DNA from: an uncultured Thermoleophilia bacterium
GTDB lineage: Bacteria > Actinomycetota > Thermoleophilia > UBA2241
Assembly: GCA_963702475.1 (NCBI GenBank)
Contig: CAVPCT010000005.1
Location: 768,001-832,000, forward strand
DNA length: 64,000 nucleotides
Reading direction: 5' to 3'
The position numbers were made by a program, and so were the translations under genes. Shown one piece after another: positions 1-64,000 of the stretch. The stretch's first letter is position 1, and each line of letters begins with the position of its first letter. A model generated the notes under the pieces. The model had not been told where the DNA came from, made no database searches, and saw nothing but the letters and a program-made list of their open reading frames with translations.

Positions 1-3475
<3,475 letters not shown>

Positions 3476-3644
3476 GCGAGTCTCCTCTGACTAGCGTCTG
3501 GCAGGGAAGAAAGAGCACACCATACCGAGGAAGAGTGGTATGGCCGCAGGCAACGCACGACCGAGAACATTACCACGATTACCCATGCTGACGCAAGAGG
3601 GAGTTTCTGTGCCCCATCAAGTGGCCCGATTCCCGAGCGGGGCC

Positions 3645-3695
3645 GAAGAAAACGCGAGGGGCCGGGGCGCCGCACAGGCGGCCCCGGCCCCTTCG
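3645..3695 (-). terminator. Probable intrinsic terminator/attenuator between rplL and rpoB
   Basis: GC-rich inverted repeat gaggggccgggg...ccccggcccctt, followed on the minus strand by a TTTTCTTC tract. Confidence 0.6.
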
Positions 3696-3777
3696 TACAG
3701 CTCTGGCGAGCTGAGCGGCGCTACTCCTATCGACCGCCGCAGGCGGGTCGACTGGCGGTGCGCCGGAGGTTCACCGA

Positions 3778-4164
3778 CTACTTGATCTCGACGGTGGCGC
3801 CGGCGTCCTCGAGCTGCTTCTTGGCCTCCTCGGCCTCGTCCTTGGTGACGCTTTCCTTGATCGGCTTCGGGGCGCCCTCCACGACGTCCTTGGCCTCCTT
3901 GAGGCCCAGGCCGGTGAGCGCACGCACGACCTTGATGACCTGGATCTTCTGGTCGCCGAAGGCGGCGAGGATGACGTCGAACTGGGTCTTCTCCTCCTCA
4001 GGCTCCGCGGCTGCGGCACCGGCGACCGGAGCGGCGGCGACGGCCATGGGAGCGGCCGCGCTGACGCCGAACTCCTCTTCGAGCGCCTTGACCATCTCGC
4101 TGAGCTCGAGCACGGTCATGCCCTTGATGGCCTCGATCAGCTGATCCTTGGTAAGTTCTGCCAT
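3778..4164 (-). CDS. rplL: 50S ribosomal protein L7/L12
   Basis: [23 protein letters not shown]...[24 protein letters not shown]; ATG at 4164. Confidence 0.98.
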
Positions 4165-4225
4165 TTCTCGGTTCACCTCACGTGGGGCTTGAAAGCCTTG
4201 CTGGACAGGGTGGTGCGGCGGCGGC

Positions 4226-4756
4226 TCACGCCTCGCCGGCGGCGGCGCGCTGCTGCGCCACCTGGTCGAGGGCACGCACGAAGCCGCTGATCGTGCCCTG
4301 GAGGACGGTGACCAGGCCCGTCATGGGCGCGGCCATGGTACCGACGAGCTGAGCGACGAGGACGTCGCGCGGCGGCAGGCTGGCGATGGCCTTGACGGCG
4401 GCGGCGTCGATGCGGCTCGACTCGAGCACGCCGCCGCGCACCTCGAGCTTGGGGTGCGTGCGCGCGAACTCGGACAGGGCCTTGGCGGCGGCGGCGACGT
4501 CGTCACCGCAGAAGGTGACGCCGGTGGGGCCGCTGAGCAGGTCCTTGACGACCTCGCGGCCGGACCTGTCGGCGGCGATGCCGCCGAGCGTGTTCTTGAC
4601 GATCTTGAACCGCGCGCCGCTCTCACGGAGCTTGCCGCGAAGCTCCGCGAGCTCGGCCACCGTGAGGCCGCGGTAGTCGCTGACGAACACGTTCTGCGTG
4701 TCCGTCAGAAGCTGCGTCACCTCGGCGATCACGGCCTCTTTCTCGTTTCTCAGCAT
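4226..4756 (-). CDS. rplJ: 50S ribosomal protein L10
   Basis: [14 protein letters not shown]...VKNTL motifs; synteny. Confidence 0.98.
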
Positions 4757-4774
4757 CTCGACCTCTCAGTCGCA

Positions 4775-4900
4775 AACAAAAACCCGCTCCCGAAGCGGAA
4801 GCGGGCACGGGCGGCAAAGCCGGGCTCGATTCGCCTCGGGTGGGCGGGCCCGGATGGACCCCTTCGGCTCCCGCAGGAGCACCGACCTTCTTCGGCCGCG
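4775..4900 (-). promoter_or_regulatory. L10 leader (rplJ autoregulatory RNA) with terminator-like hairpin
   Basis: Minus strand reads ccgaagaaggtcggtg...cccacccgaggc, then hairpin cccgcttccg-cttc-gggagcggg followed by TTTTTGTTT just before the rplJ SD; position matches the known L10 leader. Confidence 0.65.
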
Positions 4901-4934
4901 GCGCACGAGGCGCCGCGAAGCGGCAGTATAGAAC

Positions 4935-4974
4935 GCACTACGGGGCGCCGGCAACTGCCGGCGCCCCGTAGTGC
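4935..4974. terminator. Perfect 19-bp inverted repeat immediately downstream of rplA
   Basis: gcactacggggcgccggca-ac-tgccggcgccccgtagtgc. Confidence 0.65.
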
Positions 4975-5682
4975 TCACGACTCCAGCAGGTCGCGCGTGC
5001 GCGCAGGGTCCAGCTCGACGCTGGGGCCCATGGTGGAGGCGATGTTGACGCTCTTGATGTACTTGCCCTTGGCGGCGGAGGGCTTGGCGCGCACGATCTC
5101 GTCCAGCACCGCGCCATAGTTCTCCACCAGCATCTCCTCGGTGAAGGACTTCCTGCCGATGCTGAGGTGCACGATGCCCGAGCGGTCGGTGCGGTACTCG
5201 ACCTTGCCGCCCTTGGCGTCGCTGACGGCCTTGCCGACGTCGAACGTCACGGTGCCCGACTTGGGGTTCGGCATGAGGCCGCGCGGACCGAGGATACGGC
5301 CGAGCTTGCCCACCGTGCCCATCATGTCGGGCGTGGCGATGGCGATGTCGAAGTTGAAGACGCCGTCCTGGACCTGCTTGGCGAGGTCCTCGCTGCCGAC
5401 GATGTCGGCACCGGCGTCGCGAGCCTCGCGGGCCTTGTCGCCCTCGGCGAACACGGCCACGCGCATCTCCTTGCCGGTGCCGTGCGGCAGCACGGTGGTG
5501 CCGCGCACGATCTGGTCGGCGTGGCGCACGTCGACGCCGAGGCGGAAGTGGACCTCCACGGTCTCATCGAACTTGGCGCCGGGCAGCGTCTTGAGCAGGC
5601 GCATGCCCTCGAGGGGTGAGTAGAGCCGCCCGGGCTCGACGGAGCGTTTGGCGGCGACGTAGGTGCGGCCCTTCTTGGCCAT
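4975..5682 (-). CDS. rplA: 50S ribosomal protein L1
   Basis: MAKKGRTY...[15 protein letters not shown]...[15 protein letters not shown]. Confidence 0.98.
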
Positions 5683-5764
5683 TCGCGTACCTCCTGTGGT
5701 GCAAACGGCGACAGCGATCGCCTCCCACATCGGCGGGACCGGCAATGAGCCGGCCCCGCAGGGG

Positions 5765-6193
5765 TCATGCTTCGACGACCTCCACGCCCATGCTGCGGGC
5801 GGTGCCCTCGATGATCTTCATGGCGGCGTCGACGTCGTTGGCGTTGAGGTCGGGCAGCTTGGTCTCGGCTATGGCGCGGACCTGGTCGCGCGTGACCTTG
5901 CCGACCTTGTGACGGTTGGGCTCGCCCGAGCCCTTGTCGAGACCGATGGCCTCGCGCAGCAGCACGGCCGCCGGCGGCGTCTTGGTGACGAACGTGAACG
6001 AACGGTCTTCGTACACGGAGATCTCGACCGGCACGACGCTGCTGCTCGAGCCCTGCGTCTGGGCGTTGAACGCCTTGCAGAACTCCATGATGTTGACGCC
6101 GTGCTGGCCCAGGGCGGGGCCGACGGGCGGAGCCGGACTGGCGGCGCCGGCGGCGATCTGCAACTTGATCTTGGTGAGGACCTTCTTGGCCAC
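5765..6193 (-). CDS. rplK: 50S ribosomal protein L11
   Basis: GTG start; [35 protein letters not shown]. Confidence 0.98.
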
Positions 6194-6216
6194 TGCTTGC
6201 CTCGCTTGCTGCTCGG

Positions 6217-6741
6217 TTAGGACGTCTTCTTGACCTGGTCGAAGGCGAGCTCGACCGGCGTCTCGCGGCCGAAGATCGACACCATGACCTTGAGCCGGCT
6301 CTGGTCGAGGTTGACCTCGACGACGTCGCCGGAGAAATCGCTCAGCGGACCCGAGGTGACGCGGACGTTCTCGCCCACGCTGAACTCGGCCTTCTGCTTG
6401 GGCCGCTCCACGGAGGCCGTGTGCATGATGCGGTCGACCTCGGCGCGCGACAGCGGGACAGGTTTGTTCTGCGCGCCGACGAAGCCGGTGACGCCCGGGG
6501 TGTTCTTGACCAGCGACCAGGTGTCGTCGGTGAGCTCCATCTGCACGAGCACGTAGCCCGGGAAGACGCGCCGCTCGCTGGTGATCTTCTCGCCGTCCTT
6601 GGTCTCGACGACCTGCTCGGTGGGCACCACGATCTGGTGGATGCGCTCCTCCTGGTGCATGGACTGGCGCCGGTGCTCGAGGTTGGCCTTGACCTTGTTC
6701 TCGTGCCCCGAATAGGTATTGACGACATACCACTTATACAC
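6217..6741 (-). CDS. nusG: Transcription termination/antitermination factor NusG
   Basis: [15 protein letters not shown]...FPGYVLV...KOW domain ending [11 protein letters not shown]. Confidence 0.98.
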
Positions 6742-6753
6742 GCGTGACCCGCC

Positions 6754-7098
6754 TCACTTGATCACCGAGAGGATCACGTCGACGGCCTTGGCGAAGACGA
6801 CATCGAGGACGCCCGTGTAGACCGTCGCGATGCCGACCGCGACGAGCACGACGAGGGTGGACTGGATGAGGTCCTTGCGCGTCGGCCACGTGACCTTGCC
6901 CAGCTCGATGCGGACATCCCGCAGGAACCTGCCGAGGCCGCGCTTCTCGCCCGACCTGCCGGACTTCGCAGGCGCCTTGGACTTCTGCTGCCCGCGACGC
7001 GCCGGCTTGGCGTCCGCCCGTTTGGCGACGGACTTGCCGCCTGACGCGGGCTTGCCCTTGCCGGACTTGTCCTGTCTGTTGTCCGAAGTCTTCGCCAC
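6754..7098 (-). CDS. secE: Preprotein translocase subunit SecE
   Basis: FLRDVRIELGKVTWPTRKDL plus one TM helix; long basic N-terminus; synteny. Confidence 0.95.
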   Translation of the reverse strand: MAKTSDNRQDKSGKGKPASGGKSVAKRADAKPARRGQQKSKAPAKSGRSGEKRGLGRFLRDVRIELGKVTWPTRKDLIQSTLVVLVAVGIATVYTGVLDVVFAKAVDVILSVIK

Positions 7099-7118
7099 TC
7101 AACCGCTCCGATGGTCGT

Positions 7119-7194
7119 TGGCAGGGCTGGAGGGACTCGAACCCCCGACCCCCGGTTTTGGAGACCGGTGCTCTACCAATTGAGCTACAGCCCT
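7119..7194 (-). tRNA. tRNA-Trp (CCA)
   Basis: 76-nt cloverleaf AGGGCTGTAGCTCAATTGGTAGAGCACCGGTCTCCAAAACCGG...GTTCGAGTCCCTCCAGCCCTGCCA; anticodon CCA; encoded CCA end. Confidence 0.97.
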
Positions 7195-7215
7195 AAGAAC
7201 ACAAGGGGGGAACGC

Positions 7216-7365
7216 TCAGCGCGTCTCCTTGTGCACGGTGTGCGTCCCGCACCAGCGGCAGTACTTCTTCAGCTCGATGCGGTCCGGATCGTTCTTCTTG
7301 TTCTTGTTGGTGTGATAGTTGCGACGCTTGCACTCCTGGCAAGCGAGGGTGACCAGCTGGCGCAC
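7216..7365 (-). CDS. rpmG: 50S ribosomal protein L33 (zinc-ribbon, C+ type)
   Basis: Manual translation (49 aa, below the ORF-track cutoff): [49 protein letters not shown]. Confidence 0.97.
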
Positions 7366-7699
7366 GTCGTCGTCCTTTCAAAAAGAAGCACGTAAGGATA
7401 GCAAGGGTGCACCGCGAGGGTCAACGCGGGTCCTCACGGCTCCCCGGCGCGGACCTCACGCCGCGCCGACCACGGCGGCGCAGTATAGCAGACGCCGCCG
7501 GGCCGGCAAACCGCGCACGATGGGCGAGGCGACCTGACCGCCTCTGGCCCTGCGGGCAGGCGACCTCGCCCGACGCCCGCGCCCGCAGGCTTCGCGCGGC
7601 GACGCGATGAGGTACGGTGTCTTGGTACGCTTCGGACCGGAGGGACCGTCCGGCACACCGGTGCCGCGGCGGGACCAGGAGAGACGGGGACCGTCACAC

Positions 7700-8703
7700 G
7701 TGACCGACGACACACCGACGACAGGCTCACCTGCGGCCCACGGCGGGCGCCCGCACAGGCCCGTCCCGCCGCCGGAGGTGCCGGGCGGGACGACGGGCGG
7801 TCCGGCGCAGGGAGGGTCGCCGGGCGGCCGCGCGCCCGCGAGCGCCGCGGAAGGCGGCATGGCGCCCGGGCGGGTAGCCGCGCCTCCGATGGTGGCCCCG
7901 GGAGTGCAGCCCCTCCCCCCGCCCCCTCCCTCGGCGTCACCGGAGGTGCTCGCGGGGAGGCGGCGCTCGACCGGTCGGGCGCCGGCCCGCACGCCCACCT
8001 CGGACCCGAGGCACGAGGCCCGCTGCGCCGTGAGGCGGCGTGGGGCTGGCGGTCCGGGCTGGCGGGGCTGGCCGTGGGGTTCGGCCCCGAGATGCTCCTG
8101 TACGCGGTATCGCTCGGCGTCGTCGCGGCCGACACGCAGGACACCGCGGTGACCACAGCCTCGGCCGTCGCTCTCGTCCTCATCTCGCTCCTGGTGTACG
8201 GATGGCACACCGCGGCGGCCTGGTTCTTCTCGGTACGCGTGGCCGGCCAGGGGCTGTCGGCCTGGGGGTTCCGCCTGCCCACACGCGCCTTCTTCTGGAC
8301 CATCCCCGCGGCGCTCGCCGTGGTCTACGCGGTGAGCATCGTCCACGACGTGGTCGTCGACCCCGAGCAGCAGGACATCGTCGGCCAGTTCCCGCACACC
8401 CCGCTCGGCATCGCGCTCTTCGTGCTCCTGGCGGTGATCATCGCACCGCTGGCCGAGGAGGTCTTCTTCCGCGGCTTCCTGTTCCGCGCCTTCGCCTCCT
8501 CCTGGGGGTGGGTGACCGGCGCCGTGGTCTCCGCGGCCGTGTTCGGCGTGGCTCACGTTCAGCTGGACGTGTTCTTCCCCCTCTTCGCCCTCGGCCTCAT
8601 GCTCGCGTGGGTGTACAAACGCACCGGGTCGCTGTGGACCAGCATCGCGCTGCACGCGCTCTTCAACGGCCTCTCAGTGCTCGTCTGGGCGGTCGGAGGC
8701 TGA
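7700..8703 (+). CDS. CPBP (CAAX/Abi) family intramembrane metalloprotease with Pro-rich N-terminus; apparent frameshift at ~7910-7955
   Basis: AEEVFFRGFL, FGVAH and SIALHALFN motifs. The protease frame stays open upstream of 8074 (AWGWRSGLAGLAVG) without a start codon, while a GTG-started Pro-rich frame begins at 7700; C/G runs lie at the junction. Confidence 0.8.
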
Positions 8704-8770
8704 GGGTCACCGCCGACGGCGGCGCGGTCGCACGAGCGCGCGGCGCGCAGCGGCGCGAGCGGAGCGCCGG

Positions 8771-9595
8771 TCAGCCCAGCAGCGTGGGCTTGCGCAACTC
8801 CCGGCAGTGGCAGTCGTCGTCGTCCGGAAGCGTTGCCAGTGCCGTGAGCAGGATGCGGGCCATGAGCGCCGAGTCTTCTCGGAACATGGTGGCCAGCACC
8901 TCGTGCTCCCACTCCTGCACCACGCCCTCTCCGTAGTTGACGACGAGGTAGATGCCCGCGTAGCAGGCGCCGATGTCGCGGGCCAGCCACACCTCGGGGC
9001 AGAAGCTCTGGCCCACCACGTCGCCGAGCGTCTGCAGGTGGCGGACCTCGGCCGGCGACTCGAAACGCGGCCCTTCGGTGACGACGTAGGTGCCCCGCGA
9101 GAACAGGCGGCGCGAGGGGGCCAGCACGCGCGCCGCCCCGAGAAGCGCCTCTCGACCGGTTTCGCACACCGGGTCGCGCATGATGAGCAGGTGGCCGCCG
9201 GCCACCAGGCCGTAGCGATCGCGGTCGGTGGTCTGGTCCACGAAGTCGTCGACCACGATGAAATCGCCCGGGTCGAGCAGGTGGTTGAGGCTGCCGACGC
9301 CGGCGTCCGAGAGGATCCTCCTGACGCCGGCCCTATGCAGCACGCTGAACACCTGGCGGGAGGCGCGCCCGCGCGAGACGCCCTTGCGCCAGCCGTGCAG
9401 GCGCACGTGCAGGACGGCCCGCCCGCCGATCTCGAACAACGTGAACGGCGGGCTCTCGCCCCACGGCGTCTCGAAGACGAGGTCGCGCTCGACGAGGCGA
9501 GCGGCAGGATGGAGTTCGCCGGGAAACGCGGCGGCCAGCGAGCCGGAACCGCCGATGACGGCGAGCCTGGCGTCGGGGATCGCCGCCACGCTCAA
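8771..9595 (-). CDS. MTAP/MTIP-family purine nucleoside phosphorylase
   Basis: LAVIGGSG, TPWG, GVGSL, DFVDQT and GTYVVTEGPRFESPAE motifs; TTG start overlaps the upstream stop. Confidence 0.85.
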   Translation of the reverse strand: MSVAAIPDARLAVIGGSGSLAAAFPGELHPAARLVERDLVFETPWGESPPFTLFEIGGRAVLHVRLHGWRKGVSRGRASRQVFSVLHRAGVRRILSDAGVGSLNHLLDPGDFIVVDDFVDQTTDRDRYGLVAGGHLLIMRDPVCETGREALLGAARVLAPSRRLFSRGTYVVTEGPRFESPAEVRHLQTLGDVVGQSFCPEVWLARDIGACYAGIYLVVNYGEGVVQEWEHEVLATMFREDSALMARILLTALATLPDDDDCHCRELRKPTLLG

Positions 9596-10377
9596 TACCC
9601 CGCCAGGTCGGGCGTGACGCGCAGCGTCATGAGCTGCACGTGGTCGCCGTGGTCGGACGTGTACCGGCTCAGCGCCTGGTCCAGCGAGGGCGGCAGTCCG
9701 CGCACCTCGCCGAGTACGCTCTTGCCGCGCGCCACCGCATCGCCCAGAGCGACCTGGGGTCTCGCTATGTGGGTGACCACCAGCAGCAACGAGGGGTCGC
9801 GGGCCAGCTGGATGGCGATCTCCACGTCCGCGTAGCGCCCGAGGATGCGGTACTGCTTGATGGCCGTGACCTTGCCGTCGACGGGGCTGACCACCGCGGA
9901 GCCCGGCACGGCCCCGACGTCGAGCCCCGACGTTGCGGGAGACGTCTGCGTCCCCGTGCCGTCCATGAGGTAGTACTGCACGCCGCCTCCTCCGGCAAAG
10001 ACGCCGGCGAGCGCTTCTCCGAGACCGCCGCCGCCGAGACGCTCCCCGGCCGGCGAGAACGGGACGGTACCTTCGTAGTCCACCGGATGATAGGCGATCG
10101 CCGTGGTGACATCGCGAGCCACCGGCAGGACGACATCGACACCGTCGACGCTGGCCACCACGACCTCGCCGGCATCGCCCGGACTGGCGTCGGTCGCGGG
10201 CAGGGCGGCGCTCTGCGGCACCCGGGCCGGGGTCTCCCCGGGGACGGCGTACGCAGCCCACACCGCGACGGCGATGAGGGCGACGAGGACGGCCAGGGCG
10301 ACTATGCGCCGGCGCAGGATCTGGTTCCGGCGACGAGGGCTGTCGCTCCGCCGACGGCCTTCCGGAGCGGTGCGCAT
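9592..10377 (-). CDS. Membrane-anchored M23-peptidase-like protein
   Basis: Arg-rich N-terminus, one TM helix, GLDVGAVPGSAVVSPVDGKV and HVQL resembling the M23 core. Confidence 0.6.
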   Translation of the reverse strand: MRTAPEGRRRSDSPRRRNQILRRRIVALAVLVALIAVAVWAAYAVPGETPARVPQSAALPATDASPGDAGEVVVASVDGVDVVLPVARDVTTAIAYHPVDYEGTVPFSPAGERLGGGGLGEALAGVFAGGGGVQYYLMDGTGTQTSPATSGLDVGAVPGSAVVSPVDGKVTAIKQYRILGRYADVEIAIQLARDPSLLLVVTHIARPQVALGDAVARGKSVLGEVRGLPPSLDQALSRYTSDHGDHVQLMTLRVTPDLAGY

Positions 10378-10604
10378 GACCTGAGCAACGTACACGCGCC
10401 GCTCCGCGGTCGCAAGCCGGCTGGCGTTCAGGACCACCGCGAACGCGTCACGGCCTCCCCGCGACCGTTGTCACCCCTGACGATGGTTCATGCGATGCAG
10501 CACTCAATGTCGGTCGCCTCCGGCCGATACCCGGGATAGGCGGACGTTCCACCGCAGAGCGCCCGGAACCACGTTGACACCACTGCTGGGCTCGGAGGTG
10601 AGCC

Positions 10605-11132
10605 GTGAAGTCCCGTCAAGGGAAGCTCTCGCTGCTGGTGGCGCTCGCGGTCCTCGTGTTCGCGGCGTGCGCCGCACCCTCCCTTGCAGGTACCCAGCTC
10701 AACCCCTACGAGCAGCAGCTGGTCAAGTACATCAACCAGGAGCGCGCGAAGCAGGGTCTCAAGAAGCTCAAGGTGCACGCCGACCTCGTCGCGGCCGCAC
10801 GCGCGCACTCGACCGACATGGGGATGAACAAGTACTTCCAGCACGACTCCCTGGACGGCTCCACCTTCGTCAAGCGCATCGTCGCCGCCGGGTACGAGCG
10901 TGAGGGCTACGACTCCTGGAAGGCCGGCGAGACCATCGGCTGGGGCGCCGGCCTGTTCTCCAGCCCCGTGGTGATCGTCCAGCAATGGATGGAGTCGCCC
11001 GCCCACAAGGCCGTCATCCTCAACAAGTCGCTCAGGGAGATCGGCGTCGGTGCGGTGAGCACCGAGGGCTACGGGTCCATAGAGGGCACCGTCTGGTTCT
11101 TCACCATGGATGCGGCCGCGCGCGCCAAGTGA
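10605..11132 (+). CDS. Secreted CAP (SCP) domain protein
   Basis: Signal peptide; INQERAKQGL...AARAHSTDM...YFQH...GETI...WMESPAHKAVIL. Confidence 0.93.
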   Translation: MKSRQGKLSLLVALAVLVFAACAAPSLAGTQLNPYEQQLVKYINQERAKQGLKKLKVHADLVAAARAHSTDMGMNKYFQHDSLDGSTFVKRIVAAGYEREGYDSWKAGETIGWGAGLFSSPVVIVQQWMESPAHKAVILNKSLREIGVGAVSTEGYGSIEGTVWFFTMDAAARAK

Positions 11133-11156
11133 CGGACGGACGCGCGCGGTGACCTC

Positions 11157-11180
11157 GAAGGGGCGCGGATGCGCCCCTTC
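11157..11180 (+). terminator. Hairpin downstream of the CAP gene
   Basis: gaaggggcgc-ggat-gcgccccttc. Confidence 0.5.
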
Positions 11181-11247
11181 TCGCGTACGGGCACGTGTCG
11201 CCGGCCGGCGAGCGGCCGCCGTCCGGGCAGTCGAGTAGGATGACCGC

Positions 11248-13653
11248 GTGAGCGCGAGCACGGACACGGCAGGGGGCGGCGGCGCGACGGAGCGCCGCCT
11301 CGCGGCCCTGTTCCGTGAGGGCGGTCACGAACAGGTGGTGGCCGTCGCCCACGAGGCGGCGCGCCGGGGGCGCGCCGCCTCGCTGCCCGACGACCTGCCG
11401 GAGGCGCTCCGCGAGGCGCTCGTCGCCGCCGGCGTCGGCGAGCTCTACGGCCACCAGCGCGCGGCGTACGACCTGCTGGCCGCCGGCAGCCACGTCGTCG
11501 TCAGCACCGGCACGGCGAGCGGCAAGAGCCTCTGCTACCAGCTCGCCGTGCTCGATGCATACGCGCGCGACCCGCAGAGCCGCGCGCTCCTCCTCTTCCC
11601 CACCAAGGCCCTCGCCCAGGACCAGGCGCGCAAGCTGTCCGGCCTGCGGCCCGACCGCAGCGCGCACGGCAAGAATCTGCGGCCCGCCGTGCCGGCCATC
11701 TACGACGGCGACACGCCCAAGGACGTGCGCGCCGACGTGCGGCGCAACTCCACCATCCTGCTCAGCAACCCCGACATGCTGCATCTCGGCATCCTGCCGA
11801 GCCACGAGCGCTGGGCCGAGTTCCTGCACCATCTGCGCTTCGTCGTGCTCGACGAGGCCCACGTCTACCGCGGCGTGTTCGGCAGCCACGTCGCCCAGGT
11901 GGTCCGCCGCCTGCGCCGCCTGTGCGCCTACTACGGCGGCGACCCGCTGTTCGTGCTCACCTCCGCCACCATCGCCGAGCCGCAGGCCTTCGCCGAGCGC
12001 CTCGTGGGCGTGTCGTTCACGGCTGTCGACGAGGACCAGGCGCCGCGACCGGAGCGCACGGTGGTGTTCTGGAACCCGCCGCTCGAGGACCCGGCGGCGG
12101 GCACCCGGCGCAGCGCCCTGGCCGAAGCGAGCTACGTCACGGCCGAGAGCGTGCTTGCCGGCGCGCGCGTGATCGCCTTCGCCCCCACGCGCAAGGCGGC
12201 GGAGTTGGTGTACGGGCACGTGCGCCGCCGCCTCGAGGACCGCGACCCCGGCGGCGCCGCGGCGCGCGTCATGCCCTACCGTGCCGGCTACACGCCGCAG
12301 CAGCGGCGCGACATCGAGCGTCGCCTGTTCGCGCACGAGCTCGACGCCGTCGTGGCCACGCAGGCGCTCGAGCTCGGTATCGACGTCGGCAGCCTGGACG
12401 TCTCGCTGGTCACCGGCTTTCCCGGCACGGTCACCAGCCTGCGCCAGCGCTGGGGCCGGGCCGGCCGCAAGGGGCACGGCTGGGCCGTGCTGGTGGCCGG
12501 CCAGGACGCACTCGACCAGTACTTCATGCGCGAGCCGGAGCTGCTGCTCTCGCGCCGCGTCGAAGAAGCCATCATCGACCTGCACAACCCGCACATCTCG
12601 GCGCGTCACCTGGAGGCCGCCGCGTACGAGCGGCCCCTCACGCCGTCGGACGAGGCCTACTTCGGCGCCGAGGGCATGCTCACCGCGGAGCGCCTGGCCG
12701 AGTCCGGCCGGCTCCGCCGCCACGCGGACGGCCTGGTGTGGGGGCAGCCCCACTCGCCGGCCGCCGAGACGAGCCTGCGCACCGCCGGCCGCGAGCAGTT
12801 CGTCATCGTCGAGCGCCACAGCGGCGAGCTCATCGGCACGCTCGAACACGAGCGCGTGTTCCGCTTCGCCCACCCGGGCGCCGTGTACCTGCATCTGGGC
12901 CGCAGCTACCTCGTCACCGGCCTCGACCTCCCCGGCCGCACGGTGCTCGTGGAGGACTTCGACGGCACGTACTACACGCAGGCCAAGGTGGACAAGAACG
13001 TGCTCATCGCCGGGCAGGCGGGCATGCGTCCCCTGCCCGGCGGCCCGCTGTTCTTCGGCGAGATCGAGGTCACCGAGCAGGTCATCGCCTACCAGAAGCG
13101 CGACATGACCGACCAGCACATCATCGACACCACGAGCCTCGACCTGCCCGAGCAGACGTTCACCACACAGGCCTTCTGGCTGGCCGTGCCCGCCGCCACC
13201 GTCGATGGGGCTCTGGGCCCGCTCGTGCCCGCCCTGCCTGAAGAAGTCGGGCACGCCGACAAGCCCCGCGGTCCAGAGACGGTCGTCCCCGGATCGTTGC
13301 ACGCCGCCGAGCACGCCCTCATCGCCCTGTTGCCGCTCTACGCCATGTGCGACCGCTGGGACATCGGCGGCCTCAGCACGCCGTGGCATTGGCAGACCGA
13401 CGTGGCGAGCATCTTCGTGTACGACGGCTACCCGGGCGGCATCGGGCTCGCGAAGCGCGGCTACGATGCCTTCGAGAGCCTCGCCGCCGACGCCGCTGCG
13501 CTGGTAGCCGCCTGCCCCTGCGAGAGCGGCTGCCCGAGCTGCGTGCAGAGCCCCAAGTGCGGCAACCTCAACGAGCCGCTGCACAAGGCCGGGTCGGTGG
13601 CCCTGCTGCGTGCGCTGCTCGGCCACCCGCCGGCCGGCGCTCTCCGTGCCTGA
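11248..13653 (+). CDS. DEAH-box helicase with C-terminal DUF1998 Cys cluster (Hrq1/SftH/MrfA/YprA family)
   Basis: TGTASGKS, DEAH, SAT, QRWGRAGR; C-terminal CPCESGCPSCVQSPKCGN. Confidence 0.93.
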   Translation: MSASTDTAGGGGATERRLAALFREGGHEQVVAVAHEAARRGRAASLPDDLPEALREALVAAGVGELYGHQRAAYDLLAAGSHVVVSTGTASGKSLCYQLAVLDAYARDPQSRALLLFPTKALAQDQARKLSGLRPDRSAHGKNLRPAVPAIYDGDTPKDVRADVRRNSTILLSNPDMLHLGILPSHERWAEFLHHLRFVVLDEAHVYRGVFGSHVAQVVRRLRRLCAYYGGDPLFVLTSATIAEPQAFAERLVGVSFTAVDEDQAPRPERTVVFWNPPLEDPAAGTRRSALAEASYVTAESVLAGARVIAFAPTRKAAELVYGHVRRRLEDRDPGGAAARVMPYRAGYTPQQRRDIERRLFAHELDAVVATQALELGIDVGSLDVSLVTGFPGTVTSLRQRWGRAGRKGHGWAVLVAGQDALDQYFMREPELLLSRRVEEAIIDLHNPHISARHLEAAAYERPLTPSDEAYFGAEGMLTAERLAESGRLRRHADGLVWGQPHSPAAETSLRTAGREQFVIVERHSGELIGTLEHERVFRFAHPGAVYLHLGRSYLVTGLDLPGRTVLVEDFDGTYYTQAKVDKNVLIAGQAGMRPLPGGPLFFGEIEVTEQVIAYQKRDMTDQHIIDTTSLDLPEQTFTTQAFWLAVPAATVDGALGPLVPALPEEVGHADKPRGPETVVPGSLHAAEHALIALLPLYAMCDRWDIGGLSTPWHWQTDVASIFVYDGYPGGIGLAKRGYDAFESLAADAAALVAACPCESGCPSCVQSPKCGNLNEPLHKAGSVALLRALLGHPPAGALRA

Positions 13654-13819
13654 GCCCGGCCGGAGAGCCGGCGCGCCGGCGCCCCGCCGGCACGTCCGCA
13701 CCGCCGGGGCGCCGGCGGCAGGGCGGTGATGCCCGAAGGCCGCCGAGCTTGACGGTGCGCTATCATGGAGATAGGCCGTGAAGCGTCGCCGCGGGAGAGC
13801 CCGATCCTGGAGGAGAGGC

Positions 13820-14245
13820 ATGGTGAAGAGCGTGCGGTCCAGAGCGTCCAGCGCTGCGGTCCTCGCACTCGCCGTGTTCGCAGCGGCCATGGTCCTCGGC
13901 GCCGCCGGGCCGGCGGCGGACGCCGGCGCGCGGACGCGCGCTCAGGGTCCCACACTGGTCGCCGGTATCTCGACGCACTATCCCTGCGGCGACCCGGTGT
14001 GGTTGCGCGCCCGCCTCAAGGACGGCTCCGCGGTCAAGGGCACCCGCGTGACGTTCTCGTTCAAGCTCACGTCGGGGGCGGTGAGGCTGCACGCGACGAC
14101 CGACGCCAAGGGCATCGCCCGAGTCAGGATCCAGCCGACCGCCGAGACGGCGCAGCAGGGCGTGAGGGTGCGGGTGGTGGCGAAGGCCGTCTACGAGGGC
14201 AAGACCCTGACGGCGACCACCTGGTTCACGCCGAAGTACTCCTGA
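13820..14245 (+). CDS. Secreted hypothetical protein, possibly Ig-like
   Basis: SD GGAGGAG; signal peptide; beta-rich sequence with ATTDAKGIARV. Confidence 0.7.
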   Translation: MVKSVRSRASSAAVLALAVFAAAMVLGAAGPAADAGARTRAQGPTLVAGISTHYPCGDPVWLRARLKDGSAVKGTRVTFSFKLTSGAVRLHATTDAKGIARVRIQPTAETAQQGVRVRVVAKAVYEGKTLTATTWFTPKYS

Positions 14246-14347
14246 GGACCCTGAAGCCCGGCGGTCGCCGGGCGAGCAGCGAAGCCCGAGGCCGGGTTTC
14301 GTGCGGCACGCTGAGGGCCCAGGCCGGCCGCCGCCGGCGGCGCTGAG

Positions 14348-16040
14348 TCAGGCAGGCGTGCCCGCCTGCCCGGCCACGGCGTCCTCGCCGAGCAGCTGGG
14401 TGGCGCGCAGGCCCAGGTAGAGCTCGACGATGTCGTCGGGATCCTGCAGGTCCACGCCGAGCAGGCTCTCTATGCGCCGCAGCCGCTTCTGCAGGGTGTT
14501 GCGGTGCACGAACAGCGCCTCCGCCGTAGGCTGGATGGCCCAATGGTGGTCCAGCCACACGCGCAGGGTCGTCACCAGCTGCCCGTGCCGGCGCCGGTCA
14601 TACTCGATGAGGGGAGCCATGGTGCGGCGCGCCATGTCGGCCAGCGCCTCCTCGCTCTGGCCCGCGAGCAGTCGAAAGCGCCCGCTCATCGCCTCGAACA
14701 GCACGAGCCCGTGCGTGTCCACCCCGCGGGCCGCCGCCGCGGCCGCGTCCGTGGCCTCCTGGAGGGCCCGGCGCCCGTCGAGAGGGTCGGCGTGGGCGGC
14801 GGAGGCGCCGACCGTCAGCGTGACGTCGTAGGGCTCGCCGGCGGCGTACGCCTTGAACACCAGCAGCAGGTCGCGGGCCGACCCGGCGCCCACGACGGCC
14901 GCGCCGTCGGGCATCAGCAGCGATATCGAGCGCCGCCCGGGACGGCTGAGAAACGGGATGAGGCGGTCGCCGAAGAAGCTGTCGACCGCGTCCGTCAGCG
15001 CGTCCTCCTGCTCGGTCATGGGGCGCCGCGGAGCGCCTGGGAGGTGCTCGATCTGGCAGAGCGCGAGCCGCCACGGCTCGCGCAGGTCGAGCCCGTGCTC
15101 GAGCACCCAGGCGGTCGAGCTCCTCGGCGGTGGACGTGCCCGAGACGACCTCGCGCAGCAGGCGCTGGCGCATACGCTGGGTGGCCACGATCTCGTCGCG
15201 GCGCCGCAGCAGGTCCAGGGTGACCAGACGCTGCAGGAACGACAGCGCCATGTGCGCGAACTCGGTGCTGGACGGGTGCCCCACCTGCGCCACGAGGAGC
15301 CGCTCCACCTTGCCGTACAGCACGACCTCGCGGCAGAGGAACGCCTCGTCGCCTGCCTCCACGAAGCCCAGGGGGGCCAGTGAGGGCGTCGCGGCCCCCC
15401 AGGCGTTCCACGCCTTGGCCGCCGTGCGCGCCGGGTCTCGCGTACCCGCGAACCCCACCGGGGCGCCCGTGCCGTCCAGCAGCAAGAGCGGCAGCCCGAT
15501 GAGCGACGCCACCTTGCCCAGGAGCTCGTCGACCGGGGCGTCGGCGATGAGCAGGTCGAGCAGGTCGTTCTGCATGGCCACGGTGCGGCGCAGACGGTGG
15601 AGATCGCCCGACGAGAGCGCGTGGTACACGTACGAGAAGACGGAGCGTACGGCGAGTGGCGGATGGATCTCGAGGATGGGCAGCTTGAGCCGCACGGCGT
15701 GCTCGACCACAGCCGGCGGCACCACGTCGATGAAATGGCCCATGGCGATCGCGAGGGCGGCCGTGTCGATGGCGGTGAGGCGGTCCAGCAGCCGCACGGC
15801 GGCCTCGTCGTCACCGGCGAAGTTGCGTCCCGAGACGACGAGCACGCTCTCGCCGGAGAGGTAGGGAACGGGGTCCTCCGCATCCGAGAAGTGGATGCCC
15901 TTGACCACGCGACCGAGGCCGGCGGCGCCCGTGGCCGTCGTCAGCCCGAGGCCGGAATCCTCAACCAGCTCACGGACCGTCAGGGCCCGTTCGCCGCCCT
16001 CCGTCGCCACCTCGGCGCCCTCGCTTTCGTCATAAGCCAC
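14348..16040 (-). CDS. PucR-family transcriptional regulator; frameshift at ~15113
   Basis: N-terminal PucR domain (LTVRELVEDSGLGL...) in ORF 14598..16040 and C-terminal HTH (TAEALFVHRNTLQKRLRRIE) in ORF 14348..15883; removing one base gives ...AEELDAWVLEHG... Confidence 0.85.
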
Positions 16041-16200
16041 GGGTGTTCATTTGCACACCGAATCGCCGAAGAGTGTGCGTCCGGGTGCCATTGTAACGCT
16101 CGCGCCAAGCGTACACTACGTGTGTACTCCAGCACAGACGACAGCACCCGGCCTCCGCTCCGCGGAAACGGCCGCACGAGATGATGAAGAGGAGAACACG

Positions 16201-16581
16201 ATGTACTCCACCGCTTGGATCACGGCCCACGACCTGAGCCTGGTCTTCGATCCGCAGGGCCGCTTGTGGCACTTCCGCTCCACCTCGCACAGCGCTCCCT
16301 CCATCGGCGCCGCCCTGGAGGGCACCGACATGGTCATCACCCTGGCGACGCCCGGTGCGGGCCCCGGCGACCTCGCCGTCGAGCTCGACGGCAGCGTGCT
16401 GAAGATCACCGGGGAGGCCGGGAGCCTGCGCGGTCTGGTGGCTACCGTGGGGCTCCCCAAGCACGTCGAGCTCCATGCGCTGGAGACGGCCTACGGCGAC
16501 GACGCCTTCGTGGTCCGCGTGCCGCTCGCCCCGGCGACCCTGGAGGCCCCCGAGCGGCAAGCGGTGCCGGTCGCCTGCTGA
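16201..16581 (+). CDS. Hsp20/alpha-crystallin-like small protein
   Basis: SD GAGGAG; ITLATPGAGPGDLAVELDGSVLKITGE...LP...AYGDDAFVVRVP matches the alpha-crystallin pattern. Confidence 0.7.
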   Translation: MYSTAWITAHDLSLVFDPQGRLWHFRSTSHSAPSIGAALEGTDMVITLATPGAGPGDLAVELDGSVLKITGEAGSLRGLVATVGLPKHVELHALETAYGDDAFVVRVPLAPATLEAPERQAVPVAC

Positions 16582-16745
16582 CGCAGCTGCACACAGGCCC
16601 GCCGGCCCCCTACGGTCTGGGCCTTTCCCCCTGCGAGGGCCGGGAGCAGCTCGCTGTTCCCGGCCCTCGGCGCGTACGCACGCGTGTGCGCACGGCCCGC
16701 GCTGGGATAGGCTGCGGCAAGCCTCCCCCGACAGACCGGATACGC

Positions 16746-17933
16746 ATGCAGGACCCCTTCGTCATCGAGCGACTGGACCCCGGGCACATCGACGAGCTCG
16801 CCCCCCTGTGGGCGGCGCTGCTCGATCACGTGGCGGCTCTGCCGGCCGCGCTCGTGCCGGTGCGCCCGGCCGACGAGTCCTGGCCCCTGGAGCGGCGCGA
16901 CGTGCTCGCGGCACTGGCCGGCGACGGCTTCGTGCTCGTCGCCCGCGACGCCGGCCGGACCGTCGGCTACGCGCTCGTCGAGGTCGAAGGCCCGGACCCG
17001 GTCTGGTACACCGGCGACACTCACGCGCACCTTGCGGCGCTGGTCGTCGCGCCCGAGCGCCGCGGGACGGGCGTCGGGAGCGCGCTGCTCGACGCCGTCG
17101 ACGAGGAGCTCGCCCGCCGCGGCGTGGAGGACGTGGAGATCGGCGTGGACACCGGCAACGAGGTCGCGGCCCGCCTGTACGAGAGCCGCGGCTACCGTCC
17201 GGACTTCCGCATCTACTACGGGTCGCCCGGCCGCAGGCCGTGGGCCTGCCTGCGGCGCGAGGAGGAGGACCGCCGGGCCGGGCGCGGCCGCTTCGCCCCG
17301 CCCGGCACGGCGGGCACGCGAGAGCCCGAGCCCGCGTCCGGCCCCGCCTCCGGCCAGCCGGACGCTGCGCAGACGCAGGATGAGCCGCCGGCGGCCGGCC
17401 GCCCCGGCGGCGGCGATTCGGCCGAGCTCGTCATCGAGCCCCTCCCCGCCGCCGAGCTCGACCACCTGGAGCCGCTCTGGACGGTGATGCAGCAGGACCA
17501 CGCCGGCCTGTGGGACGTGCTGCCGGCGCGCGATCCCGACGACTCCTGGCCGCGCCGCCGGCAGCGGTACGCGGACTGGCTGGCGTGCGGAGACTCCTTC
17601 GTCGTCGTGGCGCGCCGCGGCGACAGGCTCGTCGGCTACTTCATGGTGGCGGTCGCCGAGGGCGACGAGACCTTCGCCACCGGCGAGCGGCTGGCGGAGC
17701 TCGAGTCGCTCGTCGTGCTGCACGAGGAGCGCGGCAACGCGATCGGCGAGCAGCTCTTCCAGGCCGGCATGCGGCGCCTGGAAGAGCTGGGCGTGGACGA
17801 CGTGATCAGCGGCGTGCTGCACGGCAACGCCTTTGCGCGCCGCTTCCACGAGAGGCACGGCTTCGTGCCGTTCGTCGACTTCCTGTACGCAAAGCGCGCC
17901 GACATCCAGGCTGCCGGAAGGAGGCCGACGTGA
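16746..17933 (+). CDS. Tandem (two-domain) GNAT acetyltransferase
   Basis: Two GNAT motif-A segments (VVAPERRGTGVG; VVLHEERGNAIG) joined by a Pro/Ala linker. Confidence 0.85.
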   Translation: MQDPFVIERLDPGHIDELAPLWAALLDHVAALPAALVPVRPADESWPLERRDVLAALAGDGFVLVARDAGRTVGYALVEVEGPDPVWYTGDTHAHLAALVVAPERRGTGVGSALLDAVDEELARRGVEDVEIGVDTGNEVAARLYESRGYRPDFRIYYGSPGRRPWACLRREEEDRRAGRGRFAPPGTAGTREPEPASGPASGQPDAAQTQDEPPAAGRPGGGDSAELVIEPLPAAELDHLEPLWTVMQQDHAGLWDVLPARDPDDSWPRRRQRYADWLACGDSFVVVARRGDRLVGYFMVAVAEGDETFATGERLAELESLVVLHEERGNAIGEQLFQAGMRRLEELGVDDVISGVLHGNAFARRFHERHGFVPFVDFLYAKRADIQAAGRRPT

Positions 17934-18446
17934 ACGCAGCCGAGGTGACGCGCGGCCGGAAGAGCGACGAGCTGCCGCGCTACGTGAGCGTGATCGGCGC
18001 GAGCCGGGCCGACGCGGCCCTCATGGCGACGGCCGAGGAGCTCGGCGAGCTGCTGGCGAGCCGCCGGCTTCACCGTGGTGTGCGGCGGCCGCGAGGGCGT
18101 CATGGAGGCCGTGGCGCGCGGCGTGAGGCGGCGAGGGGGCGTCTCCCTCGGCATCCTTCCGGAGGAGGACCGCCGCCGCGCCGCCCCGGACCTCACCTAC
18201 ACCATCTGCACCGGCATCGGCCACGCCCGCAACCTGAGCGTCGTAGCCAGCGGCGACGTGGTGATCGCCGTGGGCGGGGCCTGGGGAACGCTCAGCGAGA
18301 TCGGCCTGGCGCGGAGCATCGGGCGCCCCGTGATCCTGCTGGGCACGTGGCGGATCCTGCCGCCGCAGGGAGGCGAACTCGACGGGGTGCGGCGGGCGTC
18401 CACACCCGCCGAAGCCGTCGAGCTCGCCGTCGCGGCGCTCGTCTGA
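17930..18446 (+). CDS. TIGR00725-like LOG/SLOG family protein; frameshift at ~18065
   Basis: VSVIGAS...AEELGELLA in one frame, continuing as GFTVVCGGREGVMEA...TGIGHARN...GGAWGTLSEI after removing one C. Confidence 0.85.
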
Positions 18447-18547
18447 CCGCCGGTCCACGCGAACGTCAACCACTCGCGCGGTCGGCGGGGACGTCTCCCG
18501 GCTTGCGCGGCTGCTACAGTACCCACTACGTCGTTGAATCCGGCCCA

Positions 18548-21433
18548 GTGAGCCGCCCCTTGTCAGGAGAACCTCACATCCTCGGCCCCGTGGCGGCGAA
18601 GCTCTCCAGGCCGGTCACGGCAGGAGCGGTCCTTCGCCCCGAGACCGTCGCCGCCTTCGATGCAGGTCTTCGCCGCCGTCTCACGGTCGTCTGCGCACCC
18701 GCCGGCTACGGCAAGTCCACGGCCGCGGCGGCCGCTACCGCCGAGCTCGGCGTCGACTGCGTGTGGTACAAGCTGGACCTGCTCGACCGCGATCCCGTCC
18801 TGTTCCTGGCATCGCTCGCCGAGGCGCTTCGTGACCGCGCCCCCCAGTTCGGCGAGCCGATCCGTGAACGACTCAGATCGTCGGGGAGTGAGCCGTTCCC
18901 GCTCTCCCACCTGCAGGCCATGTTCGTCCGTGAGTGCGAGACCCACCTCGGCAATGCTGCCGTCCACCTGGCGCTCGACGACTTCCACGAGGCCGCGGAG
19001 TCCAGCGCCACCACGTCGGCGCTCGACTACCTCCTCGCCAATCTCCCGCGAGGCTTTCGCTTCGTGGTGATCGGCAGATACGACCCGTCCCTGCGACTCG
19101 CCAAGCTCAGGCTGGAGGACCAGGTGGGCCTGGTCGACGCCGGCGTCCTGCGCTTCAGTGTCACGCAGGCCGCCGCCGTCCTCGAGGCACGCACGGGGGT
19201 GCGACCCGAGCCCCACCACGTGCGACAGCTGGTCGACATCACAGAAGGATGGCCGGCGAGCATCGTGTTCGCCGGCCTTGTCCTCGACTGGCAGGCACCC
19301 GACCGAGTCGACGCCGCCCTCTCGGACCCGCGCCTCAAACAGGATATCTACTCGTACCTCGCGGAACAGGTGTACGCCAGCGAGGATCGCGCGACCAGGG
19401 CCTTCCTCAAGCGGACCTGTTGCCTGGACAACCTCACCGTGGACCTCGCCGGGCGCGTGGGACGCACGCGGTTGGCCGCCAAGAGACTCGCGCATCTCGC
19501 GGCCAAGAGTGTCTTCACGTTCGCGACCGCGGACGAGGGGGCGTACCGGTACCATCGCCTGTTCCGGGACTTCCTCAGGCAGAAGTTCGTCCAGGACGAG
19601 GGCGAGGGGGCGTTTCGCAGGTTGCACGTCGAGACCGCGGAGGTACTGGAGGACGCCGGGGAGACGGAGCTGGCGATCGAGCTCTTCCTCGATGCCAACG
19701 AGCCGCGAGAGGCGCTGCGCATCGTCGCCGCCGTGGGTGAGGCCATGCTCGCCGACGTGCCGTCGGACCGGCTCGCATCCTGGCTGGAGCGACTGCCCCC
19801 AGACCTCAGGTCCGGTGAGCCGTGGCCGCTGCTCCTGGAGGCACAACTCCGCTGCCGCGAAGCCGACTACGGGCGCGCGCTGAACGGCATCGGCGAGGCC
19901 GAGCGCCTCTTTCGCGCGACCGCCGACGACGCCGGATTGTACGAGTGTCTGTCGATGCGCGAAAGCGCGCTGTTCTGGCGCGGCGACACCGCCGCGGCCA
20001 TGGACGCATGCCGCGAGGCGCTGGAACGCGCCGGCACCGACGCCCAGAGGATCCACTCGCTCCTCAGCCTCGGCTCCGCCGCCGTCGAGGCACGAGACTG
20101 GGCGCTCGCGGACGACTCGTTCGCCCGCGCGGACGACCTCGCCCTGACGACCGATCCGCGCGAACGCCCGCGCGCACAGGCTCTCCGATCACACGCGCTG
20201 TACTACCAAGGGTTCGTTCGGGAGGCACGCGAAGCAATGCCCGACACGCGCGACCTAATAGTGTCACCGTCACTCCATGTTGCCGCGACCAACACCTTGG
20301 GCATGATCCGCACCGCCCTCGGCGACTACCAAGGGGCCCTGGCCTGTCTGGGCGAGGCCCTCGAGGCCGCACGGCGGTTCGGGTTCGCCGCCCCGCGCGA
20401 CATGATTCTCGACAACATCGGGCTCGCCACGGGCTCCTGCGGCGACCTCCTCGCCGGCCTCGAGCACGTCCGCGCCGCGGCTCGTGGTGACGCCTACGAG
20501 CAGCAGCCCGGCCTGCGAGCCTGGGCGCAGTGCCACGAGGCCACCCTGCTTCGGAGGGCCGGTCATGTGGAGGAGGCGCGACTGGCGGCGGAGCAGGTCG
20601 TGATCCAGGCGCGCGCGCTGGACGACACCTACGCGCGCCTCAACTTCGAGGCCAACCTGCTGTTCGCACGTGGTCTGCTCGGCGACGACACGAGAGACGG
20701 CATGGACCAAGTGGCAAGGCGTGCCGATGGGCTGCAGCTTGCCTTCGTGGCGCTCAAGGCGCGCCTCTTCGCGGCCGTCGTCGCCGACACGAGGGGGCAC
20801 GCGAAAGACGCGGAGGCGCGCCTGGCGCACTGTCTGCCGCGGCAGCTTGAACTGGGCCACCTGCATGTGGTGACCCAGGAGCTGTGCCCGCGGCCGCACG
20901 CCGCTCTGAGGGCGCTGTCGGTGCTGGAACGTGCCGGGCTTCATCGGCGACTCATGGACGCGCTCGCGCTCCACCCCGGGTTCGCGGAACTCGCCGACAC
21001 CCTCTGCGCCGGACGCGCCGACCTCGCCGCGCTCGCCGTGGACGCGGCGCGGCGCTCCGCCCCCGATGCCGTGCTCACGCGCGTGCTGCGCGCTGCGGGG
21101 CGTTGCGGTCGGGACAACGTGGCCGCGGCGGTGGAGCGGGCGCGCACGGCTCGTCCCACGGCCACCGGGCGCGCCGCCGCCATGCTGGAGCGGCTCACGC
21201 CCCGCGAACGCGAGGTCCTGTCGCTCATGGCGGACGGCCTGCGCAACCGCGACATCGTCGCGCGTCTGTTCCTCTCCGAGTCGACGGTGAAGACTCACGT
21301 CTACCACATCTTCACCAAGCTCGAGGTGAAGACGCGGGTCGAGGCGGTCCTTCTCCATCACGATGCGCTCCCGTCACCCGGAGCCGCGGCGCATCTCAAC
21401 CCCCGCATACCGGGAGATACGACCGCGGTATGA
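18548..21433 (+). CDS. MalT-like ATP-dependent transcriptional regulator (STAND NTPase, TPR-like region, LuxR HTH)
   Basis: KLSRP, Walker A APAGYGKST, Walker B LALDDFH, TEGWPA, YRYHRLFRDFL, C-terminal LTPREREVL...GLRNRDI...LFLSESTVKTHVYHIFTKL; start approximate. Confidence 0.92.
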   Translation: MSRPLSGEPHILGPVAAKLSRPVTAGAVLRPETVAAFDAGLRRRLTVVCAPAGYGKSTAAAAATAELGVDCVWYKLDLLDRDPVLFLASLAEALRDRAPQFGEPIRERLRSSGSEPFPLSHLQAMFVRECETHLGNAAVHLALDDFHEAAESSATTSALDYLLANLPRGFRFVVIGRYDPSLRLAKLRLEDQVGLVDAGVLRFSVTQAAAVLEARTGVRPEPHHVRQLVDITEGWPASIVFAGLVLDWQAPDRVDAALSDPRLKQDIYSYLAEQVYASEDRATRAFLKRTCCLDNLTVDLAGRVGRTRLAAKRLAHLAAKSVFTFATADEGAYRYHRLFRDFLRQKFVQDEGEGAFRRLHVETAEVLEDAGETELAIELFLDANEPREALRIVAAVGEAMLADVPSDRLASWLERLPPDLRSGEPWPLLLEAQLRCREADYGRALNGIGEAERLFRATADDAGLYECLSMRESALFWRGDTAAAMDACREALERAGTDAQRIHSLLSLGSAAVEARDWALADDSFARADDLALTTDPRERPRAQALRSHALYYQGFVREAREAMPDTRDLIVSPSLHVAATNTLGMIRTALGDYQGALACLGEALEAARRFGFAAPRDMILDNIGLATGSCGDLLAGLEHVRAAARGDAYEQQPGLRAWAQCHEATLLRRAGHVEEARLAAEQVVIQARALDDTYARLNFEANLLFARGLLGDDTRDGMDQVARRADGLQLAFVALKARLFAAVVADTRGHAKDAEARLAHCLPRQLELGHLHVVTQELCPRPHAALRALSVLERAGLHRRLMDALALHPGFAELADTLCAGRADLAALAVDAARRSAPDAVLTRVLRAAGRCGRDNVAAAVERARTARPTATGRAAAMLERLTPREREVLSLMADGLRNRDIVARLFLSESTVKTHVYHIFTKLEVKTRVEAVLLHHDALPSPGAAAHLNPRIPGDTTAV

Positions 21434-21500
21434 TTCGCTTCCCGCTCCCGCTGGCTACGATGCGTTCCCCATCAACCCAGCCTCGGCAACAGGAGCGAAG

Positions 21501-22520
21501 ATGGAAGCATCCACATCCGTCGTCTACATCGAGTCGAACCGCATGAGCCAGCGCAAGAAGACGGTGATCGACCTCCTGCGTGCCGGCGAGGACTTCGTGT
21601 CGGGCGAGGCCATGAGCGCGCAGCTCGGCATCTCGCGGAACGCCGTGCACAAGCACATCAAGTCGCTGCGCCGGCGGGGCTACCGCATCCTGGGCGTCTC
21701 CCGTCGCGGTTATCGTCTGGAGGAGGAGCCGAGCCGTCTCTCCATGGCGCACGTCACCGACCGCACGGCCGGCAGCGCGTTCGCCCGCTCCTACCGCTAC
21801 TACGACGAGATCGAGTCGACCAACGTGGAGGCCAAGTCGCTCGCCAACAGCGGCGCCCCCGAAGGCACCGTGGTGATCGCCGAGTCGCAGACTGCCGGAC
21901 GCGGCCGGCTCGGGCGCCGCTGGACGTCCCCGGCGGGCAAGGGACTGCTCTTCTCCGCACTGCTGCGTCCGGCCTTCCCGATGGGCGACGCCCACATGCT
22001 CACCCTGGTGGCGGCGTGCGCCGCCGCCGAGGCCATCGAGTCGCTCGCCGACGTGGCGGTGGCCATCAAGTGGCCCAACGACCTCTTCATCGGCGACCGC
22101 AAGGTGGGCGGCATCCTGCTCGAGGTGGCCGGCGAGCAGGATGAGGTCGACTGGATCGTCGTGGGCATGGGCGTCAACGTGAACACCGAGTACTCTGAGT
22201 TGCCCGTCGCGCTGCGCAGAACAGCGACGTCCCTGAAGATGACCACGGGCGCCCCGGTCGACAGGAGTGAGCTCCTCGCGCGGCTGCTGCTCGCACTCGA
22301 CGGCCACTACCGGCGTGCGCTGTCCGACGGCTTCGAGCGCGCCTTGAGTGAGTTCAGGAGCCGGGACTACCTCGTGCGCCGCACGGTGAGCGTCCAGACT
22401 CGCGAGGGCGCGGTGGTGGGCGAAGCCGTCGGTATCGACGAGCGCGGCGCCCTGCTCGTGCAGGTGCCTCACCGCTCGGTGCGTTCGTTCCACTCCGGCG
22501 ACGTCACCCTCGCCACCTGA
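21501..22520 (+). CDS. birA: Bifunctional biotin ligase/repressor BirA
   Basis: N-terminal HTH (SGEAMSAQLGISRNAVHKHI), STN, QTAGRGRLGRRW, KWPND, KVGGIL. Confidence 0.96.
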   Translation: MEASTSVVYIESNRMSQRKKTVIDLLRAGEDFVSGEAMSAQLGISRNAVHKHIKSLRRRGYRILGVSRRGYRLEEEPSRLSMAHVTDRTAGSAFARSYRYYDEIESTNVEAKSLANSGAPEGTVVIAESQTAGRGRLGRRWTSPAGKGLLFSALLRPAFPMGDAHMLTLVAACAAAEAIESLADVAVAIKWPNDLFIGDRKVGGILLEVAGEQDEVDWIVVGMGVNVNTEYSELPVALRRTATSLKMTTGAPVDRSELLARLLLALDGHYRRALSDGFERALSEFRSRDYLVRRTVSVQTREGAVVGEAVGIDERGALLVQVPHRSVRSFHSGDVTLAT

Positions 22521-22548
22521 GCCGCACGCGCCCCGGGAGGTCGTCACC

Positions 22549-22610
22549 TTGACAACCTCCCGGGGCGCGCCCTACATTGTCACCTCTGTTCTCCGGAGCA
22601 AGGTTGACGA
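22549..22610 (+). promoter_or_regulatory. Sigma70-type promoter and BirA-like operator upstream of bioY
   Basis: TTGACA(22549)-N18-TACATT(22573), overlapped by the imperfect palindrome TTGTCACC-N17-GGTTGACGA. Confidence 0.65.
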
Positions 22611-22611
22611 T

Positions 22612-23163
22612 TTGCAGCAGCTTCAGGCGCGCGAGGTCGCCTACGCCGCCCTCTTCGCGGCCCTCATCGCGGCAGGCGCGTTCGTGGCCGTCCCGCTCGG
22701 CCCCGTGCCCTTCACCCTGCAGGTACTCGTGGTGCTGCTCGCGGGCCTCGTGCTGGGCCCACGCGGCGGTACGCTCGCTGTCGCTGCCTACCTCGTCCTG
22801 GGGCTCGTCGCTCCGGTCTATGCCGGCGGCACGTCGGGCGTCGGCGTCCTCGTCGGACCGACGGGCGGGTATCTGTGGGGCTTCGTTCTCGGGGCCGCTG
22901 CCGCGGGTCTCGTGGCGCGGCGCACCGGACCGAGGCTCCTGGGTCTGACGGCCGCGGCCCTCGCGGGACTGGTGCCGATCTACGCGCTGGGTACGACGTG
23001 GCTGGCGTTCCAGCTCCACCTGGACGCCGGGGCGGCCATAGCCGCCGGCGCGCTGCCGTTTCTCACCGCCGACCTGGTGAAGGCAGGAGCCGCCGCCCTG
23101 GCGGCGAGAAGCCTGCTCAGCCTGCCGCTGGGTCTTCCCGAGCCTCAGACGAGAGGCCGCTGA
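22612..23163 (+). CDS. bioY: Biotin transporter BioY
   Basis: PVPFTLQ, GPTGGYLWGF motifs; highly hydrophobic; next to birA; start uncertain. Confidence 0.93.
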   Translation: MQQLQAREVAYAALFAALIAAGAFVAVPLGPVPFTLQVLVVLLAGLVLGPRGGTLAVAAYLVLGLVAPVYAGGTSGVGVLVGPTGGYLWGFVLGAAAAGLVARRTGPRLLGLTAAALAGLVPIYALGTTWLAFQLHLDAGAAIAAGALPFLTADLVKAGAAALAARSLLSLPLGLPEPQTRGR

Positions 23164-24550
23164 CGTCGGCCAGCGCCCGGCCGCGGAGGCGGAGGTTGAT
23201 GCGCCCGCGCTCGTACTCGACCATGAAGTCGGTCGAGCTGCCGTCCCTGTACGCGAGGTCCTTGTCGCGCAGGACCCGGGCCAGCGCCTCCACGTAGTCC
23301 TTCTCGAGGGTCTTGCCCGAAGCCCCGCGCAGCTCCTTGAGCGCCTCGAACGAGCTGCGCGCCGAGTGGTACGGCCGGTCCGACGTCATCGCGTGGTACG
23401 AGTCGGCGACCGCGAGGATCTTGCTCAGCTCGGGGATGTCGTCGCCCTTCATGCCGGACGGGTAGCCGCTGCCGTCCAGCCGCTCGTGATGGTACCGGAC
23501 GATGTCGGCCACTCCCTGGTACGCGACCAGGTGCGAGAGCACCTCGGCGCCCTTCTCCGGATGCTCTCTGACGCAGGACCAGTCCTGCTCGTCGAGGACG
23601 GTCGTCTTGCGGAGCACGGCGTCGGGTACTCCGACCTTCCCCAGGTCGTGGAGGAGGCCCGCGAGGTGCAGCGCCTCGGCCTGCTCCTCCGGCAGGCTCA
23701 GCACCATGGCCATGTCGCGGCAGTACATGGCGACCGCGGCAGAGTGCTGGGCAGTGTACTCGTCCTTGCTGTCGAGCAACACCACCATGGCCGCCGCCAG
23801 GCCGATGTTCATCTCGAGATACTGGTCGCTGAGCTCCTTCTGCCGGGTCAGATGCTGCTTCTCGCGGACCAGCAGCTTGAACATGTACTGGCTCGAGAAC
23901 AACGGGATGAACAGGAGCGCCACAGCGACGATGCCAGCCTCGGCGTACAAGGCGGCAATGGCCAAGCCGAGCAGAAGAAGCACGCCCAGGGAGCGCATGA
24001 AGGGCGGCATCTCCTCACGCCAGAAGGAACCAAGGTGTCTCTGGTACTTGACCCGCATGCCCATGCTGACCAGCGCGAGATTGGCCGCTTCAAAAGTAAC
24101 CGCAGCTGCAGCGCCGGCCGCGAGCAGCGAAACCGAGAGGGAGTCCGGAGGCACGTCGAGCGCTCGTGACACCGCCTCGAAGACCATGGTGGCCAGAAAC
24201 ACCGAGAGCACCGTGTTGGCCACGTTGAAGACGACGACGACGCGGGACTCCTCGCGCCAGGCGCCCCAGAGCCCGAGCACGAGCGCCACGGCGAGCGCCG
24301 GCACGCGGCCGGTGTACATGATCGCGAGAAGGAGCGGCAGGTTGCCGGCGGCGAGCGTGACGCGTTCCGACACCTCGACCGACATCTCGTCGGCGATCAC
24401 CGCGAGGACGGCGAACACCACTGCGTCGCGCAGCACGGTCGTCGTCAGGACAACGGAGCCCGGGTACAGCAGGGCGTAGCCCACGGCAAGCGAGCCCGCT
24501 GCGGCCAGCCCGACCGCGAACGCGCGGAAGTTGCGCTCAGCTATCGACAC
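23117..24550 (-). CDS. Membrane-bound HD-GYP cyclic-dinucleotide phosphodiesterase with a ~7-8 TM sensor domain
   Basis: SD GAGGTGG before GTG; hydrophobic N-terminal ~240 aa; KDEYTAQHS, LLHDLGK, HHERLDGSGYP, ADSYHAMTSDRPY. Confidence 0.93.
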   Translation of the reverse strand: MSIAERNFRAFAVGLAAAGSLAVGYALLYPGSVVLTTTVLRDAVVFAVLAVIADEMSVEVSERVTLAAGNLPLLLAIMYTGRVPALAVALVLGLWGAWREESRVVVVFNVANTVLSVFLATMVFEAVSRALDVPPDSLSVSLLAAGAAAAVTFEAANLALVSMGMRVKYQRHLGSFWREEMPPFMRSLGVLLLLGLAIAALYAEAGIVAVALLFIPLFSSQYMFKLLVREKQHLTRQKELSDQYLEMNIGLAAAMVVLLDSKDEYTAQHSAAVAMYCRDMAMVLSLPEEQAEALHLAGLLHDLGKVGVPDAVLRKTTVLDEQDWSCVREHPEKGAEVLSHLVAYQGVADIVRYHHERLDGSGYPSGMKGDDIPELSKILAVADSYHAMTSDRPYHSARSSFEALKELRGASGKTLEKDYVEALARVLRDKDLAYRDGSSTDFMVEYERGRINLRLRGRALADVSGLSSEAREDPAAG

Positions 24551-24611
24551 TCCACCTCACCCGGGTCCTCGGTGTGGCGTCTATCGGCAGCACCTGGGGC
24601 GGGCTTGAGGG

Positions 24612-24692
24612 TCAGTGGATCTTGCTGCTGCCGCCACCGGCCACGAGCGCAAGGAGGAGGGAGGCGAGGGTGCGTTCTATCTTCTTGCTCAT
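24612..24692 (-). CDS. 26-aa signal-peptide-like micro-protein MSKKIERTLASLLLALVAGGGSSKIH
   Basis: ATG at 24692, TGA at 24612; basic N-region, hydrophobic core, polar tail; co-oriented and ~61 bp upstream of the HD-GYP gene. Confidence 0.7.
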   Translation of the reverse strand: MSKKIERTLASLLLALVAGGGSSKIH

Positions 24693-24708
24693 GATGACCC
24701 CGCCCCAG

Positions 24709-24792
24709 TCAGTGAAGCTTGGCGTAGTCGGCCGTGATGTGGAGCTTGGCGTAGTCGGCCGTGATGTGGAGCTTGGCGTACTCAACGAACAT
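24709..24792 (-). CDS. 27-aa repeat micro-protein MFVEYAKLHITADYAKLHITADYAKLH
   Basis: Strong SD AGGAGG 5 nt before ATG at 24792; in-frame 27-bp repeat; TGA at 24709; codons mostly GC-ending. Confidence 0.75.
   Translation of the reverse strand: MFVEYAKLHITADYAKLHITADYAKLH
24712..24780. repeat. 27-bp tandem repeat, ~2.5 copies, encoding YAKLHITAD
   Basis: gagcttggcgtagtcggccgtgatgtg repeated, with one synonymous difference. Confidence 0.95.
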
Positions 24793-25044
24793 GGAATCCT
24801 CCTAAAGTCCCGGCGACAACTGCCGATGAATTGTGGTTGACGACTGCCTTGGCACTCTCGCAGCGACGCTCGCGGAAGCCCACCCCTCAGGCTTTGGACA
24901 TCCCGCGCAAAGCGGCGCGTGAACGATTGCCAGAATGGACAACACATTTTGTGGCGCCCGCGGCAATCGTCATCCCAAGCTTGCCAGCACCCTCGCGCAC
25001 GCACGCGCGAAGGCGAGTCGTGCCGAAGCCTGCGCGAAGGAGCG

Positions 25045-26344
25045 GTGACCGGCCCAGCGAAGCTCTCCGGGTCACCGCGGTCGTCCGGCGCCGGGAGGCA
25101 TCATCGAGGCCAACAGCATCAGGCGGGTCGACAGGAGGACCAGCGCCCGCCGCGCGTCGCTCGCGCGCAACGGCAACTTCGCGCTCCTGTGGGCGGGCCA
25201 GTTCGTGTCGCAGCTGGGCGACAGGCTGGCGATGGTCGCACTGCCGTGGCTGGTGTACCGCGCCACCGGGTCGGCCCTGAGCACGGGCGTCGCCTTCGCC
25301 CTCTACACGTTGCCCTACGTGCTGTTCGGAGCCTTCGCCGGCGTGCTCATCGACCGGTTCGACAAGCGCCTGGTCATGATCGCCTCCGACCTTGTGCGGG
25401 TCGCGCTCGTGATGCTCGTGCCGCTGGCGGCGCAACGGTCTCTCTGGGCCGTGTTTGTGTTGAGCTTCCTCATCGCGAGCGCCGCCGTGTTCTTCGACCC
25501 CTGCAAGCTCGCGCTCCTGCCGGATCTGGTCCCGCGTGAGAAGCTGCTGCGCGCCAACTCACTGCTGGCCACCGGCGAGAACCTCACCGAGATCCTGGGG
25601 TACACCGCCGCGGGGTTCGCGCTCGCGTACATCTCGACCACCAACGTCTTCCGCATCGACGCGGCCACCTTCGCGGTGTCGGCCGCGTCGCTGGCGCTGA
25701 TCCGCTACAGGGCCCCGGTGCGGGCGGCGACGGAGAAGGCCGCCCGCTCGTTCTGGCGCGACCTGCGCGAGGGCTTCGCCTTTCTCCGGCACCACCGCGG
25801 CCTGCTGACGAACACCATCATGGTCGTAGGCTGCGTGGCGGGGCTCGGGGCGTCCTACCCGCTCGCCTTCCTGCTCGCGGTGGACGTGTTCGACGCGGGC
25901 ACGGCGGCATTCGGCGTGTTCGAAGGGATGGTCGGCCTCGGCTACCTCGTGGGCTCGCTCGCGCTGGCGGCCCTGGCCCAGCGTGTGCCGCAGGGCCGCG
26001 CCATGGTCGCGGGGCTGATGCTCATGGGCGCGAGCCTGTCTCTGGTGGCCGCGGCCGGGGGCGTGTGGATCGCCTGCATCCCGTTCGCGGTCCTCGGCGT
26101 GGCCAACGCGGCGGCGCTCATCGCGATCGACACCTACCTGCAGAACGTCGTGCCCGAACACCTTCGCGGCAGGGTGTTCGGCACGCGGTTCACGCTCACG
26201 CAGGGCGTCTACGCGCTGGCGGTGCTCGCCGGCGGCGCGCTCGCCACCATCGTGGACATCCGCGTGCTCTTCATCGTCTGCGGCCTGCTGATCGCCGTGC
26301 CGGCGCTGGCGGGCCTGTTCGTGCGCGAGATCCGCGACGCGTGA
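25045..26344 (+). CDS. MFS transporter (macrolide-efflux/DHA3-like); 5' start ambiguous, possible frameshift at ~25095
   Basis: RNGNFALLWAGQFVSQLGD, GVLIDRFDKR; ~12 TM. The conserved N-terminus extends upstream of the called start at 25205; SD plus GTG at 25045 is one base out of frame. Confidence 0.85.
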
Positions 26345-26440
26345 GCGTGCTTCTGACCTCAGGCGGTCGGTGATAGCCTAGGTCCGGCCCGCGGCGGTCG
26401 CGGGCCTCGGCGTCCCCGCCCAGAGCGGGACGCGAACGCC

Positions 26441-27769
26441 ATGAGCACCTCGTCACCTGCACAGACTCCCACGCTCCCCGGCATGCCACGCTCCGCTTGG
26501 CTGCAACTCGGCGTGGTCTGCGTGGCCGAGTTCGTGGTGTGGACGGGCTTCGGCGCCATCATGCCGTACCTGCCGATCTTCCTGAAGGACCAGGCGCACA
26601 GCTCCATGTTCATGATCGGCGTCATCGCGGCGTCCTTCTACCTCGGCACGCTGCTGTTCTCGTCGCCCTTCGGCTGGCTCAGCGACACCGTCGGCCGCAA
26701 GCCCGTCATGCTTGGCGGCATCGTCCTGTACTCACTCGCCATGTTCCTGTTCACGCGCACGGCCGACCCCTGGTGGTTCGTGCTGTTCCGCTTCATGGAG
26801 GGCGTCGGCACGGCCGCGGTGGCGCCGGCGGCCATGGCGCTGGTGGCCGACATCACCACCGAACAGACGCGCAGCAGGGCCTACGGCATCCTCACCTCGG
26901 CGCAGTTCGGCGGACTCATCGTGGGGCCGGCGCTGGCGCCGCCCATCTACCACATGGCGGGCGGCGGCGTGTCAGGCTTCTACGCCATCTTCTACTTCGG
27001 CGCCGCCTTGGCGGCGGCCACGACCGTCCTCGTCGCCGCGCTCATCCGCGAGCCGGCCGTGACGCACCGCAGAAAGGCGGCGCGCGCCGGCAAGAAGGCC
27101 GAACGACCACCCTACCGGGCCATCCTCTCGCCGCCCATCATCGCCTTCCTCGTCATCGGGTTCACCGCCCACCTCTCCATGGGCGGCTGGGAGGTGGTGT
27201 GGAGCATCTGGCTCGAGCATCTCGGCGCGTCCATGACGTACATCGGCCTCACGTGGGTCGCCTTCAGCGTGCCCATGCTGCTCTCGTTCGCCGGCGGCAT
27301 GCTGGCCGACAAGTACAGCCGCTTCACCCTCATGTTCGTGGGCTACACGATCTCGGCCGTGTCCTGGATCCTGTACGGGACGACCACCAACCTCACGTTC
27401 TTCATCGTCATCAACGTCGTCGAGGGCCTCGCCATAGCGTTCTCGTACCCGCCCAAGCAGGCCTTTCTCATCCAGGTGAGCCCCCCGAAGTGGCTCGGCA
27501 CCGTGACCGGCATAGAGGCCACGTCGATGCAGCTCGCCGGCATGATCGGTACGTTCCTCGCACCGGTGCTGTACGGCTGGATGTCGGGGTACGTGCTGGC
27601 CCTGGGCGGAGTGGTCAGTCTCGTCGGCCTGGCCGCCACCGCGCCGGTGCTGCACCGCGAGTGGCGGCGCCTCTCGGCGCAGGGGCCCGTGCCGAGCACG
27701 AGCGAGCTGGAGAGCCGCGACGGCGCGCTGCCGGTGACGACGGCGGAACCGCCCTCGAGCCGGGAGTGA
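26441..27769 (+). CDS. MFS transporter (DHA1-like)
   Basis: GWLSDTVGRKP motif A; ~12 TM. Confidence 0.92.
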   Translation: MSTSSPAQTPTLPGMPRSAWLQLGVVCVAEFVVWTGFGAIMPYLPIFLKDQAHSSMFMIGVIAASFYLGTLLFSSPFGWLSDTVGRKPVMLGGIVLYSLAMFLFTRTADPWWFVLFRFMEGVGTAAVAPAAMALVADITTEQTRSRAYGILTSAQFGGLIVGPALAPPIYHMAGGGVSGFYAIFYFGAALAAATTVLVAALIREPAVTHRRKAARAGKKAERPPYRAILSPPIIAFLVIGFTAHLSMGGWEVVWSIWLEHLGASMTYIGLTWVAFSVPMLLSFAGGMLADKYSRFTLMFVGYTISAVSWILYGTTTNLTFFIVINVVEGLAIAFSYPPKQAFLIQVSPPKWLGTVTGIEATSMQLAGMIGTFLAPVLYGWMSGYVLALGGVVSLVGLAATAPVLHREWRRLSAQGPVPSTSELESRDGALPVTTAEPPSSRE

Positions 27770-27814
27770 GATGAGGGCGCCCGCCCCGGCCGGTCGCGAG
27801 ACCCCGGACTGCCC

Positions 27815-28897
27815 TCAGGAGCGGCGCACCTCGCGGTAGAGGGTGTCCCTCTGCACGGGAACGCGTCCGGCGGCGCGGATGAGCCCCACCATCTGCGGCA
27901 CGTCGCACTGGTTGCGTACGCCGGCGGCCGCCACCACGTTCTCTTCGATCATGGTCGAACCCATGTCGTTGGCCCCGAAGGCGAGTGCGACCTGCCCCAT
28001 GCGCAAGCCCTGCGTGACCCAGGACGCCTGGATGTTGGGCACGTTGTCCAGGTAGATGCGGCTGACGGCCAGCAGGCGCAGGTAGTCGACGCCGGTGGCG
28101 GGGACGTGGCCGGCCGCAAGCTCCGTGTTGCCGGCCTGGAAGGTCCACGGGATGAACGCCGTGAAGCCGCCGGTCTCGTCCTGGAGCTCACGGATGCGGC
28201 GCAGATGCTCTACGCGTTCGGCGACCGTGTCGAGCGAGCCGAACATCATGGTCGCCGTGGTCTTCATGCCCAGGCCGTGCGCCGTGCGCATCACGTCCAG
28301 CCAGACATCGGTGGGTATCTTGTGCGGGCTGATCTCCAGACGCACGCGGTCGACCAGCACCTCCGCCCCACCGCCGGGCAGGGAGTCGAGGCCGGCGGCC
28401 CGCAGGCGCCGCAGCGTCTCCTCCACGCTGAGGCCGCTGACCTTGGCGATGTGGACGACCTCCGGCGGCGAGAGCGAGTGGATGTGGATGGGATACGCCG
28501 CCTTGATGCCGCTGAAGACACGCTCGAACCAGCAGATGTCCAGGTCGGGGTGCAGGCCGCCCTGCATCATGATGGCGGTGCCTCCGAGGGCGAGGGTCTC
28601 CTCCACCTTGCGGTGGATCTCGTCCTCGCCGAGCAGATACCCCTGCCCGCTCCCCGGCTTCTTGTAGAAGGCGCAGAAGCGGCAACCGGAGATGCAGTAG
28701 TCGGTGTAGTTGATGTTGCGGTCGACGATGAAGGTGACGTCGTCGCCGGGGTGGAGGTGGCGACGGACGGCGTCGGCGCGCGCGCCGACGCCGAGCAGGT
28801 CGCCGGACTCGAGCAGGGCGACCGCTTCGCCGTCGGTGAGGCGGGCCGGCGGCGCCGGGCCGCCGGGCGGCACGGAGACGGTCTCGCGGGCGCTCAT
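27815..28897 (-). CDS. mqnC: Cyclic dehypoxanthinyl futalosine synthase (radical SAM)
   Basis: VTFIVDRNINYTDYCISGCRFCAF, GGFTAFIPWTFQ, NIQASWVTQG, GANDMGSTMIEENVV. Confidence 0.9.
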   Translation of the reverse strand: MSARETVSVPPGGPAPPARLTDGEAVALLESGDLLGVGARADAVRRHLHPGDDVTFIVDRNINYTDYCISGCRFCAFYKKPGSGQGYLLGEDEIHRKVEETLALGGTAIMMQGGLHPDLDICWFERVFSGIKAAYPIHIHSLSPPEVVHIAKVSGLSVEETLRRLRAAGLDSLPGGGAEVLVDRVRLEISPHKIPTDVWLDVMRTAHGLGMKTTATMMFGSLDTVAERVEHLRRIRELQDETGGFTAFIPWTFQAGNTELAAGHVPATGVDYLRLLAVSRIYLDNVPNIQASWVTQGLRMGQVALAFGANDMGSTMIEENVVAAAGVRNQCDVPQMVGLIRAAGRVPVQRDTLYREVRRS

Positions 28898-29397
28898 GGG
28901 AGCCCCTCGCCCGCGAGATCGAGCGCGAAGTGGACGAGGTACTCGCCGTAGGGACCAGGCTCGCGGTGGACGGAGACCCCCTCGATCGTCTCCTCGCCCG
29001 GGACCACGGCGAAGCCCAGACCGGTGTGGAAGGCGATCGAGACCGTGTTGACCGGCGCCGTGACGGCGCGGACCACGGAGCGGCCGCGCGCCCGCGCACC
29101 TGCGCAGAAGCGCCGGTAGAGGTCGCGGCCGAGACCCACGCGCCGCCACGCCGGGTGCACCCCGCAGAAGTGCACGTAGGCCTCCTCCGGATGGTCGCCA
29201 CAATCGAAGCCCACGAGAAAGCCGACCAGCCGATCCTCGTGCTCGACCACCAGCGAGGCCGAGCGGAAGTGCTCGAAGAAGACCCGCGGGACCATGGCGC
29301 GCAGGTCCCGGCCGCCCCACCACTCGGGCATCACGGCCATGACCCTGGCGTGATCGTCCGGAATGGGGCGGCGGAAGACGAGCGAGGAGCAGGACAC
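28894..29397 (-). CDS. GNAT acetyltransferase
   Basis: WWGGRDL...YVHFCGVHPAWRRVGLG...NTVSIAFHTGLGF. Confidence 0.85.
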   Translation of the reverse strand: MSCSSLVFRRPIPDDHARVMAVMPEWWGGRDLRAMVPRVFFEHFRSASLVVEHEDRLVGFLVGFDCGDHPEEAYVHFCGVHPAWRRVGLGRDLYRRFCAGARARGRSVVRAVTAPVNTVSIAFHTGLGFAVVPGEETIEGVSVHREPGPYGEYLVHFALDLAGEGLP

Positions 29398-29404
29398 GGC
29401 GCGG

Positions 29405-30415
29405 TCACCCGCCGGCGGGGGTCGCCGGTGCCGTGACCGGGCCGCCGCCGGTCGCCGGCGCAACGGCCGGGCCGCCGCCGGGACCGCCGGAGCCGGGTGC
29501 GCGGAACATCGCAGCGTCGAGGTCGGGCGCCGCGACGAGCTCGCCCGCAGCCACGGCGCGCCGGTAGAACTCGTCCAGCCCGGCGCGGTACTCCCGCGCG
29601 AACTCGAAGCGGAGCTTGCGGAAGTACTCGAGCAGGTAGCGCCGGCTGAAGTCGTACCGCTGCGCCGCCGCGCCCGCCGTCTCCTCCGGACGCGCGGCGC
29701 AGCGGTCGCGCGAGGCCAGGAGCGCCGCGCCGACCGCCGCGGCCGCCTGCGGCCGCGCGGCGGCGAACTCGCGACGCACGGCGCACACGGCGAAGACCAT
29801 GGGCATCCCGGTGACGGTACGCCACTCCTCGCTGAGGTCGTAGTGAAACGGGTAGACCTCGGCGCGCAGCACGTACAGCGCCTCGTCGCCGATGAGCAGC
29901 AGCCCGTCGGCGTCGGCGAGCACCTCCGCCAGCGACCCACGCCGCGGGACGAAGTCGGGCTCCATGCCCCACTCCCTGCAGAGCACCTTGAGGAGGCAGA
30001 TGGACGTAGCGCTCTTCTCGGTGAGCGCGATGCGGCGCACCTCCCGCAACGGCACACGCGTGAACAGCTGCACCGAGTCGACCGCGCCGAAAGCGCTGAT
30101 GGACACGTCCGGCAGAAGCGCCAGCTGCGGCGCGGCCCGCGCGAACGCGATCGACGAGGGCAGGGCGACGTCGATGAGGTCGTCCACCAGCATCTCGTTG
30201 AGTTGCGATGGGTACCCCTCGACGATCGTCGCGGACAAGCCGCGCCTCGCGAGCTCCTCCTCGAAGTGGTGGTAGAGCGGAAAACAGTTCACGAACTCGA
30301 TGCGGCCGACGCGAACGGGTTGAACCTCACCCTCACGTCGAAGGAGAGACTCCCGATGGGCGCCGGCCTCCGGTCCCGACGGACCGGCGCCCTCAGGCGG
30401 AGGCGCCGGCGTCAT
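29405..30415 (-). CDS. mqnA: Chorismate dehydratase
   Basis: RVGRIEFVNCFPL, GAVDSV, SATS, LLIGDEAL, DLSEEW..TGMPMVFAV; start uncertain. Confidence 0.9.
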   Translation of the reverse strand: MTPAPPPEGAGPSGPEAGAHRESLLRREGEVQPVRVGRIEFVNCFPLYHHFEEELARRGLSATIVEGYPSQLNEMLVDDLIDVALPSSIAFARAAPQLALLPDVSISAFGAVDSVQLFTRVPLREVRRIALTEKSATSICLLKVLCREWGMEPDFVPRRGSLAEVLADADGLLLIGDEALYVLRAEVYPFHYDLSEEWRTVTGMPMVFAVCAVRREFAAARPQAAAAVGAALLASRDRCAARPEETAGAAAQRYDFSRRYLLEYFRKLRFEFAREYRAGLDEFYRRAVAAGELVAAPDLDAAMFRAPGSGGPGGGPAVAPATGGGPVTAPATPAGG

Positions 30416-31526
30416 CGTAGCGACGCACCACGTTGTAGAGCGTGTCGCGCTCGACGGGGACGCGGCCGGCGGCGCGGATCACGCGGACGAGCTCAGCCTT
30501 GCTGAGCTCCTGCCCGGTGTCGACGCCGGCCGCGTGGCTGATCTTCTCCTCCACCACCGTGCCGTCCAGGTCGTTGACCCCGAACACGAGCGAGACCTGC
30601 GCCAGCTTGAGCCCGACGTTGATCCAGAACGCCTTGATGTGGCGGAAGTTGTCCAGCACGAGACGGCCGACTGCCAGCATGCGCAGGTCGTCGAACCCGG
30701 TGGGCCCGGGCAGGTCGCTGAGGCCGGTGTGCGCGGGCTGGAACGACAGCGGGATGAAGGCGTTGAACCCGCCGGTGTCGTCCTGGAGCTCGCGCAGGCG
30801 GACCATGTGGTCGGCGAGCTCTTCCGGCCGTTCCACGTGTCCGTAGAGCATGGTGGCGTTGGACTTGAGGCCGGCCTCGTGTGCGGCCCGCATGACGTCG
30901 AGCCATTCCTGCCCGGAGATCTTGCGCTCGCAGATGAGGTCGCGCACGCGCCCGCTGAACACCTCGGCGCCGCCGCCCGGCAGCGAGCCGAGGCCCGCCT
31001 GCTTGAGCTTGGTGAGCACCTCCTGCACGGGCTTGCCGCTGATGCGCGCGAAGTGGGCGATCTCGCTGGCCGTGAACGCCTGGATGTGCACATCGGGGTC
31101 GAGCTCACGGAGCGCGTGCATCATGTCCAGGTAGTACTGGAACGGCAGGTCGGGGTGCTCCCCGCCGACGATGTGGATCTCGCTGACGCCGCCCTCGGCA
31201 AGGGTCTCGCGGGCCTTCTCCACGACCTCGTCCACGCTCAGGGTGAAGGCGTCCGCATCCCCTTCGTCGTGACTGAACGCGCAGAACAGACAGCGGTTGC
31301 GGCAGACGTTGGTGTGGTTGATGTGGCGGTTGCGGATGAAGAAGACCTCGTCGCCCACGTCGCGGGCCCGGACGAAGTCGGCCATGGCGCCCAGCGCCAG
31401 CAGGTCGTTGGTCTCCAGCAGCGCCCTCGCCTGGGACGCGTCGAGACGGTCACCGGCCTCGACGGTGTTCCAGACACCTTCCAGGCCCGCACGCGCGGTG
31501 AGGGCAGCGATCTCGGTGGGATGCAC
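30393..31526 (-). CDS. mqnE: Aminofutalosine synthase (radical SAM)
   Basis: NRHINHTNVCRNRCLFCAF, EIHIVGG, HIKAFW, DLDGTVVEEKISHAAG. Confidence 0.9.
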   Translation of the reverse strand: MHPTEIAALTARAGLEGVWNTVEAGDRLDASQARALLETNDLLALGAMADFVRARDVGDEVFFIRNRHINHTNVCRNRCLFCAFSHDEGDADAFTLSVDEVVEKARETLAEGGVSEIHIVGGEHPDLPFQYYLDMMHALRELDPDVHIQAFTASEIAHFARISGKPVQEVLTKLKQAGLGSLPGGGAEVFSGRVRDLICERKISGQEWLDVMRAAHEAGLKSNATMLYGHVERPEELADHMVRLRELQDDTGGFNAFIPLSFQPAHTGLSDLPGPTGFDDLRMLAVGRLVLDNFRHIKAFWINVGLKLAQVSLVFGVNDLDGTVVEEKISHAAGVDTGQELSKAELVRVIRAAGRVPVERDTLYNVVRRYDDAGASA

Positions 31527-31545
31527 GGGGCAGACTCCAGACGTA

Positions 31546-32481
31546 TCAGCTGTAGCGGTCGACGACGTGCGCCGCCACCTGTTCGAGCAGGTCGCGCTCG
31601 ACCGCACCGGGACAGCCGGCGAGCACACTGCGAGCCTGCTCAATGTACCCCAAAGCGGCCGCGCGGGCACGCTGAAGGGCGCCGCTGCCGGCGATGACGC
31701 TGAGGGCTTCGTCCACCTCGTGTGCCGTGAGGTCCCGGCGTGCCAGGAGCGCCCTCAGTCCCGGTTCCGCCTCGAGCGCGTAGATCATCGGCAGCGTCAC
31801 CGTACCGTCGCGGACGTCGGTGCCCGGGCGCTTGCCGGTCGAGTGCTCGTCGCCGCTGCAGTCGAGGATGTCGTCGAACACCTGGAAGGCGAGGCCGATG
31901 AGGCGGCCGTACTCCGCAAGGGACGCGGCCGCCGGAGCCGCTTCGCCCAACAGCGCCCCAAGGCGGCACGCCGCAGCGAAGAGATCGGCGGTCTTGCGCT
32001 CGCAGCGACGCTCGTACTCCGCCACGGTCACCGTGACGCGGTAGGCGTCGTCGCGCTGCAGGACCTCACCCTGCGACAGGCCGACGGCGGCCGCACTGAG
32101 GCTGTCGACGGCGGCCGCGTCGCCGGTGCCGGCGAGCTCCTGGAACGCGCGCGCCAGCAGGAAGTTGCCGGCCGAGACGGCCATCTCGACCCCGAACGCG
32201 TGCGCGACGGTCGGGCGGCCGCGGCGCAACTCCGCGCGGTCCAGCACGTCGTCGTGCACCAGTGTCGCCATGTGCAGCAACTCGACGGCGGTGGCGCCGC
32301 GCAGGGCGGCTCGGCTGAGCGGCCGATCCGCGCGTGCGCAGAGCAGCGCGAGCAAGGGACGCACGCGCTTGCCGCCGGCCGCCAGCGTGGCCCGGCAGGC
32401 CTCGCCGAGGGCCCCGGGCGGGCCGGAAGCCACCGCGTCAAGACGGCGCTCCACACGCTCCATGGCGCGTCCGTAGCGCAC
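31546..32481 (-). CDS. Polyprenyl diphosphate synthase (HepT-like)
   Basis: GGKRVRP, LVHDDVLD..RRG, KTA, AFQVFDDILD. Confidence 0.92.
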   Translation of the reverse strand: MRYGRAMERVERRLDAVASGPPGALGEACRATLAAGGKRVRPLLALLCARADRPLSRAALRGATAVELLHMATLVHDDVLDRAELRRGRPTVAHAFGVEMAVSAGNFLLARAFQELAGTGDAAAVDSLSAAAVGLSQGEVLQRDDAYRVTVTVAEYERRCERKTADLFAAACRLGALLGEAAPAAASLAEYGRLIGLAFQVFDDILDCSGDEHSTGKRPGTDVRDGTVTLPMIYALEAEPGLRALLARRDLTAHEVDEALSVIAGSGALQRARAAALGYIEQARSVLAGCPGAVERDLLEQVAAHVVDRYS

Positions 32482-32522
32482 CTTCTGCCGGGCGGAGGCC
32501 CAGACCAGCTCCGGCCGGCCGC

Positions 32523-33296
32523 TCAGTGCCCCCCCTCGCCGTCCCAGGGCACCTCGCCCACGTGCAGGGCGACGGCGCCGAAGCCGAGACGTCTGTACCG
32601 CAGACGCACGAGGCCGGCGCGGCTCATGAGCGCGGCCAGCTCGCCCGCTCCAGGAAACGCCGCCACGGACGCCGGCAGGTACGCGTAGGCGCGTGGGTCA
32701 CCGGCCACGAGACCGCCGAGCCGAGGGACCACCTGGCCCATCCACACGCGCTGCACCGCCCTTTGCGGCCCGGCCGGCGCACTGGTGGATTCGAGGCACA
32801 CCACCCTGCCGCCCGGCCTGGTGACCCGCCGCATCTCGGCGAAGGCGCGCGGCACGTCGGGCACGTTGCGGACCCCCCACCCCACGGTGACGGCGGAGAA
32901 CGCACCGTCGGCGAACGGGAGGGCGAGGAGATCACCGCGGACGAACGAGACGCGCGCCGAGAGGCCGGGGTCGCCGCCGACCTTCTCCCGCGCGACCTGC
33001 AACATGTCGCCGGTGAGATCGAGGCCGACCACCGTGCACCGCGGCCAGGCGGCAGCGACGGCGAGCGTGAGGTCGCCGGTACCGCAGCAGGCGTCCAGGG
33101 CACGGCCGCCGTCGCCGACCAGCGCCTGCACGGCGGCGAGCCGTCGCCAGCCGGCGTCCAGGCCCAGCGTCATGAGGCGGTTCATGAGGTCGTAGCGGCG
33201 CGCGATGCCACTGAACATGGACTCGATCCGGGCCGGGTCGCGGTCCATGGGCAGCTCGGGCCCGCGGCGGGCGGGCCCGGCCTGATCGCGAGGCAT
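32523..33296 (-). CDS. menG: Demethylmenaquinone methyltransferase (UbiE/MenG)
   Basis: MFSGIARRYDLMNRLM, LDACCGTGD, YAYLPASV. Confidence 0.9.
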   Translation of the reverse strand: MPRDQAGPARRGPELPMDRDPARIESMFSGIARRYDLMNRLMTLGLDAGWRRLAAVQALVGDGGRALDACCGTGDLTLAVAAAWPRCTVVGLDLTGDMLQVAREKVGGDPGLSARVSFVRGDLLALPFADGAFSAVTVGWGVRNVPDVPRAFAEMRRVTRPGGRVVCLESTSAPAGPQRAVQRVWMGQVVPRLGGLVAGDPRAYAYLPASVAAFPGAGELAALMSRAGLVRLRYRRLGFGAVALHVGEVPWDGEGGH

Positions 33297-33937
33297 CAGA
33301 CCGCGCCTCCATCCCAGGGCGGGAACAGGGTCTGCTCGAAGCCGAGCGCCGCCATGATCTTGCCGGCCACGTGATCGACGGCGTCCTGCAGGCTCTGGGG
33401 GCGCGAGTAGAACGCCGGCATGGCCGGGAGCACCACGGCCCCGGCCTCGGCCAGTTCGAGTAGCCGCCGGAGGTGGATCCGGGTGAGCGGCGTCTCCCGG
33501 GGGACGATCACGAGCGGCCGCCGCTCCTTGAGAGCGACGTCGGCGGCCCGGTGGATGAGCGTGCGAGTGGTACCGAGCGCGATGTGGGCGGCAGCGGCCA
33601 CCGAGCACGGACACACGACGACGGCATCCGGCGCGCTGCTGCCGCTGGAGGCCGGCGCAGCGAGGTCGTCCGGCGCGTACACGGCCGCCGTCACACCGGC
33701 GAGCTCGAGAAAAGCCCGAACGACGTCGGCCCGGTGACGGGCGTGCAGCTCGAGCTCGTGATCCAGCACCAGCACGCCGCTGTCGGAGATGCACAGCTGC
33801 AGGCTGCAGCCGGCCGCGTCCAGCGCCTGGACAAGGCGCAGGGCATACGGCGCCCCGCTGGCGCCACTCACGCCCACGAACACGCTCCTGGGGGTCATCC
33901 CTGTCCTCATGCTGGCCGCCGCGACGGCGCCGTTCAC
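33296..33937 (-). CDS. ubiX: Flavin prenyltransferase UbiX
   Basis: GVSGASGAPY, ASSGS, RAADVALKERRPL..VPRETP, PAMPAFY. Confidence 0.93.
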   Translation of the reverse strand: MNGAVAAASMRTGMTPRSVFVGVSGASGAPYALRLVQALDAAGCSLQLCISDSGVLVLDHELELHARHRADVVRAFLELAGVTAAVYAPDDLAAPASSGSSAPDAVVVCPCSVAAAAHIALGTTRTLIHRAADVALKERRPLVIVPRETPLTRIHLRRLLELAEAGAVVLPAMPAFYSRPQSLQDAVDHVAGKIMAALGFEQTLFPPWDGGAV

Positions 33938-33944
33938 CCGCGCG

Positions 33945-35165
33945 TCAGTTGACGCTGCTGCCAGGCTCGTGACACTGGCCGCCCCAGCAACCCTGCGGGC
34001 CGGTGCCGCCGTTGCCGTGGCACTTCATGCACACGCTGCCCTGGTTGTACACGTGGTTCGGGTGGTCGGCGACGAAGGCCGCGGAGTGTGGCAGCGCGAC
34101 GCCGTGACAGCTGGTGCAGAACTGGCTGGAGTGGCACTTGCCGCAGAGCGACGGGTTCGAGAGAGCCACACTGGAGTGCTGACCCATCCAGCTGCTCGGG
34201 TGCGGCATCTGCAGGCCGTGGCAGGTGATGCACGGGTCTTTGCCGTGGCACTTGACACACACCTGGGGATCCTTCTGACCCACGGTGTCGTGCCGCGCCG
34301 TCCAGTCGTCCGGGTGCGGGATCACGACGCCGTGGCAGTCGATGCAGAACCTGGGGTCGTTCTTGAGGTGACACTCTACGCAGATCTCCTTGCCGCGCTC
34401 GTTCACGATGGGACCGTGCTGCTTGATCCACCGCGCCGGGTGCGGCATGGCGAGGCCGTTGTGGCACTCCTCGCACACGACCTCCCCCTTGTGACAGCCG
34501 GCGCAATCCGCGACCGTCATGGGGGCGGTCATGGCCACGTTGATGTCGGCCGGCGGGCGGCCGCCGACGTGGCAGGTGTTGCAGTCGTCCGGCAGCTGCT
34601 TGCCGTCGTGGCAGCGCGCGCAGATGGGCATCTTGTTCTGCGATGCACGCGCGATCTCCAGCTGCGTGCCGGGGTGGCTGATGCTGGCGTGGCAGGTGAT
34701 GCACTGGTAGCCGGCCTCGCGCAGGCCCGTGTGATTGACGCGGATGCCGTCGATCACCTGGTCGCGCTCGATCTGCGACTTGGGGTGACACTGCACGCAG
34801 TTGTTGGTGCCGACCGCGGTGGTCAGCGGACGCTCATACGTGTCGGACACGTACAGGATGAGGTTCGTGACGCCCTGCAGGTTACGGATCGCGTAGTTGA
34901 ACACGCCGGGCTTGGTGTGGCACTGCTGGCAGCCCACTCCGGCCTGGTAGTGGGCGGAGCGCTTGTACGAGTCCACCTCCGGCTGCACGAGATGACAGAG
35001 CTCGCACGTCCTGATGTTGTTGACGGCAGAGAACCCGATGACGGCCACGACGACGATCAGGGCGACGGCAGCGAGCACCCCGAAGATCCAGGCCGCCGGC
35101 ACTGTACCCTCGAGCAGGACCCGTTTGCCGGAGTCGCCGTTCTTGCCTTTGCGGGACACGGTCAC
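33945..35165 (-). CDS. Membrane-anchored multiheme cytochrome c (NapC/NirT-like N-terminus; 15 CxxCH + 1 CX4CH)
   Basis: Manual motif count; N-terminal TM helix. Confidence 0.92.
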   Translation of the reverse strand: MTVSRKGKNGDSGKRVLLEGTVPAAWIFGVLAAVALIVVVAVIGFSAVNNIRTCELCHLVQPEVDSYKRSAHYQAGVGCQQCHTKPGVFNYAIRNLQGVTNLILYVSDTYERPLTTAVGTNNCVQCHPKSQIERDQVIDGIRVNHTGLREAGYQCITCHASISHPGTQLEIARASQNKMPICARCHDGKQLPDDCNTCHVGGRPPADINVAMTAPMTVADCAGCHKGEVVCEECHNGLAMPHPARWIKQHGPIVNERGKEICVECHLKNDPRFCIDCHGVVIPHPDDWTARHDTVGQKDPQVCVKCHGKDPCITCHGLQMPHPSSWMGQHSSVALSNPSLCGKCHSSQFCTSCHGVALPHSAAFVADHPNHVYNQGSVCMKCHGNGGTGPQGCWGGQCHEPGSSVN

Positions 35166-36208
35166 TCGCTCACCGGTTGGGTGGTGGCCCCGGCCGCCGG
35201 CGAGACGCGCGGCTCCGGCGTGTAGTCGACACCGTCGAACAGACTGTGGGCGCGCGGGTCACCCGAGGCGTGCTGCACGTGGCAGGCCTGGCAGTTGTCC
35301 AGGACATGGCAGTTGAAGCAGGTCGGGACCCCGGCTTTCTCCACGGACTGGGGGTGCGCGGCGACGTAGTCCTCGGGGTGGGGCATCTTCACCTGGTGGC
35401 AGGTGCGACAGTACTCCTTGACGTCGTGACACTGCACGCACGTCTCGCGTCCCTGCGCCTCGGCGGTCTTGCCGTGGGTGGTCATCCAGACGGCGGCGTG
35501 CGGCATCTCGATGCCCGAGTGGCAACTGCTGCAGGCGTCCTTCTGCAGGTGACAGGCGCTGCACGTGGAGAGGATGCCGATGGCCCCGTGACGCGTGTCC
35601 CAGCCGGCCTGGTCGTGGGTGGCCGGAACGGCGCTGCTCACCGGCTTCTCGTGGCACTGGTCGCAGCGGGACGTCGCGACCGTACCGTCGTCCGCCCGGT
35701 AGCGGTTGTTGTGGCAGATGAGGCACTGGTCCATCGCGGGGTAGGTGCGCGACCCTTCGGGTACCGCTTCGCCGTGCGCGACTGTGGAGTGGCAGCGTTG
35801 ACAGAGGAATCCCGCCTCGATGAGGTGCTGGTGGTCCACGCGGATGCCCTGGGCGCTGATGGTCGTGAACAGGCTGTCGTTGGTGTGGCAGCGGCGGCAC
35901 GACTGGTTGAGCACGAAGCCAAGGATGGGCTTCTCGTAGTCACCCGTGATCTGAGCGATGGGCTGTTGCAGGGCCTCAAGCTTGGAGGTGAGGAAGAACA
36001 GCGGGCCCGGCTTGGTGTGGCACTGCTCGCAGTTGACGCTCCCGTGAGCTGACTGCTCCCACCAGGCGACGTACGGCTCGTGGCTCTTGCACGCGGAACA
36101 GAACGTGGCCGTGGATGTGGCCGCAAGCAGCACGCCGATGAGCACGACCAGGACGGTGAGGCCGATGGCTGCGATGGTGATGCCGCGTGCGGTGAGACGG
36201 AACTTCAC
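35162..36208 (-). CDS. Membrane-anchored multiheme cytochrome c (NapC/NirT-like; 11 CxxCH + CxxCK)
   Basis: Manual motif count; TM helix followed by FCSACKSH. Confidence 0.92.
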   Translation of the reverse strand: MKFRLTARGITIAAIGLTVLVVLIGVLLAATSTATFCSACKSHEPYVAWWEQSAHGSVNCEQCHTKPGPLFFLTSKLEALQQPIAQITGDYEKPILGFVLNQSCRRCHTNDSLFTTISAQGIRVDHQHLIEAGFLCQRCHSTVAHGEAVPEGSRTYPAMDQCLICHNNRYRADDGTVATSRCDQCHEKPVSSAVPATHDQAGWDTRHGAIGILSTCSACHLQKDACSSCHSGIEMPHAAVWMTTHGKTAEAQGRETCVQCHDVKEYCRTCHQVKMPHPEDYVAAHPQSVEKAGVPTCFNCHVLDNCQACHVQHASGDPRAHSLFDGVDYTPEPRVSPAAGATTQPVSE

Positions 36209-36211
36209 GTG

Positions 36212-37162
36212 CTATCGGCGGACCGAGCCGGCGTGAGGGAAGCGGGCATGGACGGCGTCGCTGTGACACAGACTGCACGCGTATCCATTGGTGTGCCTGG
36301 CAGCCGAGCCGTGGCACCTGAGGCAGGTGGAGTTGCCCGGGATGGGCATCCGGGAAGCGTGGAACCTCTTGCCGTGACACGAGTTGCAGGTGAGTCTGGA
36401 GCCCGCGGGCGCCGCGTGGAGGGCCTTGTTGTGACAGCCGGACAGGTTGCAGCTGAGCTTCTTCGTGACCTTCGTGGAGTGCTGCGCGAGCTTCTGCGCA
36501 CCGGTGCCGGTGCCCTTGTGACAGGTGGCGCACTTGCCGCCGGAGACCGTGCGACCGGCGTGCCTCATGGAGTGGCAGCCGGCGCACTTCTTGAAGCCGG
36601 GGCTCGTGGCCTGGTAGGTGTGGTAGGCGTTCGCCGCGGTATGGCACGCCTCGCAGTCGACCGTGCCGGCGTGCTGTTTCTGCTTGTGACAACGCGAGCA
36701 CGGCGACATGCCGGGCGAACCGCCGTTGTGGTGCGGGCTGACGCCCGGCTGGGCGACGCCGTCACTCGGCGCGTGACAGCCGAGGCACTGCGGAAGCGAG
36801 CCGCGGTGGGGATCCGTGCCGTGGGCGAACTCCTTGCCGTACACCACGCCCTGGCTCTGCAGGTGGCACGTGCCGGCGCAGTCGGCGCTGGTGGCCGACA
36901 TGGACGACGTGTCCTGGCCGGGTGCGTGACACGACCAGCACGTGTACCCCTTGAGGCTCTCGAACCCGGTGTGGCAGGACGTGCAGGAGGCGTCTGTGGG
37001 CTTGCCCTGAAGGTGGCAGACGCAGCCGGTGGCGCCGTCGTGCTTCCAAGGGTCGTAGGCGGCGGCCGGCGCGGTGAAGAGGGCTGCGCCGGCGGAGACG
37101 CCGACGAGTGCGAGAGCAGCCGCGGCGACCGCGACCGCCACCCACCGGCGGATACCTCTCAC
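36212..37162 (-). CDS. Secreted multiheme cytochrome c (10 CxxCH + CX1CH, CX3CH, CX4CH)
   Basis: Signal peptide ending PAAA; manual motif count. Confidence 0.9.
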   Translation of the reverse strand: MRGIRRWVAVAVAAAALALVGVSAGAALFTAPAAAYDPWKHDGATGCVCHLQGKPTDASCTSCHTGFESLKGYTCWSCHAPGQDTSSMSATSADCAGTCHLQSQGVVYGKEFAHGTDPHRGSLPQCLGCHAPSDGVAQPGVSPHHNGGSPGMSPCSRCHKQKQHAGTVDCEACHTAANAYHTYQATSPGFKKCAGCHSMRHAGRTVSGGKCATCHKGTGTGAQKLAQHSTKVTKKLSCNLSGCHNKALHAAPAGSRLTCNSCHGKRFHASRMPIPGNSTCLRCHGSAARHTNGYACSLCHSDAVHARFPHAGSVRR

Positions 37163-37389
37163 GCTGACTCCCTTCCCCTCACCGACGGCGCTCTCCACAG
37201 CGCCTCGCCGGCCTCACGGCTTCCTCCACACAGAGTCGCGGCTCCGCGACCGTACTCGTACCCCTCGAGCGCGCCGACGCCCCTCCGATGCGGCCACGCT
37301 CCGCGCCAGTGTACCAGTCCTCGTGAAGCCGTTCACCGTCGAAAAGCGGTCCGCGACGGCTGAACGCCCCGAGCGTGACACCGGCTGCG

Positions 37390-37398
37390 ATTGTACCA
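37390..37398 (-). promoter_or_regulatory. Extended -10 element (TGGTACAAT) upstream of the secreted multiheme gene
   Basis: Identical 9-mer also at 41457-41465, upstream of the other cytochrome group. Confidence 0.5.
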
Positions 37399-37441
37399 CA
37401 CGGGGTATCTCGCGACCGCATGTACCAGGCACTCGCCACGC

Positions 37442-38311
37442 TCAGAGCACCAGCGTTGCGGCGATGACGATGGCGCCGTAGAGAAGCCCGACCGCGCCGT
37501 TCACCGTCATGAAGCTCATGCCCACCCGGTCGAGCCCGCGGCGGGCGATGTCGACGTGCGGCCAGGCGAGCAGCGCGAGCACCGCGGTCAGCCCCGCCCA
37601 GTAGACCGGCCCCAGGCCACAGAGGGCGCCCACCGCGGCCAGCAGCACGCCGGCGCCCACGTGAGAGGCCGCCGCGACCCACAGCGCGCCGCGCGGACCC
37701 ACGGCCACCGGCACGGAGTGCAGGCCCTCGCGGCGATCGACGTCGAGGTCGAAGACCGCGTAGATCACGTCGAAGCCGCCCACCCACAGGCCGACGGCGA
37801 AGAACAGCAGCCAGGGGACCGCCCCGAGACGCCCGCTGACGCCCAGCCACGCGGCCGCCGGCGCGAGACCCAGCGTGAGGCCGAGCGCGTAGTGGCAGAA
37901 CCACGTGAAGCGCTTGGCGTAGGGATAGAAGACGAAGGCGGCCAGCGGCACGGGCCAGAGGTACCTGCACGGCTCCGAGAGCTGGAACGCGGCGAGCACG
38001 AGCAGGCTCACCGAGACGGCTGTGAAGACCCAGACCTCGCGCCGCCCCAGACGACCCGCCGGCAGCTCGCGCTGCGACGTACGCGGGTTGCGCGCGTCGA
38101 GCTCGGCGTCGATGAGCCGGTTCAGTGCCATGGCCGCGCTGCGCGCCCCCACCATGGCCACCGTGATCCACAGAAGCTGACTCCAGGTGGGGGCCCCCCT
38201 CGCGGCCAAGAAGGCGCCCGCGTACGCGAAGGGAAGTGCGTAGATGCTGTGCTCGATCTTGACCAGCCGGGCGAACAGCGCCGGCTTGGCGGCGGCGCCT
38301 GACCGGGTCAA
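37442..38311 (-). CDS. UbiA-family prenyltransferase (MqnP-like)
   Basis: VKIEHSIYALPFA, ARSAAMALNRLIDAELDARNPRT..R, GFDVIYA..D...D. Confidence 0.9.
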   Translation of the reverse strand: MTRSGAAAKPALFARLVKIEHSIYALPFAYAGAFLAARGAPTWSQLLWITVAMVGARSAAMALNRLIDAELDARNPRTSQRELPAGRLGRREVWVFTAVSVSLLVLAAFQLSEPCRYLWPVPLAAFVFYPYAKRFTWFCHYALGLTLGLAPAAAWLGVSGRLGAVPWLLFFAVGLWVGGFDVIYAVFDLDVDRREGLHSVPVAVGPRGALWVAAASHVGAGVLLAAVGALCGLGPVYWAGLTAVLALLAWPHVDIARRGLDRVGMSFMTVNGAVGLLYGAIVIAATLVL

Positions 38312-38327
38312 GCCCAGAGGCCCCGCG

Positions 38328-38654
38328 TCAGCCCAGTCGTTCCGCCGCCGCGCCGCCCTGCCCGGCCTGGTGCCCGGACTCGGCTCCCTCGGGCGCGATC
38401 GGAACGTGCGCGAACTTCTCGAGCAGGAAACAGGCGATGGCCACGATGACCGCGAACAGGCCGATCACGAACAGCACCGTGTAGACGATGATGCTGGCGG
38501 GCGAGGTGATGCCCAGGGTCGCGCTGATCGTCCACGCGGCCACCGCGATACCCCAGTTCACGAGCGACAGGCGCAGCAGGAAACGCCGCGCCTTCTTGTC
38601 GCGTCCCGAGGCCTCCTGATGGGCCCGGTGGGAGCCGAGCGGAGCTGTCGACAT
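38328..38654 (-). CDS. Small 2-TM membrane protein
   Basis: Two hydrophobic helices; tightly coupled to the upstream cytochrome b/c gene. Confidence 0.7.
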   Translation of the reverse strand: MSTAPLGSHRAHQEASGRDKKARRFLLRLSLVNWGIAVAAWTISATLGITSPASIIVYTVLFVIGLFAVIVAIACFLLEKFAHVPIAPEGAESGHQAGQGGAAAERLG

Positions 38655-38655
38655 C

Positions 38656-40428
38656 TCAGCCAAAGACCATGATGAACAGTGCCCAGAGGATGAACGCCGT
38701 CATGAGCAGTGCCATGAATCCCATGACCAACGTTATCACCCACCAGAGGGCGTCCGAAAGTAGCGTGCGCCACGTGATGGTGCGCTCCACGAGGACCTGG
38801 TCGAGCGTGCCCTCGCGCACGTGCCGCGCATACTCCAGCGGGCGGTCCTCGCGGTAGTGCTCGACCGGCAGCGTACCGGTGAAGATCACCTTGTCGATGG
38901 GGAACGACTCGGGCCGCAGGTGGGCGCTGAAAAAGTGCACGAAGATGAAGATGACGCCCATGGCCAGCAGCGCCTCGCTGGAGTGGATGACGAGGGCGAT
39001 GTTGACGAACACGCCGGGCACGAGCTGGGTCGTCCTCTCCGGGAACCACATCATGAAGCCGGTGACGCCGATGATGACGGTGCCGGCGCCCAGAGAGAGA
39101 TAGTCGAACTTCTCCCAGTACGTGTAGCGGTCGAACTGCGGCTTGGGTCCGCGGCCGAAGAACCAGGAGAACATGCCGATCATGTCCTGCAGGTCTTTGA
39201 AGCTCGGCAGCATGGAGTTGGGGCCGCGCAGGTTCTTGCCCCGCTTTCGCGCGACCTGCACGACCATGTAGGTCACCTCGGACACGAAGTAGAAGACGGT
39301 GACGACGGCCGCGATGCGGTGATACACGCCGGCGGAGGTGACCCCGCCGAAGAGGTCCATGAACCACTGCGCCCACGGCGTGTCCTTGTACTTGAGCGGC
39401 ATGCCCGTGAAGACGAGCACGGTGAAGCTGACGATGACGAGGATGTGCATCCAGCGGTGGAACACGTTGAAGCGGTGGAACTCGATGCGCTTGTCGCCGA
39501 GCTTGTCGCGGTGCCGCGGCCGCGAGTACAGGCCGTCCCTGAAGCCCCGATAGACGTAGAGACCCGTGTGCACGGCAGCGAACGTGAACACGATGGAGAT
39601 GAGGAGCACGTAGGCCATCCAGAAGATCCAGATCTCCCACGACGAGCTGGGGCTCGCCGGGTTGACGTGCACCTTGAACCCGGCGAAGTTCTCGTTGGCG
39701 CCCGGGTGGCACGCCTGACACGTGGCGACCAGGTTCTCCTCCGACACGGAGCTGGTCGGATCCGACGCCGGGAGGATGTGGTGGCCGGTGTGGCAGTCGC
39801 TGCACACGGCCGTTTCGCCGTCGCCTAGCAGGTAGGCCTTGCCGTGGTAGCTGTCGAGGAAGGTCTCGCTCTTGTCACCGTGGCACTTGGTGCACATGGC
39901 GAGCTCGCCCTCTCGGAACTCCCTGGTGCCCGGCGGGACGATGTTGTGCGCGTCGTGGCAGTCGCCGCACAGCGGAGCCCTGCCGTCGCTCCCCGCGAGC
40001 GTGAGCTTGCCGTGGAACGAGCCGTCGTACATCTGGGCGACGTCGCCGTGGCAATCCTCGCACGCCTCGAACTTGGCGACCCGGAGCCAGTCCTCGGTGA
40101 CGCTCTCAGGGTGCATGCCGGCGTTGAAGCCGACGTGACAGCTCGTGCACGCCAGCTGACCGTGGAGCGAGCTCTCCAGCACGGGGCGCTGCACGTAGAT
40201 GCTCTTCTTCTCGCCGTTGACGTCGATGTACGCCGGCACCTTCTGGCCGTCGACCTCGATGAAGCCGTCGACGGGCCGCTGCCCGTGGCACTCGTAGCAG
40301 GCGTCGTTGTCGGCCGGTCCGCCGGCGGAGCCGCTCGACTGCGCGGCGGACCCGGCGGCGGCGACCGCGAGCAGCGCGAGCACGAAGAGGCAGACGAGGA
40401 CGCTGAAGGCTGGCCGGCGCGGTGTCAT
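38656..40428 (-). CDS. Multiheme cytochrome c / cytochrome b fusion (CbcL-like quinol oxidoreductase; 7 CxxCH)
   Basis: Signal peptide, 7 CxxCH, then an FdnI-like cytochrome b domain (RFNVFHRWMH, YHRIAA, DRYTYWEKFDY, IHSSEA...HFF). Confidence 0.88.
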   Translation of the reverse strand: MTPRRPAFSVLVCLFVLALLAVAAAGSAAQSSGSAGGPADNDACYECHGQRPVDGFIEVDGQKVPAYIDVNGEKKSIYVQRPVLESSLHGQLACTSCHVGFNAGMHPESVTEDWLRVAKFEACEDCHGDVAQMYDGSFHGKLTLAGSDGRAPLCGDCHDAHNIVPPGTREFREGELAMCTKCHGDKSETFLDSYHGKAYLLGDGETAVCSDCHTGHHILPASDPTSSVSEENLVATCQACHPGANENFAGFKVHVNPASPSSSWEIWIFWMAYVLLISIVFTFAAVHTGLYVYRGFRDGLYSRPRHRDKLGDKRIEFHRFNVFHRWMHILVIVSFTVLVFTGMPLKYKDTPWAQWFMDLFGGVTSAGVYHRIAAVVTVFYFVSEVTYMVVQVARKRGKNLRGPNSMLPSFKDLQDMIGMFSWFFGRGPKPQFDRYTYWEKFDYLSLGAGTVIIGVTGFMMWFPERTTQLVPGVFVNIALVIHSSEALLAMGVIFIFVHFFSAHLRPESFPIDKVIFTGTLPVEHYREDRPLEYARHVREGTLDQVLVERTITWRTLLSDALWWVITLVMGFMALLMTAFILWALFIMVFG

Positions 40429-41369
40429 TGCGCCGTCACGCCGTTCTCCTGGTGACACTCGTCACACATGCTCTGCGGGTGACAGACGAGGCACGACTCC
40501 GGGCTCTTGCCGGCGACGTCGCCGTGAGCCTGCACCCAGTCGGCGGGATGCTTCACGGCGTGGCACTGCGAGCAGTAGCGCTCGTCGTGGCAGGCGTCGC
40601 AGCCCTCTGGGTCGGCGGCGGCGTCGGCGCCGTGGGTGTACCGCCACGTCCCGGAGAAGTGGTCGGGCGATGGATAGCCGTGGCACGTGTCGCAGAAGGC
40701 CTTCCTGTCGTGGTGACAACGCAGGCACTGCTCCTCGTTGACGCGAGCCTGCTCGCCGTGGTCCTTCATGAAGTCGACAGCGTGCGCGGTGGCCGGCTCG
40801 GCGTGGCAGTAGTCGCAGGCCGCCGGGGCACCCTGGTCGTTGTGGCACATGGTGCAGGTCGCCATGCTGACGCTGCCCGTCTGCCCGGCGCGCTTGTGGG
40901 ACGTGGTGGTGTGGCAGTCGTAGCAGAGCAGCCCCCTGTCCTCCAGGTGCTCCTCGTGGTTCATGCGTACGCCGTCCGTCTCGTCCGGGATGGACGACAC
41001 GGGGTGGCACTTGAGGCAATTGGCGTTGGTGGGGAGCTGGCGCACATCGTCGCCGGCTGCCATGCCGAGGTAGTCGGCCCAGATGTTGCGCGTCTCCGTG
41101 AGGCGCCACTTGGCATTGGCGACGGTGCCTTCCGGCACGTGGCATTCGACGCAGGACACCATGCTGTGGGCGGCGGCGGCCCACGAGCGTTCGGCCGGCT
41201 TCATGGCCTTGCAGGAGGTGCAGTAGGAGACCGTGTCTTGCGCGGCCACCGGAAGGACGAGCACGGCGAGGATGACCACGATGATGCCGACGACCACCAG
41301 CCAGCTGAACCACGAGGTGCGGTACCACGGCCGCTGGACAGGCCGATGCCGGTGTACTTTCTCAGCCAA
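40425..41369 (-). CDS. Membrane-anchored multiheme cytochrome c (NapC/NirT-like; 11 CxxCH + CxxCKxM)
   Basis: TM helix then YCTSCKAM; manual motif count. Confidence 0.92.
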   Translation of the reverse strand: MAEKVHRHRPVQRPWYRTSWFSWLVVVGIIVVILAVLVLPVAAQDTVSYCTSCKAMKPAERSWAAAAHSMVSCVECHVPEGTVANAKWRLTETRNIWADYLGMAAGDDVRQLPTNANCLKCHPVSSIPDETDGVRMNHEEHLEDRGLLCYDCHTTTSHKRAGQTGSVSMATCTMCHNDQGAPAACDYCHAEPATAHAVDFMKDHGEQARVNEEQCLRCHHDRKAFCDTCHGYPSPDHFSGTWRYTHGADAAADPEGCDACHDERYCSQCHAVKHPADWVQAHGDVAGKSPESCLVCHPQSMCDECHQENGVTAQ

Positions 41370-41456
41370 GAAGAGAGGCTCCCACGTGCTCCATCCTCAC
41401 GGTCCCCCCCGGCGACGGCCGTCCCCTCGATCCAGGCCGCCCCGGTTGTGGCGGGC

Positions 41457-41540
41457 ATTGTACCACCCCGTACCTACGCTCGCCACACGCACGACCAATA
41501 CGGCGGTGGGTATCTCCGGAGATACGGCGGCAGGTATGTG
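41457..41540 (-). promoter_or_regulatory. Promoter region with extended -10 and tandem ATAC-N8-GTAT boxes
   Basis: TGGTACAAT at 41457-41465; atacggcggtgggtat and atacggcggcaggtat; perfect palindrome gtatctccggagatac at 41510-41525. Confidence 0.5.
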
Positions 41541-41568
41541 GACCGAGACTGCCGCCGGGCGCGGAGGC

Positions 41569-43005
41569 TCAGGAGAACGGCAGGCCGAGCTCGGCCCAGC
41601 GGTCCGTCACACGGCGCCGTATCAGGGGGTCCATGGCCAGCTCTTCGGGCCACTCGCGCGCATGGCCCTCGTCCGGCCAGGTCTTCGTGGCATCGATGCC
41701 CATCTTGGCGCCGTAGCGCGCGAAGGGGCTCGAGTGATCGAGCACGTCGAGGGGGCCGCGCACGATGACCGTGTCGCGCTCGGGGTCGACGTTGTTGAAC
41801 ACCCGCCAGGTCACTTCGCTGTAGTCGTGCACGTCCACGTGCTCGTCCACCACCACGACGAACTTGGTGAACATCATCTGCCCCATGCCCCACACCGCGC
41901 TCATGATCTTGCGCGCGTGGCCCGGGTACTCCTTGCGGATGCTGATGATGGCGCAGTCGTGGAACACGCCCTCGATGGGCAGGTCCATGTCGACGATCTC
42001 GGGCTGCACGAGCTGCAACAGCGGCAGGAAGAGGCGCTCGGTGGCCTTGCCGAGGTAGGCGTCCTCCATCGGCGGCTTGCCGACGATGGTGGCCGGGTAG
42101 ACGGGGTCGCGGCGGTGGCTCATGGCCGTGAGGTGGAACACCGGGTACTGGTCGGCCAGGGAGTAGTAGCCGGTGTGATCGCCGAACGGCCCCTCGAGCC
42201 GCGTCTCTCCCTTCTCCACGTAGCCCTCGAGGACGATCTCAGCGTCGGCCGGCACCTGCAGGTCGACGGTGGCGCACGGCGCCATGTCGACCGGCTCGCC
42301 GCGGAGGAAGCCGGCGAACATGAACTCGCTGATGCCCGGCGGAAGCGGCGCCGTGGCGGCGTAGGTGACCGCGGGGTCGGTACCGAGGGCGACGGCGACC
42401 TCCGTACGCTCGCCCGCCTCGCGCAGGTTGGAGGCGCCGTCGTGGTGGACGTGGATGTGCAGACCGGTGGTGCGCGAGTCGAACACCTGCAGGCGGTACA
42501 TGCCGGCGTTCTGGCGACCCTGGCGGTCTTTGGTCACCACGATGGGCAGCGTCATGAACGGACCGCCGTCGCCGGGCCAGGTGGTGAGCACCGGCAGGCG
42601 CGTGAGGTCCGGCGGGTCGACGACGACCTCACGCCACAGCGCCTTCTTGCCGTACCTGGGGCCGTACGAGGCCAGCTCCTTGAGCTGGCCGAGCGCCTTG
42701 ACCTTGCCGACGAGGCCGCTGGGGACCTGCAACTCGAGGAGGCCGCCGATGCGCTTCGCGATGTCGTCGAGCGGCGCCCCGAGCGCCAGCTCCAGGCGCC
42801 TGAACGAGCCGAGCTGGTTCATGAGGACCGGCACGGCGGAGCGCCCTGCCGGCATCAGGGGGCGCTCGAAGAGCAGCGCCGGCCCGTGCGCCTTGCTGGC
42901 GCGGTCGGCGATCTCGGCCATCTCGAGATACGGATCGACCTCGGGACGCACGCGAGCGAGCTCGCCCTCGCGTTCGAGCAGACTGATGAACGCTCGCAGG
43001 TCCAC
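41569..43005 (-). CDS. UbiD-family decarboxylase (menaquinone biosynthesis, MqnL-like)
   Basis: DLRAFISLLEREGEL, WPGDGGPF, NAGMYR, EGPFGDHTGYY, GKPPMED. Confidence 0.93.
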   Translation of the reverse strand: MDLRAFISLLEREGELARVRPEVDPYLEMAEIADRASKAHGPALLFERPLMPAGRSAVPVLMNQLGSFRRLELALGAPLDDIAKRIGGLLELQVPSGLVGKVKALGQLKELASYGPRYGKKALWREVVVDPPDLTRLPVLTTWPGDGGPFMTLPIVVTKDRQGRQNAGMYRLQVFDSRTTGLHIHVHHDGASNLREAGERTEVAVALGTDPAVTYAATAPLPPGISEFMFAGFLRGEPVDMAPCATVDLQVPADAEIVLEGYVEKGETRLEGPFGDHTGYYSLADQYPVFHLTAMSHRRDPVYPATIVGKPPMEDAYLGKATERLFLPLLQLVQPEIVDMDLPIEGVFHDCAIISIRKEYPGHARKIMSAVWGMGQMMFTKFVVVVDEHVDVHDYSEVTWRVFNNVDPERDTVIVRGPLDVLDHSSPFARYGAKMGIDATKTWPDEGHAREWPEELAMDPLIRRRVTDRWAELGLPFS

Positions 43006-43006
43006 G

Positions 43007-43606
43007 TCAGGCCGCCACCCCAGGCGACAAGGCGTCGAGGGCGCGCACGAGAGGCGCGGCGTCGCGCAGGTGGAGAGCCGGCGCCTGGACCCGAGCGAGG
43101 ACGGGTACGTCGACCGCGCCGCCCGCGGCCAGAGCCTCATCGAGCGCCTCGAAGAGCAGCGCGGCCTGCCGGAGGGCGACGCCCTGGCGCAGGGCGGCGA
43201 GGCCGCCGACGGTGTACGCCCACAAGGCGTCGTCGGCGGCGAACGGCGCCTGCAGGCTGCGCAGGTACGAGCAGGCTGCCATGAGACGCGCCAGCAGGCC
43301 GACGGCCGCCGCGTCGCCGCGCGCGGCGACGATGTGCAGGCCGCGCGCGTACAGGAAGTCGCCGGCGAGGAGCGCGTTCTCGCGGCACGCCTGCTCGCCG
43401 GCCGCGCACACGCGGCTCTGGCGATAGTGGAACAGGTAGCCCTCGTAGATGAGCTCGATGGCGCGCACGTACTCGGCGTCGTCCCCGCCGTCGAGCTCGT
43501 CGAAGAGCAGACCCCAGCGCAACCGGGGCTCGGCGCCGGCGGGCGGCCCAAAAGCAGCGCCCGCCTCCCGGAGACCCCGCGCGACCGGAGGGACCGAGAC
43601 CGGCAT
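43007..43606 (-). CDS. Hypothetical protein with isoprenoid-synthase-like helices
   Basis: AIELIYEGYLFHY...ALLAGDFLYARGL resembles prenyl-synthase helices but lacks DDxxD. Confidence 0.65.
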   Translation of the reverse strand: MPVSVPPVARGLREAGAAFGPPAGAEPRLRWGLLFDELDGGDDAEYVRAIELIYEGYLFHYRQSRVCAAGEQACRENALLAGDFLYARGLHIVAARGDAAAVGLLARLMAACSYLRSLQAPFAADDALWAYTVGGLAALRQGVALRQAALLFEALDEALAAGGAVDVPVLARVQAPALHLRDAAPLVRALDALSPGVAA

Positions 43607-43607
43607 G

Positions 43608-44249
43608 TCAGACCTGCTCGTGGTCCAGATAGAACGTCAGCGACATGAGCTCGCTCGAGAGGTCGACCTGGCGCACGAGAGCATCTTCGGGCTTCTGGAC
43701 CTTGACGGGCGCGAAGTTGAGCATGGCCCGCACGCCGGCCGCGGCGAGGCGGTCGACGGTGGCCTGCGCCTCCGCCGCCGGCACGGTGACGAGGGCGATG
43801 TCCACGGCCTCGGAGGCGCAGAAACCCTCGAGATCGGCGATGCTGCGCACGCGTCCCGCGCCGTAGCTCGCGCCGATCACCGAGGCCGAACTGTCGAACA
43901 TCCCGACCAGGCGGAACCCCTGTTCCGTGAACCCCCGGTACCGGGCGAGCGCAGTACCCAGGAGGCCGGCTCCGACGATGATCACGTTCCACGAGTGGTC
44001 GAGGCCGAGGCAGTGGGAGATCTCGTCGATGAGGCGGGAGACCTCGTAGCCCACGCCGCGCGTGCCGAACTCTCCGAAGTAGGAGAAGTCCTTGCGGATC
44101 TGGGCGGCGTTGAGGCCGATGCTCTCCGCGAGGTCCTTGCTGGAGACGCGGCCGACGCCGCGGGCACGCAGCTCGCGCAGCTTGCGCAGGTACACCGCCA
44201 GCCGCGGCACAGTGACGGCGGGGACGTCGTTCTTGTCAACGTTGCGCAC
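43608..44249 (-). CDS. rex: Redox-sensing transcriptional repressor Rex
   Basis: RLAVYLR, SSKDLA, QIRKDFSYFGEFGTRGVGY, IVGAGLLGTAL, LNFAP. Confidence 0.96.
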   Translation of the reverse strand: MRNVDKNDVPAVTVPRLAVYLRKLRELRARGVGRVSSKDLAESIGLNAAQIRKDFSYFGEFGTRGVGYEVSRLIDEISHCLGLDHSWNVIIVGAGLLGTALARYRGFTEQGFRLVGMFDSSASVIGASYGAGRVRSIADLEGFCASEAVDIALVTVPAAEAQATVDRLAAAGVRAMLNFAPVKVQKPEDALVRQVDLSSELMSLTFYLDHEQV

Positions 44250-44252
44250 GTA

Positions 44253-45545
44253 TCACCCCTCCCCGGCCAAGAAGAAGCGCTGCGCCGCCGCGGCGGTCAG
44301 AGCGAGGTCATCGTCGGTGAGCGCCAGGGAGACCATGGCCGCCTCGAACTGCGACGGGGCGAGGTACACGCCACTCTCCAGCATGTGGCGCCAGTACCGC
44401 GCGTACAAGGCGGTGTCGGCGTGCTTCGCGTCGGCGAAGCTGGTGACCGGCCCCTCGCAGAAGAACATCGTCATCATGGCGCCGACGCGGTTGAGCGTGT
44501 AGGGCTGCTCGCCGGCGGAGGCGGCGATGATGAGCGCCTCGGCGATCTCCGCGCCCAGGTCCTCGAGCCGCTCGTAGACGCCCGGCGCTCCGAGCACGCT
44601 GAGCGTGGCGGCGCCGGCCGCCATGGCAAGCGGGTTGCCGGAGAGCGTGCCCGCCTGGTACGTGGAGCCGAGCGGCGCCACCGTCTCCATGACGTCGCGC
44701 CTCCCGCCGAAGGCGCCCACCGGCAGGCCGCCGCCGATGATCTTGCCGAGCGTGGTGAGGTCGGGCACGACGCCGAAGCGCGCCTGCGCGCCGCCCCAGG
44801 CCACGCGGAAGCCGGTGATGACCTCGTCGAAGATGAGCAGCGCACCGGCCGCCGTGCACGACTCGCGGCAGGCCTCGAGGAAGCCGGGCACCGGCGGGAC
44901 CACGCCCATGTTGCCGGCCACCGGCTCGACGATGAGCGCGGCGATCTCCTCGCCGCGCTGCTCGAAGAGCGCGGTGAGGGCCTCCACGTCGTTGTACTCG
45001 ACCAGCAGGGTGTCGGCGGTGGTGCCCTTGGTGACACCCGGACTGTCGGGCAGCGAGAGCGTGAGCACACCGCTGCCGGCGGCGGCCAGGAACGCGTCCG
45101 AGTGGCCGTGGTAGCAGCCGGTGAACTTGACCACCTTCTCGCGACCCGTGAAGCCGCGAGCCACGCGCACGGCGCTCATGGTGGCCTCGGTGCCCGAGTT
45201 CACCATGCGCACCAGCTCGATGGAGGGCACGGCGTCGCAGATCAGGCGCGCCAGCTCGACCTCGAGGTCGGTGGGCGCGCCGTAGCTCGTGCCGCGGTCG
45301 ATCTGGGCGTGCAGGCGGCCGACGACCTCCGGGTGACCCCAGCCGAGGATCATCGGCCCCCACGAAGAGACGAAGTCGACGAGCTCGTTGCCGTCGGCGT
45401 CCCACACATGAGAGCCGGAGGCGTGGTCGATGAAGAGCGGATACGGCATGCCGACGCCCTTCATGGCACGGACCGGCGAGTTGACGCCGCCCGGGATGTA
45501 CTGCTTGGCCTCGTCGAAGAGGCGCGCCGAGGTCTCTGTGTTCAC
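44253..45545 (-). CDS. hemL: Glutamate-1-semialdehyde 2,1-aminomutase
   Basis: IPGGVNSPVRA, NSGTEATMSA, GCYHGH, FDEVITGFR, GKIIGGGLPVGA, YQAGTLSGNP. Confidence 0.97.
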   Translation of the reverse strand: MNTETSARLFDEAKQYIPGGVNSPVRAMKGVGMPYPLFIDHASGSHVWDADGNELVDFVSSWGPMILGWGHPEVVGRLHAQIDRGTSYGAPTDLEVELARLICDAVPSIELVRMVNSGTEATMSAVRVARGFTGREKVVKFTGCYHGHSDAFLAAAGSGVLTLSLPDSPGVTKGTTADTLLVEYNDVEALTALFEQRGEEIAALIVEPVAGNMGVVPPVPGFLEACRESCTAAGALLIFDEVITGFRVAWGGAQARFGVVPDLTTLGKIIGGGLPVGAFGGRRDVMETVAPLGSTYQAGTLSGNPLAMAAGAATLSVLGAPGVYERLEDLGAEIAEALIIAASAGEQPYTLNRVGAMMTMFFCEGPVTSFADAKHADTALYARYWRHMLESGVYLAPSQFEAAMVSLALTDDDLALTAAAAQRFFLAGEG

Positions 45546-45778
45546 ACAGTCCTCCCCACCGATGGGCTCGAGAGTTGGCAGGCCGGAAGGTAGGGAATGA
45601 TACTACGCTCCAACCGGAGCGTGTGCCCTGCCGCACATGATTCCACACGCGCGGCGACACCGCCACGGCGGGGCGCTCTCACGGGACCGCGTCGGGCGGC
45701 CCCGACGACCGGTCGCACAGCGGGATGCCGGCCGCCGACGGAGGCGCACGGCGCCGTCACACGCAAGGAGGCACAGGC

Positions 45779-46219
45779 ATGGCCATCAGCATCCGCGACG
45801 CCGGCCCGGGCGACGAGCCGGCGGTCGTCGACCTCGTCCAGGAGCTCGCCGTCACCACCGACTACCCCACGACCATCGACGAGCACTACGTGCGGCACTT
45901 CATGGCGTCGCCGGTGAGCGGCATCCTCATGGCGTTCGACGACCACGCACCCGTGGGACTGGTGAGCTACGCCACCGTGCCCGGCCTGTTCCACGCGGCC
46001 GACTCCGGCCTCATCGAGGCGCTGGTCATCACCGAAGGCCGCCGCGGCGAGGGCATCGGCCGCCTGCTGGCGCAAGCAGCGGTCGAAGTCCTGGAGCTGC
46101 ACGGCTGCGCCGAGATCTCGGTGAGCACGGGGGCCGACAACGAGGCGGCTCAGCGGCTGTACTTCGAGCTGGGCCTCACGGAGGCGTCCGTCCTCATGGA
46201 GAAGCACGTCGAGCGCTGA
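45779..46219 (+). CDS. GNAT acetyltransferase
   Basis: SD AAGGAGG; LVITEGRRGEGIG...NEAAQRLY. Confidence 0.88.
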   Translation: MAISIRDAGPGDEPAVVDLVQELAVTTDYPTTIDEHYVRHFMASPVSGILMAFDDHAPVGLVSYATVPGLFHAADSGLIEALVITEGRRGEGIGRLLAQAAVEVLELHGCAEISVSTGADNEAAQRLYFELGLTEASVLMEKHVER

Positions 46220-46235
46220 TCCGGAAGCCGGCCGC

Positions 46236-46727
46236 GTGACCCTGCGCAGAGCGCATGCTGAGGACGCGCCGTTCATCGCCACCATGCTCGTGGAGGCGGT
46301 GAGCTGGGAGCGCGAGCCCGGCGAGGCCCCGTACCGCCTCGACGAGCTGCTCGCGACACCCGAGATCGCAGACTACGTGGAGGGATGGGGCAGGCGGGGC
46401 GACTCGGGCGTTGTCGCGGAGGAGGCCGGCGGACCGGCCGGCGCCTGCTGGTACCGCCGCTTCACGCCCGAGCACCCGGGCTACGGGTTCGTCGCGGAGC
46501 ACGTCCCGGGAATGGCGATCGCCGTCGTGCCGGCGTTCCGCAAGCGGGGGCTGGGAACGGCGTTGCTCGCCGCGACCATCGAGTCCGCCCGAGCCGAGGG
46601 CATCCCGGCCCTCGGACTCAGCGTCTCGCAGCGGAACGTGGTGGCCCGCCGTCTCTACGAACGGCGAGGCTTCGTCGTGGTCGGCACGCAGGGCGACGCC
46701 CTCACCATGCGGCTGGACCTGGCCTGA
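46236..46727 (+). CDS. GNAT acetyltransferase
   Basis: GYGFV, AVVPAFRKRGLG, NVVARRLYERRGF. Confidence 0.88.
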   Translation: MTLRRAHAEDAPFIATMLVEAVSWEREPGEAPYRLDELLATPEIADYVEGWGRRGDSGVVAEEAGGPAGACWYRRFTPEHPGYGFVAEHVPGMAIAVVPAFRKRGLGTALLAATIESARAEGIPALGLSVSQRNVVARRLYERRGFVVVGTQGDALTMRLDLA

Positions 46728-46796
46728 CGTGACCGGGGCCGGCGCGACCGTGGCGGCGCGCGCGCCGGTCGTGCTCTGCGCCGGCGCGCCGGCGCC

Positions 46797-47948
46797 TCAG
46801 CCCATCGCCGGCGCGCACCAGCCCTTGGGCACGTACGCGCAGTAGGGCTCCTCGGCCATGTAGTCGCCGGTGGCCTCGTAGGCCCGCGCGCGGCAGCCGC
46901 CGCAGACCTTCTTGAACTCGCACGCGCCGCACTTGCCCTTGAGCCCGTCGAAGTCGCGGAGCTCGTTGAAGAGCGGCGAGTCGCGCCAGACCTCGGGGAA
47001 CGTCTGCTCGCGCACGTTGCCGGCCACCTTGTCGAAGTAGCCGCAACCCTGCACGTCGCCGACGTGGCTGATGAAGCAGAAGCCGATGCCCGCGAGGCAG
47101 CCGCGGCTGAGCGTGTTCATGCCGCCGTGACTGTGCGGGTGCACCTCGAGCTTGCGGCCCTGCGCCTTGGCGCGCTGCCGCATGACGCGCCAGTAGTGCG
47201 GCACGTCGGTGGGCTTCATGAACAGATCGCTCTCCTGCTGGGCGTCGTACATCCACTCGAGCGCGCGTTCGTACTCCTCCGGCGGCAGCTCCTGGGCCTC
47301 GAGCTCCTTGCCGCGACCCGTCGGCACCAGCATGAACGGGTGGAACGAGACGGCGCCGAGGTCGGTGGCCAGCTGCAGCAGGTCGGGGAGGTAGTGCGCG
47401 TTGAGCCTGGTGATGGTGCTGTTGATCTGCACCTCCACCCCGGCGTCCAGGCAGTTGCGGATGCCCTGCACCGCGCCGTCGAACGCGCCGGGCACACCGC
47501 GGAACTCGTCGTGCTCCTTCGCCCCGGGAAAGTCGATGGAGATGCTGACACGTGCGATGCCCACGTCGTGCATGCGTCGTGCGACCTCGGGGGTGACGAG
47601 GGTGCCGTTGGGCGACATCACGGTGCGCAGGCCCGCCCCGATGGCGTGCTCGGCGATGGCGAAGATGTCGGCGCGCATGAGCGGGTCGCCGCCGGTGAGG
47701 ATGAGGATCGGGTTCGCGAACGAGGCGATCTGGTCGACGAGGGTGAAGCACTCCTCGGTGCTCAGCTCGCCGGGGTACGGGCCGTGGACGGCCGAGGCCC
47801 GGCAGTGCACGCAGGCCAGGTTGCAGCTGCGCGTGACCTCCCAGGCGACGACGCGAGGCGGCGCCGGGCCGTCTCCGGAGGCGGCGGCCATGCCGTGCGG
47901 GTGACCGCCGGGGTGGCGCTGTTGGTTTTGAGGGTGTGCATGGTCCAA
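46797..47948 (-). CDS. ahbD: Radical SAM/SPASM heme synthase (AhbD-like, alternative heme pathway)
   Basis: AWEVTRSCNLACVHCRASA, TGGDP, GCLAGIGFCFISHVG.VQGCGY, CGACEF..VCGGCRARA; located between hemB and hemL. Confidence 0.78.
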   Translation of the reverse strand: MDHAHPQNQQRHPGGHPHGMAAASGDGPAPPRVVAWEVTRSCNLACVHCRASAVHGPYPGELSTEECFTLVDQIASFANPILILTGGDPLMRADIFAIAEHAIGAGLRTVMSPNGTLVTPEVARRMHDVGIARVSISIDFPGAKEHDEFRGVPGAFDGAVQGIRNCLDAGVEVQINSTITRLNAHYLPDLLQLATDLGAVSFHPFMLVPTGRGKELEAQELPPEEYERALEWMYDAQQESDLFMKPTDVPHYWRVMRQRAKAQGRKLEVHPHSHGGMNTLSRGCLAGIGFCFISHVGDVQGCGYFDKVAGNVREQTFPEVWRDSPLFNELRDFDGLKGKCGACEFKKVCGGCRARAYEATGDYMAEEPYCAYVPKGWCAPAMG

Positions 47949-48044
47949 ACCGGCTCCTAGTGTGCCAGAGCAGCATGAGGGGCGCAACGCGGGCGCTCGG
48001 GGCGCGCCCTCACTCGGCGCCTCGATGGCCCGCCCGCCTCCGCC

Positions 48045-49019
48045 TCAGCCCTGCAGCCAGCGGGCGATGTCTTTGGCGTGGTAGGTGATGATGAGATCGG
48101 CCCCGGCGCGCTTGATGCCGGTGATGGCCTCCATGACGGCGCGCTGCTCGTCGAGCCAGCCGTTGGCGGCCGCGGCCTTGATCATCGCGTACTCGCCGCT
48201 CACGTTGTAGGCGGCCAGCGGGAAGCGGGTCTCCTGCTTGACGGCGTGGATCACGTCGAGGAACGGGATCGCCGGCTTCACCATGATGATGTCGGCGCCC
48301 TCCTCGATGTCGAGCAGCGACTCGCGCACGGCCTCCTCGAGGTTGGCCGGGTCCATCTGGTAGGTCTTGCGGTCGCCGAACGCCGGAGCGGATTCGGCGG
48401 CCTCGCGGAACGGGCCGTAGAACGCCGAGGCGAACTTGCTGGAGTAGGCCATGATGATCGTGTCCGGCAGACCCTCGTCGTCGAGCGCGTTGCGGATGGC
48501 GGCCACGCGCCCGTCCATCATGTCGCTGGGGGCGACGATGTCGGCGCCGCTCTCGGCGTGCGTGACGGCCATCTTGGCGAGCAGCTCGAGCGTGACGTCG
48601 TTGAGGATCTCGCCGTCCTGCACCACACCGCAGTGGCCGTGGTCCATGTACTCGCAGAGGCACACGTCGGTGATGACGACCAGGTCGGGGAACTCGTCCT
48701 TGATGGCGCGGACGGCCAGCTGGACGATGCCCTCGGGGTCGTAAGCGCCGGTCGCGGCTGAGTCCTTGTGCGACGGGATGCCGAACAGCAGCACCGCGGG
48801 GATGCCCAGGTCGACCGCCTCGCGCACCTCGGGGAGCAGGTTGCCGATGGAGAGCTGGTAGCACCCCGGCATGGAGCCGATCGGGTTCTTGACGTTCTCC
48901 CCCGCGATCACGAAGTACGGGTAGATGAGGTCGTCGAGCTTGAGCGTCGTCTCGCGCAGCATGCTGCGGATGGCCGGCGTGCGGCGCAGGCGGCGCATAC
49001 GGTAGCTGGGGTAGTACAT
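48045..49019 (-). CDS. hemB: Porphobilinogen synthase
   Basis: [43 protein letters not shown]. Confidence 0.97.
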
Positions 49020-49170
49020 GGGGTCGTGTCCTTTCTTCGCGCGGACCGGGGCGGACCGACTGCGTCAGGCATTGTCGCCCCCACACGCGAGGATGACAAC
49101 TCAGGCGGGGCCGCGCGGGGGCGCGGCGAAGCGGGGGCGCGGCGGCGGAGCCCTGCGGGCCCGCCGCGCC

Positions 49171-50445
49171 TCAGCCCCTCGCCAGGTCCAGCGCCGCCCT
49201 GGCTACGGCGAACACCGACTCGCGGTCGCGGAGGTGGCAGGGCAGCACCGGGACGTCGGCGCCGACGCCGATGGCCCTCGCGATCTGCTTGACGGTGAGC
49301 TCCTCGCCGGGCATGGACATGTAGGCGGCGACGACGAGTGGCGCGTCGCCGAGCGAGCGCACGAACGTGAGGTCCTTGCGCGAGGCGCGGAGGCTGTCGA
49401 GGTCGTTGGCGTTGGCGAGCAGTACCCAGACCGCGCTCTCGCCGCCCAGGCGCTTCCACGCACTCTCGGGCGAGCTGGTCGCCGCCGTGAAGACGATGAC
49501 GTCCTCGCCGGAGGCGCCGGCCTCGGACGACTCCTCGGCAGTGCCGGTCGCGGAGGCCAGGAGGAGCTGCCCGGCGATCACCGGGATCTCCACCTCCTTG
49601 TCGTCGATGAGCTCCACGCGCAGCTGCTTGACGACGTTGGAGTCGGTGAGGGTGTTGAGGAAGATCTCGTTGTAGAGGTCGATGGGGCCGCGCACGGCGA
49701 CCGTGAGGCCGCGGCCGATGTTCTCGATGGCCGGCTCGCTGACGGTGATGAGCCCGCTGGAGAACAGGCTGTAGATGACCTTGGCGCCGTGAAAGCGGTC
49801 CAGGCCACAGTCGCGCAGGATGATGTTGATGTCGGCGCGCCCGTCGATGCGCACCAGCACGCGCCACTCCTCGGCCGTGAGCGTGACCTCGCCGCGGTCC
49901 TCGATGCGGTCGCTGTAGGCGAGGTGCGGGACACGCTCCAGCGAGCCGAGCTGCTCGAAGATGAGCTCCCACTCGTCGATGCGCCGGCAGCCCTCCATGA
50001 TCACGTTCTCGACGTCCATCTGCACGAGGATGTCCTCGTCGGTGACCTGCTCGTCGGCGCTGAACTCGAACAAGCCGTCCATCCAGCTGAAGAAGTCGAA
50101 GGCCGCGTCCTGGATCTGCTCACGTACCGCGTGCTCGAGCGTGGACCGGTCGATGGCCCCGCTCTGAAGGAGGATGGTGCCGATGCGCTCGCCGCCGGCC
50201 TTCTCCTGGGCGGCGAGCGCGGCCTTGAGCTGGTCGGCGGTGATGGCGCCGGACTTGAGCAGACGCTCGCCCAGTGGCAGATGCTGCGGCACCGAGTACG
50301 CGTAGTAGATCTGGCCGTGCCGGAAGAAGATCTTGCCCCAATCGTCGCCACGCCGGATCGTGAGCGCACCCGACTTGGCGCTCATCTTCACCAGCTGGAA
50401 GATGTTGGGGAGGCTGAACTCCCTCAGGTTTCCCTGGAGCAGCAC
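49171..50445 (-). CDS. DUF4388 (PatA_N) protein with MshEN-like motifs and a degenerate small-GTPase-like C-terminus
   Basis: LQGNLREFSLPNIFQL...KSGALTI...GKIFFRHGQI; PLGERLLKSGAITADQLKAALAAQ; RIGTILLQSGAI. Confidence 0.8.
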   Translation of the reverse strand: MLLQGNLREFSLPNIFQLVKMSAKSGALTIRRGDDWGKIFFRHGQIYYAYSVPQHLPLGERLLKSGAITADQLKAALAAQEKAGGERIGTILLQSGAIDRSTLEHAVREQIQDAAFDFFSWMDGLFEFSADEQVTDEDILVQMDVENVIMEGCRRIDEWELIFEQLGSLERVPHLAYSDRIEDRGEVTLTAEEWRVLVRIDGRADINIILRDCGLDRFHGAKVIYSLFSSGLITVSEPAIENIGRGLTVAVRGPIDLYNEIFLNTLTDSNVVKQLRVELIDDKEVEIPVIAGQLLLASATGTAEESSEAGASGEDVIVFTAATSSPESAWKRLGGESAVWVLLANANDLDSLRASRKDLTFVRSLGDAPLVVAAYMSMPGEELTVKQIARAIGVGADVPVLPCHLRDRESVFAVARAALDLARG

Positions 50446-50551
50446 GCGCGACCTCGACGGCTAGGGGGACGGCCACCTGTGGCCGCCAGTGTTCTACACC
50501 GGACGGGCTGCACTTCTCAAGACGCGGCCGAGATCGCCGGCCGGGCCGCGC

Positions 50552-51949
50552 TCAGGTCGTCCCCCGGCGCGGCGCGAGCTCCCAGTCCCTCGGGTCGGCC
50601 TCGGCGAGGTCCACGGTCTCGGCCAGGACCTCGCCGCCGAACGGCTCGTCCGGCAGGCAGGCCGGCCCCTCGCAGGTGCCGGCCTCGAGCCCGCTGCGCC
50701 GCAGGGCGGCGTACCCATAGGCGGACGTGGCGATGGTGGCGATGCCGCCGATGGCCAAGGCCCAGCGCACCCCGAGGCCGCGGACGATGAGCCCCGTGAT
50801 GGGGCCACCTATAGGGGTGCTCCCCAGGAACACCACGGCCCACAGCGCCATCACACGGCCGCGCATGGCGTGGCCGGCGTTCAGCTGCAGCAGGGAGTTA
50901 GTGCTGCCGTTGAACAGCATGGCGGCGGCGCCGATACCCACGAGCAGCCCGGCGGCGGAGTAGTACCCGGGCGTCAGCGCAAGCACCAGCGAGATGACAC
51001 CGAAGACGAACGTGCTGCCGACCAGGAGGCGCGTGGACGGGCGGGTGCGGCTCGCCATCACGAGCGCGCCCACCAGCGCACCGGCACCCATCGCCGCGGA
51101 GAGAGCGCCGTAGGCGCCGCCGCCGCGGTCGAACTCGCCCTTCGTCAAGATCGGGAGGACGACCGAGTAGTTGTAGGCCATGATGCTCACGATGCCGAGC
51201 ATCAGAAGCGGCACGCGCAACTCGGTGGTGCGCCACACGTGGCTGAACCCCTCGCGCACCTGTCCCTTCTCCCGCGCGACCGGCCTGCCGCGGAAGAGCT
51301 CGGCCGGTCGCATGAGGAGCAGCGCGGCGATCACCGCCAGGAACGACGCGGCGTTGAGCAGAAAGCACGGGCCGACGCCGACACTGGCGATGAGCACGCC
51401 TCCGAGCGCGGGGCCCAGGATCCGGGATGAGTTTATGACGACGCCGTTCAGGCCCACGGCGTTGGCCAGGTCGTCCGGACCCACCATCTCGTACACGAAG
51501 CTCTGCTGCGAAGGCATGCCCAAGGCCAGAGCCGTCCCGGTGAGGGCAGCGAGGAGCCAGATCATCCACACCGTGACGACGTCGGTGACGGTGAGCATCC
51601 CGAGGACGAGCGCGAGCACGGCCGCCACCGACTGCGTGGCCAGGAGCAGCTTGCGCTTGTCCACGCGGTCGGCCAGCGCGCCGGACCACGCCCCGAGCAC
51701 CAGGATGGGCCCGAACTGCAGGCCGACGGTGATGCCCAGATCCACGCTGCTGCCGCTGAGCTGCAGGACCAGCCAGGCCTGCGCGACTCCCTGCATCCAG
51801 GTGCCGCTCATCGACACCACCTGGCTGAAGAAGAAGAGGCGGTAGTTGCGGATGTGCAGCGAGCGGAAGGTACGGGACATCAGACCTCGCTGCGCGGGCC
51901 CGGGTACGCCGGCGGCGGCCGGGGACGTGTTGCCGGACGCCGGGCTCAC
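50552..51949 (-). CDS. MFS transporter
   Basis: FRSLHIRNYRLFF...SGTWMQGVAQAWLV, GALADRVDKR. Confidence 0.92.
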   Translation of the reverse strand: MSPASGNTSPAAAGVPGPAQRGLMSRTFRSLHIRNYRLFFFSQVVSMSGTWMQGVAQAWLVLQLSGSSVDLGITVGLQFGPILVLGAWSGALADRVDKRKLLLATQSVAAVLALVLGMLTVTDVVTVWMIWLLAALTGTALALGMPSQQSFVYEMVGPDDLANAVGLNGVVINSSRILGPALGGVLIASVGVGPCFLLNAASFLAVIAALLLMRPAELFRGRPVAREKGQVREGFSHVWRTTELRVPLLMLGIVSIMAYNYSVVLPILTKGEFDRGGGAYGALSAAMGAGALVGALVMASRTRPSTRLLVGSTFVFGVISLVLALTPGYYSAAGLLVGIGAAAMLFNGSTNSLLQLNAGHAMRGRVMALWAVVFLGSTPIGGPITGLIVRGLGVRWALAIGGIATIATSAYGYAALRRSGLEAGTCEGPACLPDEPFGGEVLAETVDLAEADPRDWELAPRRGTT

Positions 51950-52194
51950 GCGCGCCGCAGGTACACCTGTCCGGCGCGCGAGACCACCTTGACGCCGGCC
52001 TGCTGCGCCTCGGCGGCCTTGCGCAGCCCGAGCGCCAGCGCCTGCGGCTTGCGCCCGGGCATCTCGACGAGGGCGGAGTCCATGTCCGAGTCGACGAAGT
52101 CGGCGATCACCTGCGTGTACAGGCCACCACCACCGCCCCGCCGGGGCGGCACGACCGCGGGGACGAGCTTGTACTCTTTCGCGCTGCGGGGCAT
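51946..52194 (-). CDS. Small basic hypothetical protein (82 aa)
   Basis: SD GGAGG; MPRSAKEYKLVP...VKVVSRAGQVYLRRA; stop overlaps the MFS start. Confidence 0.7.
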   Translation of the reverse strand: MPRSAKEYKLVPAVVPPRRGGGGGLYTQVIADFVDSDMDSALVEMPGRKPQALALGLRKAAEAQQAGVKVVSRAGQVYLRRA

Positions 52195-52472
52195 GGCCTG
52201 CACCTCCGGTCCACGTCTGGTCATCGCGCGCCTCACGACTGCGCGCCTGCTGCGAGTGTACGCCACGGCAGGTCGCAGGGCAGCGCGCGGCCGGTGGTTG
52301 CGGATGTGCGGCACACGGGAAACAGCCATGTCGACCATCTCACGCGGAGGTTCAGGATGGCCGTGAAGAACGAGACGCTCGTCCCCCTGTTCGACGCTGA
52401 CGTACCAGCTGCGGGCCGCCCTGGCCGCAGGCTTCCGCCTGTACGAGGAGCGCGGCTGGGTGTGAGACCGAT

Positions 52473-52513
52473 GGCGCGACTCTCACCCTCATCTCAAGGG
52501 TGAGAGTCGCGCC
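52473..52513. terminator. Perfect 17-bp inverted repeat (terminator or operator)
   Basis: ggcgcgactctcaccct-catctca-agggtgagagtcgcgcc. Confidence 0.55.
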
Positions 52514-52686
52514 CAGAAAGCCCTCCGCGCACCGAAAGCCCGCCGGCGCAGGCCCCCGCCACGCGGGGGTGAGCGGTGCGACCGCCGGGGGTGCCCTTGA
52601 CGGCCGGCGTCGGGAGGGAAGAACGTTGCCGCAGAGACGATGAGCCGCGGGCCGCACCCGCGGAGGTACGCGCGGAGGGGGCGTCC

Positions 52687-53688
52687 ATGAAGAAGCTGAT
52701 CAACCGGCCCGCGGACGTGGTCCGCGACGAGCTGCGGGGCGTGGCGCTCGCGCATGCCGGCCGCCTCGTCGTACACCTGGACCCTCACTACATCGTGCGG
52801 GCGGACGCCCCGGTGCGCGGCAAGGTGGCCCTCGTGTCCGGCGGCGGCTCGGGGCACGAGCCCATGCACGGAGGATTCGTGGGCCCCGGCATGCTGGACG
52901 CCGCCTGCCCGGGCGAGGTCTTCACGTCGCCGACCCCCGACCAGGTGCTGGAGGCGACCACAGCCGTGGACGGTGGCGCCGGCGTGCTGCACATCGTCAA
53001 GAACTACACCGGCGACGTCATGAACTTCGAGATGGCAGCAGAGCTGGCCGACGCGGAGGGCATCCGCGTCGAGCAGATCGTCATCGACGACGACGTGGCC
53101 GTGCGCGACAGCCTGTACACGGCCGGGCGGCGCGGGGTGGGCGCCACGGTGCTGGCGGAGAAGATCTGCGGCGGCGCGGCTGAGCAGGGGCGGCCGCTCG
53201 CGGAGGTGGCCGCCCTCTGCCGCCGCGTGAACGCCGAGGCGCGCAGCATGGGCGTGGCGCTGACCTCGTGCACGGTACCCATGCGCGGCGTGCCCACGTT
53301 CGCGCTGGCCGACGACCAGATGGAGCTGGGCATCGGCATCCACGGCGAGCCAGGGCGTGAGCAGCGTCCGGTGGCCACGGCACGTGAGATCGTCGAGCTC
53401 CTGGCCGAGGCCGTCGTGGAGGACCTGCCGTTCGCCCGCGGCGACCAGGTCCTCGCCTTCGTCAACGGCATGGGCGGCACCCCACTGATGGAGCTGTACA
53501 TCGTCTTCGGGGAGCTGCACCGGTTCCTGGAGGACCGTGGCATCGCGGTGCGCCGGAGCCTGGTCGGCTCGTACATGACCGCGCTGGACATGACCGGCTG
53601 CTCATTGACACTCCTGCGCCTGGACGACGACCTCACGGCACTGTGGGACGCGCCCGTGGACACGCCCGGCATGAGGTGGGAGGCATGA
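52687..53688 (+). CDS. dhaK: Dihydroxyacetone kinase subunit K
   Basis: [42 protein letters not shown]. Confidence 0.95.
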
Positions 53689-54353
53689 GCGCGACGTTCG
53701 CGGCCGATGACACCGTCGCCTGGCTGCGCGCGTTCGCGGCGGCCGTGGCCGAGCACCGCGAGGAGTTGACGGACCTCGACGCGGCCATAGGCGACGCCGA
53801 CCACGGGGTCAACATGGACCGCGGGATGCGGGCCGTCGTGGCGAAGCTGGATGCCGGAGGCGACAGGGACCGGGGACCGGGGCAGCTGCTGAAGACGACA
53901 GGCATGACGCTGGTGTCGACCGTCGGCGGGGCGGCAGGGCCACTGTACGGCACGCTGTTCCTCGACATGGGCAAGGAGGCCGGGGACCGTGACGGACTCG
54001 ACGTGACGGCGGTGGCCGACGCGCTGGAGGCCGGCGTGGCTGGGGTGCGGCGTCGCGGCAAGGCCGAGGCCGGCGACAAGACCATGCTGGACGCGCTGCT
54101 GCCGGCGGCGGCGGCGCTGCGGACCGCCGCCGGCTCCGGCGCGTCCCTCGGCGACGCTCTCGACGCGGCCGCTGCGGCCGCGGAGGCGGGCATGAGGGGG
54201 ACGATACCCCTGGTCGCCCGCAAGGGCCGCGCCAGCTACCTGGGAGAGCGCAGCGCCGGACACCAGGACCCGGGCGCAACCTCGGCCTGGCTCCTGCTCG
54301 CGTCGGCCGCGGAGGCGCTGCGCGAAAGGCCGGCCGGCGGAGAAGCCGGGTGA
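53685..54353 (+). CDS. dhaL: Dihydroxyacetone kinase subunit L
   Basis: [43 protein letters not shown]. Confidence 0.95.
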
Positions 54354-54420
54354 GCGCCGGCCCCCGAGACCGAAGGCCGCCCGGCGACGCCCGCTCGGCC
54401 GGCGGAGCCTGAGGCCGCGC

Positions 54421-57072
54421 GTGATAGGCATCGTCCTGGTCAGTCACAGCGAGGAGGTCGCCGCGGGAGTCGCGCGACTGGCGGCGCAGATGGCCGCGCC
54501 GGAGGTCCGCATCGCCCCCGCCGGCGGGCTCGACGAGCCGGGCGTGCTGGGCACGGACGCGGCGAGGGTCGCGCGGGCGATCGATGACGTGTGGTCGGAC
54601 GACGGTGTGCTCGTGCTCATGGACCTGGGCAGCGCCGTGCTCTCGGCGGAGTTCGCCCTGGACCAGCTCGACAACGAGCGACGCGACCGCGTGCTGCTGA
54701 CGGCCGCGCCGCTGGTCGAAGGGGCCGTGGCGGCCGCCGTGACGGCCGGCCTGGGAGAGCCGCTCGAAGCCTGTGCGGCAGCCGCCCGCCGGGGACTGGA
54801 GGCCAAGGCGGCGCAGCTCGGCGAGGAGGCGGCGGGCGGCGAGGCGGCGGCGCCGGACGGCGCAGGCCCGGGAGCGGCGCCGCGGCGCCTGCGCGTGAGG
54901 GTGACGCCGAGGCTCGGGCTGCACGCGCGGCCGGCCGCACTGCTCGTCCGCACCGCCGGCCGGTTCGACGCCCGCGTGACGATCGCCGACGCGACCAACG
55001 GTCGCGGCCCGGTGAGCGCCCGCAGTCTGACGGCGGTCTCGCTCCTGGGCGCCGCGTGCGGGGACGACCTGCTGCTGACGGCCGAGGGACCGGAGGCGGC
55101 GCAGGCGCTGGACGCCGTGCGCCGCCTGAGCGAGGCGGGGTTCGGCGAGCCGGACGAGGCCGGACAGGGTCGTGGAGCGGCGGGTCCCGCCGGCGCGGGC
55201 GGCACGGGGCCGACCCCGGCGGCGCCCGCCGCGACGGTCCCCGCCTCTGCCCGCGGCGCGGGCGAGCGGCCGCCCGCGCCCGGGACGGTGCTCCGCGGCG
55301 TCCCCGCCTCGCCCGGCGCCGCCGTCGGACGTGCCATGACGCTGCGACCGCGGGCCGGTGCCCCGAGCGGTCGGGCGCCCTGCGACCCTGGCGCCGAGTG
55401 GGCGGCGCTGGGCGATGCCCTCGGCGCGGTCGCTCGCGACATCGCCGCCGTCAGGGAGCGCATGGCGCGCGTGGCCGGTTCCGGGGATGCGGGCATCTTC
55501 GATGCCCACCTGCTCTTTCTGGAGGACGAAGGGCTGCTCGACGCGACCCGTGAGGGAGTGTTCGACCGCGGGGAGACCGCCGCCCAGGCTTGGGCGACAG
55601 CCGTCGCCGCGGTCGCTGCGCAGTGGGACGGCCTGGCCGACGCGTACCAGCGCGAGCGGGCCGCGGACCTGCGCGCTGTGAGTGAGCAGCTCCTCACGAG
55701 ACTGCGAGAGAAGGACGAAGAGGCGGGCCGGGGCGGCAGCCGGGGCGCGACACCCGCCGGGACCGGGGCGCGGGTCGCGAAGACGGCCGAACGTGGGTCG
55801 TCTGCCGGGCCGGCCGTCCTCCTGGCGTACGACCTGACGCCGGGGCAGGTCGCCGCCCTGGACACGGCGCTCGTGGCCGGCGTCGCGTGCGCCGCGGGCG
55901 GGCCGACCTCGCACGCGGCGATCCTCGCGAGAGCGCTCGGCGTGCCGGCGGTCGTGGCCGTGGGCCCGGCCGTGCTGGACTTGGCGGAGGGCACCCTCCT
56001 CGCCGTGGACGGCGACGCCGGCACGGTGACGGTCCGGCCCGACGCCGACGCCGTCGACGAAGTACGCAGGCGGCGCGAGCAGGCGGCCGCCAGCTCGGCG
56101 TCCGCGCGGGAGGCGGCCGCCGAGCCGGCGGTGACGCGCGACGGACTGGTGGTCGCCGTGGAGGCCAACGTCACGGACGCGCGGGAGGCGGCGGCCGCGG
56201 TCCAGGCCGGCGCCGACGGCGCCGGCCTGCTGCGCACCGAGTTCCTCTTCCTGGAAGCCGCCACCCCGCCGGGCGAGAACGAGCAGGCGGCCGCGTACGG
56301 CGCCGTCGCGACGGCGCTCGGCGGCCGCCCGCTCACCATCCGCACCCTCGACGCCGGCGCCGACAAGCCACTGGCGTATCTGCCGCTCGAACCTGAGGCC
56401 AACCCCTTCCTCGGGGTGCGCGGCCTGCGCCTGGGACTGGCGCACCCCGAGCACCTGCTCGCTCAGCTGCGCGCCGTGCTCCGCACCGCGGCGCGCTTCC
56501 CGGTGCGAGTGATGTTCCCTATGGTGGCGACCGTGGACGAGCTGCGCCGCGCGCGCGCTCTCGTGGACGACGCGCGCACCTCCCTGCTCGAGCGGGGGAC
56601 CGCGGTGCCCGACGTTCTCGCCACCGGAGTCATGCTGGAGGTCCCGTCCGCGGCCCTGGTCGCAGACATGCTCGCACCCCTCGTCGACTTCTTCTCCGTG
56701 GGCACGAACGACCTGACCCAGTACACACTGGCGGCCGAACGCGGGAACGCCGGTGTCGCCGGCCTGTACGACCCGTTGCACCCGGCCGTGCTGCGCCTGA
56801 TCGGCATGACGGCCGACGCGGCCGCTGCCGCGGACCGCCCCGTGGCGGTCTGCGGCGAGCTCGCGGCCGACCCGCTCGCGGTACCGCTGCTGCTCGGCCT
56901 GGGGGTGCGCGAGCTCTCCGTGGCTCCGGCGTCGGTCGCCCTCGTCAAACAGGCGGTGCGACACACGGACGTCGCGGCGGCGCGGGCCGTGGCGCGCGAG
57001 GCCCTCCGGTCGGAGTCCGGGCAAGACGTGCGGCGTCTGCTCGCCGAGGCGGAGGCGTCAGGCGGAGGCTGA
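54421..57072 (+). CDS. dhaM: DhaM (EIIA)-HPr-Enzyme I multidomain phosphotransfer protein
   Basis: [23 protein letters not shown] (HPr), [12 protein letters not shown] (EI His), [30 protein letters not shown]. Confidence 0.9.
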
Positions 57073-57128
57073 CACGCTCTCGGCACGGCGGCCGCGACGC
57101 GACTCCACCGCGAGCCGCGGAGCCGCGC

Positions 57129-58202
57129 TCACCCCGGCCCCGCGGCGAAGGCCTCGTGGTCGGCTACGGCCGCGGCGGTCCGCCGGATGAGCTCGAGGTT
57201 GGCCTCGAGCCTCATCATCCCGCCGACGGCGAGCGAGACGACCATCGCCTCGAACCGGTACACGAGGTGGCTGCGGAAGCGGCACGCCAGGTGCGAGAGG
57301 GAAGGCGCGCCCACCCCGGCGGCCAGCAAGCCGTCGCGGTAGCGCGCGAGGAGCGCGTCCTCGTGGCGGCGCCGCACCTCGGGTGGCAGCGCCGTGGCGA
57401 GGAAGTAGGCCACGTCGCCGACACCCTCGCCGGCACGCACCAGATGCCAGTCGAGCAGCCCCGGGCGGCCGCCGCTCCAGAACAGGTTCCCGGGGTGGAC
57501 GTCGTGGTGGACGAGCGTGCGCGGCCCGGTGGAGAGCTGCCGCATCCAGGCGCGCCGCCCGCGGGCGTAGGCGAGCGCGGGGCCGCGCAGAGCGCCCGGC
57601 ACCGCCGTGCCGGCGCGCCGGAGGCCCGCCAGCATGAGCGGGACGGCCAGGGCCGACCCGAGGGCGTCCTCGGTGTGACGGACCGGACCGGCCAGCCAGC
57701 GGTACTCCGCGTCCAGGGCCGGGTCCTCCCAGAAGCGGGCGTGCAGGCGGGCCAACTCGTCGACGGCCAGGCCCGCCTGCTCCGGCGTCCACGCGTCTCC
57801 CGGTGACCCGGCCGTCGCGCCGTGCTCCGTGACATCCTCGAGAACGAGCGTCGCGCCCCAACCCGGCCGCACCTGTCCGGCCAGCAGACTGGGGCGCAGC
57901 ACCGGTACGTGAGGCGCGATCTCCCGGTAGAAGCGCGCCTCGGCCTGGAGCAGTCGGGGAAGCGCCGTGATCGCGCGGGCCTTCCACCACAGCGACGGCA
58001 GCTTGGCGAACCAGCGTCTGGGCAAGGCGCCTGCGTCGTGCTCGACGGCGATGCGCACCCGGGTCGTGGTGCCGACGTCCACGGAGAGGACCGCGGCCCC
58101 GGCAACCCGCGTGCCCGGCCCGTGGAGCGCCAGGACACGCTGCGCCCAGGCGGCCGTGAGGTCGCCGGGATGCCTGGCAAGGATGCTGGTGTGTGAGTCC
58201 AT
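57129..58202 (-). CDS. APH/ecdysteroid-kinase-like phosphotransferase
   Basis: EARFY, LVLEDV, LARLHARFW, TLVHHDVHPGN, LLDWH. Confidence 0.85.
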   Translation of the reverse strand: MDSHTSILARHPGDLTAAWAQRVLALHGPGTRVAGAAVLSVDVGTTTRVRIAVEHDAGALPRRWFAKLPSLWWKARAITALPRLLQAEARFYREIAPHVPVLRPSLLAGQVRPGWGATLVLEDVTEHGATAGSPGDAWTPEQAGLAVDELARLHARFWEDPALDAEYRWLAGPVRHTEDALGSALAVPLMLAGLRRAGTAVPGALRGPALAYARGRRAWMRQLSTGPRTLVHHDVHPGNLFWSGGRPGLLDWHLVRAGEGVGDVAYFLATALPPEVRRRHEDALLARYRDGLLAAGVGAPSLSHLACRFRSHLVYRFEAMVVSLAVGGMMRLEANLELIRRTAAAVADHEAFAAGPG

Positions 58203-58372
58203 CCCGCCGCAGAGCGTACTGCGGACGCGCTCCCGGCTCACTGGGCTCAGGGCCGACTTCGGTCGACCGACCACGGGCTCGTCCCGGCCCCGCGCACGCT
58301 CTCGCGGGGCCGCCTCAGACCTGCTGCGGGCCGGCGCGCATGGAATCCGGGCCGGCTAGCGGCTGTGCCGCC

Positions 58373-59096
58373 TCACTGCCGGGCGGGCCGGCCTACGGGC
58401 AGCAGATACAGGAGCGTCTCAGCCGGCGGCAGCCCGAGGACGCGGGCGGCCGAGTCGTCCACGAACGCGCCGATGGGCACCGACCCCAGCCCGAGTGCGA
58501 CCGCCTGCAGACAGACGTTCTGGGCCGCGTGACCCGCCTCCAGCGCCACGTACCGCCGCCCCCGTTCGCCGTACTTGCCGGTCGTGCGCGAGAAGTCGGC
58601 CGTAACGACGAGCGTGAGTGGCGCCCGTGCAATGACCTGCTGCGACAGGGCCGCTTGCGCCAGCGACGCGGCGACAGGCCCCGCACGCACGCGCTCCAGG
58701 GAATGGCTCCCGGGCACGTAACGATAGACGCCGGCGAGCAGTCCTGAGACGCGCCCCACGACCACGTAGACCTCCAGCGGGTACAGGGCCCCAGCCGACG
58801 GCGCCGTGCGTCGCCCGCCGACGGGGTCGCTCACGCCCTGCGCCGCCCAGAGCAGCTGCGCCACCTGCTGGATCGTCAGCGAGCCGGCCGCGAAGTCGCG
58901 CACCGACCTCCGCTCCGCCAGCGCCTGCTCGAGCGACATCGCTCCGACCGTGCGAGGCGGCGGCAGCGACACGCACGCCGGAGACGGACGGCGCGGGCGA
59001 CGTCGTGACGACACCGGCGGCGGACCGGCCGCCGCACGCACCCGCGGCCGCCGCGACCAGCGCCAGCACGAGCAGGCTCCCCGCTTCTGCCCGCAC
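58373..59096 (-). CDS. SagB/ThcOx-family nitroreductase-fold oxidoreductase with a lipoprotein-like signal; frameshift at ~58975
   Basis: LAERRSVRDF, LLWAAQG, RTAPSAGALYP, KYGERG.RY..LEAGHAAQN; upstream frame gives LLVLALVAAAAGAC. Confidence 0.85.
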
Positions 59097-59294
59097 AGCG
59101 CCTCTCCGGTGTCCGCCCACGCCCCGGTCCCCTTTCGCTGCGGCCGCGTCCCTCCGCGGACTGCTGCCTGCATGGTCCCCGGCGCGGCGACCGGCCAAGC
59201 CGTACGCCGGCCCGGTGCCGCCGTACGGCCGCGAACCGGACCGGACCGATGCGGCGCACCCGCGCCGGGGAGGCGCTGCCCTATACTCCTGACC

Positions 59295-61202
59295 ATGCCC
59301 GACGCACCCTCGTCAACAGCCCGCGACAGCCACGGTGACTCCCTCGCAGGCGCGCGCGTCGCCCTCGTGGACATGCCGTTCGCGGGCTACCGGCAGCCGT
59401 CGCTCGCGTTCGGGCTGCTGGCGGCGGTGCTGCGCGAGCGGGACGCCGAGGTCGCCGTGATCGACGCGACCCTGGACTTCGCGGCGATGGTCACCCCGGA
59501 GGTGTACGACGTCATCGCCGGCTGGCAGGCGCAGGACCTTCTCGGCGAGCGCGTGTTCGCCGGCCTGACGTCTCGCCCACCCGTGACGACCGACGAGGAT
59601 CACGCGCGGGAGGTGCTGGCCGGGGGCCATCCCGCCCACGACATCATCCACTTCGGCAAGCCGCCGCTGGCGCAGGTGCTGCGCGCCTTGCACGAGGCTC
59701 GTCGTCAGGCGCCGGCCCTGCTCGATGGCTGCCTCGCGGAGCTCGTCTCCCTGAGGCCCCACGTCGTGGGCTTCACCGTGATGTTCGCGCAGCTGACGGC
59801 GTCGCTGGCCCTGGCAGAGCGCGTCAAAGCGGCGCTGCCCGACGCGCTGCTTGTATTCGGCGGCGCCGGCTGCCGCGGCGAGATGGGCGAGGAGCTGCGC
59901 CGCCGGTTCCCCGCCGTCCACGTCGTGGTCGACGGCGAGGGCGAGGCGGCGCTGCCGGACATCGTGCGCGCGCACCTCGCAGGCGATCCGGTCACCCTGG
60001 ACGTTGACCGGACCGCCCGCGAGGCCGACGACGTCGGGGCAACCCCGGTGGACCTCGACGCCCTCCCCTCCCCGGACTTCGGCGACTACTTCGCGCGCCT
60101 CGCGGCCGGCCCCCTGGCGGGCACGTTCACGCCGCGCCTGCCGCTCGAGACCTCGCGCGGCTGCTGGTGGGGAGAGCGGCGACGCTGCACGTTCTGCGGC
60201 CAGGCCAGCGCCGCCCTCGCGTACCGGCACAAGAGCCCGGGGCGGGCGCTGGCCGAGCTCGAGCGCCTGGCGCGGGAGCACCCGGGCTGCCCCGTCTTCT
60301 TCACCGACGAGATCGCGCCGCGTGACGCCTTCCGGACCCTGGTCCCCGAGCTCCCGCGGCGCGTGCCGGGGCTGGAGGCCGTGTACTTCGAGGTGCGCCC
60401 CGATCTCCCGCGGGACGACCTGCAGGCGCTGGCGGCCTCCGGCGTGCATCGCGTGGAGACCGGCATCGAGAGCCTGAGCACGCAGGTCCTCAGGCTCATG
60501 CGCAAGGGCACCACGGCGCTGCAGGGCGTCCGCTTCCTCAAGTGGGCGCGCGAGCTCGGCCTGCACGTGGTGTGGAACCTGCTCTGGGGGATCCCCGGTG
60601 AAGAGCCTTCGGAGTACGGGCGCATGGCGTCTCTCGTCCCGCTGCTCACGCACCTGCAACCCCCCAACACGGTGGGTGAGGTACGGCTGGACCGCTTCTC
60701 GCCGATGTTCGAGGATCCCGAGGCATACGGCCTGACTGACGTGCACGCCGTCCCCGCGTACGGGCACGTCTTCGACCTCCCTCAGGACGACCTGGACCGG
60801 CTGGCCTACTTCTTCGCGTCCTCCTGCCGGCGCCCGCAGCCCCTCGCCGAGTACACCCTGTGGCTTGCAGAGGCCGTGACGGCGTGGAAGGAGAGCTCCG
60901 GCCGCAGTCACCTGTGGTACGTGGACGACGGCGAACGCCTGCTGATCGACGACGGGCGCCCGGCGTTCGCGAGCGACGACCTCACCGTCCTGAGCGGCGC
61001 GCACCGGGCGGCGTATGTGGCCGCCGACGGGGTGGCATCGGCCCAGGAGCTCGGCCGCGCCGTGTCGGCGGCCGAGGGCCGCGAGGTCGGCGCCGCGGAG
61101 CTCCAGGCCCTGCTCGAGCCGCTGCTCGAGCAGGGCCTGATTGCGCGGGAGGGCGCTCGCTTCGTCAGTCTCGCCGCGCGGGCCCCGCGGTCTGCTTCGT
61201 GA
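59295..61202 (+). CDS. RiPP-maturation B12-dependent radical SAM enzyme (TIGR03975-like)
   Basis: VDMPFA...PSLAFGLL, cobalamin-binding VVGFT..FAQ...FGGA, ETSRGCWWGERRRCTFCG (CX7CX2C), GIESLS..VLRLM.KG, WNLLWG.PGE, RLDRFSP.F. Confidence 0.85.
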   Translation: MPDAPSSTARDSHGDSLAGARVALVDMPFAGYRQPSLAFGLLAAVLRERDAEVAVIDATLDFAAMVTPEVYDVIAGWQAQDLLGERVFAGLTSRPPVTTDEDHAREVLAGGHPAHDIIHFGKPPLAQVLRALHEARRQAPALLDGCLAELVSLRPHVVGFTVMFAQLTASLALAERVKAALPDALLVFGGAGCRGEMGEELRRRFPAVHVVVDGEGEAALPDIVRAHLAGDPVTLDVDRTAREADDVGATPVDLDALPSPDFGDYFARLAAGPLAGTFTPRLPLETSRGCWWGERRRCTFCGQASAALAYRHKSPGRALAELERLAREHPGCPVFFTDEIAPRDAFRTLVPELPRRVPGLEAVYFEVRPDLPRDDLQALAASGVHRVETGIESLSTQVLRLMRKGTTALQGVRFLKWARELGLHVVWNLLWGIPGEEPSEYGRMASLVPLLTHLQPPNTVGEVRLDRFSPMFEDPEAYGLTDVHAVPAYGHVFDLPQDDLDRLAYFFASSCRRPQPLAEYTLWLAEAVTAWKESSGRSHLWYVDDGERLLIDDGRPAFASDDLTVLSGAHRAAYVAADGVASAQELGRAVSAAEGREVGAAELQALLEPLLEQGLIAREGARFVSLAARAPRSAS

Positions 61203-61698
61203 CCGGCGGCCCGCCCCGCGCCGCGAGCGCCGCGGCGGCCCGGACCGCCCCTTCCTGCATCGCCGCGGCGGCGTAGCAGAACACCGAAAGCGTCTCGACC
61301 ACCTCGAACGCACGCCCCCGCACCAGCCCCGCCAGCCGGTCGAACGAGCCGATGGGCCCGCCGGCGTGGGTCACGCCGACCACGGCGGGCCGACCCCGCC
61401 CTTCCGGCAGCGCCGCCACGAAGCTGCGCACCGGCGGCGACGACATCCACCCCCAGGTCGGCGAGAAGAGCACCAGAGCGTCGAAGCTGTCGTCGTCGGG
61501 CGCGGCCGTCTCGAGCGCGACCATCGTGCCGGCCATGGCCTCCCGCACACCTCTGATGCCGGCCGAGAAGTACGAGTACTCCCTGGCCGGCACGATGCGC
61601 AGCACCCTCACGTCCTGGCCGGCGAGCATCTCCGCCGTCGCCGCCGCCAGCTTCTCCGTGAAACCGGAGAGCGAGTAGTAGGCGACGAGGACCCTCAC
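61165..61698 (-). CDS. Flavodoxin-like protein
   Basis: VLVAYYSLSGFTEKLA, SPTWG, THAG. Confidence 0.8.
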   Translation of the reverse strand: MRVLVAYYSLSGFTEKLAAATAEMLAGQDVRVLRIVPAREYSYFSAGIRGVREAMAGTMVALETAAPDDDSFDALVLFSPTWGWMSSPPVRSFVAALPEGRGRPAVVGVTHAGGPIGSFDRLAGLVRGRAFEVVETLSVFCYAAAAMQEGAVRAAAALAARGGPPVTKQTAGPARRD

Positions 61699-61758
61699 TG
61701 CAACGTCACCCGGCGCGGCCCGTCCGGCGCCGGTCGGCGCGCCGGCGCTCCGCGGCCG

Positions 61759-62535
61759 TCACTGCGCCGTCCAGCCCCCGTCGATGGTGAACTCCGCGCC
61801 GGTGACCCACTTGGACTCGTCCGAGGCGAGGTACACGTCGAGGTAGGCGATGTCGATAGGCTCCCCGATGAAGCCGATGGGGTGCTGCGCCCCGACCTTC
61901 GCGAAGTACTCGTCGGGGCTCAGGCCGAAATCGGAGGCCTCCTTCTCCGTGAGCGGCGTGTGCACGTAGCCGGGGTGCACCGAGTTCACGCGTATGGAGT
62001 AGCCCTTCTCGCCCATCGCCAGGGCGGCCGACTTGGTCATCACCGTGACGGCGCCCTTGGACGCACAGTACGCGAACAGGCCGGCCTCGGCGATCTGGCC
62101 GTCGATGGACGAGCGGTTCACGATGGAGCACCGCTCGCCGCACTCCTTCATGGCCGCGATGGCGTGCTTCATGCCGAGGAACACGCCGGTGGAATTCACC
62201 GCCATGAGGTGGTCCCACTCCTCGAGCGTGGTCTCCTCCACGTCGTGGCCCAGCGAGATGCCGGCGTTGTTCACCAGCACGTTGACCTTGCCGTGGAGAG
62301 CGACGGTGTCCGCGACCACCCGGCGCCAGTCGTCCTCGCTGCGCACGTCGAGCTTCATGAAGGCCGCGGTGCCGCCGTCGGCGACGATGGCCGCGGCGAC
62401 AGCGCCGCCGGTGACCTCGTCGACGTCGGCGACCACCACGCAGGCGCCCTCCCGTGCGAACAGCGAAGCCGTCGCCGCGCCGATGCCCATGGCCGCGCCG
62501 CTGACGATCGCGACCTTGCCGTCGAGCCTGCCCAT
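61759..62535 (-). CDS. Short-chain dehydrogenase/reductase
   Basis: SGAAMGIG, VNNAG, YCASK, IRVNSVHPG, IDGG. Confidence 0.93.
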   Translation of the reverse strand: MGRLDGKVAIVSGAAMGIGAATASLFAREGACVVVADVDEVTGGAVAAAIVADGGTAAFMKLDVRSEDDWRRVVADTVALHGKVNVLVNNAGISLGHDVEETTLEEWDHLMAVNSTGVFLGMKHAIAAMKECGERCSIVNRSSIDGQIAEAGLFAYCASKGAVTVMTKSAALAMGEKGYSIRVNSVHPGYVHTPLTEKEASDFGLSPDEYFAKVGAQHPIGFIGEPIDIAYLDVYLASDESKWVTGAEFTIDGGWTAQ

Positions 62536-62642
62536 AAGTCAGCTCCTTTCGGGATCACTGTGCGTGACGCCCGGCCGCAGCCGGCCACCGGGGCCGCCGG
62601 CCGGGCGCTCGACCGCGACGGCTCCCGGCCGCCGCGGGCCGG

Positions 62643-63437
62643 TCACTCGACCGCCCCGGCCCCCTCCGGCAGCAGCTGGCCGCCGTCCACGACGATGGTC
62701 TGGCCGGTGATGTACGCGGCCTCGTCGGAGGCCAGGAAGAGCATCGCGTAGCCGATGTCCTCAGGCGTGCCGAGCTTCTTCATGGGGATGGAGGCGGCCA
62801 GCGCGTCGATGTACTCCTGGCCCATGCCCTTCATGCCGGGCGTCAGGATGTTGCCGGGCATCACGGCGTTGATGGTGACACCCTGCTGGGCGACCTCGAT
62901 GGCGGCGCTGCGCATGAAGCCCAGCATCGCCGCCTTGGTCGCCCCGTAGTGGGCCCAGCCGGGGTAGCCGGTCACCGGTCCGGTGACCGACGAGGTGAGC
63001 ACGATACGGCCGTAGCCGCGCTCGCGCATGCCGGCCACCACGGACTTGACCATGAAGAACATGCCCTTGACGTTGATGGCGAAGATGCCGTCCCAGTCGG
63101 CCTCCGTCATGTCGGCGAGAAACGCCTGCGGATAGATGCCGGCGTTGCTGACGAGCACGTCGATGCGGCCGTGCGTGTCGAGCACGCAGCGCACGGCCGA
63201 CGCGCACGATGCCTCGCTCGTCACGTCGACCTTGAGGAACTCGACCGTGCTTCCGCCGGCCGACAGCTCGGCCGCCGCCTGCGTGCCGGCGGCCTCGTCG
63301 ATGTCGGCGATGTAGAGCGTCGCGCCCTCGCCGGCGAACACGCCGGCGATGCCGCGGCCGATGCCCTTGGCGGCGCCGGTGATGAGCGTCACCCTGTCAT
63401 GCATGCGGTCTGCCACGATGGTCCTCCTCGCGTCCAT
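62643..63437 (-). CDS. Short-chain dehydrogenase/reductase (FabG-like)
   Basis: TGAAKGIG, SNAG, YGATK, VDGG. Confidence 0.93.
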   Translation of the reverse strand: MDARRTIVADRMHDRVTLITGAAKGIGRGIAGVFAGEGATLYIADIDEAAGTQAAAELSAGGSTVEFLKVDVTSEASCASAVRCVLDTHGRIDVLVSNAGIYPQAFLADMTEADWDGIFAINVKGMFFMVKSVVAGMRERGYGRIVLTSSVTGPVTGYPGWAHYGATKAAMLGFMRSAAIEVAQQGVTINAVMPGNILTPGMKGMGQEYIDALAASIPMKKLGTPEDIGYAMLFLASDEAAYITGQTIVVDGGQLLPEGAGAVE

Positions 63438-63559
63438 GGGGATCCGGAGACCGCGCGATCGCCCGCCGGCCTGCGCCCCCGCAGGCGACGAGGGGGGCGA
63501 CTGCCGCCGCCCCCCTCGTGCCTACGTGCCTTCTGTGCTGCGCGCTGTGCGCGCCGGTC

Positions 63560-64000
63560 TCAGTACTCCTTGATGCCGTCCGGGGTCTCCATCCAGACGG
63601 GCTCCTTGCGCCACTTCCACACGATCATCCAGATCCACAGGACGGCGCCGATGCCGAGGTACTCGAGCATCACGGTGTAGCCGGCCTGGCCGAGCACGGT
63701 GAGGAAGGCGAACACCACCGAGATGATGAGGCTCAGCACGCGCATGAACATGCCGCCCGGGATCTTGTACGGACGCGGCCAGTCGGGATGCTTGATGGCC
63801 GCGCGGATGGATGCCGCGGAGATGATCGCGTAGCACGCGGCCGCGGCGAACGCCATGAGCGTGAAGAAGTTCTGCAGGAAGCTGCTGTAGTTCATGGTGA
63901 TGATGGCCGCCAGGCTGATCCCCAGGATGAGCAGGTTGGGGAGGATCGGCTGGTGGTGCTTGTTGGTCTTGGCGAACACCTTGGGCAGGAAGTTCTGACG
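63560..64000 (-). CDS. APC-family amino acid permease (C-terminal part)
   Basis: FLPKVFAKTNKHHQP, TM helices, RPYKIPGG motif; 5' end lies outside the window. Confidence 0.85.
   Translation of the reverse strand, partial: RQNFLPKVFAKTNKHHQPILPNLLILGISLAAIITMNYSSFLQNFFTLMAFAAAACYAIISAASIRAAIKHPDWPRPYKIPGGMFMRVLSLIISVVFAFLTVLGQAGYTVMLEYLGIGAVLWIWMIVWKWRKEPVWMETPDGIKEY

What the first reader, a model, noticed from the sequence alone, without database searches (positions are those of the whole stretch)
23117..24800. Candidate peptide-signal to c-di-GMP system: two K-[L/I]-H micro-peptides upstream of a membrane HD-GYP phosphodiesterase
Seen: on the minus strand the order is SD AGGAGG, ORF1 MFVEYAKLHITADYAKLHITADYAKLH* (24792-24709), 16 bp, ORF2 MSKKIERTLASLLLALVAGGGSSKIH* (24692-24612), ~61 bp, then a ~7-8 TM HD-GYP gene with intact HD and HHE..GYP motifs. 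Neither peptide is called as such in the ORF track. They have different architectures but share the C-terminus K-[L/I]-H-stop, also similar at DNA level (aagcttcactgac / aagatccactgac). Known: Gram-positive peptide pheromones (Phr, PapR, SHP) are short signal-peptide-like precursors whose C-terminal few residues are the signal, normally read by RRNPP proteins or histidine kinases; HD-GYP domains hydrolyse c-di-GMP or related dinucleotides. Inference: ORF2 is an exported pro-pheromone (mature ~SSKIH or GGGSSKIH) or a membrane modulator sensed by the adjacent TM domain, and ORF1 is a multi-copy version, agonist or decoy. I do not know of a characterised cognate peptide/HD-GYP receptor pair.
Basis: partly seen in the sequence, partly recalled or inferred. 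Interest (0 to 1): 0.9.

Follow-up and report, generated by a model that had tools for sequence, protein, structure and literature searches.

The report
Micro-peptide genes paired with MASE9 sensor
Two tiny conserved genes in front of a membrane-bound c-di-GMP-degrading enzyme encode peptides that share a three-residue ending; the longer one belongs to an apparently undescribed class of about 25-residue peptides found next to this type of membrane sensor in many Actinomycetota, which points to a peptide-sensing module that has not been tested at the bench.

Summary
On the minus strand, ORF1 (24792-24709), ORF2 (24692-24612) and a MASE9-like HD-GYP gene (24550-23117) form one unit.

Conservation within the family (uncultured Thermoleophilia):
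- Of 58 usable loci, 56 keep ORF2 and 51 keep ORF1.
- ORF2 evolves as a protein: pN/pS is 0.36, against 1.09 and 1.65 in the shifted frames.
- ORF1 is a mini-ORF of 5-9 codons ending [K/R]-[M/I/L/V]-H-stop. It has been amplified to 2-4 in-frame units, or duplicated whole, in several distinct repeat architectures.

New result: ORF2 is the local form of a phylum-wide class of micro-ORFs.
- They are 23-32 aa: a basic N-terminus, about 17 uncharged residues, a small-x-small site, then a 2-7-residue basic/aromatic tail.
- They lie next to MASE9 sensors with HD-GYP or histidine-kinase outputs.
- Of 86 profile hits, 50 lie directly upstream of a MASE9 match and 11 are divergent; about 0.1 would be expected by chance.
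- One divergent copy has its own Shine-Dalgarno site and terminator, so that copy is not a cis leader.

Best reading (0.55): the peptide is a cognate partner or ligand of the MASE9 membrane domain. Whether it is cleaved and diffusible or stays membrane-tethered is unresolved. ORF1's role is open.

Tests for an attenuator RNA switch were negative. No curated family or paper was found. Nothing is shown experimentally.

The parts
24821..24843 (-). Conserved 5' leader element. It holds a 9-nt block at 24843-24835 that resembles the left half-site of the family's BirA-type operator, and an 8-nt block at 24828-24821. It lies just downstream of a -10-like hexamer at 24859-24854; calling that hexamer a promoter element is my inference.
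   Evidence: The blocks are nearly invariant in the family leaders aligned by anchor.
24798..24803 (-). Shine-Dalgarno sequence of ORF1.
   Evidence: Read directly from the sequence. A GGAGG- or GGGGG-type SD lies 5-8 nt before the ORF1 start in the family leaders.
24709..24792 (-). ORF1: 27 codons, made of three in-frame 9-codon units, each ending K-L-H, with the last unit followed by TGA.
   Evidence: An ORF1 with an SD and a [K/R]-[M/I/L/V]-[H/R]-stop ending (only G007 ends in R) was found in 51 of 58 family loci. The basic residue is encoded by AAG, AAA, AGA, CGC, CGG or CGT, His by CAC or CAT, and all three stop codons occur.
24712..24780 (.). 27-nt tandem repeat that underlies ORF1.
   Evidence: Tandem Repeats Finder: period 27, 2.6 copies, 97% matches.
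24612..24692 (-). ORF2: a 26-codon micro-ORF. It has a basic N-terminus, a hydrophobic core, a G-G-G stretch, and a tail S-S-K-I-H.
   Evidence: - Found in 61 of 89 family genomes, one copy each in most (59 of the 61).
- Found in 56 of 58 usable loci, upstream of the HD-GYP gene.
- pN/pS is 0.36, against 1.09 and 1.65 in the shifted frames.
- It aligns without internal gaps (one extra residue, S2, at the N-terminus; end gaps before and after) to micro-ORFs of other Actinomycetota.
24582..24609 (-). Two conserved blocks in the ORF2-to-HD-GYP spacer (24609-24604 and 24589-24582). They are reverse complements of blocks in the 5' leader (24807-24802, with one mismatch in this genome, and 24828-24821).
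   Evidence: Function is unknown. The long-range pair forms in 10 of 33 MFE folds, but it cannot be tested by covariation because both sides hardly vary.
23846..24550 (-). N-terminal membrane domain (residues 1-235) of the HD-GYP protein; MASE9-like.
   Evidence: - Pfam MASE9: 22.8 bits against a 24.3-bit cut-off.
- Profile-profile alignment to MASE9-HD-GYP proteins: 100%, E 1.8e-71, covering residues 3-431. Six of the 16 proteins in that profile were scanned, and all six pass the Pfam cut-off.
- Hydropathy scan.
23315..23788 (-). HD-GYP catalytic domain (residues 255-412).
   Evidence: Pfam HD_5 at 7.1e-39. The HD, HHE and GYP residues are invariant in 40 orthologues.
23117..24550 (-). The whole HD-GYP gene (477 codons, GTG start).
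   Evidence: The membrane-domain orthologue is present in 70 of 89 family genomes.

Best explanation
The locus is a three-cistron unit: mini-ORF1, micro-ORF2, and a MASE9-type membrane HD-GYP phosphodiesterase.

ORF2 is a genuine small gene product. It works in trans with the MASE9 membrane domain as its cognate peptide partner.
- Its basic N-terminus and hydrophobic core of about 14-17 residues take it into or across the membrane.
- A small-x-small site precedes a very short tail, here S-S-K-I-H.
- That tail is the lineage-specific part that the sensor reads. Either signal-peptidase-type cleavage releases it as a diffusible 4-6-residue peptide (my split: 0.3), or it stays tethered at the outer membrane face on the uncleaved helix (0.25).
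- Occupancy of the sensor then sets HD-GYP activity, and with it c-di-GMP.

ORF1 is a tail-only derivative of the same motif, in 1-4 copies. It either adds or antagonises tail peptide, or it acts as a translated upstream ORF that tunes expression of ORF2 and the enzyme.

Shown: conservation, protein-level selection, and the gene-neighbourhood coupling to MASE9.
Inferred: export, cleavage, binding, and the effect on the enzyme.
For: 1. ORF2 is under protein-level selection.
- pN/pS is 0.36, against 1.09 and 1.65 in the shifted frames.
- Third-codon-position entropy is 1.21, against 0.72 and 0.42 at positions 1 and 2 (34 unique sequences).
- Many synonymous codon changes are visible, and both TGA and TAG stops occur.

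2. Distribution within the family.
- ORF2 is in 61 of 89 family genomes and 10 of 11 genera.
- 56 of 58 usable loci have it upstream of the HD-GYP orthologue.
- Outside the family but within the class, the profile found only 6 marginal hits among 321 genomes. All 6 lie inside open frames of 230-680 aa.

3. Phylum-wide coupling to MASE9.
- The Pfam MASE9 model matches 94 of 301 Actinomycetota genomes.
- A same-strand micro-ORF lies within 700 nt upstream in 16 of 29 inspected loci by one script. Pooling searches gives 21 of 29.
- The same regular expression matches only 39 times in the 8.6 Mb of both strands of the own genome.

4. Profile search.
- 86 hits at E <= 1e-3 in published genomes.
- 50 lie directly upstream of a MASE9 match on the same strand, 11 are divergent at 419-554 nt, and 1 is in another orientation.
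- 29 of the 50 are loci that were not used to build the profile.
- My own arithmetic gives a chance expectation of roughly 0.1.

5. The partner genes share the sensor domain, not the output.
- Six scanned partners are MASE9-HD-GYP and one is MASE9-HisKA-HATPase.

6. A divergent micro-ORF (L141) has its own strong SD and a hairpin followed by a T-run, which reads as a terminator. It is a monocistronic gene and cannot be a cis leader.

7. The window's protein is collinear with those MASE9-HD-GYP proteins over residues 3-431 (hhalign 100%, E 1.8e-71).

8. Architecture of 55 unique micro-ORFs.
- Median length is 25 aa.
- The longest uncharged run has a median of 17 residues (range 13-19).
- N-terminal net charge is +2.
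- All 55 have a small-x-small site 2-7 residues from the C-terminus.
- 53 of 55 tails contain K or R.

9. Tails are conserved within lineages, differ between them, and differ between paralogues in one genome.

10. The tail is repeatedly amplified.
- ORF1 has 2, 3 or 4 motif copies in 11, 16 and 2 of 58 loci. Unit lengths are 5, 6, 8 and 9 residues, and in four genomes the whole mini-ORF is duplicated.
- Three micro-ORFs of another family carry the pentapeptide N-A-S-W-L twice after the small-x-small site.
- Whole micro-ORF genes occur in 2-3 tandem copies.

11. The authors who defined MASE9 proposed that its ligand binds within the membrane, and no ligand is known (passages read).
Against: - There is no direct evidence of translation, export, cleavage or binding. 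The RNA-type runs gave only contigs.
- ORF1 has no hydrophobic segment, so it cannot be exported by the same route. It can shrink to 5 codons (G044). That pattern is more typical of a regulatory upstream ORF.
- No processing or export gene is specifically linked. The divergent MFS genes are conserved, but so is the whole syntenic block.
- 72 of 117 MASE9 matches have no profile hit upstream, and 24 of 86 profile hits are not within 1.5 kb of a MASE9 match. Some of the 24 may sit beside sub-threshold MASE9-like domains, as the window's own gene does.
- The profile and the regular expressions are partly circular. 21 of the 50 upstream hits come from training loci. The aromatic/His requirement in the tail was built into the regular expression that selected the non-family members.
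- An uncharged run of 13-19 residues is short for a stable transmembrane helix. No signal-peptide predictor was available, so cleavage is my reading of the -3/-1 rule.
- Agreement of the hydrophobic residue between the ORF1 and ORF2 motifs is only partial. By eye over, they match in about half the lineages.
Confidence: 0.55

Rival explanations
1. Both small ORFs are cis-acting leader peptides. Ribosomes pause or terminate slowly on the shared [K/R]-hydrophobic-His-stop ending, in response to some metabolite or drug. That pause controls translation or transcription of the downstream HD-GYP gene, in the way the two tandem leader peptides of ermA or the tnaC leader work.
For: - The two upstream ORFs share their last three codons and the stop position.
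- In ORF1, only the start, the SD, the length (5-9 codons per unit) and the ending are constrained.
- ORF1 starts at a nearly fixed distance from a conserved 5' element (offsets 73-91 for the mini-ORF starts, mostly 75-88).
- Conserved nucleotide blocks flank the ORF pair and are mutually complementary.
- In G007, both mini-ORFs end K-L-R and ORF2 is absent.
Against: - RNAalifold finds no consensus structure in the ORF2-to-HD-GYP spacer across 32 sequences.
- I simulated a ribosome parked at the ORF1 or ORF2 stop codon. It does not open the downstream ribosome-binding sites: mean unpaired probability goes from 0.306 to 0.299 for HD-GYP and from 0.472 to 0.448 for ORF2 (n = 36).
- The spacer has no T-run terminator.
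- ORF2 is conserved along its whole length and has homologues with quite different tails across the phylum. A ribosome-directed arrest motif should not diversify in this way.
- 11 homologues are divergently oriented to the MASE9 gene, and the one examined (L141) is monocistronic with its own terminator.
- The motif occurs nowhere else in the genome as a small ORF.
- Internal motif copies in ORF1 are conserved even though they are not at a stop codon.
Confidence: 0.15
2. ORF2 is a constitutive small membrane subunit of the MASE9 protein. It may be needed for folding, stability or dimer packing, or it may be a split-off first transmembrane helix. It carries no signal. ORF1 is then only a translated upstream ORF or a decaying duplicate of the ORF2 3' end.
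For: - The operon position and one-to-one occurrence with the sensor fit.
- Small residues recur every 3-4 positions in the hydrophobic core, and one Ser is conserved in at least 90% of sequences.
- Basic plus aromatic residues at the end of a helix are typical membrane-interface anchors; this is general knowledge, not tested here.
- The MASE9 authors expect ligand binding inside the membrane.
Against: - Tails differ between paralogues in one genome and are duplicated in tandem after the small-x-small site in three micro-ORFs.
- Whole genes occur in 2-3 tandem copies.
- ORF1 keeps the tail motif under selection and amplifies it in several distinct repeat architectures.
- These features fit a dosage-sensitive, specificity-bearing signal better than a structural subunit.
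- No fused micro-ORF/MASE9 frame is seen. Of the 86 hits, none lies in an open frame above 400 aa.
- The micro-ORFs do not match the Pfam MASE9 model at E <= 1.
- G007 and G044 keep an intact HD-GYP gene without an intact ORF2.
Confidence: 0.2
3. The small ORFs are minimal precursors of a ribosomally made, post-translationally modified peptide, in the manner of the 5-7-codon precursor genes of biarylitides or microcin C. The HD-GYP protein is then a bystander or a sensor of the product.
For: The ORFs are very short with a strictly conserved C-terminal residue, and multi-core repeats occur. Two MFS transporter genes are divergently adjacent.
Against: - No modifying enzyme lies in the conserved block. 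The neighbours are a LuxR-type regulator, BirA, BioY, two MFS transporters and a CofH/MqnC-type radical-SAM gene, which I read as a menaquinone-pathway enzyme.
- The neighbours are conserved as a whole syntenic block, which is no evidence of linkage.
- The partner that is conserved phylum-wide is the MASE9 sensor, not an enzyme.
Confidence: 0.05

Closest known systems
Phr-type and related Gram-positive pro-peptides read by RRNPP receptors (Phr/Rap, PapR/PlcR, arbitrium). My knowledge of these is recalled, except for a sub-threshold NCBIfam Phr_nterm hit.
   Same: A short signal-peptide-like precursor whose last few residues would be the active part. The gene sits next to its receptor gene. The peptides are lineage-specific, and multi-copy precursors occur.
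   Different: The adjacent receptor here is a polytopic MASE9 membrane domain, not a cytoplasmic TPR protein. There is no pro-region, since the whole precursor is 23-32 aa. No import system is implied. The phylum is Actinomycetota. The Phr_nterm hit (E 0.13, 12.8 bits against a cut-off of 25) is far below threshold.
AgrD/AgrC and ComC/ComD peptide-sensor pairs (recalled).
   Same: A small peptide gene is co-located (in the same operon for AgrD/AgrC; ComC sits beside ComD) with a polytopic membrane sensor that reads it from outside. Specificity groups exist.
   Different: No AgrB-like or C39-peptidase ABC exporter gene is adjacent. There is no conserved Cys for a thiolactone. Outputs here include an HD-GYP phosphodiesterase as well as kinases.
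Small membrane-protein modulators of sensor kinases (MgrB, SafA, PmrR and the like; recalled).
   Same: A protein of about 25-50 aa with a single helix that acts on the membrane part of a sensor.
   Different: Those genes are usually unlinked feedback targets. Here the gene is immediately upstream of, or divergent from, the sensor gene, and it has a hypervariable tail that is sometimes repeated.
MASE9 sensor domain (Pfam PF20972; Galperin and Chou, bioRxiv 10.1101/2021.11.05.467447; I read passages only).
   Same: The window's protein is a MASE9-type HD-GYP by profile-profile alignment.
   Different: The single sequence scores 22.8 bits, under the 24.3-bit cut-off. The passages I read name no ligand and mention no upstream small ORF.
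Two-leader translational attenuators (ermA type) and stop-codon arrest peptides (tnaC type); recalled.
   Same: Two tandem upstream ORFs share a C-terminal motif that ends at the stop codon.
   Different: No alternative RNA structure was found. Homologues occur as separate, divergent genes.

Membership tests
HD-GYP phosphodiesterase | An HD-superfamily domain with the HD dyad, the HHE motif and the GYP motif. | tested here: met
   Pfam HD_5 at 7.1e-39 and HD at 5.6e-21. H301-D302, H354-H355-E356 and G362-Y363-P364 are invariant in 40 orthologues. Catalytic activity was not tested.
MASE9 membrane sensor domain (PF20972) | A match to the family model at or above the curated cut-off. | tested here: inconclusive
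   The single sequence scores 22.8 bits against a 24.3-bit cut-off. The family profile aligns at 100% probability (E 1.8e-71) over residues 3-431 to a profile of 16 MASE9-HD-GYP proteins. Six of the 16 were scanned, and all six pass the cut-off.
Sec-type signal peptide cleaved by signal peptidase I | A positively charged n-region, a hydrophobic h-region, and small residues at positions -3 and -1 before the cleavage site. | tested here: inconclusive
   55 of 55 unique micro-ORFs have a small-x-small site 2-7 residues from the C-terminus. The median N-terminal charge is +2 and the median uncharged run is 17 residues. No signal-peptide predictor or cleavage assay was available. Only sub-threshold hits to signal-peptide models were found.
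RRNPP pheromone system | A cytoplasmic TPR-type receptor encoded next to the pro-peptide gene. | tested here: not met
   The adjacent conserved gene is a membrane MASE9 protein. A LuxR-type regulator with weak TPR hits lies three genes away, but only as part of a block that is syntenic across the family.
Agr-type or double-glycine peptide systems | A dedicated processing or export gene (AgrB, or a C39-peptidase ABC transporter) in the locus. | tested here: not met
   None is found in the conserved +/-6 kb block. The block holds BirA, BioY, two MFS transporters, a LuxR-type regulator and a CofH/MqnC-type radical-SAM gene.
Translational attenuator or arrest-peptide leader | An alternative RNA structure, or another cis link, between ribosome position on the leader ORF and expression of the downstream gene. 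| tested here: not met
   No consensus structure and no change in ribosome-binding-site accessibility in the footprint simulation. A tnaC-like, Rho-dependent mechanism was not testable.
Translational attenuator or arrest-peptide leader | The leader ORF always lies in cis, upstream and on the same strand as the regulated gene. | tested here: not met
   11 of the 62 MASE9-proximal micro-ORF hits are divergent. L141 has its own SD and terminator. Within the window's own family the arrangement is always in cis.
Minimal RiPP precursor | A modifying enzyme gene clustered with the precursor gene. | tested here: not met
   No such gene lies in the conserved neighbourhood. The rest of the genome was not searched for one.

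The most novel reading that the evidence does not exclude
Actinomycetota possess a previously unrecognised peptide-signalling system.
- Genes of only 23-32 codons consist of little more than a signal peptide plus a 2-7-residue basic/aromatic tail.
- The released or displayed tail is read directly by the MASE9 membrane domain. That domain then drives c-di-GMP hydrolysis (HD-GYP), histidine-kinase phosphorelays or PP2C phosphatases.
- The ORF1 arrays, the doubled N-A-S-W-L tails, and the subtilase-borne arrays of about 8-14 copies of a T-K-[F/Y]-[R/K]-W unit next to the second MASE9 gene would all be multi-copy precursors of such ligands.

If true, this would give MASE9 its first ligand class and would be the first direct link from a peptide signal to an HD-GYP enzyme.
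Probability: 0.3. Interest if true: 0.9.

Novelty: new variant of a known kind. Interest (0 to 1): 0.8.

Why it matters
MASE9 is a widespread membrane sensor domain with no known ligand. Peptide signalling is hardly documented in Actinomycetota: a 2016 review found no quorum-sensing report for Thermoleophilia (passages read).

A conserved gene pair consisting of a micro-peptide and a MASE9 sensor gives a concrete, testable candidate ligand for a whole family of c-di-GMP phosphodiesterases and histidine kinases. Relatives of that family occur in cultivable actinomycetes.

It also shows that genes of 5-30 codons, which annotation pipelines usually do not call, can be recovered from synteny and codon-level selection alone. 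The shortest ORF1 forms (5-9 codons) would be among the smallest conserved bacterial coding units.

Tried and rejected
- Rfam scan of 22000-27000 at E <= 1. Three chance-level hits, none in the leader.
- Long-range RNA helix between the conserved complementary blocks. It forms in 10 of 33 MFE folds. Both sides are almost invariant, and the few variants (L070, L084, L067) are not compensated, so it is neither supported nor excluded.
- The second block pair shows some compensatory changes but also many one-mismatch combinations (my reading).
- Inverton or MITE reading of the inverted blocks. Rejected, because all family loci have the same orientation and no invertase gene is nearby.
- RNAalifold on the ORF2-to-HD-GYP spacer. 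Zero pairs predicted.
- Ribosome-footprint accessibility simulation. No systematic effect.
- Nucleotide-level (protein- or RNA-binding) reading of the ORF1 repeat. Rejected, because variation is codon-wise: K/R, the hydrophobic residue and His are each encoded by several codons.
- Frame-broken ORF1 copies (L017, L018, L019, L022, L026, L030) come from genomes whose HD-GYP gene is also split or interrupted. I take these as assembly indels. That is an inference.
- Read-through or frameshift fusion of ORF1 to ORF2, or of ORF2 to HD-GYP. Rejected, because the relative frames and gap lengths vary.
- Own-genome scan for further small ORFs with the motif. None found.
- Expression. Of 21 runs, one is an RNA library by record (share 0.05) and one is only guessed to be RNA. 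Only contigs could be laid, so they say nothing about transcription. One contig of the guessed-RNA run covers 24501-24726. Its two differences inside ORF2 are both third-position synonymous by my own translation.
- The S-T-T-W-S x2 ORF upstream of MASE9-GAF-PAS kinases. Present in 9 of 10 species of one genus, with third-position entropy 0.30 against 0.13 and 0.11. The repeat is also a DNA palindrome, so it is ambiguous and I do not count it as an ORF1 analogue.
- Pfam and NCBIfam scans of 10 micro-ORFs. Nothing reaches a cut-off.
- Literature. Searches used the terms MASE9; HD-GYP with leader peptide; c-di-GMP with small membrane protein; c-di-GMP with peptide pheromone and HD-GYP; HdgA; HD-GYP with small open reading frame; and Thermoleophilia with c-di-GMP. 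I saw listings, plus passages of four papers. None describes a small ORF next to a MASE9 or HD-GYP gene. Supplements were not seen, and figures S5 of the MASE9 paper could bear on this.

Full report
**What is there**

On the minus strand, a strong Shine-Dalgarno sequence (24803-24798) precedes ORF1 (24792-24709). ORF1 has 27 codons, made of three in-frame 9-codon units that each end K-L-H. The underlying repeat is 27 nt, 2.6 copies.

Sixteen nucleotides later ORF2 begins (24692-24612, 26 codons). It has a basic N-terminus, a hydrophobic core, a glycine run, and a tail ending K-I-H. Sixty-one nucleotides further on, a GTG opens a 477-codon gene (24550-23117).

Pfam assigns that gene an HD-GYP-type HD_5 domain (7.1e-39, residues 255-412). 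It also gives a MASE9 membrane-domain match just under the cut-off (22.8 against 24.3 bits, residues 45-221). A hydropathy scan shows hydrophobic stretches between residues 9 and 224. Roughly 7-9 spans is my reading of an overlapping segment output.

Rfam finds nothing in the leader. The genome has 70% G+C. It contains only 17 [K/R]-[M/I/L]-H-stop sites in six frames, and no second small ORF of this kind.

**Organism**

Related loci in named records are all metagenome-assembled genomes: 19 of 20 are labelled Thermoleophilia and one Actinomycetes.

**Conservation within the family**

- A search with ORF2 finds it in 61 of 89 genomes of the family and in 10 of 11 genera, nearly always as a single copy.
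- A profile of 34 unique ORF2 sequences (A1) finds it in 60 of 79 family genomes. Among 321 other genomes of the class it gives only 6 marginal hits, all inside long open frames.
- The membrane domain of the HD-GYP protein has an orthologue in 70 of 89 family genomes.
- Nineteen family genomes lack that orthologue. Eighteen of them also lack ORF2. The exception is a 4-kb contig fragment.
- Fifty-eight loci have the start of the HD-GYP gene and at least 300 nt upstream. A strict pattern finds an intact ORF2 in 54 of them. Two more (L062, L084) are visible in the same output. ORF1 is found in 51, and both ORFs in 48.
- G007 lacks ORF2 altogether, and in G044 it has decayed. Both keep the enzyme gene and ORF1.
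- The surrounding gene order is LuxR-type regulator, BirA, BioY, the operon on the opposite strand, then two MFS genes. The 51 loci examined show the same order, except that L082 and L093 give no BioY hit and the MFS2 hit in L091 is on the opposite strand; short loci show only part of the block. This shared neighbourhood therefore says little about function.

**Are the ORFs coding?**

ORF2 shows many synonymous substitutions and uses both TGA and TAG stops. Over 34 unique sequences, pN/pS is 0.36 in the real frame and 1.09 and 1.65 in the two shifted frames. Column entropy is 0.72, 0.42 and 1.21 at codon positions 1, 2 and 3.

In ORF1 the constraint is narrower. It covers the Shine-Dalgarno sequence, the start codon, a short variable stretch often with Arg at position 2 or 3, and the ending [K/R]-[M/I/L/V]-H followed by any of the three stop codons. 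The basic residue is encoded by six different codons and His by two. The constraint is therefore on the peptide, not on the nucleotides.

Single units are 8-9 codons long, and only 5 codons in G044.

The motif count per locus is 1 in 22 loci, 2 in 11, 3 in 16 and 4 in 2. In the other 7 loci no ORF1 was found by the pattern. Repeat units are 5, 6, 8 or 9 residues long. In four genomes (L065, L070, L095, L123) the whole mini-ORF with its ribosome-binding site is duplicated. So the motif-bearing unit has been amplified in several distinct repeat architectures, which I read as independent events (no tree was built), and the internal copies stay conserved.

ORF1 copies with broken frames are confined to genomes in which the HD-GYP gene is also split or interrupted. 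I read these as assembly indels. In G001 the middle unit is out of frame, but two compensating shifts restore the last unit.

**The wider class**

It matches 94 of them.

Of the 29 best loci from published genomes, 16 have a micro-ORF within 700 nt upstream on the same strand by one script. Pooling searches gives 21. Gaps to the MASE9 gene are 14-101 nt, and one pair overlaps by 19 nt.

These ORFs align with ORF2 with no internal gaps apart from ORF2's extra Ser at position 2 and a 3-residue insert in L134 (A4). Across 55 unique peptides:
- the median length is 25 aa (range 23-32);
- the N-terminal net charge is +2;
- the longest uncharged run has a median of 17 residues (range 13-19);
- all 55 have a small-x-small site 2-7 residues before the end;
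- 53 of 55 tails contain K or R.

All tails contain an aromatic residue or His. That was a selection criterion for the non-family members, so it is not independent evidence. The commonest tail type ends [K/R]-W. The window's family has K-hydrophobic-H instead.

The same pattern matches only 39 times in both strands of the own 4.3-Mb genome.

A profile search with A4 gave 86 hits at E <= 1e-3 in published genomes other than the own one. Cross-referenced by script with 117 MASE9 matches:
- 50 lie directly upstream on the same strand (median 209 nt to the start of the domain match);
- 11 are divergent, at a narrow 419-554 nt;
- 1 is in another orientation;
- 24 are not within 1.5 kb.

Twenty-one of the 50 come from loci used to build the profile, and 29 are new. 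With about one MASE9 match per matching genome and 3-kb windows, my estimate of the chance expectation is roughly 0.1 hits.

The partner genes scanned are MASE9-HD-GYP in six cases and MASE9-histidine kinase in one. The window's HD-GYP family aligns collinearly, membrane domain included, with 16 of these MASE9-HD-GYP proteins (hhalign 100%, E 1.8e-71, residues 3-431).

One divergent micro-ORF (L141) has its own strong ribosome-binding site and a hairpin plus T-run directly after its stop codon. It is a gene in its own right.

Micro-ORF genes occur in two or three identical tandem copies in four genomes. Paralogues in one genome carry different tails. In three genomes of another family, a pentapeptide (N-A-S-W-L) is present twice in tandem right after the small-x-small site.

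No Pfam or NCBIfam family covers these peptides. The only sub-threshold hits are to signal-peptide-type models.

**Mechanism**

The coupling is to the sensor domain, not to the output. It survives changes of orientation. The variable part is the short tail, which is repeatedly amplified. This is the signature of a trans-acting cognate peptide, not of a ribosome-directed leader.

I therefore take ORF2 to be a partner or ligand of the MASE9 domain (0.55). I split that between a cleaved, diffusible tail peptide (0.3) and an uncleaved, membrane-tethered micro-protein (0.25).
- For cleavage: the universal small-x-small site, the short hydrophobic run, and the tandem tails.
- For tethering: the MASE9 authors' expectation of ligand binding within the membrane, and the regular spacing of small residues in the core.

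ORF1 is most simply a duplicate of the 3' end of ORF2 that kept only the tail. In the main genus, its unit (G-G-K-M-H or A-G-K-M-H) resembles the ORF2 tail beyond the last three residues. It has no export signal. I cannot decide whether it supplies or competes with tail peptide inside the cell, or is a regulatory upstream ORF.

**The leader-peptide rival**

I took this rival seriously, for three reasons: the shared stop-proximal motif, the very short ORF1, and conserved nucleotide blocks that flank the pair and are mutually complementary.

The tests did not support it:
- there is no consensus structure in the spacer;
- ribosome-binding-site accessibility does not change when a ribosome is placed at either stop codon;
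- the long-range helix is only sometimes in the MFE fold (10 of 33).

A Rho-dependent mechanism could not be tested. For ORF2, the phylum-wide data argue against this rival. For ORF1 alone I would still give it about one chance in three.

**Comparison with known systems and novelty**

The closest analogues are Phr-like pro-peptides, Agr/Com peptide-sensor pairs, and small membrane-protein modulators of kinases. The defining partners of the first two (an adjacent cytoplasmic TPR receptor for Phr-type systems; AgrB or a C39 exporter for Agr/Com) are absent here, and the third is a functional class with no defining partner gene, so this is not a member of either of the first two families.

Seven full-text searches and the passages read from four papers turned up no description of a small ORF beside a MASE9 or HD-GYP gene. 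Supplements were not seen.

I rate it a new variant of a known kind (a peptide plus a membrane sensor), with high interest. All functional steps remain inferred.

**Limits**

- All genomes of the family are metagenome bins.
- There are no expression data.
- Structure and complex prediction, and the store of earlier findings, were unavailable.
- The micro-ORFs are too short for the large protein searches.

Noticed in passing
window 22573-22612 (between birA and bioY), compared with 24843-24811: The bioY promoter region carries a palindrome directly after a -10-like hexamer: two 9-nt half-sites about 16 nt apart. It is conserved in nearly all of the 49 family loci that gave a BioY hit and looks like a BirA operator. 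The 9-nt block at the 5' end of the HD-GYP leader differs from its left half-site by one base. In some lineages (L068, L070, L086, L097) a matching right half-site lies 16-18 nt away, but this is not so in the window's genome. Biotin-dependent control of the operon is possible but unproven.
   Followed up: partly
window 24828-24821 versus 24589-24582, and 24807-24802 versus 24609-24604: Two pairs of conserved blocks, mutually reverse-complementary and correctly nested, flank ORF1 and ORF2 in most family leaders. Both members of the first pair are almost invariant, so covariation cannot test pairing. RNA helix, protein-binding sites, or something else: unexplained.
   Followed up: partly
own genome G000:C5 about 256.3-259.2 kb (L005 56-1411 and 1384-2949); also L190-L213: The genome's second MASE9 gene (MASE9-SpoIIE/PP2C, Pfam 28.1 bits) overlaps the end of a subtilase (Peptidase_S8) gene. 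The subtilase's C-terminus is an array of about 8-14 tandem pentapeptides, W-T-K-[Y/F]-[K/R/A]. Read one residue later, the unit ends [K/R]-W, like the commonest micro-ORF tail. The array is visible in 17 of the 24 family loci inspected. In the other 7 the script reported another frame of the same repeat, and the unit differs between species. A link to MASE9 sensing is my speculation.
   Followed up: partly
L149, L152, L156, L159-L163, L165 (one genus with about 73% G+C): MASE9-GAF-PAS histidine-kinase genes are preceded by an ORF of about 40 codons whose last 17 codons are conserved and contain S-T-T-W-S twice, ending at a TAG just before the kinase gene (9 of 10 species). The repeat is also a DNA palindrome, so it could equally be an operator.
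   Followed up: partly
L139 (three copies), L137 and L146 (two copies each), G464 contig C4 (two copies): Identical micro-ORF genes, each with its own ribosome-binding site, are repeated in tandem at a 107-114-nt period upstream of MASE9-HD-GYP genes in low-G+C Actinomycetota.
   Followed up: no
L095 (G007) and L122 (G044): Two genomes keep the HD-GYP gene without an intact ORF2. In G007, both mini-ORFs end K-L-R instead of K-L-H. In G044, ORF1 is only 5 codons long and the ORF2 remnant has lost its start codon and its ending.
   Followed up: no
window 17510-21433 (+): A large LuxR-family regulator (GerE domain, with weak TPR hits below the cut-off) lies three genes from the operon and is syntenic across the family. 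TPR-HTH proteins read peptides in other phyla, but nothing links this one to the small ORFs.
   Followed up: no
family loci from G009, G011, G013, G017, G018, G020, G022: Several bins show split or stop-interrupted HD-GYP genes together with frame-broken small ORFs. This is probably caused by indel errors in the assemblies, and small-ORF calls in such bins need care.
   Followed up: partly

Follow-up and report, generated by a model that had tools for sequence, protein, structure and literature searches.

A tail-repeating mini-gene ahead of a MASE9/HD-GYP gene in Thermoleophilia may mimic the tail of a neighbouring membrane mini-protein

Why would a bacterium keep a reading frame of only 27 codons that is filled almost entirely by a tandem repeat? 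Such a frame, ORF1, lies in a 64,000-nucleotide stretch of DNA from an uncultured Thermoleophilia bacterium (the window).

24792..24709, minus strand: ORF1, 27 codons plus TGA, reading MFVEYAKLHITADYAKLHITADYAKLH; a tail-only mini-gene with three in-frame units
24712..24780, minus strand: 27-bp tandem repeat, 2.6 copies with 97% matches, in frame with ORF1
24798..24803, minus strand: Shine-Dalgarno sequence (SD) AGGAGG, with the ATG of ORF1 5 nt downstream

By unit, the peptide reads MFVEYAKLH-ITADYAKLH-ITADYAKLH; it is net-neutral, with neither an export signal nor a helix. Tandem Repeats Finder scores the repeat (period 27) at 131; among its 75 rows for the window no other exceeds 89. A first-pass annotation had pointed to this in-frame 27-bp repeat, to its end at KLH plus stop and to the SD, all of which are present but on the minus strand; it had also correctly noted that the sole difference between core units is a synonymous one (CTC/CTT, both Leu) and that unit 1 has E where the others have D. 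The same annotation had named an assembly duplication as one outcome that would undo its reading. The three unit junctions that can be told apart all recur, with 0-2 mismatches, in Logan contigs from two runs that belong to different studies (X1, sediment; X2, wastewater), although X1 or X2 may be the source sample and k-mer contigs are compatible with more than three copies; hence at least three units exist outside the assembly under study. One 57-nt Logan contig spans 24724-24780 with zero mismatches. The 27-bp repeat is genuine and no assembly artefact. Contigs of a further run, X15, whose RNA origin is only guessed, end within the repeat.

Which genes does ORF1 accompany?

24612..24692, minus strand: ORF2, 26 codons plus TGA, MSKKIERTLASLLLALVAGGGSSKIH; a predicted single-pass membrane mini-protein ending KIH
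23117..24550, minus strand: third cistron, a MASE9/HD-GYP membrane protein of 477 aa with intact HD and GYP motifs; putative c-di-GMP phosphodiesterase
25100..26344 (approximate start), plus strand: MFS_3 ("transmembrane secretion effector") transporter gene, divergent, upstream of ORF1

ORF2 starts 16 bases after the ORF1 stop and ends 61 nt before the HD-GYP gene, whose product matches HD_5 at 7.1e-39; its MASE9 match scores 22.8 bits when the protein is searched and passes the cut-off, at 26.6 bits, in the six-frame search. The first-pass annotation overlooked both ORF2, with its like tail, and the MASE9 sensor gene. ORF2 combines four features, namely a basic N-terminus, one hydrophobic helix, a G-G hinge and a Lys-hydrophobic-His tail. 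Its pN/pS is 0.11 over 29 sequences, with 8, 4 and 21 variable columns at the first, second and third codon positions, and by this measure ORF2 is under strong purifying selection. ORF2 is followed by the HD-GYP gene in 36 of 37 distinct loci, the single miss being a truncated contig. MFS_3 adjoins the locus in 36/37 distinct loci and in 28/30 loci of the family designated f1, with misses on truncated contigs; beside MASE9 genes outside f1 it was found in 0/16 and 0/30 cases, and because it is confined to this single lineage its co-occurrence with ORF1 is weak evidence. As the only candidate exporter for the ORF1 peptide, MFS_3 is our guess. Pfam assignments for the six flanking genes comprise HD-GYP/MASE9, two MFS, BirA, BioY and a CofH/MqnC-type radical SAM protein 3 kb away; the conserved neighbourhood consists of MFS_3, ORF2 and MASE9/HD-GYP alone, with BioY and BirA lying farther out.

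Is ORF1 maintained among relatives, and in which form? The locus is present in 17 of 24 other genomes of the genus (DNA search), a collection scan with the ORF2 alignment returned 35 loci, all in metagenome-assembled genomes titled Thermoleophilia, Actinomycetes or Actinomycetota, and, with the MASE9 part as query, orthologues turned up in 41 of 45 family genomes. Our ORF1 survey covers 49 distinct loci of one uncultured Thermoleophilia family (48 with upstream DNA, 1 not assessable); since these relatives, all of them metagenome-assembled genomes and several with indel errors, are kin of one family, the locus counts are not independent. An SD-led, in-frame ORF1 ending in [KR][MILV]H occurs in 40 of the 48 loci, which exceeds chance, and is preceded by GGAGG/GGGGG-type sites; thus frame, SD and stop are kept in orthologous loci, the loss of which the first-pass annotation would have taken as a refutation. 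One unit is found at 18 loci (for instance MRKGAKIH, MIRSYYKLH and MRRENVRLH), two separate SD-led mini-genes at 1, two in-frame units at 4 (MRSPVKVHSPVKVH, MASAPTKLHQPTKLH, MKKPNAKIHFRPSAKIH), three units at 16 (typically MRFGGKMHIKFGGKMHIRFGGKMH, a form common to many species) and four units at 1 (L015). Extra forms identified by eye are VIKIH and, at L084, two mini-genes ending KLR without ORF2. Copy number thus varies among relatives (1, 2, 3 or 4 units, or two mini-genes), which fits a role in dose or valency. Most genera have a single unit of 5-9 residues and no leader, ORF1 starting 3-5 residues ahead of the first tail, and the ancestral form was probably a single unit. Unit lengths of 6, 8 and 9 residues and unrelated spacers (SPVKVH, PTKLH, I[KR]FGGKMH, LDTCGKMH, ITADYAKLH) point to several independent expansions; the three copies in the window genome presumably arose by recent 27-bp slippage.

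The pattern of substitutions bears on what is being selected. In a comparison of twelve distinct three-unit alleles, pN is 0 and pS 0.35 at the nine K-M-H codons, those of the internal units among them, while the other codons have pN 0.24 and pS 0.43 (overall ratio 0.30). Across loci, the middle tail codon is spelled in ten ways (ATG, ATC, ATT, ATA, CTC, CTT, CTG, GTG, GTC or GTT), and the Lys (AAA/AAG) and His (CAC/CAT) codons vary at the third position only, which is the signature of coding constraint and not of an RNA or DNA motif. It is therefore very improbable that the repeat is a nucleic-acid element, a set of protein- or RNA-binding sites with an incidental ORF. Such an element could account for a nine-base core, AAGATGCAC, that survives in the out-of-frame loci L004, L007, L014 and L017 and is also present at the end of ORF2, but it leaves unexplained, besides the third-position variation, that unit length in clean assemblies is always a multiple of three (18, 24 or 27 nt), and the repeat has no Rfam match. 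Within one genome the units have a common residue before G (GG, SG or AG), which suggests that some homogenisation between units is also acting. Overall, the ORF1 reading frame is, on codon-level evidence, under peptide-level selection; two earlier proposals, that the frame is the selected feature and the repeat unit the functional module, are supported.

Could ORF1 instead be a decaying or neutral remnant of a duplicated ORF2, its repeat meaningless slippage? The whole mini-gene is indeed present in 2-3 copies at four loci of other Actinomycetota (L118, L120, L127, L129), the repeat in the window is young, with one synonymous difference between units, and units are out of frame in 8 of the 48 loci. 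However, 2 of these 8 keep their first and last units in frame, and the remaining 6 each adjoin an HD-GYP gene with defects of its own, a reading frame that is split or a stop that interrupts it; because these neighbours are broken too, we read the six as assembly indel errors, decay being the other possible reading. Moreover, SD, frame and tail are kept across genera whose HD-GYP proteins are only 55-75% identical, the tail codons show pN 0 against pS 0.35, and the three-unit form is shared by many species. Taken together, these observations make the remnant explanation improbable. On the same comparisons, ORF1 is a real, conserved mini-gene, the first cistron of an ORF1-ORF2-MASE9/HD-GYP unit.

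Which part of the peptide matters? The first-pass annotation took YAKLH as the core of a multi-core RiPP precursor and proposed proteolysis after D/E. The conserved core of the unit is instead [small]-[K/R]-[M/I/L/V]-H: Tyr is absent from most relatives (IKFGGKMH, LDTCGKMH, SPVKVH), and so is D/E, leaving the proposed cleavage site without conservation. A classical RiPP or pheromone precursor, cut after D/E into YAKLH units by a dedicated maturase or protease, would make sense of the repeated cores, and the conserved divergent MFS_3 could export its product, for which the 7-codon mccA gene with the MFS exporter MccC offers a precedent. Yet ORF1 has no leader or recognition sequence, single leaderless units of 5-9 residues dominate in most genera, the residue following H varies (I, L, V, F, S, Q), and the conserved neighbourhood contains no maturase, protease or ATP-grasp gene. 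We consider this explanation highly unlikely. An article of 2025 in JACS describes, in the portion available, an HD-domain enzyme of a RiPP pathway that is an unrelated HD_4-like oxygenase and has no bearing on this locus (PMC12186529).

The conserved core of ORF1 is the same motif that ends ORF2 ([K/R]-[M/I/L/V]-H in the Thermoleophilia family under study). How closely do the two tails correspond within a genome? They are identical in the main clade (KMH/KMH), in L078 and L083 (KVH/KVH), in L100 (RLH/RLH) and in several loci with KIH/KIH. Mismatches of the type KLH/KIH occur in the window and in L002, L051, L052, L073, L075 and L099, and further mismatches are RLH/KIH in L077, KLH/RMH in L101 and RMH/KMH in L011 and L067. 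The ORF1 tail thus appears often, though imperfectly, to track the ORF2 tail of the same genome, as judged by a locus-by-locus comparison of the tails.

ORF2 seems to belong to a wider group of proteins. The Pfam MASE9 model matched 86 of 251 sampled Actinomycetota genomes, a tally that also counts G280, G422 and G474. Among the 30 best loci of Actinomycetota, 22 carry, a short distance ahead of the MASE9 gene and in its orientation, an ORF of 20-33 codons for a hydrophobic product, at 76-194 nt from the MASE9 start where scored, start assignments being provisional; 20 of these 22 passed the SD filter, the ORFs of L126 and L141 having been found without it, and one of the 8 misses has no upstream DNA. 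The mini-proteins, exemplified by MKRIFAILGAIAAVFLAAGANTTWH, MKTKIIVLLTSLAALVLGGGAGWRW and MKKLMRVLIALGSLVGICSTVRW, have a common layout of basic N-terminus, hydrophobic helix, G-G hinge and short basic-aromatic C-terminal tail, with W or F among the last three residues in 20 of 22. Two further Thermoleophilia families depart from the arrangement in the window: f6 has one mini-gene and no ORF1 (12 loci), and f4 has only a 6-codon ORF (MKSVTW, MKSGTW or MKYSGW) and no ORF2. Searches of Pfam and NCBIfam (E<=1) returned no family for ORF1, ORF2 or three of the wider mini-proteins, the sole exceptions being weak lipoprotein-signal matches under the cut-off. ORF2-type mini-proteins are thus apparently an undescribed family, companions of MASE9 genes across Actinomycetota. 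On distribution and selection, we dismissed a type I toxin-antitoxin system (hok/mok-like), given that ORF2-type genes keep strict synteny with MASE9 genes throughout the phylum and are under purifying selection. ORF1 has the position typical of the family but consists only of a start and a tail; lacking the helix, it is a derivative and not a member.

The genome contains exactly 2 MASE9 matches, and the second offers a parallel. It is a MASE9-SpoIIE phosphatase gene directly after a gene for a secreted S8 subtilase, with a likely GTG start that overlaps the stop codon of the latter. Over its last ~75 residues the subtilase consists of WTKYK pentapeptide repeats, and in G001 and G002 WTKFR versions precede paralogous MASE9-like matches (3 of 3 examined), the protease and phosphatase domains there being putative. 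Like ORF1, this is a tandem short basic/aromatic motif (WTKYK, about ten times) encoded immediately upstream of a MASE9 gene. It differs in being the C-terminal tail of a 554-residue secreted protease, whereas ORF1 is a free-standing 27-residue peptide without an export signal whose motif ends in His and not Trp. Because the link between subtilase and MASE9 is at the protein level, the repeated basic-aromatic motif there cannot be a leader ORF.

What, then, might ORF1 do? We tentatively propose, as a serious possibility short of an expectation, that the ORF1 peptide tunes the sensor by mimicking the tail of ORF2. ORF1 would be a helix-less, tail-only relative of ORF2, made of a start codon and one to four in-frame tail copies, and its peptide would offer the tail epitope in soluble, multi-copy form. 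As such it may compete with or replace the ORF2 tail at whatever reads that tail, most likely the MASE9 sensor domain or a factor handling the mini-protein. ORF1 would thereby adjust how much c-di-GMP is hydrolysed, the number of units determining dose or avidity. As ORF1 comes first among the cistrons and lies in a conserved, structured leader, its translation probably contributes to opening that leader as well. In this proposal we only infer that the peptide binds anything, on which side of the membrane it acts, whether it is cut or exported, and what it does to the enzyme. We favour a tail mimic because ORF1 copies and often follows the ORF2 tail, and because of the ORF2-like mini-genes beside MASE9 genes together with the subtilase-repeat/MASE9 parallel. 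Several observations weaken it. Most genera have a single ORF1 of 5-9 residues (for example VIKIH), and ORFs of this size are typical of cis-acting leaders, not of trans-acting peptides. Topology is the weak point, as the ORF2 and subtilase tails should be extracellular and ORF1 has no export signal. The matching of tails is imperfect and could stem from gene conversion, and 8 of the 48 loci have units out of frame. A complex prediction for the L015 HD-GYP protein (20-row alignment A3) with the 32-residue, four-unit L015 ORF1 peptide scored 0.00 in two runs, a result that is neutral as to binding. Three other candidate activities were dropped: an ATCUN-like metal-binding tripeptide, since Met gives way to I, L or V; an antimicrobial cationic peptide, since the peptide of the window carries no net charge; and a macrolide '+x+' arrest motif, since the genes downstream include no resistance gene.

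The structured leader itself provides the ground for another explanation of ORF1.

24820..24844, minus strand: conserved 5' leader element GTCGTCAACC...CATCGGCAG, a hairpin with (U/C)AUCGGCA in the loop
24581..24590, minus strand: CTGCCGATAG, complementary to the 5' loop and overlapping the GCUGCC arm
24604..24609, minus strand: CUCAAG box, conserved, just past the ORF2 stop

Across relatives the 5' element is nearly invariant (AAUCGUCAACC...UAUCGGCA, alignment A2) and forms a hairpin whose 3' arm pairs in different registers among clades; it is single-copy in the genome. In the window, a possible partner of the GCUGCC arm is GGUGGA, located between the SD and the HD-GYP start. The 5' loop is complementary to UGCCGAUA, about 20-45 nt past the ORF2 stop, and GGUGCC, which overlaps that site, can pair with GGUACC between the SD and the HD-GYP start. 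The loop helix is paired in 88% of cells, against 30-48% when slid, with double changes in 2 of 9 pairs; the helix at the HD-GYP start is likewise paired in 88% of cells, with double changes in 2 of 6 pairs, and for both long-range helices the contrast is 88% against 30-52% slid. An apparent G-C/C-G covariation at the edge of the loop helix was dropped, as 19 of 43 cells are unpaired there, and a helix pairing the box after the ORF2 stop with CUUUAG (CUUUAG x CUAAAG) is unsupported, its variable position being U-A in 10 cases, G-C in 4 (plus one G-U), U-C in 10 and G-A in 2. The duplexfold energy between the 5' and 3' parts of the leader is no better than that of dinucleotide shuffles (mean z -0.8, 44 loci). 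Rfam has no relevant family in the window's leader or in those of 14 related loci. In particular, a c-di-GMP-II riboswitch is not supported: neither RF01786 nor RF01051 matched 24540-25000 (E<=10), 23000-26500 (E<=1) or the 14 loci (E<=5). On balance, the sequence makes an RNA structure in the leader plausible.

ORF1 might accordingly be a cis-acting leader ORF, whose translation remodels the leader and sets translation of ORF2 and the HD-GYP gene while the peptide itself is functionless; the ribosome would perhaps pause at K-hydrophobic-H or at the stop, and added units would lengthen or multiply the pause. This is the main rival to the tail mimic, and we hold it possible, if somewhat less likely. 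ORF1 is tiny, has a strong SD and keeps a fixed position between the conserved 5' hairpin and ORF2, a size and position similar to those of mgtL/mgtP, ermCL and tnaC. The ORF1-ORF2 block is bracketed by conserved 8-mers that complement each other, one overlapping an arm that can pair near the HD-GYP start, and family f4 has a similar CUCAAG...UGCCGA element after its 6-codon mini-ORF, without any ORF2. On the other hand, a leader ORF has no reason to carry or track the ORF2 tail, barring gene conversion, and the subtilase-tail/MASE9 parallel stands at the protein level. There are 0 terminator-like sites in 24300-25400, which, together with the lack of an amino-acid operon downstream, also speaks against the Tyr/His-sensing attenuator that the first-pass annotation had offered as its alternative. 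The long-range helices are nearly invariant, so that double changes are confined to the few pairs given above, and the duplex energy does not exceed that of shuffles. To our knowledge, K-hydrophobic-H is not among the known arrest motifs.

If we return to the tail mimic as the preferred reading, a bolder variant would bring these tails under one receptor. Here MASE9 would read a basic-aromatic or K-hydrophobic-His epitope at the outer face, presented by ORF2, by the subtilase tail or by ORF1 exported through MFS_3 as a self-signal; ORF1 would perhaps be cut after each His and would then set c-di-GMP breakdown. We regard this free-peptide variant as unlikely. In keeping with the tail mimic in general, the accessible portion of the preprint in which MASE9 was defined proposes that a ligand binds within the membrane; it reports no ligand, the one studied member, HdgA, being poorly expressed (10.1101/2021.11.05.467447).

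Why does the arrangement matter? MASE9 is an orphan membrane sensor, and a mini-protein with a tail-repeating cistron is a concrete, mutable candidate for what it recognises; its final three residues, like the number of units, lend themselves to change one at a time. If the tail mimic is true, it would represent a new way to tune a small-protein/sensor pair and a new c-di-GMP input in a little-known class of Actinomycetota from soil and sediment. Were the free-peptide variant true, a c-di-GMP enzyme would be receiving a quorum-type peptide signal, the repeat number giving the signals per translation. If ORF1 is instead a leader ORF, K-hydrophobic-His would be a new regulatory peptide motif. 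In the literature on HD-GYP and MASE9 with leader peptides or small membrane proteins, as far as its accessible portions go, we found no report of such mini-genes.

How does the locus compare with known systems? Two kinds are more distant. Multi-core precursors, such as those of cyanobactins, fungal dikaritins and yeast alpha-factor, resemble ORF1 in having short peptide units in tandem and in frame, with copy number differing among relatives; unlike them, ORF1 has no leader, conserved cleavage residues or neighbouring processing enzymes, and its ancestor probably had a single unit. In the microcin C system, the directly translated, tiny mccA gene with MccC recalls ORF1 near an MFS transporter gene, but an MccB-type adenylating enzyme and immunity genes are missing from the ORF1 locus, whose peptide motif is unrelated to that of mccA. 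Regulatory leader ORFs (mgtL/mgtP of mgtA/mgtCBR, ermCL, tnaC and the his/trp leaders) share with ORF1 the format of an SD-led ORF of 5-30 codons in a 5' leader, conserved toward its last codons and flanked by RNA structure. ORF1 differs from these in being without a terminator and without an amino-acid or antibiotic-resistance operon downstream; furthermore, its conserved residues copy the C-terminus of the next cistron and its units are amplified in frame. Small single-pass membrane proteins that modulate sensors or pumps, such as MgrB and SafA on PhoQ, KdpF on KdpABC and AcrZ on AcrB, provide the other comparison. ORF2, with its 26 residues and single helix, is likewise encoded, and conserved, beside a polytopic membrane sensor enzyme. 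In contrast to these proteins, its partner is a MASE9/HD-GYP phosphodiesterase, the mini-gene lies within a structured leader, and a second, helix-less cistron repeats the tail alone; we know of no tail-only companion for proteins of the MgrB type. By analogy, the closest known kinds appear to be MgrB-type small-protein modulators and regulatory leader ORFs.

The loop of the conserved hairpin in the leader RNA ahead of ORF1, the 27-codon repeat peptide gene, could have alternative pairing targets, as judged from the following sequence elements:

24641-24692 and 24541-24590, minus strand, plus the spacer separating ORF1 from ORF2 at related loci: near-repeats of (U/C)CGAU(A/C)G(A)C

At related loci this motif occurs as three direct near-repeats, located in the spacer between ORF1 and ORF2 (the membrane mini-protein gene), 3' of ORF2, and at the start codon of the HD-GYP gene (GUGUCGAUAGC); in the window just the second and third of these are seen. 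All of these near-repeats are partly complementary to the loop, and it is this complementarity that makes them possible alternative targets.

The region between ORF1 and the divergent MFS_3 gene contains a further motif:

24924-24945, minus strand: GTGTTGTCCATTCTGGCAATCG, between the MFS_3 gene and ORF1

This motif is an imperfect inverted repeat, TTGTCCA..TGGCAA, and it has the same intergenic placement in distant relatives, for instance at loci L011, L016, L049, L052, and L053. It may serve as an operator of the divergent promoters.

How is the mini-gene arrangement varied in other lineages? At four loci from other Actinomycetota (L118, L120, L127, and L129), the entire ORF2-type mini-gene, including its SD, is present in two or three tandem copies upstream of the MASE9/HD-GYP gene (for example MRKLMRILIALGSLIGICSTVRW, in three copies), indicating that gain of mini-gene copies is recurrent. 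Frame-based counts are unreliable on several related genome bins, as the adjoining HD-GYP or MFS genes are frame-split or carry in-frame stops at L002-L006, L016, L018, and L048 and in genomes G009 and G022, which points to indel errors.

A second MASE9 gene of the window's own genome also lies beside a repeat-bearing gene:

G000, contig C5, about 255960-259170 (L110, 3464-6666), outside the window: Peptidase_S8 subtilase and MASE9-SpoIIE gene pair

The secreted 554-aa subtilase ends C-terminally in about ten WTKYK pentapeptide repeats, and its stop codon is overlapped by the likely GTG start of the gene directly 3', which encodes a MASE9-SpoIIE (PP2C) membrane protein. Paralogous MASE9-like matches in G001 (L108) and G002 (L107) have WTKFR versions of the repeat upstream.

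Within Thermoleophilia, family f6 (L086-L098) has another conserved neighbor than the MFS_3 gene of the window's family, f1: translations suggest a co-oriented gene with a putative C-terminal LuxR/GerE-type helix-turn-helix, placed ahead of both the mini-gene and the HD-GYP gene, with a GGDEF-like stretch visible in L096 and L097. In family f4 (L103-L105), no membrane mini-gene was seen ahead of the related HD-GYP gene, which is preceded by just one SD-led 6-codon ORF (encoding MKSVTW, MKSGTW, or MKYSGW). This ORF is followed 3' by a CUCAAG...UGCCGA-type RNA element that resembles the element of the window's family.

Follow-up and report, generated by a model that had tools for sequence, protein, structure and literature searches.

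The window analysed here comprises 64,000 nt of contig CAVPCT010000005.1 (assembly GCA_963702475.1, forward-strand positions 768,001–832,000) from an uncultured Thermoleophilia bacterium (UBA2241). The host is an uncultured actinobacterium of soil and sediment. On the minus strand, at positions 33945–41369, five multiheme cytochrome genes, termed cytG, cytF, cytC, cytB, and cytA, were found within a menaquinone operon (Table 1). Motif counting over the five proteins yielded 54 CxxCH, 2 CxxCK, and 4 conserved atypical motifs, i.e., 60 c-type sites (16 in cytA, 12 in cytB, 13 in cytC, 7 in cytF, and 12 in cytG), and cytF would carry two b hemes besides these. A sequence-only reading of this DNA had proposed five adjacent cytochrome genes with about 60 heme sites; its coordinates and site total agreed with ours, and our motif count reproduced its CxxCH numbers (15, 11, 10, 7, and 11 for cytA, cytB, cytC, cytF, and cytG, respectively). 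Nine open reading frames with at least five CxxCH motifs and high GC3 were identified in the 4.3 Mb genome, five of which are the neighbours described here; this clustering of multiheme genes is far beyond chance. Contigs of two sequencing runs, guessed to be RNA and possibly DNA, showed even coverage throughout.

Table 1 Features of the cytochrome locus and its neighbourhood (window coordinates; model scores in bits).
Feature	Position	Strand	Description and evidence
hemB	48045–49019		In flanking neighbourhood
hemL	44253–45545	-	Glutamate-1-semialdehyde 2,1-aminomutase, first gene of the run; TIGR00713 576.8 vs 527.3; PF00202
rex	43608–44249	-	NADH/NAD+-sensing transcriptional repressor; NF003992 252.2 vs 226; PF06971 and PF02629
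199-aa protein	43007–43606	-	Conserved, family-less; kept between rex and mqnL in family f1
mqnL	41569–43020 (start approximate)	-	UbiD-family menaquinone biosynthesis decarboxylase, SCO4490 type; TIGR03701 594.9 vs 495.9
TGGTACAAT	41457–41465	-	Extended -10-like element in 200-nt gap upstream of cytG
cytG	40425–41369	-	One N-terminal TM helix, NrfH-like head, 11 CxxCH and 1 CxxCK; PF03264 40.3 vs 24.1
cytF	38656–40458	-	Signal peptide, 7 CxxCH, six-helix FdnI/b561-type di-heme b domain; PF01292 41.6 vs 30.1
111-aa protein	38328–38663	-	One-helix membrane protein (TM helix 63–81); no family in Pfam, NCBIfam, or PHROGs
mqnP	37442–38311	-	UbiA-family prenyltransferase; PF01040 161.1; TIGR01475 268.1 vs 180.8
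Second TGGTACAAT	37390–37398	-	In 243-nt gap upstream of cytC
Palindrome and -10 element	37308–37336	-	GTGAA-CGGC-TTCAC (37323–37336), 6 nt, then TGGTACACT (37308–37316)
cytC	36212–37198	-	Predicted exported or N-terminally tethered; 10 CxxCH, CxCH, CxxxCH, and CxxxxCH
cytB	35162–36208	-	One TM helix, NapC/NirT head, 11 CxxCH and 1 CxxCK; PF03264 55.4
cytA	33945–35165	-	One TM helix, NapC/NirT head, 15 CxxCH and CxxxxCH; PF03264 46.3
ubiX	33296–33937	-	Flavin prenyltransferase, MqnM role; TIGR00421 180.5 vs 108.9
ubiE/menG	32523–33230 (start approximate)	-	Methyltransferase; TIGR01934 206.7 vs 158.35
Polyprenyl diphosphate synthase	31546–32481	-	Long-chain type; PF00348 221.9
mqnE	30393–31670	-	Early futalosine pathway; TIGR03700 488.1 vs 434.55
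mqnD	29405–30415	-	Early futalosine pathway; PF02621
mqnC	27815–about 28850	-	Early futalosine pathway; TIGR03699 487.2 vs 428.1

As had been noticed before, the cytochromes lie between ubiD-, ubiA-, and ubiX-like genes, with rex and hem genes on one flank and mqn genes on the other: mqnL, mqnP, and ubiX were found at those places, hemL and rex upstream, and mqnE, mqnD, and mqnC downstream. mqnP, for which the MqnP-specific models stayed below cut-off, sits between two cytochrome blocks. The rex-hem arrangement matches the actinobacterial one of Streptomyces. The 199-aa protein had no match in Pfam, NCBIfam, or PHROGs; in a protein atlas, HEPPP_synt_1 clusters appeared at rank 26 with a score of 0.92, a lead that it could possibly be a HepS-like small subunit of the prenyl diphosphate synthase. 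Among the 15 family f1 loci examined that contain mqnP, 13 encode the 111-aa protein directly upstream of that gene, and it was undetected in the remaining two.

Start and stop codons overlap at cytG/cytF (ATGA) and cytB/cytA (GTGA), the former with the probable true start of cytF, M11 at 40428. The other gaps are 3, 7, and 16 nt, including 7 nt from the cytA stop to the ubiX start and 16 nt from the 111-aa frame to mqnP. Judging from this spacing, the cytochrome genes are predicted to be translationally coupled to mqnP and ubiX. The claimed co-location with quinone synthesis thus proved stronger than stated, given this coupling and the cluster of a second family in the same neighbourhood (see below). 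The claimed co-location with heme synthesis has to be qualified, its support being hemL, hemB, and one candidate radical-SAM/SPASM gene.

The domain assignments of the earlier reading were borne out, as NapC/NirT (PF03264) was matched above the gathering score in cytG, cytB, and cytA, the b561/FdnI domain was matched in cytF, and the model of cytF had the FdnI fold. The three anchored proteins share a single N-terminal helix (residues 24–42 in cytG) and a tetraheme-type head with the NrfH/NapC/CymA/ImcH family, the likeness to Geobacter ImcH being by architecture only. The best structural match to the N-terminal ~140 residues of the cytG model was the NrfH chain 2vr0_F, the whole model being poor (pLDDT 56). 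Unlike those of the known family, the heads carry 8–12 further hemes in repeated di-heme modules: they are lengthened by 3–5 repeats to chains of 12, 12, and 16 hemes in cytG, cytB, and cytA, respectively, cytA having the architecture of cytB plus two additional repeats, and up to 32 hemes were counted in family members. A further difference is the replacement of the heme-1 His by Lys in cytG and cytB, where the extra CxxCK occupies the position of NapC/NrfH heme 1 (CTSCKAM and CSACKSH, respectively). CxxCK was present at this first site in 10 of 10 cytG orthologues, and CxxCKSH in 7 of 8 cytB orthologues. All 10 cytG paralogues have CxxCHxM instead, as in NrfH, whose heme-1 motif is described as CxxCHxM with Met as the iron ligand (bioRxiv 10.1101/2023.05.03.539133). 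The CxxxxCH of cytA was kept in 7 of 7 orthologues. Also unlike the known family, these genes have no NrfA, NapA, TorA, or comparable partner gene next to them.

A signal peptide and six transmembrane segments were predicted for cytF, and its His 297, 338, 380, 492, 508, and 513 are invariant across phyla. In the AF2 model (pLDDT 72), the b domain matched FdnI (1kqf_C; TMt 0.75, prob 1.00, E 5e-5). Geobacter CbcL, reported to combine nine c hemes with a six-helix di-heme b domain (PMC9129911), has the same architecture of an exported multiheme c part and an FdnI/HydC-type b part; the likeness is by architecture only, cytF has seven c hemes rather than nine, and both are presumed to be menaquinol oxidoreductases. 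cytF also differs from CbcL in that a translationally coupled gene for an NrfH-headed 12-heme partner always precedes it and in that some relatives have it divided into separate c and b genes. Its closest relatives outside Thermoleophilia are ~930-aa forms from many phyla (33–41% identity). As for cytC, its CxCH and CxxxCH sites were each found in 8 of 8 orthologues, and its CxxxxCH is a plain CxxCH in 7 of 8.

Promoter-like elements precede both cytochrome blocks. The TGGTACAAT element was present upstream of every cytG-type gene at the 12 genus loci scanned. A Rex-operator-like palindrome with the extended -10 element TGGTACACT lies ~110–125 nt upstream of the cytC start; nine of the 13 genus loci have the perfect palindrome core at this position, with invariant arms and -10 element and a variable 4-nt spacer, and only seven such cores exist in the 4.3 Mb genome. 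The palindrome agrees with the Rex consensus TTGTGAANNNNTTCACAA (PMC5317091) at only 11 of 14 specified positions, and a genome-wide search revealed no evident Rex regulon. The cytC-cytB-cytA-ubiX block would probably be transcribed from a separate promoter controlled by the NADH/NAD+ sensor Rex and would then be switched on by NADH accumulation.

As an insert between mqnL and ubiX, the cassette is confined to part of one Thermoleophilia family. The same gene set was found between mqnL and ubiX in the seven genus loci fetched and at one locus of a second genus, and six of seven named Thermoleophilia loci contain it. No reductase gene adjoins the cassette at any locus examined. Relatives without it show clean absence or short deletion scars and retain a compact mqnL-mqnP-ubiX locus and the full menaquinone pathway; the mqnL-ubiX interval is ~1–2.7 kb in the compact form and 7.5–10.5 kb with cytochrome genes. 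This widening distinguishes the locus from the Streptomyces-type SCO4490–4492 mqnL-mqnP-ubiX locus, whose backbone genes and order are the same (the models are named after SCO4490, SCO4491, and SCO4494). In a second Thermoleophilia family, the hemB...hemL-rex-mqn neighbourhood likewise contains a related cytochrome cluster, inserted at another point.

The scan of the window found no further multiheme, molybdoenzyme, or porin-like gene beyond the five cytochromes, in line with the earlier statement that it lacks a terminal reductase or porin, and candidate reductases are encoded elsewhere in the genome. OcwA is a Gram-positive surface reductase and a described terminal reductase of extracellular electron transfer. 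A 9-heme protein encoded outside the window matched OcwA (6i5b_A, E 6.8e-20; PMC6703420). This OcwA homologue was detected in all 19 genus genomes that carry cytA, was not found in the four near-complete ones without cytA (93–100% complete), and occurred without detected cytA in two genomes of lower completeness (63% and 68%); the 25 genomes sampled are close kin, so that this co-occurrence is not independent evidence. The genome, like some other strains, also encodes a 23-heme protein and an HAO-like protein of octaheme type that bears a PKD domain (6h5l_A, E 4e-29). No quinol dehydrogenase gene was located within 7 kb of any of the four other multiheme genes. The earlier proviso that the cluster might belong to a terminal-reductase module with its catalytic subunit encoded elsewhere is touched by these candidates, and the cluster may be a quinol-oxidising stage shared by cytochromes encoded elsewhere, the OcwA homologue among them. 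Ccm cytochrome maturation genes are present. Omp85, the sole outer-membrane marker used, was not found in the genome (93.8% complete, contamination 6.5%), and the monoderm setting assumed earlier is therefore plausible.

We consider it fairly probable that the five genes encode the part of an anaerobic respiratory chain that oxidises quinol and leads outward, from menaquinol to the cell surface. The NrfH/NapC-type heads of cytG, cytB, and cytA would oxidise menaquinol on the outer side of the membrane, with cytF as a second route. Electrons would then pass along the heme chains and the 13-site cytC into the wall zone and on to cytochromes encoded elsewhere, most consistently the OcwA homologue and in some strains also the 23-heme and HAO-like PKD proteins. 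The final acceptors would be extracellular or in the wall zone, with Fe(III), humic quinones, and nitrogen oxyanions as examples; delivery to minerals, humics, or electrodes is an inference, as is expression of the genes. The cassette lies in the late menaquinone operon and would be translated together with mqnP and ubiX, so that quinol oxidases would be produced alongside the quinone supply. The chain ImdcA-PdcA-CwcA-OcwA described in Thermincola potens and T. ferriacetica follows the same logic, an anchored multiheme protein oxidising the menaquinone pool and passing electrons through a soluble multiheme to the 9-heme OcwA at the surface (PMC7911101, PMC6703420). An OcwA homologue tracks the cassette here as well, and the likeness to ImdcA, PdcA, and CwcA is by architecture only. 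The present system differs in its host phylum (Actinomycetota), in having three parallel NrfH-headed anchors and a CbcL-type bc protein where Thermincola has a single decaheme, and in its embedding in a menaquinone operon.

We regard as unlikely a second reading, in which the cluster serves soluble reductases of the wall zone as a general quinol-dehydrogenase hub rather than forming a conduit to solids. Its NapC/NrfH-type proteins would act like CymA, TorC, or NrfH and feed the HAO-like enzyme, the NrfA-related 9-heme protein, or exported molybdoenzymes, the substrates being nitrite, hydroxylamine, S- or N-oxides, and similar compounds. Soluble reductases are the classical partners of NapC-type proteins, the NapC/NirT family being described as usually serving enzymatic partners (bioRxiv 10.1101/2023.05.03.539133), and OcwA reduces nitrite and hydroxylamine in vitro (PMC6703420). 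The genome also holds the HAO-like gene, ~29 molybdopterin oxidoreductase hits, and the orphan cytochromes that have no quinol dehydrogenases of their own. However, the HAO-like gene occurs in 7 of 25 genus genomes and cytA in 19, no reductase gene is adjacent, and heads of 12–16 hemes, let alone 32, are unnecessary for a soluble partner. With scores of 50 and 45 bits, the NrfH equivalog model fell far short of its cut-off (134), as did the TorC equivalog.

Reverse flow, i.e., uptake from Fe(II), reduced humics, a partner cell, or a cathode into menaquinone for aerobic or nitrate respiration, seems very improbable. Reduction of menaquinone is the natural direction for FdnI-type b domains (1kqf_C is a subunit of formate dehydrogenase-N), the genome encodes a haem-copper oxidase, and NapC-type uptake has been proposed in Fe(II) oxidisers (bioRxiv 10.1101/2022.01.10.475773). 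However, the Rex-type element and the rex gene point to induction at NADH excess, which fits electron disposal rather than uptake, and the constant partner is a terminal reductase homologue. Menaquinone has a low potential, which makes electron transfer to it from Fe(II) unfavourable. Least probable of all is that the cytochromes serve menaquinone biosynthesis, for example as anaerobic oxidant for prenyl-FMN maturation or of a quinol intermediate, or that they mark a meaningless insertion hot spot: the interleaving and predicted coupling with mqnP and ubiX, and an unrelated ABC-transporter insert in the same interval of another genus, as expected of a permissive site, speak for it, but cassette-free relatives retain the complete menaquinone pathway, so that biosynthesis would not need the cytochromes, UbiD and UbiX are cytoplasmic while an extracellular location is predicted for the heme domains, and the second family's cluster at another point of the same neighbourhood argues against mere accident.

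CbcL homologues and multihemes at the surface had already been described from MAGs of Thermoleophilia in a preprint (bioRxiv 10.1101/2022.03.26.485925).

Five c-type cytochrome genes lie within a minus-strand run from hemL to mqnC, in which hemL, rex, and mqn genes enclose them, so that the menaquinone/heme gene setting described in the sequence-only reading was confirmed. The window has a G+C content of approximately 70%, and genes were chosen by third-position G+C. The CxxCH counts previously assigned to cytA, cytB, cytC, cytF, and cytG (15, 11, 10, 7, and 11, respectively) were correct, and a motif scan that added non-CxxCH sites gave 60 candidate c-heme sites, in agreement with the earlier estimate of about 60. 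The whole 4.3 Mb assembly contains nine high-GC3 frames with at least five CxxCH motifs, five of which are these neighbouring cytochromes. Tight spacing ahead of mqnP and ubiX leaves no space for promoters of their own; hence, their transcripts must begin upstream of the cytochrome genes.

Coordinates and characteristics of the cluster and of related features. Positions are those of the window unless a genome (G000, host genome of the window), contig (C), or locus (L) is named.
Feature	Location	Characteristics
radical-SAM/SPASM gene	46797–47987	between hemL and hemB
hemL	44253–45545	upstream end of the minus-strand run
rex	43608–44249	second gene of the run
199-aa protein	43007–43606	between rex and mqnL
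mqnL	41569–43020	200-nt gap to cytG
cytG	40425–41369	ATGA overlap with cytF, provided cytF begins at M11, the start position of cytF orthologues
cytF	38656–40458	8-nt overlap with 111-aa ORF, or 1-nt gap if later Met is used
111-aa ORF	38328–38663	16 nt to mqnP
mqnP	37442–38311	243-nt gap to cytC
cytC	36212–37198	3 nt to cytB
CxCH of CytC (residues 59–62)	about 37013–37024
cytB	35162–36208	GTGA overlap with cytA
cytA	33945–35165	7 nt to ubiX
ubiX	33296–33937
HepT-like prenyl synthase	31546–32481
mqnC	about 27815–28850	downstream end of the run
9-heme protein	G000:C5:391979–393721	9 CxxCH; best PDB match 6i5b_A, E 6.8e-20; C-terminal NrfA-like PF02335 match
3-heme protein	G000:C5:353941–354684
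HAO-like protein with PKD domain		6h5l_A, E 4e-29
23-heme secreted protein, ~737 aa	G000:C8:26262–28472 (L098:5259–7472)	long internal repeats, C-terminal beta-rich domain
membrane-anchored pentaheme	G000:C3:307246–309195 (L095:6746–8695)	adjoins Ferric_reduct transmembrane + NAD_binding gene (NOX/FRE-like)
CcmE and three CcmC/F-type genes	G000:C3:450304–455755
molybdopterin oxidoreductase clusters (examples)	C9:106838–119320; C3:551578–574732
cassette remnants	L101 (G002:C7) 2479–2736; L103 (G101:C181) 4322–5271
DUF4388 gene, beside hemB	49171–50445
DUF4388 gene, beside OcwA-like gene	L096:9813–10619
DUF4388 gene, beside f4 cytochrome cluster	L104:1986–2858

CytA, CytB, and CytG matched the NapC/NirT family PF03264 with 46.3, 55.4, and 40.3 bits, respectively (gathering cut-off 24.1), and each possesses one N-terminal transmembrane helix (residues 27–45, 10–28, and 24–42), which bore out the NapC/NirT-like anchoring proposed for these proteins. 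The first heme site follows just after the helix, at residue 54 in CytA, 37 in CytB, and 50 in CytG, and motif spacing indicated repeated di-heme modules behind this head: five in CytA, three in CytB, and three in CytG. An extra CxxxxCH site of CytA was kept in 7/7 orthologues. Heme site 1 is canonical CxxCH in CytA, CSACKSH in CytB, and CTSCKAM in CytG. CxxCKSH was conserved in 7/8 CytB orthologues, and C[TM]SCK followed by xM or AT in 10/10 CytG orthologues; the second-copy CytG paralogues of relatives showed CGSCH[AS]M or similar at this site (10/10). The source on NrfH describes the Met of CxxCHxM, not the motif His, as the iron ligand of heme 1, and the quinol analogue HQNO as binding next to this heme (bioRxiv 10.1101/2023.05.03.539133). 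Therefore, the Lys of CxxCK stands in for the non-ligand His of the structural prototype. As judged from the sequences, Lys, Met, and His are all candidates for the iron ligand at the CxxCK heme.

Structure prediction, proposed as a check on heme wires and complexes, was of divided use: the AF2 model of CytF was usable and showed an FdnI fold, whereas that of CytG was poor (pLDDT 55.8) outside its N-terminal head. The best PDB matches of this head in Foldseek were the NrfH chains 2vr0_F and 2j7a_C (prob 1.00, TMt 0.46–0.47, E 7e-3 to 3e-2). For the three anchored proteins, scores against the NrfH equivalog TIGR03153 (50.4 and 45.1; cut-off 134.2) and against TorC models (19–25; cut-offs 455–478) were far below threshold. 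A complex prediction of CytF with CytG, run without controls, scored 0.00 and was uninformative on binding either way. PDB sequence searches with CytF and CytA yielded only weak matches to generic multiheme chains, namely 28pb_A ('Cytochrome c', 278 aa, E 7.8e-10) and 3ov0_A. CytA, CytB, and CytG are predicted to oxidize menaquinol.

CytF, whose signal-peptide-like helix spans residues 17–35, carries its seven CxxCH motifs between residues 54 and 251, N-terminal to a membrane part of six transmembrane segments that matched PF01292 with 41.6 bits (cut-off 30.1). The membrane domain of its model (pLDDT 72) superposed on E. coli FdnI (1kqf_C, TMt 0.75), and the cytochrome c/b fusion recognized earlier was thus substantiated. 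Across 16 sequences drawn from several phyla, all seven CxxCH motifs were invariant, as were six His residues of the b domain (H297, H338, H380, H492, H508, and H513), which are candidates for the four heme ligands. Geobacter CbcL is described as having nine c hemes and a six-helix di-heme b domain (PMC9129911). CytF shares this architecture, an exported multiheme c domain followed by a six-helix b domain of the FdnI/HydC (b561) type, but has seven c hemes instead of nine, and the likeness is one of architecture, not of direct alignment. In CytC, one N-terminal hydrophobic stretch was the sole membrane segment found, and the protein is, by sequence, either exported or tethered. Its non-CxxCH sites are CxCH and CxxxCH, each conserved in 8/8 orthologues, and CxxxxCH, which is plain CxxCH in 7/8. 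Heme attachment with one residue between the cysteines is not known to have been described, and instead of binding heme the CxCH may supply a ligand or form a disulphide.

Both long gaps of the cluster, the 200 nt ahead of cytG and the 243 nt ahead of cytC, contain TGGTACAAT, an extended -10-like element. In the 12 genus loci scanned, no cytG-type gene lacked this element upstream. A palindrome, GTGAA-N4-TTCAC, lies approximately 125 nt upstream of cytC and is followed 6 nt further on by TGGTACACT. Its perfect core occupied the orthologous position in 9/13 loci and was absent from the rest of those loci; an alignment of eight loci showed invariant arms and -10 element, a variable spacer, and divergent flanks. 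In six relatives, the conserved block begins exactly where the b-subunit gene ahead of it ends, at the stop codon. Seven perfect cores occur in the genome, three of them intergenic. The general Rex consensus is given as TTGTGAANNNNTTCACAA (PMC5317091, citing Ravcheev 2012), and Rex is reported to repress at low NADH/NAD+ (PMC5355995). The window site matched this consensus at 11 and the relatives' sites at 12 of the 14 specified positions. A genome-wide search with the full 18-nt consensus at up to three mismatches returned 30 sites; cytG, hemL, the ccm genes, and cox had none upstream, and one site, some 280 nt ahead of the OcwA-like gene, was too weak to use. The element upstream of cytC is, on this sequence evidence, a good lead as a candidate Rex operator. 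A promoter/terminator consensus scan was uninformative, with one promoter-like site outside the cluster and two terminator-like sites, both intragenic, where shuffled sequences gave more.

By its named homologues, the host belongs to Thermoleophilia. The order mqnL–cytochromes–ubiX was retained in the seven genus loci fetched and in 6/7 named Thermoleophilia loci; the remaining named locus was taken from its contig as a short cut, and a longer cut of the same contig shows the cytochromes. Genes resembling cytF were present in 20/24 further genomes of the genus and in 1/16 genomes of other families in the class. Many relatives contain an extra cytG'-cytF' module after mqnP, in which cytF' is split into c and b genes and the order is variable. 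Within the host's family (f1), mqnL and ubiX were 7.0–10.5 kb apart in six genomes and 0.7–2.7 kb in eight (14/16 evaluable); in families f2, f3, f9, and f10 the distance was 2.4–5.1 kb in 25 same-contig pairs, and in f4 and f6 the two genes were unlinked. Fetched intervals contained the full cassette in a second genus, and in another genus an ABC transporter and an aminotransferase filled the interval instead. Between mqnP and ubiX, two cassette-free genomes retained short in-frame pieces of cytF, cytC, or cytB; these are deletion scars recording cassette loss. One genome had a clean interval. In one f4 genome, nine cytochrome genes, including two cytG-like genes and split cytF-like genes, are located between hemD/cobA-hemB and hemL-rex-mqnL-mqnP; the gene neighbourhood is the same and the insertion point differs.

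Outside the class, the cytF family comprised at least 588 loci in many phyla; among the matches listed, these were mostly forms of about 930 aa, and no mqn gene was near any of 71 non-Thermoleophilia loci. The cytG-family profile retrieved 6113 representatives at E <= 1e-3 and 408 clusters (50% identity) at E <= 1e-30. Among the best 150 representatives, the modal number of CxxCH was 12 (44 sequences) and the maximum 32, and site 1 was CxxCHxM in 75 and CxxCK in seven. Five of ten clusters sampled had a named member, all with generic names from MAGs of Actinomycetota, Armatimonadota, or an unclassified bacterium. NrfH-headed polyheme proteins hence form a large family.

Four further multiheme genes were found outside the window in the host genome, namely those for the 9-heme, HAO-like, 23-heme, and pentaheme proteins. 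The earlier statement that the window lacks a catalytic terminal reductase stood insofar as no NrfA or TorA gene occurs there; elsewhere in the genome, however, the nine-heme protein is a homologue of the OcwA family, 6I5B being OcwA (PMC6703420). No NapC-, b-, or NrfD-type partner was present within 7 kb of any of the four genes. The pentaheme and its NOX/FRE-like neighbour could provide an NAD(P)H-driven, quinone-independent electron exit. The C-terminal domain of the three-heme protein resembles that of the 23-heme protein, and this shared-looking domain may bind the cell wall. Among 25 genus genomes, 19 yielded cytA and 21 yielded the OcwA homologue, including 19/19 of those with cytA, although these genomes are close kin and the counts hence non-independent. 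Two genomes with OcwA and no detected cytA were 63% and 68% complete, and in four genomes (93–100% complete) cytA and the OcwA, 23-heme, and HAO-like proteins were all missing. The accessory 23-heme and HAO-like genes occurred in 8/25 and 7/25 genomes, respectively. Given the deletion scars, at least some of the cassette losses are real events.

Multiheme export of menaquinol electrons to the cell surface is probably the function of this system; that the genes are expressed, oxidize quinol, send electrons outwards to the presumed acceptor, and are controlled by Rex is inferred throughout. In Thermincola, an anchored multiheme is described as oxidizing the menaquinone pool, a soluble multiheme as the carrier, and OcwA as acting at the surface (PMC7911101, PMC6703420). 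The cluster and the OcwA homologue match these parts by function, and the likeness to ImdcA, PdcA, and CwcA is a functional analogy. Beyond the Thermincola-like parts, the cluster has a second entry point of the CbcL type. Geobacter uses ImcH, CbcL, and CbcBA for different potential windows (PMC12307469). CcmE and three CcmC/F-type genes are present and ResB was not found in the genome; cytochrome c maturation thus seems to follow System I. Such maturation is unusual for Actinomycetota. A haem-copper oxidase and approximately 29 molybdopterin oxidoreductase domain matches, several of them clustered, mark the bacterium as a versatile respirer, and for a genome of 4.3 Mb its repertoire for anaerobic respiration is very rich.

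The main rival to surface export is a CymA-like hub, in which the anchored NapC/NirT-type proteins would pass electrons to soluble reductases; we regard it as less likely. If the genes were silent or served soluble reductases only, the locus would be an ordinary respiratory cluster in an unusual genomic position. A canonical Nrf nitrite reductase was rejected, as no NrfA-type gene is adjacent and CxxCK belongs to the head of a membrane-anchored protein instead of a soluble pentaheme. A porin-cytochrome (Mtr/Pcc) conduit was likewise rejected: the cluster has no barrel-like gene, as had been noted from the sequence, and no Omp85 was found in the genome (93.8% complete), where control genomes gave matches.

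Beyond surface export itself, a lineage-specific operon fusion is conceivable, though we hold it tentatively and with some doubt. The last menaquinone steps (MqnP and UbiX, with UbiE and the prenyl synthase as possible additions) would depend transcriptionally on multiheme quinol oxidases, and the exit would be a new NrfH-headed heme-wire device. Rex would control at least the cytC-cytB-cytA-ubiX block, such that an NADH excess would enlarge the quinone pool and build the electron exit in one response. Single-helix wires of 12–16 hemes would cross the wall without soluble shuttles, with Lys replacing the motif His at the quinol-site heme; uncultured relatives reach 32 hemes.

Detailed knowledge of Gram-positive-type electron export is limited to a few Firmicutes. 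For Actinomycetota, a preprint offers marker-level matches only, with CbcL homologues and surface multihemes in 8/19 Thermoleophilia MAGs (bioRxiv 10.1101/2022.03.26.485925). In the searchable literature, which leaves most subscription journals outside, we found no paper on multiheme genes inside a menaquinone operon of Actinomycetota, and no report of the insertion into a late menaquinone operon with translational coupling, a conserved Rex-type promoter element here, the CxxCK variant of the NrfH heme-1 site, a cassette presence/absence series co-varying with OcwA, or the size of the NrfH-headed polyheme family. The locus yields a concrete list of conserved parts, along with a candidate regulator and its putative operator, and the natural presence/absence series in one genus, with its co-varying OcwA homologue, makes the pathway testable by comparative metatranscriptomics or enrichment culture. 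Metagenomes from wastewater and sediment contained DNA near-identical to the cluster; runs with only a small share of it were left out of this habitat statement. No RNA run is listed among the matches, and two runs labelled 'METAGENOMIC RNA-Seq', whose RNA origin is a guess, gave low-depth contigs in 30/30 bins of window:29000-46000, intergenic parts included, and are unusable as expression evidence.

Several neighbouring genes were also observed. The 111-aa one-helix protein, of no family, was directly upstream of mqnP in 13/15 mqnP-containing f1 loci examined, independently of cytochrome order, and was not detected in L100 and L102. Instead of belonging to the cytochrome system, this protein may be a membrane partner in the menaquinone pathway. 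The 199-aa protein, also of no family, was conserved across f1, and a language-model search gave HepS (heptaprenyl diphosphate synthase component 1) as a distant lead, which would pair it with the HepT-like prenyl synthase. A PHROGs scan, a library ill-suited to the purpose, gave no match for either protein. The radical-SAM/SPASM gene could encode an AhbD- or HemW-like enzyme of the heme pathway, and a DUF4388 gene recurred at three places, beside hemB, the OcwA-like gene, and the f4 cytochrome cluster.
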